In this document: positions 1-64,000 of the stretch, in pieces
Numbering within the stretch: the stretch's first letter is position 1
Layout of the letters: every line of letters begins with the position of its first letter
Source: Hypanus sabinus
Lineage: Eukaryota
Direction of reading: 5' to 3'
DNA length: 64,000 nucleotides
Assembly: GCF_030144855.1 (NCBI RefSeq)
Contig: NC_082710.1
Span: 153,202,001 to 153,266,000 of the forward strand
The notes under the pieces: generated by a model
What the model was told of the DNA's origin: nothing
Seen by the model: the letters and a program-made list of their open reading frames with translations, nothing else
Databases searched by the model: none
Translations under genes and position numbers: made by a program

Positions 1-248
1 AACTCTGAAAGATTTAAAGGTGAGTTTCCCGACACAACCCCCGACCATCGCCGTCACATACCCTCGCCTCACCTGTCTGGCTTCCCGCGACAGAGCAGAG
101 AGAGAACGCGGTGACAAGGAGCGACACCGGTCCGGTCCAACTCTCCATTGCGACGACTCCTCGCATCGACTGAACCCTGATCGTTAGTCAGTGAAGTGCT
201 GAGGGTGGAGTTAGACTCACAGACGCGGATTGAGGTAAACAGGGTTAT

Positions 249-732
249 TACAGGTGCAGCCAATAGCTGAAAATCCTTCTTCAGAAATGGACTGTGGACG
301 CAGCGGAGAGTCGACTGATCGCGCGAGGAAGCGGAGCCAAACCGCTTCCAGCAGAGTTGCATCAAATCCAACGAGCGGAGATTTCAGGAACCTCGAGGGA
401 AACCTCAAAGCCCGAGGGAAGCTGCTCAGCACAAACCTTCACCAGTCACTGGGTAAAACAAAACTTCTAGAGGAAATCGGCGGGCCAGGCGGCAGATGTG
501 AAGGGAAAAGCTGGTTAACACAAAATGTCCACTGTCCATGTCCCTCCACAGCTGCGGCCAGACCCGCTGATTCATAGTCATACTTCATGAAACAGGACTG
601 AATGGGGAATGATCACAGAATAGGGTTCTTCCGCCATTGGACAGGGAGTGGCCAGGTTCTCTGAGAGAGCCCCTCAATTATTCTAGTAAAGTTCCCCCAC
701 CCCAGGGTCTCCCACCATCACTGACCTTATTA
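249..732. repeat. Duplicated ~480 bp segment, copy 1 (CpG-rich, function unknown)
   Basis: Co-linear with 5223-5722 from tacaggtgcagcc to gacctta(t/c)ta; lacks 20 bp that copy 2 has between two gtctc microhomologies. Confidence 0.93.
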
Positions 733-3700
733 TGTATTATGAGAGTATTCGTATGTATTGTGTATTATGAGAGTGCGTATGACGTCAGAACGCTGGTTTT
801 GTAAAATGCAAGTCTGGTGAATAAACGTTTGTTTATTTGTTTAATATACTGCGGTGTCCGAGTCACATTAATGCTACATGGTGTCAGAAGAAAGCGAAAA
901 GGAAAGGGAAGAGAAGACACGTAAAAAGATGTCACAGTTACAGCCACCGTCGAGTTTAAGCCTACGAGGTAATATTGCTGAGAATTGGAAGGTATGGCTC
1001 CAGCAGTTTGAGCTGTTTTGCACCACTAGTGGCGTAGATGACAAGACGGAGAAAGTGCAATGTGCTACGTTTCTGCATGTGGCTGGAGCAGAGGCAATAA
1101 AGGTTTGCAACACGTTTGTCTTCCAAGAGGGTGAGCGAGTTACAACTGAAGTGTTGAAGAAAAAGTTTCAGGATTACTGCGAGCCGAGAGAAAACCTACC
1201 GTACATTCGCCACGTTTTTTACGAGGCCTCAAGGACCGACAGAGACTATAGACGCCTACGTAACAGATTTGAAGAACAAGGAAAAAAACTGAATTCGGAC
1301 AACTACATGATTCTTTAATACGCGACAGGATTGTATGCGGCATATGGGATGATCGTGTGAGAGGCAGGCTAATGAGAGAGGCGGAGCTTACATTGGAAAA
1401 AGCGATTGATATGTGCCGTCATGTCAGGTTAAAATGCTTAATGAAGAGACTGAAGTATACAAAATAAAAGCTGTGAAAACTGACAAGAGTAGGACAAAGC
1501 CAGCTCCACAATATAATCAAAAGGAAGTTAACTGCAACAGATGTGGTTATAAACATGGATACAGAAAATGTCCAGCCTTTGGTAAGAAATGCAAATTTTG
1601 CAGAAAGAAAAATCACTTTGCAAAGATGTGCAAATCGCAGGAGCAAGCAAGGAAAATGCATGCTGTGGAACAGAGTGAGTGCAACGGTGACATGTTCATT
1701 GGAACAATTGAAGTGGAACAGGAGGTATGCATCAAGAATATTGATAATACAGAGATGGATGTTGAAGATGAATGGACTCAAGATCTGATAATAAACAGGA
1801 GGAATGTGATATTTAAGCTTGACACTGGGGTGAAGTGCAATGTAATGTCAGCAGAAACATTCTACTCACTGGACATCAAAGGAAAACTTGGAAAATCCAC
1901 CTGCAAGCTTGTTGGATATTTTGGCCACAAGACAGCATCATTGGGAAAGAAAACACTCACCTGTGTGTATAAAGGACAGAAAGGATAGAGTGTGAGATTG
2001 TGCAACAGCATGTTTCGGCAATACTAGGCAGAGCAACATGCATAGAGCTAGGCCTGGTGAAGCGAATCTAAGGTTTTGAGAAAGAAAATGACTTTCTCAA
2101 AGACTTTGCTGACTTATTTTCTGGACTAGGATGTTTACCAGATTGATCCAACTGTTGCATCAGTCGTGCATGCTGCAAGGAAGTTTCCAGTAGCACTCAG
2201 GGATCGAGTAGTGGAGGAGCTACACAGAATGGAACAGATGGGAGTCATAACGAGACAAATTGAACCGACCGACTGGGTGAATAGTATGGTGACAGTGGTC
2301 ACAAAAAAAAAAGATTAGGATTTGCATGGATCCACAGGATCTCAACTGAGCCATCAAATGAGAGCACTATCCACTGCTCATGGTTGAAGAGGTTGTCTCC
2401 CGTATGCCTAATGCAAAATACTTTTCAGTATTGGATACAAATCAAGGTTTCTGGCAGATCAAGCTGGATGAAGAAAGTTCCAAATTATGCACTTTCAGCA
2501 CGCCCATAGGGAGATATCGTTTCCTGCGTCTACCCTTCGGGATTTCTTCTGCATCAGAGGTATTCCCGAGGTCAGTGGCACAAATGATTGAAAGCTTGGA
2601 TGGAGTGGTCAGTATCATTGATGATTTGCTGATATGGGGTGACACCATTGAGGAGCATGATCAGAGTGAGGAAGCTCCTGGAGAGAGCATGTGAGTACAA
2701 CCTAAAACTGAACAAAAGTAAATATAGGATCAGAACTACAGAGGTCAAATACATAGGTCACGTACTCAGCGCTGATGGGCTAAAACTAGATAATGAAAAA
2801 GTCAGGGCTGTGGTACAGCTACCACCACCTGAAGACAAGCAAGGACTTTTGAGGATCATGGGCATGATACAGTATCTTGCCAAGTTCATTCCCAACTTAT
2901 CAGAGGTCAGCGCTCCACTTCGAAAGCTACTAGGGAGCAACACTGAATGACATTGGGAAGATGAACAAAAGAAAAGTTTTGACACATTGAAGCAGTTGGT
3001 TACCAATGCACCAGCACTCAAGTTTTATGATGTCAATGAACCAGTGACAATGTCTGTGGATGTCAGTTCGGAGGGAATAGGAGCTGTTATACTGCAGGAT
3101 GGGAGGCCTGTGGCATATGGATCATGAGCACTTACAGACTGTCAACACCGATATTCTCAAATCAAGAAGGAATTACTTGCCATAGTTTTTGGGTGTGAGA
3201 AGTTCCACCAATATGTATATGGCAAAGAAATCCAGGATGAGAGTGATCATAAACCACTTGAGATCATCTTCAAAACGCCACTTCATCAAGCTCCAATGAG
3301 GCTGCAAAGGATGCTTCTCAGGCTACAGAGGTACACTCTCACAGTCGCCTATAAGCCAGGAACAGAACTGCACATCGCTGATGCTTTGAGCCGTGCTTAC
3401 CTCAAAGAGCAAAAGGAAGAGTTGCTAGGAAGAGAGCTGGAGGTCAACTGGGTTACACCTCAGCTACCCATCTCTGAGGAGAAGTTGAACAGGTTCAGGA
3501 AAGCGACTGCAGATGATCCTGAAATGCAAATACTAAGAGACATTACAATGAATGGATGGCCAACAGAAAGAAAAGATGTTCCAAAAGAGATACAGAAACA
3601 CTGGACATTTAAAGAGGAAATTAGCAATGCATCAGGACTAATGTTCAAAACGGCAAAACTCATCATATCAAATCAAATGAGACAGGAAATGCTCAATAGA

Positions 3701-5219
3701 ATTCATGAGTCACACCTGGGGATAGTGAAATGTAAAGAAAGAGCAAGGGACATTCTCTATTGGCCAGGTATGTCAACTCAGATAGAGGACATTGTGTCTC
3801 AGTGTGCTGTCTGTATTGAAAATAAAAACAGCAATCCAAGAGAGCCTTTGTTTCCACTACCAGGAAGACCATGTGAGAAGCTTGGCATAGATCTCTTTCG
3901 CTACAATAGTGCAGAATATCTGCTTTGTGTGGACCGCTATTCAAAATATCCGAAAATCACCAAGTTAAGTGACACGTCCAGTCAAGGTGTCATTACCGCA
4001 ATGAAGTCGACATTTGCAAGACATGGTATTCCAGATATTGTCATCAGTTACAATGGTCCACAATATGCCACTGGTGAGTTTAGAGAGTTTTCAGGAAGCT
4101 GGGAATTTAAACATGTTACTTCCAGTACTGGGCACACTCAGTCTAATGGACAAGCAGAGAGAACTATACAAACTGTGAAGAACATGCTCAAGAAGGCACA
4201 AAGCAGCAACAATGACCCGTACATTGTTCTGCTTGAATACCGCAACACACCGATTGAAGGTGTGGGGTTCTCCTGCACAGCTGTTGATGGGACGTCGTCT
4301 GAAGTCCAAGCTGCCAACATCCCCAACTCTACTGACTCCTGAAAGTAATGCTCAAGTACATGGCAAGCTAAAGTACAAGCAAATAAAGCAAAAGAGCTAC
4401 TATGACAGACATACAAGAGATCTGCATATAGGTGAAAATGTCAGAATACAGAGAGGAGACACATGGCAGCCAGCTGTGGTTGTGAACAGGCATCAGCAAC
4501 CAAGATCCTTCATAGTTCGCACGCCGGATGGAAGAGTCTTCAGGAGGAACAGGAAGCATCTGCTGAAGACAGGTGAGAGGGTGTTTCCACGTACAGATAC
4601 ACAGGACATTTCCATGGATACAGACATGGAAACAAACGACACCAAGAGTGAGGGGCGTGACGAAACCCCACGACACAATGACGGTGAAAGTTCGGCACAG
4701 ACTGACCGAGGTGGAAATGCAGACACAGAGGTTACTTGAGAGACTGACTCTGAAGGACAAGCACAGTCACAGTTCTATCGCACAAGGTCTGGAAGACAAG
4801 TCAAACTTCCAGCTAGATAGAGACTAGATCTACCTACAGTCTCGCACAGTTTGAGACAAAATCACACATGATATAAGTTCCAAGGTGTGAAATAAAAGGT
4901 TTATTAGACTATGTTAGTAAAAGAAAATATACTGCTGTTAGTATTGTAAGATACAATGTAGAATACAGTATAAGAAGTTAAGATTTTTATTAGTTTATGT
5001 CATGGCTGTTGTAATGTTAGAAAGTCATACCTAGAGGCATTGGTTTGGTAATTCACAGTATTGTAAAAAAAACTTGAGAAGGGGGATGTAATGTATTATG
5101 TGAGTATTCGTAGGTCAGAGTGCGTATGACCTACTGTAATGCGGGTTTTGTAAAATGGAAGTCTGGTGAATAAACGTGTGTGTTTAATACTGCGGTGTCT
5201 GAGTCACATTAACGCTACA
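733..5219 (+). mobile_element. Gypsy LTR retrotransposon, near full length, degenerate
   Basis: LTRs 733-878 and 5087-5219 (TG...CA); PBS TGGTGTCAGAAG 879-890 (tRNA-Leu type); PPT gagaaggggga 5076-5086; gag with CxxC knuckles, protease LDTG, RT LPFG/IIDD, RNase H and integrase HxxxH/CxxC in PR-RT-RH-IN order; multiple stops and frameshifts. Confidence 0.96.
878..4800 (+). pseudogene. Gypsy gag-pol remnants (ORF fragments 878-1318, 1413-1988, 2380-2950, 3296-4739)
   Basis: NIAENWKVWLQQF (gag), CPAFGKKC, FKLDTG, GFWQI...RYRFLRLPFG, HESHLGIVKC, SNGQAERTIQTVK; the second integrase Asp reads Y (SYNGPQY). Confidence 0.93.
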
Positions 5220-5222
5220 ATC

Positions 5223-5722
5223 TACAGGTGCAGCCAGTAACTGAAAATACTTCTACAGAAATGGACTGTGAGCTCAGTGGAGAGTCAGCTGATCGCGGGG
5301 GGGAGTGGAGCCAAACCACTTCCTGTAGTGTTGCATCAAATCCGGCGAGAGGAGATTTCAGGAACCTCCCAATAGCCCGAGGGAAGCTGTTCAGCACAAA
5401 CCTTCTCCAGTCACTGGGTAAAACAAAACTTCTAGAGGATCTCGGCTGGCCAGGCGGCAGATGCAAAGGGAAAAGCAGCGTCAACACAAAGTGTCCACTG
5501 TCCATGTCCCTCCACAGCTGCGGCCAGACCCGCTGATTCATAGTCATACTTCATGAAACAGGACTGGATGGGGAATGATCACAGAATAGGGTTCTTCCGC
5601 CATTGGACAGGGAGTGGCCAGGTTCTCTGAGAGAGCCCCTCAATTATTGTAGTAGGGTTCCCCCACCCCAGGGTCTCAGAAGATTGTCAACAGTCTCCCA
5701 CACCATCACCGACCTTACTAAC
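5223..5722. repeat. Duplicated ~480 bp segment, copy 2
   Basis: Paralog of 249-732 with several CG>TG/CA changes; its last ~30 bp are the 5' end of a Penelope-like RT fragment. Confidence 0.93.
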
Positions 5723-7855
5723 TGATGCACCATCAATAACTCACACTGAGACGTAAGGCGAGATATCGGCTTTTATTGACTGGAAGAAGGAACCAGGAGT
5801 GAGTGTCCATCATACTATGTCCTGGAGACTGAGGCCGAGCGTCAGGCCTCAGATCGCCTTTATACAGGGGCCTGTGGGAGGAGCCACAGGAGCAGTCAGC
5901 AGGGGGCGTGTCCAGACAGGCACATAGTTCACCACACTAACTCTGGAGATCTCCCATCCACTGCCACCAACCTCATAGTTCCTGCACCCTATACAATCCG
6001 TAACTGCCCAAGATCCACAACCCTGCCTGTCCAGGTAGACCGATTGTTTCTGTTAGTTCCTGCTCCACTGAACGTATATCTACATACCTCTACTCAGTTT
6101 TATCCCCCCACCCGCCCCCGTTCAGTCCCGTCCCACCTACATCCTTGACAATTCACACCTTCTTGATCTTTTCAAAGATTTCAAGTTCACTGGACCTGAT
6201 CATATTTTCACTATGGGTGTCCAACTCTATACACCTCCATATCCCACCAGGACAGTCTCAAACCCCTCCATTTCTTTCTGGACACCATACCCCACCAGTT
6301 CCTCTCCATCACCTCTCTCCTCCACCTAGTGAAACTGTTCCTCACTCTCAATAACTTCTCCTCTGGCTCCTCCCTTCAAGTAAAAGGTTCATTATGAGGA
6401 CTTGTATGGCTCTCCGGTATGCCTGCATTCTTGTTGGCTATGTGGAATAGTCTATGTTCTAACCCTAAACAGGTTGGTGCTGTTTCCTACACCCATGTGG
6501 AACTTCTCAGCTTCATCAACTTTGCCTCCAGTTTGCACCTTCAGATTTACTTGGTCCACTTCTGACACCTCCCTCCAGTTTCTCGATCTCACTGACTCTA
6601 TCTCTGGAGACTGCTTAGCTATTGATGTCTTTTATAAACCCACTGACCCTCACATCTATCTGGACTGCACCTCTTCCCACCCTGTTACTTGAAAAATTGC
6701 CACCCCCTTCTTTCAAGTCCTCTTCCTCTGCTGCATCTGCTCTCAGGATGAAGTTTTTCATTCTAGAGCTAAAGAAATGTCCTCCTTCTTCAAAGAAAGG
6801 GGCTTCCCTTCCTCCACCATCAATGCTGCCTTCTGCTGCATCTCTTCTATTTCACACTCCTCTGCCCTCACCCCATCCTCCCACCACCCCAACCAAGGTT
6901 CCCCTTCTCCTCAGCTACCACCTCACCTGCCTCTGCGTTCAGCACAAAATTCTCCATAATCTGCCATCTCCAATAGGATCCAATGACCAAACACATTCTC
7001 CTTCCCCACCACCTCCCACCACACTTTCTGCAAAAATCGCTCCCAACATGACTCCCTTGTTCATATGTTCTTCCTCACTGATTTCCCTGTTGGCATTTAT
7101 CCTTGCAAGCAGAACAAGTGTTACAGTTGCCCCTACACCTCCTCCCTCACTACCATTCAGAGCCCCAAACAGTCCTTCCAAGTGAGACGACATTTCACTT
7201 ATGAGTCTGTTGGGGTTATCTACTGTATCCAGTGCTCCAGGTGTGTGGCCTCCTGTGTATTGGTGAGACCTGACATAGATTGGGAGACTGCTTCACAAGC
7301 CCTGACACTCTCTTCACCAGAAGAAGCAGAATCCTCCAGTAGCCACCCATTTTAATTCTACTTCTCATTCCCATTCTGACATGTCAAGCCATGGTCTCCT
7401 CTATTGCCGTGATGTATTCCGTCTGGGTAGCCTCCAACCTGATGGAATGAACATTGATTTTCCAACATTGATTTTCCAGCTTCTGGTAATGTCCCTCCTC
7501 CCCTCTACTTCACAACTCCCCATCCCCATTTCCCTTTCATATGTTATCACCTTATCTGCCCACCACCTCCCTCTGGTGCTCCTTCCCTTCACTTCCTTCC
7601 ATGGCCTCTTGTCTTCCCTTTTTTAGCCCTTTATCTCTTTCACCATTGGAGCCCCTAGCTCTTTACTTCACAGCTTCCTCTCTCCCAGTTTTATCTATCA
7701 CTTATGACCTTGTACTTACTTCTCTCTAGCCCCCACATTCTTACTGTGATGTCTTATCTCTTTTCTGATGAAGGGTCTCAATCTGAAACATAGACTGTTT
7801 TCTCTTTTCCAAAGATGTTACCTGACTTGCTGAGTTCCTCCAGCAATTTGTGTGC
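5694..7855 (+). mobile_element. Penelope-like element, 5'-truncated and degenerate (RT, GIY-YIG, 3' tail)
   Basis: SGDLPSTATNLIVP, PKIH..P..PGRPIVS-like RT motifs; FTYESVGVIYCIQCSRC (GIY-YIG region); tail ctgatgaagggtctc...gctgagttcctccagca; interrupted by the solo LTR 5723-5936. Confidence 0.88.
5723..5936 (-). mobile_element. Solo LTR (214 bp) inserted in a Penelope-like element
   Basis: TG...CA termini; perfect 5 bp TSD CTAAC (5718-5722 and 5937-5941); TATAAA (5859-5864) and AATAAA (5772-5777) on the minus strand. Confidence 0.92.
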
Positions 7856-8554
7856 ATGGCAACAAACATATTAATTTTAGCAAATATAATAGAACTCTAA
7901 ACATTCACTGTGACTCCATGAATAAAAAGACATTCCATGGTTTATTCTTGTAAATATTTTTATTATGCATAAAAGTTATTTTGATATTAATAAAACATGA
8001 AACAGGCCTTTCTGTGCAACCATGATGCCCATGTTCATTCCATTTGCCAGTGTTTAGCCCATAACTTTCCAAACCATGTACCTGTTTTTTAAAAGCTGTT
8101 TCTTTACCCATGTCAAGCAATTTCTTTGGCAGTTCAGTTTATGTACATAGAATACTCTGTTTAAAAGTAAGAGTTACCCTGACTTTCAACAGCATTTTGG
8201 CTTCTGCTCCACACTTCAGCATCTGCAGTCTCTTGTGCCTCCATCTGCCCAGCACCCCTTTCCGTACCTCCGTCCCTCTGCTCAGTTGTTCCTAGAAACA
8301 CAAGGACTGCACTTCAGTGCAACATACTCTCACACACTGCAGACATCCCTTCATCAGATGTCCTCAACACATGTCCTCAAATCACAACATCCTTATAAAT
8401 TTCCTCTGTACTCTTTCACTTTTTGTTATCTTTCCTGTAGTTAGATCACGTCAACATAGTATCCCAATGCCAGTACTCAATCCTTTGATTTATGAAGGTC
8501 AATGTGCCAGAAGATCTCTTTAAAACCCTATATACCTGTAACACCACATTCAAG

Positions 8555-9563
8555 GAAGGTTAGTGGTGGTGTGGATAGTCTGGAGGGCTGTCATAGGTTA
8601 CAGCGGGAAATCAATAGGATGCAAGACTGGGCTGAGAAGTGGCAGATGGAGTTCAACCCAGATAAGTGTGAGGTGGTTCATTTTGGTAGGTCAAATACGA
8701 TAGCAGAATATAATATTAGTGGTAAGACTCTTGGCAGTGTGGAGGATCAGAGGGATCTTGGGGTCTGAGTCCATAGGACACTCAAAGCTGTTGCGCAGAT
8801 TGACTCTGGTTAAGAAGACAAATGCCAGTGACAGTGGTGGAGGTGGATATGACAGGGTCTTTTAAGAGTCTCCTGGATAGGGACGTGGAGCTTAGTAAAA
8901 CAGAGGGCTATGGGTAACCCTTGGTAATTTCTAAAGGAAGTACATGTTCGGCACAGCTTTGTGGGCTGAAGTGCCTGTTTCTGTGCTGCTGTTTTCTATG
9001 ACTCAATTAAGTTCAAAAACCAGGAAGTTGCAGCTTTATAAAACTCCAGTTAAACCACATCTGGAGTGTTGAACACAATGGCCCAATTGTGAAAGGATGC
9101 CAAGGCTTTGGAAAGGGTGCCAGAAAGGTTTACCAGAATGCTGCCTGAATTGGAGCGCTATAATGAGAGGATGGACCTATCACCTTCTCTCAAGGGGCAA
9201 TGCTTGAGGGGAGATCTGAGAGAGGCTTATAAGATTTTGAGTGTCAGAGAAAGAGTAAACAGAACATTAAACCAGAGGGTATGCATTTAAGATGAGAGGG
9301 TATAATTTCAAACAGGATGTGAGGGGCAAGTTTTTTTTACACTGAGTGGTGGGTGCCTGGGATGCACGGCTTGGGGTGGTGGTAGAGGCAGACACATTAA
9401 AGACTTTAGAGAGATATTTAGATAAGCACATTAATGTGAGGAAACTGCATGGATATTGACATTGTGTAGGCAGAGGGGATTAATTTAGTTGGCCATTTAA
9501 TCACTAATTTAATTGGTTCATCACAAATTGTGGTCCTGTCCTGTGCTGTTCTGTGTTCTGTGT
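8555..9563 (+). mobile_element. CR1 LINE fragments (RT C-terminus and 3' tail)
   Basis: QDWAEKWQMEFNPDKCEVVHFG; ERVPERFTRMLPEL; ends in a ctgtgttctgtgt-type tail. Confidence 0.88.
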
Positions 9564-10044
9564 ACAAGAGAAAACAATAACAGGCATACAGCATGTAGTG
9601 TTACAGGTACAGCAAAAGTAGATAATAAGGTGTAAGACCAAAACAAAGTTGATTGTGAGGTTCAGAATCCAAAATATCGTACAAGTGGACTGTTCAATTT
9701 TCTTATAAATGTGGGCTAGAAGTTGCTCTTGAATCTGGGGTACCTGCTTTCAGGCTTTTGTATCTTCTATCTAATGGTAGGGGGAGAATGAAAATTCTAG
9801 GGTGCATGTGGTCTTTGACTGTGCTGGCTGCTTTAACTGAGGCAGTGAGATGTTTAGACATCTCTATACATAGTGCCTAGTGTCCACCCGGGGAAGACTA
9901 GTTCTGGAATGCACAAAATGCTTTAAGAATGCAGATCTTGGTGAGCTGATTCACAACAAATACAGCCAGAAAGGAAACTGGTGCTCACCAGGAAGAGCAG
10001 CAAGTGCTGGCAAGTTGTGTGGTTATTACACTCACAAACAGCTA

Positions 10045-10545
10045 AACCATAAGACTTAGGAGCAGAATTAAACTATTTGGCCCACTGAGTCTGCTCTGCC
10101 TTTCCATCGTGATTGATTTATTAATCAACTCATTCCATTCTCCTGCCTTCTCCCTGACATCCCTATGAGTCAAGAACCTACCGACTTCTCCTTTAAATAC
10201 ACTCAGTGACTAGGCCTCCACAGCCATCTAAGAAATTCATCCTCCTCTGTTCCCAAGGTATGTCCTGTGGCTGTTCCCTTTTGTCCTAGAATTACCCTAC
10301 TATAGGAGGCACTCTCTCCACGTCCACTCTATTTAGGCCTTTCAATATTCGATAAGTTTCAATGAGCTCCTCCCCCCCCCCCCCCCCGCCTTTCTTCTAA
10401 ACTTCTGTGCGTACAGGCCCAGAGCCTTCAAGCGTACCTCATATTTTAACCCTTACATTCCCAGAATCATTCTTCGGAACATCTTCTGGACCCTCTTCAA
10501 TGGTGGCACATGTTTTCCTAGATACCTGTTCATAATATAAACACA
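10045..10545 (-). mobile_element. CR1-type LINE 3' end fragment
   Basis: cataagac..aggagcagaatta..ccatt tail motif and 3' region on the minus strand; contains a poly-C run near 10372-10389. Confidence 0.6.
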
Positions 10546-10547
10546 AG

Positions 10548-10980
10548 AGATTTTGCACATACTAGAAATCAGAGCTGGAGGAACTCGGCAGGCCAGGCAG
10601 AATCTATGGAAATCAATAAACAGCTGATGTTTCAGGCTGACACCCTTCTTCAGAACTGGGAAGGAAGGGGGGAAGATACTGAAATAAAGGTGGGGAAGGA
10701 GGACTTGCTAGGAGGCGGTAGGTGAATTCAGTGGGTGGTAGAGGTAAAGGGCTGGAGAAGAAGGAATCTGAAAAGAGAAAAGAGTGGACCATGGGAGAAA
10801 GGGAAGGAAGGACACCAGGATGAGGTGATAAGCAGGTGAGGAGAAGAGAATAGAAGAAGAGGGAAGGGAAAGGGTAAAAAAGTACTGGGAGGAAAAATCG
10901 ATGTTCACGCCATCAGTTTGAAGGCTTCCTGGACTTAATATGAGATATGGCTTCTCCACACGAGAGTGGCCTCATTGAGG
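10548..10980 (-). mobile_element. Penelope-like element 3' tail; the element continues at 19558-19607 and about 20545-20760
   Basis: Reverse complement of the PLE tail seen at 7400-7855; the GIY-YIG-region sequence resumes after the Gypsy and CR1 insertions. Confidence 0.8.
10621..10658 (-). ncRNA. Hammerhead motif, partly degenerate
   Basis: CAGUU-CUGAAGA-AGGGUGUCAGCCU-GAA-ACAU-C-AGCUG: core and helix I kept (one G-U pair); helix III palindrome lost through CpG decay. Confidence 0.55.
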
Positions 10981-12777
10981 TGAAACCACTTTGTACTGGG
11001 CATCTCCGGAAATATACCCGCTAACCCCTTACTAACAGCCACTGGACTCTGTGGCAAGAAACTCACCTTTCTTGGGCTTTGTACGTCCAGAGTGTATACA
11101 ACTTTGGTCCCGCCAAATCTGTGAAGTTAGGATGTCTTGCCCTCCCATACCCTGGTTTGTGTGAATGCTGGGTGATTCATTGCACATGGCAATCAGCCAT
11201 CAGCAAGAATTAACAGATCATACTACAGACAATTATAAAGAAGTATATTTAAGAACGTTAACTTAAGCAACCGATTTTTAAAGGAAAGAAAGAAGAAAAT
11301 GAAGAAGGTGCATTATACTTAAACAGTCACACGCTGGAGCTCACATCTTCCAGAAGCCATTGGTGTTGATGTACACACTGTATCTTCCAAATTTCACTTG
11401 AAATCCATTTTGAATAAACAGGCTCCTCCACTGGAATATTTGTCCTTCCTCCTCAAAGCACCTTGTGCAACAGGGACAGCATCCTCAACCATCTTCCCAC
11501 CTTCTCCCAGTTCCCACCAATAAAGACCTCAACCCACACCAGTGACCCTCACAAAATCTCTCCACCCAGCGCTCTCTACAATCTTCTTTGAATTCCTCCA
11601 TTCTAATTGGCTGACACCACATCCCAAAGTTGAACCACAAAGCCCCTTATCTCAGATTAAACCCTAAAAGACTGAAAGCAGAACAGACTGCTCTTACAGA
11701 ACTGCTAAATGAAATACCTGCAGTGTAGCAATGAAAATCTTAACTAGAGCTTTATTCTACCACCAAAAAGTAGTCATGTCCTCATGACTTTGAAACTTAT
11801 CAACCCATCCTTAATAACAGTTTTCAAAGAAATTTCCTGATGTCAGGACCTCCAATCCATTTGTGAATGGTAGTAACATATCTCAATAGGGGGATAGAAG
11901 CAAAACTCTGTTACCCCGGTGAAACATAGGCCAACCTATCTGGGGGTTTCCTGACTCTTTGAGACCTCCTTATCCAATCTTCAACTCCTCAACTTTTATC
12001 CACCCCTTGTGACCCTTCCTGTCTTCTAAAGGGTACATCTCACTTATATCTTCCTGCTCCATGACCAAATTTCCTCACCTCCTGCTGGTGCTAACTGGCA
12101 AGACTTTTCTCAAAAAAGGAGTGTCCTCGGTCTCTCCCAAAGTGTGGCAAGTATTCCTGGAGTAACCAACATCAGCCTCGTCAATAGAAAAGATATCTTT
12201 GAACCCAAAATTTTCTCAATTAAACACCTTTTCCATTCCTCAGACATTCCGACAAATCTGGGGGGTTTAGACTGGGTGCAACACATAGCTCCTCGTTTCT
12301 GCTCAACGTCCTGCTTAGGAGAAACTTGCACCTTCTCAGAAGCAGCTCTAAACAGAATGTGATTGGACAATGTTTTCAAAAAGTTCTCTCCATTTCTCTC
12401 CTTGCATGCTCCCAGGAGCCTTCTTATAATGCAGTATTTGTTCTCACAAAAATGGAAGCTCTGCCCTTTTTCAACTGGCTCCAGGCAGACCAACACTGGT
12501 GTGTCAATAGTTACTCAGTTACTCCAACATCTGCTTCTGAAAACTCCAGCTTCAATGACAAGTAACCATCGTATGGATACTCATCAGCACCAGGCCCCCG
12601 AATCTCAAGAGCACTGAATGGCGTCAATGGTAAATGAGTCAAATACCAGTTGTGAAAGGATCTATAAAACAAAGTAACTTGAGAACCTGTGTCAAGTATG
12701 GCTCTGGCATAAGCACCTTCAATCCATATGGTTACAGCAGAATTTGGCCCCTAAACCTTCAGGAATAGTGTTTGGTA

Positions 12778-13632
12778 TGTTATGTACCCGTGACACGTGA
12801 CAGTGGTGTACTTGTCACGTGACGGATGCTGAAACTATACTGGACTTGAGGTAATGGTCTTGTGATGGTGGAGTGATGTCATTTTCCCGCCAGTAGAGGT
12901 CATGCGACAGGTTTTTTTTACAGGGTATATAAAGAGGTCCCCTCCCTGTGAGGAGGGGCAGTTCGTGGCTGGATTTGCCATGTTGACTTCATGCCACTGC
13001 GTGATTTAATGTTATGACGCAGTTTAGTTGAAGGATGAAGTTTTATTTAATGCCTAAAGTTTAAAAGGTCATTGCCAGCAGTTTCTGTATAATACTGCTA
13101 GTTGAGAATCAGTGGACAGTGAAGATCGGAGTTCGGGAGTTAAAGATCGAGGAGAATCGATTTCGACGGTACAACAGGTTCGACCTTGTTTGATCCTCAT
13201 TCGGAAGGAATTCATTGACTGTGCCCATGTTAATCCCTGTGAATAATAGCAGAAAGGATTGGGAATAGTTTTGTAAAGGAAAGGTCAGTGCCTTTAAGCC
13301 ATTACATATCACCTTCGTAAAATTCTTCATGGGAAAAGTAGTTCGACTGGGAACTGCAATGACACGACGTGAAAGAGAATTTAAATTGTCTTAAAAAGTC
13401 TCTCCCTTTAATGGACTGTAAGCATTTTTAACTTTTGCAATACTACTTTGAAGAACTGTTTTTGCAACATCGCTTTAAGAACTGTTTAAGCTGCCGCACA
13501 GCAGCTGATTTCCAGTTACATTAGTGATTTGTTTACTTTTGGGGGGTTTGTTTTCAGTGTTTAATAAACGTGTTGTTTGTTATAAAAACCCCAGCCTAAC
13601 TCATATACTTATTGTTGCTTGAACCCATAACA
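12778..13632 (+). mobile_element. Solo LTR (855 bp) inserted in the Gypsy gag-protease junction
   Basis: TGTTATG...CATAACA termini; perfect 4 bp TSD GGTA; TATATAAA at 12926; AATAAA at 13563. Confidence 0.93.
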
Positions 13633-14442
13633 GGTACTTTAGTATTTCCCTTGATACACTGATGGGAATGTATCCTCTCTGAAATGTCAGCCAGTTCCTT
13701 TACTGGGTTGTTCCATAGTTTTACCTCTTTTCTTCTCTGTTTGATTAACTACTGATTTACTTTCTGAAGATCTTCCTCTCCTTCACACTCCTGCTTGAAT
13801 TCTGTCCACAATTGTATCAGAAAATACCGATCACTCTGGTCAGGGTCCCCGCTCAGTAGCAGCCCTTGCCTTGGTATGTCCCACCAGTGGGTCCTGTTTC
13901 CTATCAGCCTTGTCATTCTTGGTGGCAGCATCATACCGACTATCTTGCTGGCAAGCACGCAGTCTCTGGTGAATAAAATCGATAATCTCAGAGCTGGGGT
14001 GCTGAATCAGAGGGACATTAGGACCGCATGTGTCCTTTATTTCATGGAATCCTGGTTAACCCCTTCCATACTGGAAGCAGCGACTCAGATCGATGGGTTT
14101 AGTACACACCGTCAGGATAAATCTATAGAGTCTCTCAAAAGCAGAAGTTGAAGAGTATGCCTCATGATCAACTCTTCTTGGTGCACAAATATATCAGTGC
14201 TGTCCCAATTCAGCTCACCAGAATATCTAGCAGTTAAATGCTGTCCTTTTTACCCACCACGGGAGTTCTCTGGGGTAAATTTGGCAGCAGTTTACATTCC
14301 ACCTCAGGCCAATGTCAAGCAGGCTTTAGATGATCTGAGCAATGGGATCAATATGCACAAAACAGTGCAGCCTAACACCTTCAACATTGATTTGGGAGAT
14401 TTTAACCAGGCCAGTCTGAAAAGATCACTAAGCAATTACCAT

Positions 14443-14733
14443 TGTTACGAACCCCGTAACTGGGTGTCTTACCAGCAAAGATAGAAGTGTCCGTTGGAGT
14501 CCGTTATACTATTTTCAACAGTATTTATTAGTAAAAATACACAAAAATAATATCAATGCAAATATACAGATAATATACGTCCTCAATACTAAACCTAAAA
14601 GTGCGGGTACAATAATAATCAATAAGAAATAAGCTCTATCGTTGTCTAGGGGATAATGAATTGTCAGATGGAAATATAAAGTTCAGTTCAGTTCATGCAG
14701 GCTGCGGTAGTTGTTGGTCGCTGTGTTGCAATT

Positions 14734-14791
<58 letters not shown>

Positions 14792-15378
14792 AGTAACAGC
14801 TATTGACTTGCCAACTTTACGATTTTTGATCCGTCGATACGTTGTTGCTGTGACCATTCATGTATGACCCCTCCATCCTTTAGCTAGACTGTTCTTCCGT
14901 GGTGGACTCGTCACCCAGGCAAGGGTGGACAGACAGACAAGCCCCCACCGGTCTCGTAGCATCTCTCCTGGTGTGTCTGAAGGGGTGTTGCCCCAGACCC
15001 TACTTTTATCCTCACTCACGGGGTCTCAGGTGTCAATCAGGTTGGGATGATGCAACCCATCAAACCAGCCCACACTGGTTGCCCACTGAGGGGTATCAAT
15101 GAATAGAACAGTACTCAATAAACAACCCTTCTCCAAGAGACAATAGCAGTAAATCTCCCCTTTTGTCAATAGGAGACATTCCAACCTGAGCTGTGTCTCT
15201 TCTCTCATTAATTTTCATGGGCTGTTATCAATAACAACTGCCCTGGCAGCTGTCCTGTCTCTCTCTCACTTCCTTGATAACAGCATCGGAATAGTAGCGA
15301 TTTCCGATTCTCCAAAGGGGGGGGGCATTGGTGATTTTGTATCCTTCTGCCCATCAGAGTTGTTCATACTTCGTAACA
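14443..15378 (-). mobile_element. Solo LTR (936 bp) inserted in the Rex1 endonuclease region
   Basis: TGTTACGAA...TTCGTAACA termini; 4 bp TSD CCAT; the LINE reading NYH|QQIT resumes across it. Confidence 0.92.
14738..14789. repeat. (GA)26 microsatellite within the solo LTR
   Basis: Uninterrupted GA dinucleotide run. Confidence 0.97.
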
Positions 15379-18300
15379 CCATCAACAGATCACTTACAAT
15401 ACCAGTAGAAACAATACACTGGACCATGGCTACACGACCTTCAAGGATGCCTACCACACTACTCCATGCCCTCACTTTGGGAAGTCTGACCACCTGGCTG
15501 AATTTCTACTCCCTGACTAAAGGTAGGGACTGAAGACTGTAGCACCAGTAGTGAGGACCAAGAAGATATGGACAAGGGAAGCACAGAATCACCTACAGGA
15601 CTGCTTTGAGTTGGTGGACTGGACCATATTCATGGATTCACCTTTGAATCTGGACTTCATTAAAACCTGTGTCGATGAGTGTGTGCCTACAAAGACCTGC
15701 TGCACATTCCCAAATCAAAAGCCATGGATGAACCAGGAGGTACATCATCTGCTGAAGGCTAGATCTGTGGCATTCAAGTCTGGCAACCCAGGCCTGTACC
15801 AGAAAACCAGATTCGCAGAGGGTTATTTCAAAGGTGAAGAGACAGTTCTGAAATAGTATGAACTCAACGCCTTCTATGCCTGTTTTGAAAGGGAGAACAC
15901 AACTGCTGCACCTGATGACCCTGTGATCTCCGTCTCTGAGGCCGATGTAAGGCTGTCTTTAAAGAGATTGAACCCTCGCAAGGCGGAAGGTCCTAATGGA
16001 GTACCTGGTAAGGCTCCGAAAACCTGTGCCAACCAACTAGGGGGAATATTCAAGGACATTCTCAACCTCTCACTGCTACAGATGGAAGTTCCCACTTGCT
16101 TCAAAAAGGCAACAATTATACCAGTGCCTAAGAAGAATAAGGTGAGCTGCCTTAACGACTATTGCCCATTAGCACTCACATCGACAGTGATGAAATGCTT
16201 TGAGAGGTTGGTCATAACTAAGCTGAACGCCTGTCTCAGCAAGGACCTGGACCCATTGCAATTTGCCTATCATCACAATAGGTCAATGGAAAACACAATC
16301 TCCATGGCTCTCCACAAAGCTTTAAACCACCTGGACAACACTAACACCAACCTGAGGATGCTGTTCATCGAATATAACTCATCATTTAATACCATCATTC
16401 CCACAATCCTGATTGAGAAGTTGCAGAACCTGGGCCTCTGTTCCTCCCTCTGCAATTGGATCCTCGACCTCCTAACTGGAAGACCACAATCTGTGCGGGT
16501 TGGTGATAACATATCCTCGTTGCTGATGATCAACACTGGTGTGCTCAGGGGTGTGTGTTTAGCCCACTGCTCTACCCTCTATATACACATGACAGTGTGG
16601 GTAAGCATAGCTCAAATACCATCTATAAATTTGCTGATAAAACCATTGTTGGTAGAATCTCAGGTGGTGATGAGAGGGTGTATAGGAGTGAGATATGTGA
16701 ACTAATGGAATGGTATCACAGCAACAATCTGGCACTCTACGTCAGTAAGACAAAAGAACTGATTGTGGACTTCAAGAAGGGTAAGATGAAGGAACACATA
16801 CCAATCCTCATAGTGGGATCAGAACTGGAGAGTGTGAGCAGTTTCAAGTTCCTGGGTGTCAAGATCTCTGAGGATCTCACCTGGTCACAACATATCGATA
16901 TAGTTATAAAGAAGGCAAAACAGTGTCTGTACTTCATTAGGAGTTTGCAGAGATATGGCATGTCAACAGATACACTCAAAAATCTCTATAGTTTTACTAT
17001 GGAGAGCATTTTGACAGGCGGCATCACTGTTTGGTATTGGGGGGTGGGGGGAGGTGAGCTACTGCACAGGACCAAAAGAAGCTGCAGAACGTTGTAAATC
17101 TAGTCAGCTTCATCTTGAGTATTAGCCTACAAAGTACCCATCTTCAGAGAGCGGTGTTTCAGAAAGGCAGCATCTATTATTAAGGACCTCCAGCACCCAG
17201 GGCATGCCCTTTTCTCACTGTTACCATCAGGTTAGAGGTACAAAAGCCTAAAGACACACAGCCAGTGAATCAGGAACAGCTTCTTCCCCTCTGCCACCCA
17301 ATTCCTAAATGGACATTGAACTCTTGGACACTACCTCACTTTTTTAATATACAGTATTTATGTTTTTTTTGCACACTTTTAAAAAATCTATTCAATATAC
17401 ATATACTGTAATTGATTTACTTGTTTATTTTTTTTTATTTTTTTTTCTTCTAGATTATGTATTGCATTGAACTGCTGCTGCTAATTTAACAAATTTCACG
17501 TCACATGCCGGTGATAATAAACCTGATTCTGATTCTGGTCAGGGGTCGCTTTAGCAAAAGATGTTACTACCAAGGACAGTGCCCTTCTGCCGGAGGCCTC
17601 CCGCTCCTGCATTGTGTTTTCCTCCTAACTTCACTGCTTTTCTTGGTAAAAGATGGAGGAGGGTGCAGCTTGTGGGTCATTCGAGTAAGTAGAGCAATCA
17701 TGGGACAATGCGCCCTTCACAAGTTGCTGCATTCTCAAGCAATTCCTCTGAGACAGTTGAATGCCCCCTTTATGGCACAAACAGTGCAGTGGATTCTTCA
17801 ACTTGAAAATGAAGGCAGATAATTTCTTTCCTTCCTCCTGGAATATGTGTCTAAACTTCATCCTAAGATTGGCTGCACTTCCAGCAGTGCCAGAAGCATC
17901 TTCCAGAGCTTGCAGGTAACTAGCTGACATGGCTAATGGGTTTTCTGCCTTGGGTAATCTTACAATATCAGCCACGGCCCCTTAATTTCTCTATCAGTCT
18001 CAGTTTTTTCATATTATCTGAGCACTCCAGTAACTGAGATATCTGCTCAGCCCAAGCCTCACATTCTGCTTCCCCGTCGGGTGTAGGTTTGGCCACGGTG
18101 AACACTTCCAGCCTACAATAACCTTAGCTCTCCACAGATATACTTCTGTATTTCTCAACCGGTGATGCAATAGCCAAAACGAGCCCAGAATTTAAATCAA
18201 CAGCTGAAGTACTCATTAGGCCTATTACATCAGACATCCCCTTCCCCTCACCCCGCAGAAACAAGAACAACTTTTCTTTAAAGTCTTCACCATCAGCTAC

Positions 18301-19611
18301 AGGAAACTTGACTTTCAACTCAGCACCCTCGCCTACACTCCCCCTTTCTTTGAAAGTATGGATGGCCCATGGCCCTGCCTCTCCAGGTACTCCAGTGGTA
18401 CCAGGCAGATCCACTCCCATTATGTCAGATCTAGTCTGAACAAACTCCACATCATTCCCTTCTGTTTGGTCAAATTGCTGCTTCATGACCGTAGCTTTTC
18501 CTAATACTCCAACAGTACTTAAAACCCTATTCAACAGTTCATCTGTGCTGCAGATATCCAACCTGCTCAGAACACAAGCATTAGTTACAGGCAATGTCTT
18601 TGAATCACACCAACACTCATTCCCTGCAGCGTCCATGAGCATGTATCTTAATCACTTGCCTGGACATTAATTTCACACAGGCTTAAACACAAAACCCACT
18701 TAATCAATTCGTAGGGCAGTCACACAGCTTTCAATGAATTCAATCCAGGATGACGCTCCCACGATGAAACCCCTTTGTACTGGTCATCTCTGGAAATGCC
18801 ACTCGTTCTCCCCTTTCTAACAGCCACTGGACTCCATGGCGAGAACCCCACCTTTCTCAGGCTTCATATGTCTAGAGTGTATACAAATTTGGTCCCGCCA
18901 AATGCGTGAGGTTGGGATGTCTCGCCCTCCCAAACCAGGGTTTGTGTGAATGCTGTGTAATTTACTGCCTTGGCAAGAAATAACAGATCGTACACTGCAA
19001 GAAATTATAAAGAAGTACATTTAAGAATGTTAACTTAAGCAACCAGTTATTAAAAGAAAGAAAGAAGAAAACGAGAAAAAAGGCCTATTGTACTTAAACA
19101 GCCACATGTGCACGGTAGAGCTCACATTTTACAGAAGACACTGTTTTCAATGTACACACTGCAACTTCCGAATGTCCCTCAAAAATCATCTCAAACAAAT
19201 AGGCTCCTTCACTGGAGGACTGGTTCTTCCTCCTTGAAGCCATTCATCTGCACAAAGCACCTTGTGCAACTGAGATGGCATCCTCAGTAATCCTTCCTCC
19301 TGCCTTCTCCCAGTTCCTGCCAACAAAGACCAAGACCCACACCATTGTCCCTCAAAAACTCTCTGCCCAGGGTTCTCTAGAACCTTCTCTCAATTCCAAC
19401 ACCCTGACTGGCTGACACCACATTCTGTAGTTGAACAACAGAGCCCCATATCTCAGCTGAAACCCAAACAGGCTGAAAGTAGAACAGAGTGCTCTTACAG
19501 AACTGCTAAATGAAATACCTAGAGCATAGCAGTAAAAATATTAACCAGAGCATTACAGTGGAATGGGAATTGCAGGGAAAAATTAAAATGTTGGCCACCG
19601 GAAAATTAGAA

Positions 19612-20545
19612 CCATAGATCCATAGAACACATTAGCACAGAAATACAGGCCATTGGGCCCTTCTGGTCTGTGCCAAAACTTTATTCTGTTAGTCCCATTG
19701 ACCTGCACCCAGTCCATAGCCCTCCAGACCTCTCCCATCCATGTACCTATCCAATTTATTCTTAAAACTTAAGAGTGAGCCTGCATTTACCATGTCAGAT
19801 GGCAGCTCATTCCACACTCCCACCACTTTCTGAGTGAAGAAGTTCCCCCTAATGTTCCCCCTAAATCTTTCCCCTTTCACCCTAAAACATGTCCTCTCAT
19901 ATTTATCTCTCTTAATCTAAGTGGAAAGAGCCTACTCACATTTACTCTGTCTATACCCCTCATAATTTTGTAAACCTCTATCAAATCCCCCCTCATTCTT
20001 CTATGCTCCAAGGAATAAAGTCCTAACCTGTTCAATCTTTCCCTGTAACTCAACTCCTGAAGACCTGGCAACATCCTAGTAAATCTTCTCTGCACGCTTT
20101 CAATCTTACTGATATCCTTCCTATAGTTAAGTGACCAGAACTGCACACAATACTCCAAATTTGGCCTCACCAATATCTTATACAACCTCACCATAACATC
20201 CCAACTCCTATACTCAATACTTTGATTTATGAATGCCAAGATGCCAAAAAGCCTTCTTTACAACCATGTGCATCTGTGACGCCACTTTCAGGGTATTATT
20301 TATCTGAACTCCTAGATCCCTTTGTTCCTCTGCACTCCTCAGTGTCCTACCACTTAATGAGTATGTCCTACCTTGATTTGTCCTTCCAAAATGCAACACC
20401 TCACACTTTTCTGTATTAAATTCCATCTGCCATCTTCTGGCCCATTTTTCCAGTTGGCCCAGATCCCTCTGCAAGCTTTGAAAGCCTTCCTCGCTGTCTC
20501 CAATCTTAGTGTCATCAGCAAACTTGCTGATCCAATTTACCACAT
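19612..20545 (-). mobile_element. CR1 LINE, 5'-truncated
   Basis: SKFADDTKIG, WQMEFNTEKCEVLHFG, LVRPNLEYCVQFWS, RGDLIEVYKIMRG; (CTATGG)n-type tail near 19612-19625. Confidence 0.93.
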
Positions 20546-21529
20546 TCTGCTTTTGGTGGATAGAGTGGAGATGCGCGACAAAGCAGTCCCTCAGCTTATG
20601 TCAGATCACACCGATATAGAGGAGGCCACGTCGAGAGAACCTAATACAATGGAATACCCAAACAGATTCACAGGTAAAATGTTGCCTTACCTGGAAGGAC
20701 TGCTTGGATGGTCATGGGGAGGTAGAAGAGGACAAGTGAAAGTCTATCTCTGTTAAGGTGGTGGGAAGATGGGGTGAGTGTGGATGACCAAAAAGAGAGC
20801 AAAACATAGTGAGGTAATGTTCATGGGCTGATTCAAGGTCCATTCAGAAATATGATGGCAGAGGGGAACAAACTGTTCCTAAAATGTGTGTGCTTGTCTT
20901 AAACCTCCTCCATGATGGTAGCAATGAGAAGAGAGCATGTTCCTCTCCTGTCACGCATCCTCACCTGGATCCACCTATCGCTTGCCAGCTGTTGCTGCAC
21001 CACTTCTTCCCACCTCTTTAAACTGATTATCATCTCTGTATCTTTCAATAAAGATGAAGGATCTCTGCCCTAAATATTGACTGTTCGTTTTCCCCCACAA
21101 ATGCTGCCGGACTGCTAAGTTCCTCCAGCATTGTTTCTTTCTGCTTACCTCATCTCTTTGATTCTGTTCGTGCTGTTTCCTGTTCTCAGGTGAAATCCCA
21201 GCAATAGCTAGAATGTGGGTAAACCTGTTAGACTAGTGGGGAAGTACTTGAAAAGCAATTTTAATTTCAGGGGATAATGGCTAAAAACACACATACAGTG
21301 TTAACTAAGGAACTCAGTATGTCGGGCAGCATTTAGGGAAGGAAGTGGTATGTCAGGCAGCATTTATGGAAGGAAGTGGGCAGTCAAAATTTCTGGTCAA
21401 GACACTTTTCTTCCTCTTTCCTTCTCTATCTGCCTATATTCCTCCTTACTAGCACACACTATTGTCTGCCAGCTCTTGCTCCACCCTCTGCCACCAGCTA
21501 CAGAATTAGAACTGTTTAATGTCATTACC

Positions 21530-22565
21530 TTATATGTTGAGAAATGGGCTTTCCCTTCCTCCATCATTGATGCTAATCTCACCCACATCTCTAACATTTC
21601 CCAGGCATCAGCACTCCCCCCATCTCCTACTGCCAAAACACAGGTAGAGTTCCTCTTGTCCTCAATTACCACCCATGAGCCTTCATATTCGACACATCAT
21701 ATCTCTGCAACTTCTGCCATCTTCAATGTGACCCTGCTACCAAATACACTTTACCTTACCCCTCTCCACACTCTGGAGGGACTTCTCTCTCCATCTTCCT
21801 TTGTCCATTCATCCTTCCCCACTAATCTCCTTCTTGGCACTTATCCTGTAAGTGGCCGAAGTTTCTATTCTTGGCCACTCACCTCCTCCCTCAACTCCAT
21901 TCAGGGCCCCAGACAATCCTTCCAAGTGAGGCGACACTTCACTTGTGAATCTATTGGGGTGACATACTGTATCTGGTGTATGTAGTGTGGCACCCTCTAC
22001 ATTGGTGAGCCCCAATGCAGATTGTGTGTCCTCCTTATGAAGCAGGTCCATCAGCAAAACACAGAATTTCCAAGTAGCCAACAATTTCAATTCCTATCCC
22101 TATTCCTGTTCTAATGTTGGTCCACGGCCCCCTTTTCTGCCTCTTCATCAAGGTAGCCTCCAATCTGATAGCATAAACATCAACTTCTCCAACTGCCTAT
22201 AATTGTTTTCTCTCTCCGTTCCCTTTTCCTCATTTCCCCAATCTGGTCACTTTTTCTCCTCACCTGCCTATCATCCTCCTTTCCTTTCTCCCATGACCTA
22301 CTCTTTTCTATCAGATTCCTCCTTCCCAGCCCTTCACAGTTTCTGCTCATCACCCCCCCCCCAGCTTCTTACTGTACCCCTACCCCACCCACCTGGAATA
22401 CCACCTTCTAGCTGGTCCTCCTCCCCTTCCCCCCTCCTTCTTATTATGGTTTCGTCCTCCATCCTTTTCAGTCCTGATGAAGGCTTTTGGCCGAAACGTC
22501 GACTGCTTATTCATTTCCATACCTGCTGTCTGACCTTCTGAGTTCCTCCAGCAGTTTTTGTGAAA
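21530..22565 (+). mobile_element. Penelope-like element 3' part (RT C-terminus, GIY-YIG, tail with hammerhead)
   Basis: FQVRRHFTCESIGVTYCIW...LYIGE; tail ending ctgagttcctccagcag. Confidence 0.87.
22469..22505 (+). ncRNA. Minimal type I hammerhead ribozyme motif (intact core) in a PLE tail
   Basis: CAGUC-CUGAUGA-AGGCUUUUGGCC-GAA-ACGU-C-GACUG: helix I CAGUC/GACUG, core CUGANGA and GAAA, helix II GGC/GCC, loopless palindromic helix III ACGU, predicted cleavage after GUC (22500). There is one extra A before helix II. Confidence 0.8.
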
Positions 22566-22934
22566 TTTATTGTTTTGTGGCTAAGACCTAAAAATTGCTG
22601 AATGTTACAAAATATATAAATAGAGCAAATGAGGTAGTATCCATGGATTCATGTAATATTCATTAATCTTAATACAAAGGTGAAGAAGCTGTTCCTGCAT
22701 CACAGAGTGTGAGTCTTGGGCCTCCTGACATATTGGCATTGGAGCAGCCATTGCTGGAATGGACACTGTCAGAGAGTTAAAGAGCGAATGGGAATGAAAG
22801 TGCCAAAACAGATAGTGGAGAGGTTTAGGAGACAGATGTTGCTAAGACCTCAGACAAAGTCAGGAATCAAAAGATTGAACATGGTGCAACTAACGTCCTG
22901 AACTGCATATATTCAATGCAAGAAGTATATTCCT

Positions 22935-24265
22935 TGCAATCTGCAGCCTGGTCATGTGTGAGGCTGAAGTATGCAAGTGTTTCCAATGAGTGGACAGTCG
23001 CAAGGCTTTGGGACCAGATGGCATCACTGGTCAGGTACTCAGAGTTTGCTCGGCACAACTGGCAGGTGTGCTTACAGACATGTTTAATCTCTCCCTCTCC
23101 CAGTGTAGAGTGCTCTCCTGCTTCAAAACATCCGCCATTGTTCCTGTAACGAAAAAGACCAAGGTAACATGTCTGAATGACTGGCATCCTGTAATAATAA
23201 GCAAATGCTTTGATACACTTCAATAATAAGCAAATGCTTTGATAGGCTTCTCAAGGACTGCATCTGCAGTTTGCTACCACCCAAAATGGACTACCTACAG
23301 TTTGCCTACAGACACAACTGATTGACAGATGATGCAATAGCTACAGCTCTTCACACCATGCTTACAAACCTGGAAAAGAGGGATGCTTATGTGAGCATGC
23401 TGTTCCTGGACTACAGTTCAGCATTCAACATCATAATTCCCTCCAGGCTCAACAAGAAGCTCATAGACCTCGGCCTTCACCCTACTTTGTGTAGCTGGAT
23501 CCAGAATTTCCTGTTAGAGCATTGGTAGGTTGTAAGAGTGGGCTCCCTCACTTCTGCCCCTCTGCCCCTCAATGCAGATGCCCCTCAAGGCTGTGTCCCA
23601 AGACCCCTCCTTTACTCTCTATATACACATGACTGTGTCACTACCCACAGCTCCAATCTGCTGATTACATTTACTGACAACACTACACTGATTGGCCTAA
23701 TCTCAAATAGTATTGAGGCAGACTACAGATAGTAAATCATCATCCTGACACTGTGGTGTCAAGAAAACAACTTCTCCCTCAATGTCACGAAAACAAAGGA
23801 GCAGGTTGTGGATTACAGGAGGAATGGAGACAGGCTAACCCCTATTGACATCAGTGGATCTGGAGTTGAGAAGGTGAACAGCATCCACATCACCAAGGAT
23901 TTCATGTGGTCTGCACACACCACTATGTGGTGAAAAAGGCACAACAACGCCTCTTTCACCTCAGACGATTGAAGAAGTTTGGTATGGGTGCACAGATCCT
24001 AAGAACTTTCTACAGAGGCACAGTTGAGAGCTTCCTGACTGGCTGCATCACTGCCTGGTACGGGAACTGTACCTCCCTCAATCTCAGGACTCTGCAGAGA
24101 GTGATGCGGACAACCCAGCACATCTGTAGATGTGAACTTCCCACTATTCAGGACACTTACAAAGACAGGTGTGTAAAAAGGGCCCGAAGGATCATTGGAG
24201 ACATGAATCACCCCAACCACAATCTGTTCTAGCTGCTACCATCCGGGAAATGGTACCGCAGCATA
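22935..24265 (+). mobile_element. Rex1/Babar-clade LINE RT fragment
   Basis: KALGPDGITGQVLR...[62 protein letters not shown]; local ~30 bp duplication near 23192-23245. Confidence 0.9.
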
Positions 24266-25015
24266 ACAAGTACAAACGAGAAAATTGGCAAATGCTGGAA
24301 TTCCAAGCAACACACACCAAACGCTGGACGAACTCAACAGCCTTGACAGCATCTATGGAAAAAAGTACAGTCAACATTTTAAGCCTTTGGCAGGACTGGA
24401 GAAAAAAAAGATGAGGAATAGAATTAAAAGGTGGGGGAGGGGAGAGAGAAACACAAAGTGATAGATGAAATTGGGAGGGGGAGGGATGAAGTAAAGAGCT
24501 GGGATGTTGATTGGTGGAAGAGATACAGAGCTGGAGAAGGGGGAGTCCGATAGGAGAGAACAGAGGCCATGCAAGAAAGAAAAGGGGAGAGAAGCACCAG
24601 AGGGAGGTGATGGGCAGGGAAAGAGATAAGGTGAGAGAGGGAAAAGGGTATGGTGAATGGTGAAGAAGGGGGTCATTACCGGAAGTTCAGGAAATCGATG
24701 TTCATGCCATCAGGTTGAAGGCTACCCAGACAGAGTATAAGATTCTGATCCTGCAACCTGAGTGTGGCCTTTTCATGACAGTAGACGAGGCCATGGATGA
24801 GCGAATCAGAATGGGAAGTGGAATGAAAATGGGTGGACACTGGGAGATAGCGCTTCCTCTGGCAGACAGAGCACAGGTGCTACACGAAACAGTCTTCTAA
24901 CTTACGTTGGGTCTCACCAATATACAGGAGGCTGCAGCGGGAGAACTGGACACAGTATATGACCCCAACAGACTCATAAGCAAAATATCACCTCACCTGG
25001 AAGGACTGTTTGGGG

Positions 25016-26601
25016 CAGGGGTCAGCAACCTTTACCACTGAAAGAGCCACTTGGACCCGTTTCCCACAGAAAAGAAAACACTGGGAGCCGCAAAACCCGT
25101 TTGACATTTAAAATGAAATAACACTGCATACAACGTTTTTTTTGCCTTTATGCTATGTATAAACAAACTATAATGTGTTGCATTTATGAAATTGATGAAC
25201 TCCTGCAGAGAAAACGAAATTACATTTCTGCATGCAACAAAAACATTTTGAACTCCGAAAAAAAGACGTTGGGTTGAAAGTTACTTTTAAGTAAAATATT
25301 CAATGTCTATTTGAGTCCTTCTTGTATTTATGAAAAACGCCGAACTTAAATTTTCCGCCAGCAGCAAACCAAAAATAACGTCAGCCAGCTGTCATCCTGA
25401 AAAATGAAAGGACTATTTCACTGAACAATGAAAAAATATGAATATAAGTAAAATAATAGGCAATTAAAATATTTATCATACTTGGTTAATGGGATTTCTG
25501 CTCCTGGACCTCAGCGCACAGCGTCTGCACATCAGGGCTGTATGATGTCACCTTCATCTTTACACAGGATTGCAAGCTGTCATCTGTGAGGTTTTCAATA
25601 TCACTCCATTTGTGTTTCTGAGCAAGAACGGCCTTCTGACGGGCAACATCTTCAAGGTCTGCTGTCAAGCGTCTAAACTTGGACACCCATATGTCTTTGT
25701 CGGCTATGTCGGCCAGTTCCATCTCAAGATCAGGTTGACTCACACCTGCCAATGCAGTCGTATTCAGTAGGGAAGGATCGATGCTTAAGGGAGTGACCGG
25801 GAAGGATAATGTGTTTTTTTCCTCTCTGAACTCACAGAAGCGTTTCCCAAACGATGTTTGCATTGCGATGATTGCAGAATGTAAATACTCCGAAATTATC
25901 ATGTCGTGACCTTGTTTGAACTCTCTCAAATTGGGGAAGTGAGACAAAGTGCCTTTCTGTAAATCTCTGGCAAGCACTGTCAACTTGCGCTCGAATGCCA
26001 AAACATCCTCCAACATGTGCAGGGCTGTACGTCCTTTCCCCTGAAGAGCTGTGTTCAGCGTGTTCAGGTGCGCTGTCATGTCTACCATGAAGTGTAGCTT
26101 TTCCAGCCACTCTGGCTGTTCCAGCTCAGGAAAGGTGAGCCCTTTGCTGCCCAGGAAAGTTTTCACTTCTTCCAGACACGCGACAAAGCGTTTCAGCACC
26201 TTCCGTCTGGACAGCCAGCGATAAAAACACGTTGTAGCGGTGTCAGTAAACTGCAGTCAAAGATAGCTTTATTCGAACTAAACAGCCTTGCTTTTAAGCC
26301 TCCCTCAACCCAGCCCCCATGGACGCAGATGCTGCAAAAGACGCGTACTCACAAACCCCCGTAGGCTATCTCCCTTAGCCGGAATGCTGGCTAATTGTGA
26401 GCCGTTTCGGATGTGGCAGGAAATGTGTCGCTACACTTAGGTTGTACAAGATCAACATAATTACATTTCAAAAGCTAACAAACTAACATAAAATACATTT
26501 TAATTAAATACTGACCAATTATTTCCCAAAGCCACAGGGAGCCGCAGCACAGAGGTGAAAGAGCCACAAATGGCTCGGGAGCCGCAGGTTGCCGACCCCC
26601 G
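25016..26601 (-). mobile_element. hAT DNA transposon (Charlie/SPIN, GTF2IRD2-like group), internally deleted
   Basis: TIRs CAGGGGTCAGCAACCT and AGGTTGCCGACCCCCG; perfect 8 bp TSD GTTTGGGG; transposase C-terminal ORF preceded by RWLSR. Confidence 0.95.
25486..26199 (-). pseudogene. hAT transposase C-terminal fragment (237 codons, stop-free)
   Basis: RWLSRRKVLKRF...WLEKLHFMVDMTAHLNTLNTALQG...; the N-terminal and catalytic part is missing. Confidence 0.88.
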
Positions 26602-26706
26602 GTTTGGGGCCTTAAATGGTAGTTGGGGAGGAGGTGCAGGGATAGGTATAGCACTTGATCTGTTTCCAAAGGATGGAACAAAGTGCTTGGTCGTGGGATC
26701 GCAGAA

Positions 26707-29700
26707 CGATGTGCTTGGTGATGGTGGGGGGGTGGAATGATGAGCCTGGTGGTGGTGCGGTGTGGAATGATGTACTTGGTGATGGTGGGGGGGTGGAATG
26801 ATGAGTGGTAATGGTGGGGGGGTGGAATGATGAGCTTGTTGATGGTGGGGGGGGGGTGGAATGATGAGCTTGTTGATGGTGGGGGGGGGTGGAATGATGA
26901 GCTTGGTGGTAGTGGGGGGTGGAATGACGTACTTGGTGATGGTGGGGGGTGGAATGATGAGTGGTGATGGTGGAGGGGGTGGAATGATGAGCTTGTTGAT
27001 GGTGGGGGAGGGTGGAATGATGAGCCTGGTGGTGGGGGGGGGTGGAATGATGAGTTTGGTAGTGGTGGGGGGTGGAATAATGAGCTTGGTGGGGGGTGGA
27101 ATGATGAGTTTGGTGGTGGGGGGGTGGAATGATGAGTTTGGTGGTGGGGGGTGGAATGATGAGCTTGGTGGGGGGGTGGAATGATGAGCTTGGTGGGGGG
27201 GTGGAATGATGAGTTTGGTAGTGGTGGGGGGGATGGAATGATGAGTTTGGTGGGGGGGGTGGAATGATGAGCTTGGTGGGGGGGTGGAATGATGAGTTTG
27301 GTAGTGGGGGGGTGGAATGATGAGCTTGGTGGGGGGGTGGAATGATGAGTTTGGTAGTGGTGGGGGGGTGGAATGATGAGCTTGGTGGGGGGGTGGAATG
27401 ATGAGCTTGGTGGGGGGGATGGAATGATGAGTTTGGTGGTGGGGGGGTGGAATGATGAGCTTGGTGGGGGGTGGAATGATGAGTTTGGTAGTGGTGGGGG
27501 GGATGGAATGATGAGTTTGGTGGTGGGGGTGGAATGATGAGCTTGGTGGGGGGGTGGAATGATGAGTTTGGTAGTGGGGGGGTGGAATGATGAGCTTGGT
27601 GGGGGGGTGGAATGATGAGTTTGGTAGTGGTGGGGGGTGGAATGATGAGCTTGGTGGGGGGGTGGAATGATGAGCTTGGTGGGGGGGTGGAATGATGAGT
27701 TTGGTAGTGGTGGGGGGGATGGAATGATGAGTTTGGTGGTGGGGGTGGAATGATGAGCTTGGTGGGGGGGTGGAATGATGAGTTTGGTAGTGGGGGGGTG
27801 GAATGATGAGCTTGGTGGGGGGGATGGAATGATGAGTTTGGTGGTGGGGGGGTGGAATGATGAGCTTGGTGATGGTGGGGGGGTGGAATGATGAGTGGTA
27901 ATGGTGGGGGGGTGGAATGATGAGCTTGTTGATGGTGGGGGGGGGTGGAATGATGAGCTTGTTGATGGTGGGGGGGGGTGGAATGATGAGCTTGGTGGTA
28001 GTGGGGGGTGGAATGACGTACTTGGTGATGGTGGGGGGTGGAATGATGAGTGGTGATGGTGGAGGGGGTGGAATGATGAGCTTGTTGATGGTGGGGGAGG
28101 GTGGAATGATGAGCCTGGTGGTGGGGGGGGGGTGGAATGATGAGTTTGGTAGTGGTGGGGGGTGGAATAATGAGCTTGGTGGGGGGTGGAATGATGAGTT
28201 TGGTGGTGGGGGGGTGGAATGATGAGTTTGGTGGTGGGGGGTGGAATGATGAGCTTGGTGGGGGGGTGGAATGATGAGCTTGGTGGGGGGGTGGAATGAT
28301 GAGTTTGGTAGTGGTGGGGGGGATGGAATGATGAGTTTGGTGGGGGGGAGGTGGAATGATGAGCTTGGTGGGGGGGTGGAATGATGAGTTTGGTAGTGGG
28401 GGGGTGGAATGATGAGCTTGGTGGGGGGGTGGAATGATGAGTTTGGTAGTGGTGGGGGGGTGGAATGATGAGCTTGGTGGGGGGGTGGAATGATGAGCTT
28501 GGTGGGGGGGATGGAATGATGAGTTTGGTGGTGGGGGGGTGGAATGATGAGCTTGGTGGGGGGTGGAATGATGAGTTTGGTAGTGGTGGGGGGGATGGAA
28601 TGATGAGTTTGGTGGTGGGGGTGGAATGATGAGCTTGGTGGGGGGGTGGAATGATGAGTTTGGTAGTGGGGGGGTGGAATGATGAGCTTGGTGGGGGGGT
28701 GGAATGATGAGTTTGGTAGTGGTGGGGGGTGGAATGATGAGCTTGGTGGGGGGGTGGAATGATGAGCTTGGTGGGGGGGTGGAATGATGAGTTTGGTAGT
28801 GGTGGGGGGGATGGAATGATGAGTTTGGTGGTGGGGGTGGAATGATGAGCTTGGTGGGGGGGTGGAATGATGAGTTTGGTAGTGGGGGGGTGGAATGATG
28901 AGCTTGGTGGGGGGGATGGAATGATGAGTTTGGTGGTGGGGGGGTGGAATGATGAGCTTGGTGGGGGGTGGAATGATGAGTTTGGTAGTGGTGGGGGGGG
29001 TGGAATGATGAGCTTGGTGGGGGGGATGGAATGATGAGTTTGGTGGTGGGGGGGTGGAATGATGAGCTTGGTGGGGGGGATGGAATGATGAGTTTGGTAG
29101 TGGTGGGGGGGTGGTATGATGAGCTTGGTGGGGGGGTGGAATGATGAGTTTGGTAGTGGTGGGGGGGATGGAGTGATGAGTTTGGTGGTGGGGGTGGAAT
29201 GATGAGCTTGGTTGGGGGGGTGGAATGATGTTTGGTAGTGGGGGGTGGAATGATGAGCTTGGTGGGGGGGTGGAATGATGAGTTTGGTAGTGGGGGGGTG
29301 GAATGATGAGCTTGGTGGGGGGGGGTGGAATGATGAGTTTGGTAGTGGTGGGGGGTGGAATGATGAGCTTGGTGGGGGGGTGGAATGATGAGCTTGGTGG
29401 GGGGGTGGAATGATGAGTTTGGTAGTGGTGGGGGGGATGGAATGATGAGTTTGGTGGTGGGGGTGGAATGATGAGCTTGGTGGGGGGGTGGAATGATGAG
29501 TTTGGTAGTGGGGGGGTGGAATGATGAGCTTGGTGGGGGGTATGGAATGATGAGTTTGGTGGTGGGGGGTGGAATGATGAGCTTGGTGGGGGGTGGAATG
29601 ATGAGTTTGGTAGTGGTGGGGGGTGGAATGATGAGCTTGGTGGGGGGGATGGAATGATGAGTTTGGTGGTGGGGGGGTGGAATGATGAGCTTGGTGGGGG

Positions 29701-32700
29701 GGATGGAATGATGAGTTTGGTAGTGGTGGGGGGGTGGTATGATGAGCTTGGTGGGGGGGTGGAATGATGAGTTTGGTAGTGGTGGGGGGGATGGAGTGAT
29801 GAGTTTGGTGGTGGGGGTGGAATGATGAGCTTGGTGGGGGGGTGGAATGATGAGTTTGGTAGTGGGGGGGTGGAATGATGAGCTTGGTGGGGGGGTGGAA
29901 TGATGAGTTTGGTAGTGGTGGGGGGGGGTGGAATGATGAGCTTGGTGGGGGGTGGAATAATGAGCTTGGTGGGGGGTGGAATGATGAGTTTGGTGGTGGG
30001 GGGGTGGAATGATGAGTTTGGTGGTGGGGGGTGGAATGATGAGCTTGGTGGGGGGGTGGAATGATGAGCTTGGTGGGGGGGTGGAATGATGAGTTTGGTA
30101 GTGGTGGGGGGGATGGAATGATGAGTTTGGTGGGGGGGGTGGAATGATGAGCTTGGTGGGGGGGTGGAATGATGAGTTTGGTAGTGGGGGGGTGGAATGA
30201 TGAGCTTGGTGGGGGGGTGGAATGATGAGTTTGGTAGTGGTGGGGGGGTGGAATGATGAGCTTGGTGGGGGGGTGGAATGATGAGCTTGGTGGGGGGGAT
30301 GGAATGATGAGTTTGGTGGTGGGGGGGTGGAATGATGAGCTTGGTGGGGGGTGGAATGATGAGTTTGGTAGTGGTGGGGGGGATGGAATGATGAGTTTGG
30401 TGGTGGGGGTGGAATGATGAGCTTGGTGGGGGGGTGGAATGATGAGTTTGGTAGTGGGGGGGTGGAATGATGAGCTTGGTGGGGGGGTGGAATGATGAGT
30501 TTGGTAGTGGTGGGGGGTGGAATGATGAGCTTGGTGGGGGGGTGGAATGATGAGCTTGGTGGGGGGGTGGAATGATGAGTTTGGTAGTGGTGGGGGGGAT
30601 GGAATGATGAGTTTGGTGGTGGGGGTGGAATGATGAGCTTGGTGGGGGGGTGGAATGATGAGTTTGGTAGTGGGGGGGTGGAATGATGAGCTTGGTGGGG
30701 GGGATGGAATGATGAGTTTGGTGGTGGGGGGGTGGAATGATGAGCTTGGTGATGGTGGGGGGGTGGAATGATGAGTGGTAATGGTGGGGGGGTGGAATGA
30801 TGAGCTTGTTGATGGTGGGGGGGGGGTGGAATGATGAGCTTGTTGATGGTGGGGGGGGTGGAATGATGAGCTTGGTGGTAGTGGGGGGTGGAATGACGTA
30901 CTTGGTGATGGTGGGGGGTGGAATGATGAGTGGTGATGGTGGAGGGGGTGGAATGATGAGCTTGTTGATGGTGGGGGAGGGTGGAATGATGAGCCTGGTG
31001 GTGGGGGGGGGTGGAATGATGAGTTTGGTAGTGGTGGGGGGTGGAATAATGAGCTTGGTGGGGGGTGGAATGATGAGTTTGGTGGTGGGGGGGTGGAATG
31101 ATGAGTTTGGTGGTGGGGGGTGGAATGATGAGCTTGGTGGGGGGGTGGAATGATGAGCTTGGTGGGGGGGTGGAATGATGAGTTTGGTAGTGGTGGGGGG
31201 GATGGAATGATGAGTTTGGTGGGGGGGAGGTGGAATGATGAGCTTGGTGGGGGGGTGGAATGATGAGTTTGGTAGTGGGGGGGTGGAATGATGAGCTTGG
31301 TGGGGGGGTGGAATGATGAGTTTGGTAGTGGTGGGGGGGTGGAATGATGAGCTTGGTGGGGGGGTGGAATGATGAGCTTGGTGGGGGGGATGGAATGATG
31401 AGTTTGGTGGTGGGGGGGTGGAATGATGAGCTTGGTGGGGGGTGGAATGATGAGTTTGGTAGTGGTGGGGGGGATGGAATGATGAGTTTGGTGGTGGGGG
31501 TGGAATGATGAGCTTGGTGGGGGGGTGGAATGATGAGTTTGGTAGTGGGGGGGTGGAATGATGAGCTTGGTGGGGGGGTGGAATGATGAGTTTGGTAGTG
31601 GTGGGGGGTGGAATGATGAGCTTGGTGGGGGGGTGGAATGATGAGCTTGGTGGGGGGGTGGAATGATGAGTTTGGTAGTGGTGGGGGGGATGGAATGATG
31701 AGTTTGGTGGTGGGGGTGGAATGATGAGCTTGGTGGGGGGGTGGAATGATGAGTTTGGTAGTGGGGGGGTGGAATGATGAGCTTGGTGGGGGGGATGGAA
31801 TGATGAGTTTGGTGGTGGGGGGGTGGAATGATGAGCTTGGTGGGGGGTGGAATGATGAGTTTGGTAGTGGTGGGGGGGGTGGAATGATGAGCTTGGTGGG
31901 GGGGATGGAATGATGAGTTTGGTGGTGGGGGGGTGGAATGATGAGCTTGGTGGGGGGGATGGAATGATGAGTTTGGTAGTGGTGGGGGGGTGGTATGATG
32001 AGCTTGGTGGGGGGGTGGAATGATGAGTTTGGTAGTGGTGGGGGGGATGGAGTGATGAGTTTGGTGGTGGGGGTGGAATGATGAGCTTGGTTGGGGGGGT
32101 GGAATGATGTTTGGTAGTGGGGGGTGGAATGATGAGCTTGGTGGGGGGGTGGAATGATGAGTTTGGTAGTGGGGGGGTGGAATGATGAGCTTGGTGGGGG
32201 GGGGTGGAATGATGAGTTTGGTAGTGGTGGGGGGTGGAATGATGAGCTTGGTGGGGGGGTGGAATGATGAGCTTGGTGGGGGGGTGGAATGATGAGTTTG
32301 GTAGTGGTGGGGGGGATGGAATGATGAGTTTGGTGGTGGGGGTGGAATGATGAGCTTGGTGGGGGGGTGGAATGATGAGTTTGGTAGTGGGGGGGTGGAA
32401 TGATGAGCTTGGTGGGGGGTATGGAATGATGAGTTTGGTGGTGGGGGGTGGAATGATGAGCTTGGTGGGGGGTGGAATGATGAGTTTGGTAGTGGTGGGG
32501 GGTGGAATGATGAGCTTGGTGGGGGGGATGGAATGATGAGTTTGGTGGTGGGGGGGTGGAATGATGAGCTTGGTGGGGGGGATGGAATGATGAGTTTGGT
32601 AGTGGTGGGGGGGTGGTATGATGAGCTTGGTGGGGGGGTGGAATGATGAGTTTGGTAGTGGTGGGGGGGATGGAGTGATGAGTTTGGTGGTGGGGGTGGA

Positions 32701-35700
32701 ATGATGAGCTTGGTGGGGGGGTGGAATGATGAGTTTGGTAGTGGGGGGGTGGAATGATGAGCTTGGTGGGGGGGTGGAATGATGAGTTTGGTAGTGGTGG
32801 GGGGGGGTGGAATGATGAGCTTGATGGGGGGTGGAATAATGAGTTTGGTGGGGGGGTGGAATGATGAGAATGGTAGTGGTGGGGGTGGAATGATCTTGGT
32901 AGTGGTGGGGGGGGGATGGAATGATGAGTTTGGTAGTGGTGGGGGGTGGAATGATGAGCTTGGTGGGGGGGTGGAATGATGAGTTTGGTAGTGGTGGGGG
33001 GGATGGAATGATGAGTTTGGTGGTGGGGTTGGAATGATGAGCTTGGTGGGGGGGGTGGAATGATGAGTTTGGTAGTGGGGGGGGTGGAATGATGAGCTTG
33101 GAGAGGGGTGGAATGATGAGTTTGGTAGTGGTGGGGGGGTGGAATGATGAGCTTGGTGGGGGGGTGGAATGATGAGTTTGGTAGTGGTGGGGGGGATGGA
33201 ATGATGAGTTTGGAGGAGGGGTGGAATGATGAGTTTGGTAGTGGTGGGGGGGTGGAATGATGAGCTTGGTGGGGGGGGTGGAATGATGAGTTTGGTAGTG
33301 GTGGGGGGTGGAATGATGAGCTTGGTGGGGGGGTGGAATGATGAGCTTGGTGGGGGGGATGGAATGATGAGTTTGGTGGTGGGGGGGTGGAATGATGAGC
33401 TTGGTGGGGGGTGGAATGATGAGTTTGGTAGTGGTGGGGGGGATGGAATGATGAGTTTGGTGGTGGGGTTGGAATGATGAGCTTGGTGGGGGGGTGGAAT
33501 GATGAGTTTGGTAGTGGGGGGGTGGAATGATGAGCTTGGAGGGGGGTGGAATGATGAGTTTGGTAGTGGTGGGGGGGTGGAATGATGAGCTTGGTGGGGG
33601 GGTGGAATGATGAGTTTGGTAGTGGTGGGGGGTGGAATGATGAGCTTGGTGGGGGGGTGGAATGATGAGCTTGGTGGGGGGGATGGAATGATGAGTTTGG
33701 TGGTGGTGGGGTGGAATGATGAGCTTGGTGGGGGGGTGGAATGATGAGTTTGGTAGTGGTGGGGGGTGGAATGATGAGCTTGGTGGGGGGGGTGGAATGA
33801 TGAGTTTGGTAGTGGTGGGGGGTGGAATGATGAGCTTGGTGGGGGGTGGAATGATGAGTTTGGTAGTGGTGGGGGGGATGGAATGATGTGTTTGGAGGGG
33901 GGGTTGAATGATGAGTTTGGTAGTGGTGGGGGGGTGGAATGATGAGCTTGGTGGGGGGGTGGAATGATGAGTTTGGTAGTGGTGGGGGGGTGGAATGATG
34001 AGCTTGATGGGGGGGTGGAATGATGAGCTTGGTGGGGGGGATGGAATGATGAGTTTGGTGGTGGGGGGGTGGAATGATGAGCTTGGTGGGGGGGTGGAAT
34101 GATGAGTTTGGTAGTGGTGGGGGGTGGAATGATGAGCTTGGTGGGGGGGGTGGAATGATGAGTTTGGTAGTGGTGGGGGGTGGAATGATGAGCTTAGTGG
34201 GGGTGGAATGATGAGTTTGGTAGTGGTGGGGGGGATGGAATGATGAGTTTGGTGGTGGGGTTGGAATGATGAGCTTGGTGGGGGGGGTGGAATGATGAGT
34301 TTGGTAGTGGGGGGGGTGGAATGATGAGCTTGGAGGGGGGTGGAATGATGAGTTTGGTAGTGGTGGGGGGGTGGAATGATGAGCTTGGTGGGGGGGTGGA
34401 ATGATGAGTTTGGTAGTGGTGGGGGGGATGGAATGATGAGTTTGGAGGAGGGGTGGAATGATGAGTTTGGTAGTGGTGGGGGGTGGAATGATGAGCTTAG
34501 TGGGGGTGGAATGATGAGTTTGGTAGTGGTGGGGGGGATGGAATGATGAGTTTGGAGGGGGGTGGAATGATGAGTTTGGTAGTGGTGGGGGGGTGGAATG
34601 ATGAGCTTGGTGGGGGGGTGGAATGATGAGTTTGGTAGTGGTGGGGGGGTGGAATGATGAGCTTGGTGGGGGGGTGGAATGATGAGCTTGGTGGGGGGGA
34701 TGGAATGATGAGTTTGGTGGTGGGGGGGTGGAATGATGAGCTTGGTGGGGGGTGGAATGATGAGTTTGGTAGTGGTGGGGGGGTGGAATGATGAGCTTGG
34801 TGGGGGGGTGGAATGATGAGTTTGGTAGTGGTGGGGGGGTGGAATGATGAGCTTGGTGGGGGGGTGGAATGATGAGTTTGGTAGTGGTGGGGGGGATGGA
34901 ATGATGAGTTTGGTGGTGGGGTTGGAATGATGAGCTTGGTGGGGGGGGTGGAATGATGAGTTTGGTAGTGGGGGGGGTGGAATGATGAGCTTGGAGGGGG
35001 GTGGAATGATGAGTTTGGTAGTGGTGGGGGGGTGGAATGATGAGCTTGGTGGGGGGGTGGAATGATGAGTTTGGTAGTGCTGGGGGGGTGGAATGATGAG
35101 CTTAGTGGGGGTGGAATGATGAGTTTGGTAGTGGTGGGGGGGATGGAATGATGAGTTTGGAGGGGGGTGGAATGATGAGTTTGGTAGTGGTGGGGGGGTG
35201 GAATGATGAGCTTGGTGGGGGGGTGGAATGATGAGTTTGGTAGTGGTGGGGGGGTGGAATGATGAGCTTGGTGGGGGGGTGGAATGATGAGCTTGGTGGG
35301 GGGGATGGAATGATGAGTTTGGTGGTGGGGGGGTGGAATGATGAGCTTGGTGGGGGGTGGAATGATGAGTTTGGTAGTGGTGGGGGGGTGGAATGATGAG
35401 CTTGGTGGGGGGGTGGAATGATGAGTTTGGTAGTGGTGGGGGGGTGGAATGATGAGCTTGGTGGGGGGGGTGGAATGATGAGCTTGGTGGGGGGGATGGA
35501 ATGATGAGTTTGGTGGTGGGGGGGTGGAATGATGAGCTTGGTGGGGGGTGGAATGATGAGTTTGGTAGTGGTGGGGGGGATGGAATGATGAGTTTGGTGG
35601 TGGGGTTGGAATGATGAGCTTGGTGGGGGGGGTGGAATGATGAGTTTGGTAGTGGGGGGGTGGAATGATGAGCTTGGAGGGGGGTGGAATGATGAGTTTG

Positions 35701-38668
35701 GTAGTGGTGGGGGGGTGGAATGATGAGCTTGGTGGGGGGGTGGAATGATGAGTTTGGTAGTGGTGGGGGGTGGAATGATGAGCTTAGTGGGGGTGGAATG
35801 ATGAGTTTGGTAGTGGTGGGGGGGGTGGAATGATGAGTTTGGTAGTGGTGGGGGGGATGGAATGATGAGTTTGGTGGTGGGGTTGGAATGATGAGCTTGG
35901 TGGGGGGGGTGGAATGATGAGTTTGGTAGTGGGGGGGGTGGAATGATGAGCTTGGAGGGGGGTGGAATGATGAGTTTGGTAGTGGTGGGGGGGTGGAATG
36001 ATGAGCTTGGTGGGGGGGTGGAATGATGAGTTTGGTAGTGGTGGGGGGGATGGAATGATGAGTTTGGAGGAGGGGTGGAATGATGAGTTTGGTAGTGGTG
36101 GGGGGTGGAATGATGAGCTTAGTGGGGGTGGAATGATGAGTTTGGTAGTGGTGGGGGGGATGGAATGATGAGTTTGGAGGGGGGTGGAATGATGAGTTTG
36201 GTAGTGGTGGGGGGTGGAATGATGAGCTTGGTGGGGGGGTGGAATGATGAGTTTGGTAGTGGTGGGGGGGTGGAATGATGAGCTTGGTGGGGGGGTGGAA
36301 TGATGAGCTTGGTGGGGGGGATGGAATGATGAGTTTGGTGGTGGGGGGGTGGAATGATGAGCTTGGTGGGGGGTGGAATGATGAGTTTGGTAGTGGTGGG
36401 GGGGTGGAATGATGAGCTTGGTGGGGGGGTGGAATGATGAGTTTGGTAGTGGTGGGGGGGTGGAATGATGAGCTTGGTGGGGGGGTGGAATGATGAGCTT
36501 GGTGGGGGGGATGGAATGATGAGTTTGGTGGTGGGGGGGTGGAATGATGAGCTTGGTGGGGGGTGGAATGATGAGTTTGGTAGTGGTGGGGGGGTGGAAT
36601 GATGAGCTTGGTGGGGGGGGTTTAATGATGAGTTTGGTAGTGGTGGGGGTGGAATGATGAGCTTGGTGGGGGGGGTGGAATGATGAGTTTGGTGATGGTG
36701 GGGGGTGGAATGATGAGCCTGGTGGTGGTGGGGGGGTGGAATGATGAGTTTGGTGGTGGGGGGGTGGAATGATGAGGGTGGGGGGGTGGAATGATGAGTT
36801 TGGTAGTGGTGGGGGGTGGAATGATGAGCTTGGTGGGGGGGGAAATGATGAGTTTGGTGATGGTGGGGGGTGGAATGACGTATTTTGTGATGGGGGGGCG
36901 GAATGACTTACTTGGTGATGGGGGGTGTAATGATGAGCTTGGTAGTGGTGGGGGGTGGAATGATGAGTTTGGTGGTGGTGGGGGGTGGAATGATGAGTTT
37001 GGTGGTGGTGGGGGGGTGGAATGATGAGTTTGGTGGTGGGGGGGTGGAATGATGAGCCTGGTGGTGGGGGGGTGGAATGATGTTTGGTGGTGGGGGGGGG
37101 GGGTGGAATGATGAGTTTGGTGGTGGGGGTGGAATGATGAGTTTGGTAGTGGGGGGGGTGGAATGATGAGCTTGGTGGGGGGCTGGAATGATGAGCCTGG
37201 TGGGGGGGATGGAATGATGAGTTTGGTGGTGGGGGGGGTGGAATGATGAGCTTGGTGGCGGGGTGGAATGATGAGTTTGGTGGGGGTGGAATGATGAGTT
37301 TGGTGGTGGGGGTTGGAATGATGAGCTTGGTGGGGGGGGTGGAATGATGAGCTTGGTGGGGGGGATGGAATGATGAGTTTGGTGGTGGGGGTGGAATGAT
37401 GAGCTTGGTGGGGGGGTGAAATGATGAGTTTGGTAGTGGTGGGGGGTGCAATGATGAGCTTGGTGGGGGGGTGGAATGATGAGTTTGGTAGTGGTGGGGG
37501 GTGGAATGATGAGCTTGGTGGGGGGGGTGGAATGATGAGTTTGGTGATGGTGGGGGGTGGAATGACGTACTTGGTGATGGGGGGTGGAATGATGAGCCTG
37601 GTGGTGGTGGGGGGGGGGGGTTGGAATGATGAGCCTGGTGGTGGTGGGTGGGGTGGAATGATGAGTTTGGTGGTGGGGGGGTGGAATGACGTACTTGGTG
37701 ATGGGGGGTGGAATGATGAGTTTGGTGGTGGTGGGGGGTGTGGAATGATGAGCCTGGTGGTGGTGGGGGGGTGGAATGATGAGTTTGGTGGTGGGGGGGG
37801 TGGAATGATGAGTTTGGTCGTGTGGGGTGTGGAATGATGAGCCTGGTGGTGGTGGGGGGGTGGAATGATGAGTTTGGTGGTGGGGGGGTGGAATGATGTT
37901 TGGTGGTGGTGGGGGGTGGAATGATGAGTTTGGTGGTGGTGGGGGGGTGGAATGATGAATTTGGTGGTGGGGGGGGTGGAATGATGAGCCTGGTGGTGGT
38001 GGGGGGGGGGGTGGAATGATGAGCCTTGTGGTGGTGGGGGGGTGGAATGATGAGCCTGGTGGTGGTGGGGGGGTAGAATGATGTACTTGGTGATGGTGGG
38101 GGTGTGGAATGATGAGTGGTGGTGGTGGGGGGGGTAGAATGATGTGCTTGGTGATGGTGGGGGTGTGGAATGAGCTTGGTGGTGTTGGGGGTGGAATGAT
38201 GTACTTGGTGATGGTGGGGGGTGGAATGATGAGTGGTGATGGTGGGGGGGTAGAATGATGTGCTTGGTGGGGGTGTGGAATGATGAGTGGTGATGGTGGG
38301 GGGGTAGAATGAGCTTGGTGGTGTTGGGGGTGGAATGATGAGTGGTGATGGTGGGGGGGGGTAGAATGATGAGCTTGTTGATGGTGGGGGGGGTAGAATG
38401 ATGAGCTTGGTCATGGTGGGGGGGTGGAATGATTGGTGATGGTGGGGGGGTGGAATGATGAGTGGTGATGGTGGGGGGGTAGAATGATGTGCTTGGTGGG
38501 GGTGTGGAATGATGAGTGGTGATGGTGGGGGGGTAGAATGAGCTTGGTGTTGTTGGGGGTGGAATGATGTACTCGCTGATGGTGGTGGTGAAATGATGAG
38601 CCTAGTGGTGGGCGGTGGAATGATGTTTTTGGTGGTGGGGGGTGGAATGAAGTGCTTGGTGGTGGGGT
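26707..38668. repeat. ~12 kb G-rich minisatellite, unit ~25-31 bp: GGAATGATGAG(C/T)TTGGT(AGT)(GGT)G5-9T
   Basis: Continuous tandem array; diverged units at both ends, homogeneous core; rare-variant markers show higher-order repeats of about 623, 1090 and 2880 bp. Confidence 0.99.
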
Positions 38669-38689
38669 CCCCTTGATACTTCATCAGAC

Positions 38690-41165
38690 GATGTATGTAC
38701 AAAGGGACAATAGAATTGAGGCAGGTTTTTATGTGCTTCTTTGGCACAGGTATAATTGAAGCCTATTTGAGGTAGGTGGATATCACAGACTGGTGAAGCA
38801 AGAAGTTAAAGATATTGGTAAATGCTCCAGCCAGTTGATCAGCATAGATCTTTAGTACTCAGGCAGGTACCCCCATCTGGGCCAGATACTTGCTGTGGGT
38901 CCATCCTGATAAAGGATGTTCTCATGTTGACCTCAGAGACTGAAATCACAGGGTCATCAGGAGCTGTGAGTTTGTAAAGGTGCCTCCATGGTCAAGGCAA
39001 GCATAAAAGGCAATAAGCTTATCTGGCAGCAAGGCCTTGTTGTTACCTGTGTGGTTTGTTTTCACTTGTAGGAGGTAATAGCTTCCGAACCCTGCCACAC
39101 CTGTTGAGCATCCTTCACTGATTCAGGTTTGGTCTAGAATTGCCACTGTACATGTGAGATGGCTTACTGGAGATCATACCTAGATCTCTTTTATTTTATT
39201 TGGATGCCTGTCCTGAATGTCACTGATCTGGCCCTCATAAGATTGTGGATCTCATCCAGGGCTTCTGGTTGAGGAAGACTCTGAATGATTTTGTGGGGAC
39301 ACCCTTGTCTATAACTGTTTTTATAAAGCCTGATTTCCAAAAATGTTGTCTGAAGTTTTCTAATGCTGTCTAATGCTGTCTAAACTTCCTTATGGTAGTT
39401 TAGCAGTGGCTGAGTATGTTGGGACCCCTGGTGCTGCAGGTGATATGTTGATGTTAATTGGGCAGAAATTTCTTCATACCAGCCGAACTAAATTCCCCAG
39501 CAATGATCTGAAAGACATTGGGATAGGCTGTTTCTTATTTGCTGATAGCAGCATTCAGTTCATCAATTGCCTGCTTAACATTGGCTTTAACAGTATGTAA
39601 AGCCGCCTTTATCAACCTCTTTGCCCTGAAAGAACCCTTGAAATAATTTTCAGGTCTCAGGGAACCCCTGCATAAACATTATTATATCTATAGCTCACGG
39701 TACATTAGTATGATCAGTAAGTTGTAGATATAATCATCCAAAAATAGTTGTCAATGTTCCATTGAGTAAGCAATGAATTTTTAGCCAACCTTTCTTGGAA
39801 AAGAAACAGGTAGTTAAACTTAGTTTAGTTTTCTTGAAATTAAACTGTTTCTCATTCATAAATTTTAAAAACTTATAAGGCAAACATAGTAAGTTTCTGT
39901 TAAATAAAAGGCTTAAGCCAAAATGGGATTTAATTTTTCTAAAGGTAGGCTTGGTAGGTTTAATTTAAATAAAGATTGTAAATTGATTTTAGTTAATGCT
40001 ATTTACAACATGAAAATTTATTGACAATGTTGAATAGTAAAGTTACTAAAAACTATAAGCCAAAACAGTATGAATAAAATTATAACCTCAGACTCAATTT
40101 TATACAAGTTTTTTGAAAACACCTTTTCTTAGCAAGTGTCATGATCAGGCTCAGATATTGGCCTACCATGTGTTAAACTCTCTGCTTGTTGTTTGCCACA
40201 GACTAGGCACAGTAGATTAGGACAACTTTGATCCTCAGTCCATGTAAAACCTATTGATAAGCAGCTTTCATTGTAAAAACAGACTTTTTTGTGTCCGTGG
40301 TTGCACTAGTGCAGTGAAATGACTCGGATGGTTGTAACCTTGGCAGAATTGTCCATGGGCCTAGACCTAGAACCTTCTATCTCACACTTCCTCTTCAAAC
40401 AATCACCACATTGGACTACCTTTAGAATGAAAATTTCCCTCCAACTTTTGACTACAAACTGGTAGAGTGTGTTTGTTCCCATAAGTCAGTTGGTGGCACA
40501 TAAGGGGAAGTAATTTGGGAGGGAGAGGCTGATGTCACAACCCAGGTTGGGTGAATCCATTCAATGCTCGGAAAACACACTTCATGCTCCTCATCAGCCT
40601 ACCATCTTCCCCTCTGTGCAATATAGTGCTCACCAGTTGTCAACAGCCTTCCCTATCTCGCTGAGAATGGTCTCAACTAAATAAGCATGGCCCAAACGCA
40701 CACTGCTAATCTGGGCTAAGAGACATCTAATGAGATTACTAATGGAGCTGCTTGGTCACTGCCCACCACTCTTGAGTGCTGGCATCACGCCAATATGATT
40801 TTTTTTATTAATGACCTCGCAGAATCCCTAGCGATCTCTCGCAGAACCCCAGTTGAGAAACGCTGATGTAAACTGTGGTAAGGATCGGAGAAGAACTCTT
40901 TTGGCAAGTAGAACAGTTAGCACTTTATCATTAGATGTTCCATTTTGGGGGAGCAAGACTGCTGCATCCAAGCACCACAAAGAGTTTATCACTTAGCACA
41001 GACACCCACCTTCTGCCTTCGCCAAATCAGCAGTCTGGTCCATCCTATGTCTATCGAGCCCTCAGGTCTGATCATTGAATCCAGCATGTCTGGAATGAGC
41101 CATGTCTCCATGAAACACAGAATACAGAAAATCCTCAATTCCCTCTGATACAGCAATCTTGCCCT
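38690..41165 (-). mobile_element. Rex1/Babar-clade LINE (endonuclease to RT start), split by a hAT element
   Basis: CFMETWL near 41100; VKANVKQAIDELNAAISK...HQHITCSTRGPN at 39410-39600; RT start near 38750-38950. Confidence 0.85.
39603..40865. mobile_element. Non-autonomous hAT element
   Basis: Right end reads CAGCGTTTCTCAAC on the minus strand; degenerate left TIR ccgcctttatcaacct; TSD ATGTAAAG/ATGTAAAC (7 of 8). Confidence 0.8.
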
Positions 41166-41599
41166 TAGGTTCTCAACCTTTTTCTACAGCAACTGTACAT
41201 TTGCTAACAAGATACTCAGAGGAAGTTTCATGCCCTAGTGTTTTTGTTTGGTTGGAGTCCTCCCTTCCTCCCTCTCTTAAGGTCATGGTGATGTATCTTT
41301 GTCTGCTTACGGGACCTCTATGTACATTCTTAAGCCTGCCAAATCCTTCAGAAGATCATGAAATCCCTAGTTTATTAAGATGGTTCAAAAGTGCTTTACT
41401 TTAAGGGAAATTACAGGCTGCAGATTGCAGTGAGACTAGTTCAGTATATTTAGAGGTTTTGTAAGATGCTCTCAAAACGTTGAACTTGAGACATCAGTCA
41501 GGATTCTGTCCACAAGTTATCTATAGAAATTTACAAGAGGTTCTGGTGACATACCAAATCACTTCAAATGTCTAACAGAATAGAACAACTGGTATACCT

Positions 41600-42960
41600 T
41601 CTTCACAATTATATCAATGTGTTGGGCTCAGGATAGATCCTCCAAGATGTTGAGGCTCACAACTTTAAAACTGTTCACCCTCACACTACTACCCTTCAAT
41701 GAGGACTGGTGTGTGTTCTCCTGACTTCCCCATCATGAAGTTCTCAAAATCAATTTATAAATCTTGCTAAATAGAGTGTAAGAGTGTTGTGGTGACACCA
41801 TTCAACCAACCCAATATTTCACTCCTGTATGCCTCCTCAAGGACATCCAAAATTTACTAACAACAAAAAAATTATAGTGGGTGTTTGACCTGTGACCAGC
41901 CACAGTCATGACTGTAGAGCAATGAGCTGAGTATGTATCCTTGAAGATTGACAGTGTTCACTGTCAGCAAAGAAGAGATGTTATTATCTATCCATGCCAA
42001 CTATAGTCTGCTGGTGAGGAAGTCTAGTATCCAGTTGCAGAGGTAGGCACAGTGGTGAGGGTTTTGAACTCATTTATTAGTACAGAGAGGATGATGGTGT
42101 TGAAATTTGAGTTGTAGTTAATAAAACAGCAGCCTAACATATGTGCTGCTGTTTTCTAGGTGCTGCAAAACCAAAGCAAGAGCCGTTGAGACTGTGTCTG
42201 CTGTAAATCAGTTGGTGAATTGGCAGGAAGTCCAGATCCTCAGGAAGCAGTTAAATCTACCCATATCCAACCAAACATACATGGCCATCTCCCCTCTATC
42301 TTTCCAGTCTAAAGGTAACATTTGGCCTGAAAAGATGACTGTCCATTTCCTTCCATAGCTGCTGTCTGACCCTGTTCCTTTCCTCCAGTATTTTGTGTGT
42401 TGCTCCAGATTCACACAACGGTAGTCTCTTGTGTCTTTTCAGTTAACTAAAGAGGCAGGGACAGCATGAGATGAAGAGTCCTTGAAGGTTATTAAACTGC
42501 ATAGGTTATTAAACTGCTCACTGATGGGGTGAGTGAAATTATCCTCTCTGGTTCAAGAGTCTGATGGTTGTGGGTAACAACTCTGGACACTCCCGTACCT
42601 TCTTCCTGATAGCATGAGCAACAAGAGAGCATGTTCTAGGTGATGGGGGTCCTTGAGGATGCATGCTGCTTTTTTGCAACAGTACTCCATGTAGATGTGC
42701 TCAATGGTGGAGAATGCTTTACCCATGATGGACTGGACTGTATCCACTATTTTTGTAGGTTTTTCTATTCAGGGGCATTAGTGCTGCCATACCAGACCAT
42801 ACCCTCCACCACACATCTGTAGAAGTTGGTCGAAGTTTTAGGAGTCATGCCTACCCTTCGCAGACTTATAAGGAAGTAGAAATGCTGCCCTGCTTTCTTC
42901 GTAATGGCACTTACGTTCTGAGCCCAGGACATTTCTTGTTTAATGATAATATTGAGGAAA
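41600..42960 (-). mobile_element. Fragmented Rex1-like LINE pieces with an interspersed PLE tail (about 42290-42415)
   Basis: Degenerate RT C-terminal motifs (AFSTIEHIYMEYCCKKAACILKDPHH) and a PLE tail remnant. Confidence 0.65.
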
Positions 42961-42989
42961 TTAAAATTGCTATCTCCACCTCGGATTCT

Positions 42990-43745
42990 AGAAGAGTGGG
43001 CTAAAAGATGGCAGATGCATTGAAGAATGCAGTAGAATGGAGTGATCTAGGAATAATGGTGCATAGTTCCCTGAAGGTGGAATCTCATGTGGATAGGGTG
43101 GTGAAGAAAGCTTTTGGTATGCTGGCCTTTATAAATCAGACCATTGAATATAGGAGTTGGGATGTAATGTTAAAGTTGTACAAGGCATTGGTGAGGCCAA
43201 ATTTGTATTGTGTACAGCTCTGGTCACCGAATTATAGGAAAGATGTCAACAAAATAGAGTACAGAGGAGATTTACTAGAATGTTACCTGGGTTTCATTAC
43301 CTAAGTTACAGAGAAAGGTTGAACAAGTTAAGTGTTTATTCTTTGGAGAATAGAAGGTTGAGGGGGGACTTGATAGAGATATTTAGTATTATGAGGGGGA
43401 TAGATAGAGTTGATGTGGATAGGCTTTTTCCATTGAGAGTAGGAGAGATTCAGACAAGAAGACATGAGTTGACAGCTAAGGGGAAAATGTTTAGGGGTAA
43501 TATGAATGGGAACTTCTTTACTCAGAGAGTGGTAGCTGTGTGGAATGAGCCTCCAGTAGAAGTGGTAGAGGCAGGTTTGATTTTGTCATTTAAAAACAAA
43601 TTGGATAGATATATGGACAGGAAAGGAATGGAGGTTATGGGTTGAGTGCTGGTAGGTGGGACTAGGTGAGAGTAAGCGTTCGGCATGGACTAGAAGGGCC
43701 GAGATGTCCTGTTTCTGTGCTGTAATTGTTATATGGTTATGGTTA
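42990..43745 (+). mobile_element. CR1 LINE 3' fragment
   Basis: VVKKAFGMLAFINQTIEYRS, LRGDLIEIFSIMRG; (TTATGG)n tail. Confidence 0.92.
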
Positions 43746-44869
43746 TAAATCTATAGTTATATGATTCCCCAACGATGACTGGCTCATGCACCTCCACAGT
43801 CTTCTCCCCCTCAAGTCAATAATCAGCTCCTTGGTCTTGCTGACATTGAGTGAGAGTTTGTTGTTGTGGCACCACTCAGCCAGATTTCCAATCTTCCTCC
43901 TGGATAGCTGATTCATCACCACCCTTGAATCAGCCAATGACAGTGGTGTCAGCAGCAAGCATGAATATGATTGGAAATTTGGGAACAGTTCAAGTGCTAC
44001 ATAATGAGATTAATATAGACAGGCACACTGGTCAACATAGACACAGAGGGCCGAGTGGCCTGTTCCCATGCTGTGTGACTCCAACATCCCACCCTACTCC
44101 ACCTTCTCTGCCTTTAACTTGTTTCTTTCTCTCTTTTCACATTGCACTGAAGGATCTGAGGCCCAAAACATTATGGTGTTTCTCTCTCCACAGACACCAG
44201 CTCACCTACTGGATGTTTACAAAATTTTCTGTTTTTATTTCATATAGTTTCATTGCTTTTCCCACACAAAAGTCACAGGTTCGTGGACAAAACAAACAGT
44301 TGGAGTAGCAAGGGAGCACCTGAAGGAAAGGAATGACACAGGAGAGCAGTCACATCTCATCTCTTTCACCCATGGGTTGTATTAGCATTTGCAACAAATC
44401 TAGTAAAAATATTTACAACACATACAATATTACAAAGGCATGGGCCATAATGGTAACCCAGACAATCCACAATAAAATTAGCGTTTAGATTTACAGGTTT
44501 TTTGCAGCTCAAACCTGACATAACAATGTTCTTTTTCAATCTTTTTCACTCTTGTTCAATTTTCAAATCAGTTCAATCTAGTTGAGCTTGGCCCGGTTGA
44601 TCCTAAAAGAGCTGACTTGCCTACACTACTGCCACGCTTCTCATGCTAAACTCAAGCAAGTGAAGTCACATGCTTTCTTTCAGCCAATTCCAGACAAAAT
44701 TGTAGGAGTCACGGAGTCAGCACCAAGATAAGGACATGTTCAGCACAGCATTGTGGGCCGAAGGGCCTGTATTGTGCCGTAGGCACAATATGGATGACAG
44801 GAAGTGAACTCTGGATAAAATGTCAGAACAATGAACTCAGAGCCATTTGGTCAGTCAAATGACCATATC

Positions 44870-45190
44870 CTGAGATATCAGGGGATGGAGTCACTTGGCA
44901 CTGTCTGTATGCAGGTTGCACAGTCTTCCTGTGACTGGCTGAGTTTCCACTGGATGCTCCAGTTTTCCTCCACATCTTGAAGATATCTGGTTTTTTGGCC
45001 AGAATAAATTGTCTCCAGTGCAAGTTGCAGGAGTGTGGGAAGAATAAAAAAAATTGGAACTCACATTGGTGTGAGTGGTGGAATCCGGGGTAGTTGATGG
45101 GAATATGGGAGAGTATCGAGGGGATTGTTGTGTAAATGGGCACATAGTGGTTGATGTGGACTCAGTGGGCTTCCATGTTTTGAGCCTCTA
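44870..45190 (+). mobile_element. V-SINE (HE1-like), degenerate
   Basis: V-domain-like gtctgtatgcaggttgcacagtcttcctgtgac...ctccagttttcctccacatc followed by a CR1-like tail. Confidence 0.6.
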
Positions 45191-45351
45191 TGATCTCAAT
45201 TGGACACTTCTGACTTTTGAACATAAAAGGTAAGCAAATAGTGAATCTAATTTAGATTTAATCTTTGTATACTGTAATTCATTCCCCTTCCTGATTACAC
45301 ACTGCGAGTCAACCAGTGCAATTTAAGCAGAGTCTCTGATCAGACACTTCA

Positions 45352-45434
45352 TTACACAAGCATTTTTCCATTCTCACTACTGCAATTTCCTTCTTGTCTT
45401 GGCATCATTTGCGCTGATTGTTCGCTACCAGAAT
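45352..45434 (-). CDS. MHC class I exon 7 (terminal cytoplasmic coding part)
   Basis: Acceptor gactttctgttatag|AT, phase 1; (D)SGSEQSAQMMPRQEGNCSSENGKMLV then TAA. The joined CDS with a corrected leader is 1089 nt (362 aa). A possible ATTAAA polyA signal lies at 45257-45262. Confidence 0.72.
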
Positions 45435-46192
45435 CTATAACAGAAAGTCACAAGATGAGTGAAGATTCTGGACAAAAGTTATAATAAAACAACTCTTGAT
45501 GGTAAGAAATAATCCGAAATAACGTCCTCACATTACGCATACACACAAAGTCTACACAGGGCCACTGTCCCACAAGAAGGGTAGGGCTTGGAGGGATTAG
45601 GCTGATGGCATGAAATTGCAGCTAGATGAGTGGGCACCGTGCTTGCATGGACACAATGGGACAAAGGCCCTATATCCATGCTGAATTACCTTGTGATTCT
45701 AAACGAAGTGTTTATCCTGGTCCCTGTGCATTAAAACCATGTTATTTGCCTCAGTGTTCATAAGCTGTGTACATAGATCTACTGATGCCTCTGGACACAT
45801 TGTCAGTGATGTTCCTGGAATCATTGGGTGTTTCAGGTCTTTCAACATCATATACCCTCCTCCAGGTGACCCAGCTGAGGCTGATCAGACCTCAGCTTGT
45901 GTCCAAATGGCTAGCTACTTATGACTTCATGGCTCCCCTCTTTTGAGCCACGATTTGTTCCTGTGGGATTTGAGAATGAAACTAGCAATATCTCCCTTGA
46001 GTGTGGTATTTCAGACACGGAAGTAGGGGATGATCTCAATGCAAAGACTGTAATGTTTCCAGTCATTCCACATGCGGTATAGAGCTGGCAGGAAAAGTAA
46101 CGAGATGGAATCATGAATCATATACAATGGGATGCCACATCCACGCTGGCAAAACCCTACATAGTACAGCATATTGGCATTTTGATACTGAC

Positions 46193-46219
46193 CTGATTTA
46201 GATATAGACCCCTTGGATC
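46193..46219 (-). CDS. MHC class I exon 6 (cytoplasmic mini-exon)
   Basis: 27 bp, acceptor catctttctttgtttag|GA, donor TCAG|GTCAGT, phase 1/1; encodes (G)SKGSISKS, Ser-rich as class I tails usually are. Confidence 0.75.
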
Positions 46220-46439
46220 CTAAACAAAGAAAGATGCACACGTTAGCTGTTGAGAAATGCCACCAACAAAACTTGTTGGCTTGTTTTGAACTTCTTAAAA
46301 CATTTTCATTTAAAAGTGACCAAAGATAGCTCAACAACAATGGCACATGAATGTGGGATGGTTTGAGAAATGTCTTTGGTCAGTTTATGAAAAGGCATCC
46401 TTGAGGACTAATCACATCCAGAACAGATGGTCAGAGGAT

Positions 46440-46700
46440 AAGGGAGGCTGGAGGTGAGAGGGAGCTCCGGGCTGGGGGTGAGAGGGAGCACCGGGCTGCC
46501 TGACAGGGGTGAGAGGGAACACTGGGCCACTGGACAGGGGCCAGAGGGAGCACTGGGCCATCAGACTGGAGCAAGAGCAAGAGCCAGTACTGGGCCCCCG
46601 GACGGGGACGAGAGCAAGAGCCAGCACTGGGCCCCCGGATGGGGGCAAGAGCGAGAGGCAACACCAGACTGCCAGACAGGGGAAAGGAGGAGTGCTGCAC
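46440..46700. repeat. Short diverged GC-rich tandem repeat (~27-33 bp units) in intron 5
   Basis: Recurring gagagggagcac(c/t)gggc and agagcaagagccag(t/c)actgggcccccgga units. Confidence 0.75.
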
Positions 46701-47519
46701 AACACTATCTTGCAATAAGGTTATAAGACTGAACACAGATCTCCCGGCCACTTGTTGCTTCTTTAGGCTGAAAGGCACAATGTCTACATGTACATAGACT
46801 GTGTGTGGGTGCAATCCCAATTCAAATACAGTGTCTCAGGGAGCATCTCCTCGCCCTCTGGCTGGATTTTAGCTCCACCCTCTTTATATTTGGTCAGCTA
46901 GTGCAGGGGGACACGGGACAGGAAGAGGATGCCTGGTTAACTTGTTCCTTGGGTTGGCCAAGTTAACTATCACTGGATCCTGCAGGTAGATAGCTGAGGG
47001 CTCCACCCAGACTGACTGCCTGGCGATCCACCAAGGGTACATTCACACCCAGTTATCCATGCAGAAATAAGATACATTGCACAGAAGGCACCATATAGTT
47101 AGTCCAGAAACATACAAGGTATGTCCCCACAGGACATACACTGCATCCTAGATGAGCGTATGAATATTTTAATTCAGTTGATCTTCATCAGTTGTTCTTG
47201 TTTAGTGTTTTGTTGCAGAGATGTAGTACTTGAAATACATTTCTTTTTTAAAGAAAATGAGGACGTGCTGCTAGACAAGGAAATGAGAGAGTGCTTGATG
47301 GTTAGTGTGGATTTGGAGAATGAGTGGCCTGTCCCTCGTGACAGACTATGGATCATCATCTCTGCAGAACTTCCATACAGTTCTGCAGCCTACAATTTCA
47401 CTGGTGTCATCTCAGCACATAGGCCAAGAGGTGCTTCGGGTGAATCAAACCATGCACCAACTGTGAGCGACCCATTCATGAGCTTGGCATGAAAACGGAA
47501 GTACAGCACTCAGTCTTAC

Positions 47520-47630
47520 CTCTGCATGAGCGTCTGTTGTATATCAACCAGATGCCAGCTCCCAGAGCAGTGATAACTATCGGCAGTAGGATAAGGACAA
47601 TCAGCAATGTAGATACTCCACTGCCTGGCT
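47520..47630 (-). CDS. MHC class I exon 5 (connecting peptide and transmembrane)
   Basis: 111 bp, acceptor ttctctccttgcttcattag|AG, donor AGAG|GTAAGA, phase 1/1; PGSGVSTLLIVLILLPIVITALGAGIWLIYNRRSCR (hydrophobic span followed by basic stop-transfer residues). Not in the ORF track. Confidence 0.92.
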
Positions 47631-47829
47631 CTAATGAAGCAAGGAGAGAATTGTTACCAGATTGCTGTGCTGTGTCTTAGTCCACCTGCACTCTTCCCAT
47701 GCCTTACACTAGGCTCCCCCTATTCCTTACAAACAGTAGAATAATTGCAGCATAGATGAAGGCCATTCCATATCAGCTCAAAGGAAGGACATTCTGGCCA
47801 GTCCCTTGCCGCACAGACTGTGAGGACAG

Positions 47830-48420
47830 GTTTGAATGAAAGTGCAAAGTAAATTTATTATCAGAGTATATATATTCTACCTGGAGACACCATACACTAC
47901 ATTGAGATTCAATTCCCTGCAGGCATTCACAGTAATACAGTAGAATCAATGAAAAGCTACACACAAAGCCTAGCAAACAACCAACGTACAAAGAAGGCAA
48001 CAGTAAAAGTAAAAAAGTAAGTAAAGAATAATGAGAACATGAGTTGTACAGTCCTTGGAAGTGAGAGCATAGGTTGTAGAAATAGTTCAGAGTTCGGGTG
48101 AATGAAGTGAACCATGCTGGTTCAATAGCCTGATGGGAATAACTGTTTCTGTTCCTGTTGGTTTGGGACCTATAGCTCCTACACCTCCTCCCCAATGGCA
48201 GTGGAGAGAAGAGAATATGACCTGAATGGTGGAAGGGGGTGGTGGAGGAGGGGGGGGGGGGGTGGTCCTTGATTATAGATGCTGCTTTCTTGTGGAAGCT
48301 CTCCTTGTAGATGTGCACAATGGTGGAAAGGGCTTTGTCTACGATAGACTGTGATATTTCTGGTGCTGTTGGAAACCAGCTCCATCATCAGTACCACTGT
48401 GCCTTCCCTTGCGAGCCTGG
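47830..48420 (-). mobile_element. Rex1-like LINE 3' end
   Basis: HKKAASIIKDH...HILFSPLPLGRR and a tail with aataaatttactttg-type end. Confidence 0.7.
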
Positions 48421-48861
48421 TGTCTAGCAGTTCAGGGACATCTTTGAACATGTCACAAGAAGCAACCTACCATCCTGATCTCCACATCTGCCCACATATA
48501 CCAGGCCCCTGACCTTACTACCCAGTCTCAGTCCGGCTGTGGTCTTGGCACTTGAAAACTCCTGGTAGATGGTTGAGAGCTTCAAATTCCTCAGTGCAAA
48601 CATCTCCAACAATCTGGCCAGGTCCAGGTACGTTACCATCACAGCCGAGAAAACTCACCTGTGCCTCTGCATCTCAAAGTTTAAAAAAGTTCAAAGCAAA
48701 TTTATTATTAAAGTCATATATGTCACCATATACCACCCTGAGATTCATTTTCTTACATACATTAACAGCATGTACAAAGAAACATAACTGAATCAATGAA
48801 AAACTGCAGACAAATTGGACAAAGAAAATAAAACAAAACATTAATAATAATAATAAATAAC

Positions 48862-49618
48862 ACTGGACAACAAAGATTTTGCTTCCTGAATACTTTTGGG
48901 TGTATCTTATGGATTTCAGACTGCTGATTGTGAAAATCATCATGAAATATCCCTATGACACACCATTTTTTTGATATCGCCTATATTTGTTATTTCAATT
49001 CTCAATCCAAGTCAGAATAACTAAGGCCCAGATTAAGGAATGAATTTCTGTTGGCCTACAAATCAAACAGGTCATCAATGACAGGAAATTCAAAGAACTT
49101 CAGTGGAACTGGAGAAAATCGTATGGAAGGCATTCAAGAATGCTGCTGAAATTTTTCTTGGGAACTACAGAGCAACAAACTATGTGCGGATGGTTAACAA
49201 CATGTTTCAAGCAGATGAAACCATGAAGTGCAACATGTCACTAAAGATTCACTTCCTGCATTCCCATTTAGACTTCTTCCCAGCAAATCTTGGCACTGTC
49301 AGTGTGGAGCATGTTGAAAGGTTTCAGTAGGACATTGTGGACATCGAGAAATTGTATCAGGGAACTGGAATCCATGAATGGTGGCTGATTATTGCTGGAC
49401 ACTTAAGCACGAAGCCTCAGACACTGAGATCACATGAAAATCATCAACAAACTGAACTACTGCAAAGTGACAGCACAGTTATGCAATTTAACATATTACC
49501 ATCAATAAAAGTTAATTTCCAGTTTCTCCAAATTCCTCTGTGATACAAATAGTCTGAAACGGTATTTGTGTTTAGCTTCAAGCATAAACAAAAACAAAAT
49601 TCTGAGGAAGCAACACTT
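48862..49618 (+). mobile_element. Chapaev3-like (CMC) DNA transposon remnant
   Basis: CNMSLKIHFLHSHLDFFPANLG.VS.EH.ERF motif; starts CACTGGACAACAAAG; partial matching right end attc..aggaagcaa. Family assignment is from a recalled motif. Confidence 0.7.
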
Positions 49619-50498
49619 ACGAAAAAATAAATAAGCATCTCAGAGACAAAGGAAATTTAGCATGTCCCCATTGACCCTCACCAATTTTTAATTGATGCAC
49701 CATATCAGGATACATCAGAGCTTTTTTTGGCAACTTGACTACCCAAGACCACAAGAAACTGCAGAGTTGTGAATAGAACCCAGCCTCAACTCCGTTGACT
49801 CTGTCCACACTTTCTGCTGCCTCAGGAAAGCAGGCAACATAAGCAAGGACCCATCCCACACCAGTCAGTTTTCTCTTCTCCCCCTCCTACCCAGGTATTT
49901 TCCGTTATCCCTCCTCCCACTGAACAGAAGATATAAAAGCCTGAGAGCATATATAACCAGGATCCAGGATAGCTTCTATCAGATCCTTGAAAAGCAGTCC
50001 TCTTTTATGCTTGAAGACAGAACCTTGACCTCACAATCCACAGCAACGTCGCCGTTGCATCATACTGGCTACCTGCACTGCACTTTCTATGTTACTCAAC
50101 CCTATATTCAACATTGTTTTCTTTTTACTACCTTGATGTGCTTATGTACAGAATGATCTTTCTGAAGGGTGCACAAACTAAATGGTTTTCACTATATTTT
50201 GGTACATGAACAAGTAATCAGAGGGCGATCTTCTTCACTCAGAGGCGAATGTGGAATGAGCTGCCAGGGGAAGTGGTAGATGGAGGTTCAATTGTAACAT
50301 TTGAAAGCTTAGATAGGTAGATAGGACTTGGCGGAAGAGTAAGCTGGCATGGACAAGCCAGGCTGAATGGCCTGTTTCTGCCCAGTAATGCTCTATGATT
50401 CAATATGACAGTAATAAACCAGTATAAATACTGATATCTTACACCCCACAACACCTTCTCCACCCTTTCACCACATGATTTACTCATCCATGACTTAC

Positions 50499-61905: not shown

Positions 61906-63189
61906 AAATGGAGTGTAGGGAAAGTGGAAAGCACATTAATGCCTCTGCGTCCACCTTGGCCCTGAGAACATTTTCTTTTACTCATCGACAGGAGAGACAT
62001 TATTTATTGGCCCTTCATTATTGCCCTGTTGAAGGTGACAATGAACCATCTTCTTCGATCTGTTGGAGTCCTTCTGGTGACAGTTCTACAATAATAAGCC
62101 ACTGGAGTGGGGTACCGTATGCCAGGACTTACATCCAATGAACATGCAGGAGTGGCAATATATTTCCAACTCTGGATGGTGGGAGGAACCTGCAGGTAGT
62201 AGTGTTCCCATGCCAATTATGCTTTTGACCCTCCTGGTGGTGGTCATAAGTTTTTGGTGAGGGACTGTGATGGATTTCATAGATGGTACAAACTGCAGCT
62301 ACCATCCACTCATGAATAAGGAGTGAATGTTCAGGGTGGTGGATTTGACATCCAGCAAAATGAAGAGTACACGCTAGCACCCATGGCATGTGTAATCTGA
62401 CTGGATTCATTGTCCTAGCAGCAGCGAGGCCCAGGGGAGACCTGATACAAAACTGGTACACAAATAATACAGATCGTAGGAAACCAAAGGGCTGAGGTAT
62501 AAGGAAAAGGTAAGACTGGATTTGGGGAACTCAATTTTTATCCAGAGGGTGGTTGGATTCTGTAACAAACAGTCAGAGAGGGTGGTGGACCAGAGACTCT
62601 CACAACACTGAAGCATCTGAGTGAGCACTTAAATCACTAATGCACAGAAGCTGTAGATGAAACGCTAGTAAATGGAGTTACTATGGAAAGGTATTCAATA
62701 GTCAACATGTATATGGTGAACTGAAGGCAATTTCTGCGCTATGTAATTCTGGAAGCTGTTAAGGGAGATGGTTTAGAGTCATAGAGCACTACAGCACAGA
62801 AACAGGCCATTTGGCCCATCCAGTATATGCCAGCCTGGTCTTTTGCCTAGGACCATCTAACAGCATCCTGACCATAACCACCTGTACCTCTCATCGATAT
62901 ACAGTACCAATCCAAACTTCTCTTTAATGTTACAATCAAAATTGCATATACCACTTCTGCCATCAGCTTGTTCCACACCCACAGCACTCTCTAAGTGAAG
63001 AAGTTCCTCCACTGATTATTGTCAGAGATGATTCTTTCTTGATGCAATCAGCCATTTCCCACAGCTTCATACCATGAACACTAGAGCAGCACAATGATTC
63101 AGTGCTTGATACTTGCACTGCTCTTCTTGCTGAATCATTGTGCCATTATAAAGTTGCACCATAGCAGGCATCGTATTCAGACACAACCA

Positions 63190-64000
63190 AGGGAAAATCT
63201 GCAGATGCTGTTGGAACTCAGTAGGCCAGGCCGCAGCTACGGAAAAGAGTGCAGTCAAAGTTTCGAGCAGAGATCCTTCAGCAGGACTGGCAAGAAAAAT
63301 CTGAGGAGTTTATTTAAAAGGTGGGGGGAGGACAGAGAGAAACACAAGGTGATGGGTGAAACCTGAAAAGGGAGGGATGAAGTTAGGAGCTGGGAAGTTA
63401 ATTGGTAAAAGAGATAGAAGGCCACAGAGAAACAAAGAAGGGGAGGAGCTCCCGAGTGAGGCAATGGGTGGGCAAGGAGGTAAGGTGAGGAAGGGAAAAG
63501 GGGGTGGGGACTGGTGAAGGAGGGGGCAGGCATTACTGGAAGGTCGAGAATTCCTGTATATTGTAACCTGACATAGATTGGGAGACCGCTTCACTGAGCA
63601 CCTGTGCTCTGTCCTCCACAAAAGCAGGACCTCCCCAGTGGCCACCCATTTTAATTCCACTTCCCATTCCCATAATTCATGATTAGGCCACACTTAGGTT
63701 GGAAGAACAGCACCTTAAGTTCCATCTGCACGGCCTCCAACCTGATGGCATGAACATCGATTTCTCGAACTTCCATAAAAAAAGATTGAAAATGAAATAC
63801 TTTCTCGAACTTCCAGTACTGCCCTGCCTTCAATATTCCCCATCCCCTTTCTCTTTTCTGTCTCTCACCTTATCTCCTTGCCCACCCATCACCTCCCTCT
63901 GCTGCCCCCCCCACCTTTTCTTTCTTCCATGGCCTTCTGTCCTTTTTTATCCTACTTCCACCTCCCCCAACCCTTTATCTCTTTTACCTATCACCTTGTG
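63190..64000. mobile_element. Penelope-like element with an inverted tail copy (minus 63190-63548, plus 63550-64000)
   Basis: The left arm is the reverse complement of the PLE tail that starts again near 63800; GIY-YIG remnant (RLGDRFTEHL) lies between; runs off the window end. Confidence 0.8.
63252..63289 (-). ncRNA. Hammerhead motif, degenerate
   Basis: CAGUC-CUGCUGA-AGGAUCUCUGCUC-GAA-ACUU-U-GACUG: helix I perfect; core A6 and helix III mutated. Confidence 0.5.

Follow-up and report, generated by a model that had tools for sequence, protein, structure and literature searches.

An intact minimal hammerhead motif in an old, coding-dead Penelope-like element of Hypanus sabinus, most probably an inert relic

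A 37-base sequence in the genome of Hypanus sabinus reads as a minimal type I hammerhead, which raises the question of whether it is a ribozyme motif at all, to which element it belongs, and whether it might still cleave RNA. We addressed this question in the 64-kb stretch of contig NC_082710.1 that contains the motif (hereafter the window; all coordinates for this locus are positions within it). The motif is located on the plus strand at 22469-22505, is intact in sequence, and is unique within the window at up to 3 mismatches. Re-reading of this segment reproduced exactly the letters, helix I, catalytic core, GUC triplet and ACGU described in the initial annotation. The parts of the motif are the following:

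22469-22473, plus strand: 5' strand of helix I (CAGUC, positions 2.5-2.1), pairing with 22501-22505 (5 bp by descriptor)
22474-22480, plus strand: catalytic core C3-A9 (CUGAUGA), kept in the majority consensus of the seven window copies
22481, plus strand: unpaired A between A9 and G10.1, present in 9 of 11 aligned copies
22482-22492, plus strand: helix II hairpin (GGCU, UUU loop, GGCC), 22482-22485 pairing with 22489-22492
22493-22495, plus strand: core positions G12, A13 and A14 (GAA)
22496-22499, plus strand: loopless palindrome ACGU (A15.1-C15.2-G16.2-U16.1), replacing helix III
22500, plus strand: C17 of the GUC triplet, the predicted cleavage site; scission would fall between 22500 and 22501
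22501-22505, plus strand: 3' strand of helix I (GACUG, positions 1.1-1.5)

Helix II consists of 4 bp (G-C, G-C, C-G and U.G) and is closed by the pair G10.1-C11.1 (G22482-C22492). A13, A14 and A15.1 are invariant in all 11 copies of the alignment described below, and G12 is present in eight of them. A single copy is unable to form helix III from ACGU, because the loop would be just 2 nt long; pairing of this palindrome is possible only with a second copy.

A sequence of this length could be a coincidental look-alike, unrelated to hammerhead ribozymes. The bare pattern CTGATGA...GAAA was found three times in the window against 2.1 expected, i.e. at chance frequency, and is insignificant alone. 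The full descriptor of a minimal hammerhead (min-HHR) behaved differently. It requires the core segments CUGAUGA and GAAA, no more than one unpaired nt between the first segment and helix II, at least 3 bp in helix II and 4 bp in helix I, a palindrome for helix III, and H17; this combination gave one match on both strands of the window, at the site under study, and none in 500 dinucleotide-preserving shuffles.

Minimal type I hammerheads are known from the termini of Penelope-like elements (PLEs) (PMC4209133), as the initial annotation had stated. At the level of sequence, the motif has all the features by which membership of this class is judged: (i) the core C3 U4 G5 A6 N7 G8 A9 with G12 A13 A14 (22474-22480 and 22493-22495), (ii) the pair A15.1-U16.1 and an N-U-H triplet (A22496, U22499, C22500), (iii) an open-ended helix I of 4-5 bp, as in type I hammerheads (here 5 bp, CAGUC/GACUG), (iv) the pair G10.1-C11.1 closing helix II, with one unpaired nucleotide on its 5' side (A22481), (v) a loopless helix III with palindromic positions 15.2-16.2 (ACGU, 22496-22499), and (vi) a terminal (3') location on the sense strand of a PLE. 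The defining, non-imposed traits of the class include the extra nucleotide left unpaired after A9, the closure of helix II by G10.1-C11.1 and a palindrome at 15.2-16.2 (PMC4209133). The concern that the extra A before helix II might not be tolerated is answered by the same source, which lists it as a regular trait of PLE min-HHRs.

The published PLE min-HHRs (PMC4209133; PMC6765202) and the motif are alike in being type I, in having a palindrome for helix III, an unpaired nucleotide between A9 and G10.1, the G10.1-C11.1 pair and a helix I of 4-5 bp, and in lacking loop-loop tertiary contacts. The likeness extends to the family, which occupies the sense-strand terminal region of PLEs and comprises thousands of copies, most of them solitary and left by truncated elements. 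Two differences were noted. Helix II has 4 bp in the motif and 6-8 bp in the min-HHRs of schistosomes and Drosophila; moreover, the host is an elasmobranch PLE family, for which we found no published sequences in the literature examined. The class was described in 2014 from fishes, coelacanth (about 4,000 motifs), Xenopus (about 9,000) and reptiles (PMC4209133). The motif is therefore real but ordinary, since the class has been known in such elements since that year: it adds a further copy to a ribozyme class with which non-mammalian, non-avian vertebrate genomes are known to be littered, and alone it matters little.

The placement of the motif in a PLE tail, on the sense strand, as proposed in the initial annotation, was borne out by the homology of the adjacent open reading frame (ORF) and by the matching layout of shark copies. 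A PLE ORF remnant in the same orientation ends with a stop codon 266 nt before the hammerhead, and the surrounding element comprises:

21411-22202, plus strand: decayed, 5'-truncated PLE ORF remnant, corresponding to the C-terminal third (linker, Cys motif and GIY-YIG region)
22203-22468, plus strand: C/T-rich 3' UTR between the stop codon and the ribozyme, homologous to the UTRs of copies B, D and F (see below)
22506-22562, plus strand: conserved PLE tail of about 57 nt on the 3' side of the ribozyme (6-12 copies aligned; nhmmer E 1e-29)

Similarity to the family stops near 22562. Three-frame translation of the ORF remnant revealed several stops and a frameshift, with a terminal TAA at 22200-22202. 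In BLASTP searches, its 211-aa open stretch aligned with residues 349-503 of P0002 (E 6e-6), a protein of 590 aa that carries RVT_1, HTH_animal and GIY-YIG domains, and showed 40% identity (E 8e-24) to a PLE-derived protein of H. sabinus (P0131), in an alignment spanning the Cys motif and the start of GIY-YIG. The proteins with RT plus GIY-YIG to which the remnant aligns come from elasmobranchs and from invertebrates. Pfam searches of this ORF and of the fragments of copy D returned nothing but spurious sub-threshold Fer4 matches, and the assignment of the ORF pieces to PLEs rests on BLASTP and HMMER comparisons with full-length relatives. Two of these relatives, P0002 and P0150, carry both RVT_1 and GIY-YIG, and a single ORF in which a C-terminal GIY-YIG endonuclease follows the RT is what characterizes Penelope-like elements (PMC8557442, PMC4209133). 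This single-ORF organization is present at the family level, while the copy under study retains the C-terminal third. The C-x4-C-x2-C linker that precedes GIY-YIG in copy D and in P0002 has been associated with Neptune-type PLEs (PMC8557442), and as judged from this signature the host element is possibly of Neptune type.

A tail fragment in inverted orientation (21300-21410, minus strand) abuts the 5' end of the copy, and a dead tail in direct orientation occupies 21015-21135; upstream of copy D (5426-5538), tail fragments likewise occur in either orientation. All of these fragments are too decayed to distinguish a pLTR from independent insertions, and the inverted ones at 450-580 and 5415-5545 have diverged too far to be recognized as clean inverted repeats. 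We also considered that a younger, short unit consisting of the hammerhead plus tail had inserted onto an older copy. This was rejected, as no duplicated tail was observed and the UTR homology is continuous across 22148-22552.

BLASTN together with a profile of the tail identified the element as a dispersed repeat. With nhmmer, 12 tail matches were detected in the 64 kb, seven of which extend to the hammerhead, in agreement with the earlier statement that PLE tails are very abundant here. Besides the copy under study, the following motifs, all of them dead, are present in the window:

10621-10658, minus strand: motif B; ACGU changed to ACAU by CpG decay, core CUGAAGA (allowed), helix I compensated
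63252-63289, minus strand: motif C; core CUGCUGA, both CpGs lost
7760-7797, plus strand: motif D; within a near full-length, decayed PLE (about 5540-7854)
42305-42341, plus strand: motif E
24368-24398, minus strand: motif F; 7-nt deletion in helix II, core lost
21046-21083, plus strand: motif G; the nearest copy on the same strand, 1.4 kb upstream

In copy D, pieces of RT, linker and GIY-YIG are colinear with P0002 over the stretch that begins at the PKIH-type RT motif and reaches the start of GIY-YIG. The proteins most closely related to it, from rays and sharks, are annotated as "uncharacterized proteins"; one of these, from whale shark, has RVT_1 and GIY-YIG. Motif E belongs to the same subfamily as the intact motif, as the two have a 1-nt deletion in common and both read UUUGGCC in helix II. 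Among the seven window copies, CUGAUGA, GAAAC and CAGUC/GACUG are all retained in the majority consensus; the possibility, raised in advance as one that would undermine the identification, that the family consensus lacks the core was therefore not borne out.

The same layout, i.e. a stop codon, a UTR of about 270 nt, the hammerhead and a tail of about 60 nt, recurs in whale shark, where a PLE gene (locus L006) ends at 11410 and the homologous motif lies at 11679-11715, with a spacing between stop and motif of about 270 nt. In zebra shark (locus L005), a motif at 4520-4557 has an intact core, extra A, 4-bp helix II and ACGU-C, and the adjacent helix I is weak; the gene model at this locus translates through the motif, and motif and tail are situated at the read-through 3' end. 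The class is thereby documented in elasmobranch PLEs with a clear anatomy. The short 3' flanks of four further PLE loci (L001-L004), from invertebrates and unknown hosts, contained no simple CUGANGA...GAAA motif.

The proposed structure was examined in an alignment of 11 sequences from three elasmobranch genomes (seven window copies, two from zebra shark and two from whale shark). Of the cells in the two helices and in the palindrome, 76.9% form standard pairs, compared with 10-40% once the partner is displaced by 1-3 columns; 70% of the cells pair in helix I and 85% in helix II. Five pairs change on both sides. For example, the pair closest to the core in helix I (2.1-1.1) is C-G in three window copies, including the intact one, and U-A in copy B (compensated variant CAGUU/AGCUG) and four others, while the third pair of helix II is C-G in the intact motif and G-C in most other copies. 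The extra A is kept in all four zebra shark and whale shark copies. At positions 15.2/16.2 the commonest combination is CG, which occurs in 5 of 11 copies; four of these five come from the whale shark and zebra shark loci. Where window copies deviate from it, they mostly show CpG-decay states. Taken at sequence level, these counts appear supportive of a hammerhead structure rather than strong, because the structure was taken from one aligned sequence and most of the copies are decayed.

These comparisons decide against coincidence. The chance frequency of the bare pattern and the silence of Rfam (see below) are what a look-alike would predict; against it stand the shuffles, the identity of the motif with the consensus of a repeat family, its position and orientation (those of PLEs known to carry hammerheads), its recurrence in other elasmobranch PLEs and the compensatory substitutions seen in both helix I and helix II. 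The evidence from the family and from other species effectively refutes this explanation, to which we attach hardly any probability.

Rfam 15 gave no hammerhead match at the gathering score in the whole window, nor in the segment 22300-22700 at E<=10. Its models Hammerhead_1, Hammerhead_3, HH9, HH10 and Hammerhead_II describe the same catalytic core and three-way-junction logic as the motif, but none of them scores it even at the relaxed threshold, so that the min-HHR variant is effectively uncovered. A match to these models is not among the traits that define the variant. We infer that these models require a real helix III. Since Rfam 15 is blind to this variant, automated annotation misses what is probably a very large family, and a curated covariance model for PLE min-HHRs would close the gap. 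The suggestion that the genome may hold an uncatalogued ribozyme family therefore holds with regard to Rfam, but not with regard to the literature, which has covered the class since 2014 (in fishes, coelacanth, frogs and reptiles). When the 11-copy alignment was turned into a covariance model, this model retrieved only the seven known copies at E<1e-5, and exact-pattern scans of metagenome contigs and viral contigs, with the motif or the motif plus tail, yielded no match.

A striking feature of the intact copy is the retention of its CpG dinucleotides. The motif contains three of them (22492/3, 22497/8 and 22500/1), which fall on C11.1/G12, C15.2/G16.2 and C17/G1.1. Among the six sister copies, TG, CA or TA is mostly found at these positions, with a few transversions; none of the six keeps the palindrome, none keeps more than one of the three CpGs, and several also carry core substitutions or deletions. 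The statement of the initial annotation that the other copies have lost both CpGs of ACGTCG is correct for motifs B-G and also for the partial copies H, I and K. Because the three CpGs overlap essential positions, deamination is the main killer of copies, and methylation-driven deamination explains most of the decay of the sister motifs. The same arrangement shows why most copies die in a heavily methylated vertebrate genome.

The copy that carries the intact motif is, as a whole, old: its ORF is broken, its CpG observed/expected ratio (o/e) is low, and its 57-nt tail is about 11% diverged from the family consensus (counted on the alignment). Relatives with open reading frames contain 3-4 CpG per 100 nt in the homologous ORF region, from which we estimated about 35 ancestral CpGs outside the motif; about 5 of these (about 14%) have been kept, i.e. 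the copy has lost about 86% of its other CpGs. Nevertheless, four CpGs persist within about 50 nt (22453-22501), the fourth lying 16 nt upstream of the motif.

Such a cluster of survivors might indicate that the motif is held by selection, as an exapted self-cleaving RNA of the host, or that it lies in a protected, hypomethylated patch. Between 22441 and 22510 the CpG o/e reaches about 1.2; elsewhere in the same copy it is 0.11 (ORF part) and 0.13 (UTR), and in the window 0.20, a depletion like that of vertebrate genomes. At the survival observed elsewhere in the copy, retention of all three motif CpGs has a probability of about 0.003 per copy if the sites decay independently, the three sites are indispensable to the ribozyme, and hammerheads domesticated in vertebrate genes provide a precedent (reviewed in PMC6155905). 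However, the copy was picked post hoc for its intactness from seven in the window, in a family that probably numbers many thousands, and at that family size hundreds of such survivors are expected by chance. Moreover, adjacent CpGs share their methylation state and hence are not independent, and the tail next to the motif shows the divergence mentioned above. We therefore regard selection or protection as very improbable; the survival of the four CpGs can be explained by chance, given the copy number.

The remaining question is whether the intact motif could be active. In nearest-neighbour folding, the 37-mer monomer has a rod as its minimum free energy (MFE) structure, with the core nucleotides GAUG paired to CGUC of the cleavage site (-11.9 kcal/mol versus -9.7 kcal/mol for helices I and II alone), and the active double hammerhead is predicted at -18.3 kcal/mol against -29.3 kcal/mol for the MFE dimer; these models ignore the tertiary energy of the core. 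With this qualification, the predicted folding agrees with a reluctant ribozyme.

The double-hammerhead model is said to have been put forward by Forster et al. in 1988. For a palindromic helix III, dimer-dependent cleavage, which the initial annotation had invoked, is backed by the literature (PMC4209133; Lunse et al. 2017, as cited in PMC6765202). In a live element, the motif would pair through ACGU with a second copy, in a tandem neighbour or another transcript, and in the resulting double hammerhead helices I and III would both be intermolecular (the part concerning helix I is our own reading of the topology). Each core would then cut the partner strand after C17, leaving a 2',3'-cyclic phosphate and a 5'-OH, probably with the assistance of the element's own protein, and the cut may serve to trim read-through or tandem transcripts. 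For the locus described here, both dimerisation and cleavage are steps that we infer from this model.

It could be argued that the copy is a working ribozyme, that the locus is transcribed, and that its RNA is cut after C22500, either in trans-dimers with RNAs of intact copies located elsewhere or with the help of a protein from an active PLE. All 13 core positions, the A15.1-U16.1 pair, the GUC triplet and helices I and II are intact, and with 12 tails in 64 kb the family is so abundant that identical partners may exist elsewhere in the genome. Apparently intact PLE ORFs are present in elasmobranch genomes, and the hammerhead of PAc (Poseidon of Anolis carolinensis) cleaves only with added protein (PMC11167929). 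Against this reading, neither the descriptor nor the covariance model found an intact partner anywhere in the 64-kb window, in cis or otherwise; motif G, the nearest candidate, could not act as a dimer partner, given that it has AUAU in helix III and has lost its core. Furthermore, PLE min-HHRs cut poorly in vitro even as dimers: a single schistosome PLE motif did not cleave at all, and dimeric constructs were weak, mostly at non-physiological Mg2+ (PMC4209133). In Anolis no RNA-seq ends were seen at the PAc cut site (PMC11167929), and the inactive hairpin is predicted to be the more stable fold. On balance, a working ribozyme at this position is unlikely, albeit less so than selective retention.

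We therefore consider it probable that the motif is an intact PLE min-HHR within an old, 5'-truncated and coding-dead PLE, and that it is an inert relic spared by chance. Inertness appears most likely because there is no intact partner in the window, the published activity is low, and an inactive fold is favoured. That the copy itself is dead is evident from the stops and the frameshift in its ORF, the ORF CpG o/e of 0.11, and the 5' truncation beside the inverted tail fragment. Its designation as the best candidate for an active ribozyme is accurate in so far as this is the sole window copy with both core and CpGs intact; it overlooks the fact that the motif is solitary, has no intact partner in cis and resides in a dead element.

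A comparison within vertebrates is offered by the PAc hammerhead, which, like the motif, is a PLE hammerhead without a stable helix III. It was cleaved only in the presence of the element's protein, and was dispensable for target-primed reverse transcription in vitro (PMC11167929). Its location is different: the PAc motif overlaps the start of the ORF in the upstream pLTR, whereas that of H. sabinus follows the stop codon at a distance of 266 nt and is about 60 nt short of the 3' end of a truncated copy. The clades of the two elements may also differ, as the C-x4-C-x2-C linker is Neptune-associated (PMC8557442).

A further likeness concerns the hammerheads of newt satellite 2, schistosome Sm-alpha and animal non-LTR retrozymes, which are also type I, have a very short palindromic helix III and act as double hammerheads, and which are now thought to be derived from PLE pLTRs (PMC7229834; bioRxiv 10.64898/2026.07.22.740005). 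In contrast to the locus described here, which has neither an array nor a loop 1, these hammerheads occur in tandem arrays, have contacts between the loops of helices I and II, and give rise to circular RNAs. TRF detected no tandem array at or near 22469-22505, and the head-to-tail array of hammerheads that characterizes non-LTR retrozymes is absent from this locus. In the 2026 preprint, the one chondrichthyan sampled carried hammerhead retrozymes together with PLEs (bioRxiv 10.64898/2026.07.22.740005).

As regards tandem repeats in general, it is worth adding that the window also contains a hammerhead-free 12-kb minisatellite (26846-38667), composed of units of 25-28 nt.

Several further features of the window, some of which adjoin PLE (Penelope-like element) copies, are listed below.

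249-711 and 5223-5677: repeat of approximately 460 bp, present in two instances (90% identity between them)
257-289, minus strand: weak match to the hammerhead covariance model (E 0.003), in the ~460-bp repeat
5231-5263, minus strand: weak match to the same model (E 2.4), in the ~460-bp repeat
3296-4342, plus strand: 348-aa ORF with integrase-like sequence
19689-20543, minus strand: ORFs with C-terminal reverse-transcriptase-like sequence
21300-21410, minus strand: inverted, 5'-truncated PLE tail fragment, adjoining the focal copy (the decayed PLE that carries the hammerhead at 22469-22505) on its 5' side
26846-38667: G-rich minisatellite of 12 kb (period ~25-28 nt, ~427 copies)

The inverted tail fragment beside the focal copy starts at a point within helix II of its own hammerhead; part of this fragment (21317-21379) is a tandem duplication of 31 nt. 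PLE tail fragments, in this case in both orientations, were also detected inside the ~460-bp repeat (450-580 and 5415-5545), the second instance of which is placed just upstream of copy D, a near full-length but decayed PLE. The arrangement at copy D would fit the known layout of PLEs, in which an inverted 5'-truncated copy lies beside an upstream pLTR (PMC8557442). A clean inverted repeat was not scored for the arms of the ~460-bp repeat, which are too diverged. The two weak covariance-model matches within this repeat contain CUGAAGA and a helix II-like hairpin, and lack GAAAC; they may represent either a far-decayed hammerhead motif or a chance match.

The reverse-transcriptase-like sequence of the minus-strand ORFs is putatively of a kind typical of CR1/L2-type LINEs. 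Since these ORFs adjoin a minus-strand PLE ORF fragment (20643-20705), this part of the window looks like a nest of retroelements. The integrase-like sequence of the 348-aa ORF presumably resembles the integrase of LTR retrotransposons.

The minisatellite is responsible for the excess of G over C in the window, and the array is adjoined by the 5' side of the minus-strand PLE copy F. No hammerhead was found within the array. The reverse complement of its repeat unit begins with GCTCATCA, followed by a run of C residues, and this combination is resembled by a motif of the PLE 3' UTR (22338-22362 in the focal copy).

CpG density is locally high over the first 1500 nt of the window, with 71 CpGs, including 34 in the first 500 nt; this stretch could be a CpG island or, alternatively, a young repeat. 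By comparison, most of the window has 0-10 CpGs per 500 nt, with 11-19 in a few bins.

For several elasmobranch genomes, some of the publicly available gene models correspond to a PLE ORF, or to a chimera in which such an ORF is joined to a host gene; these come from Stegostoma tigrinum (zebra shark PLE locus L005:3001-4569), Hypanus sabinus (proteins P0131 and P0149), Mobula (P0152) and Amblyraja (P0226). These models, which bear names such as "divergent protein kinase domain 1C isoform X2" and "chitinase domain-containing protein 1", look like annotation artefacts. In the zebra shark model, the 3' UTR and the hammerhead are translated straight through.
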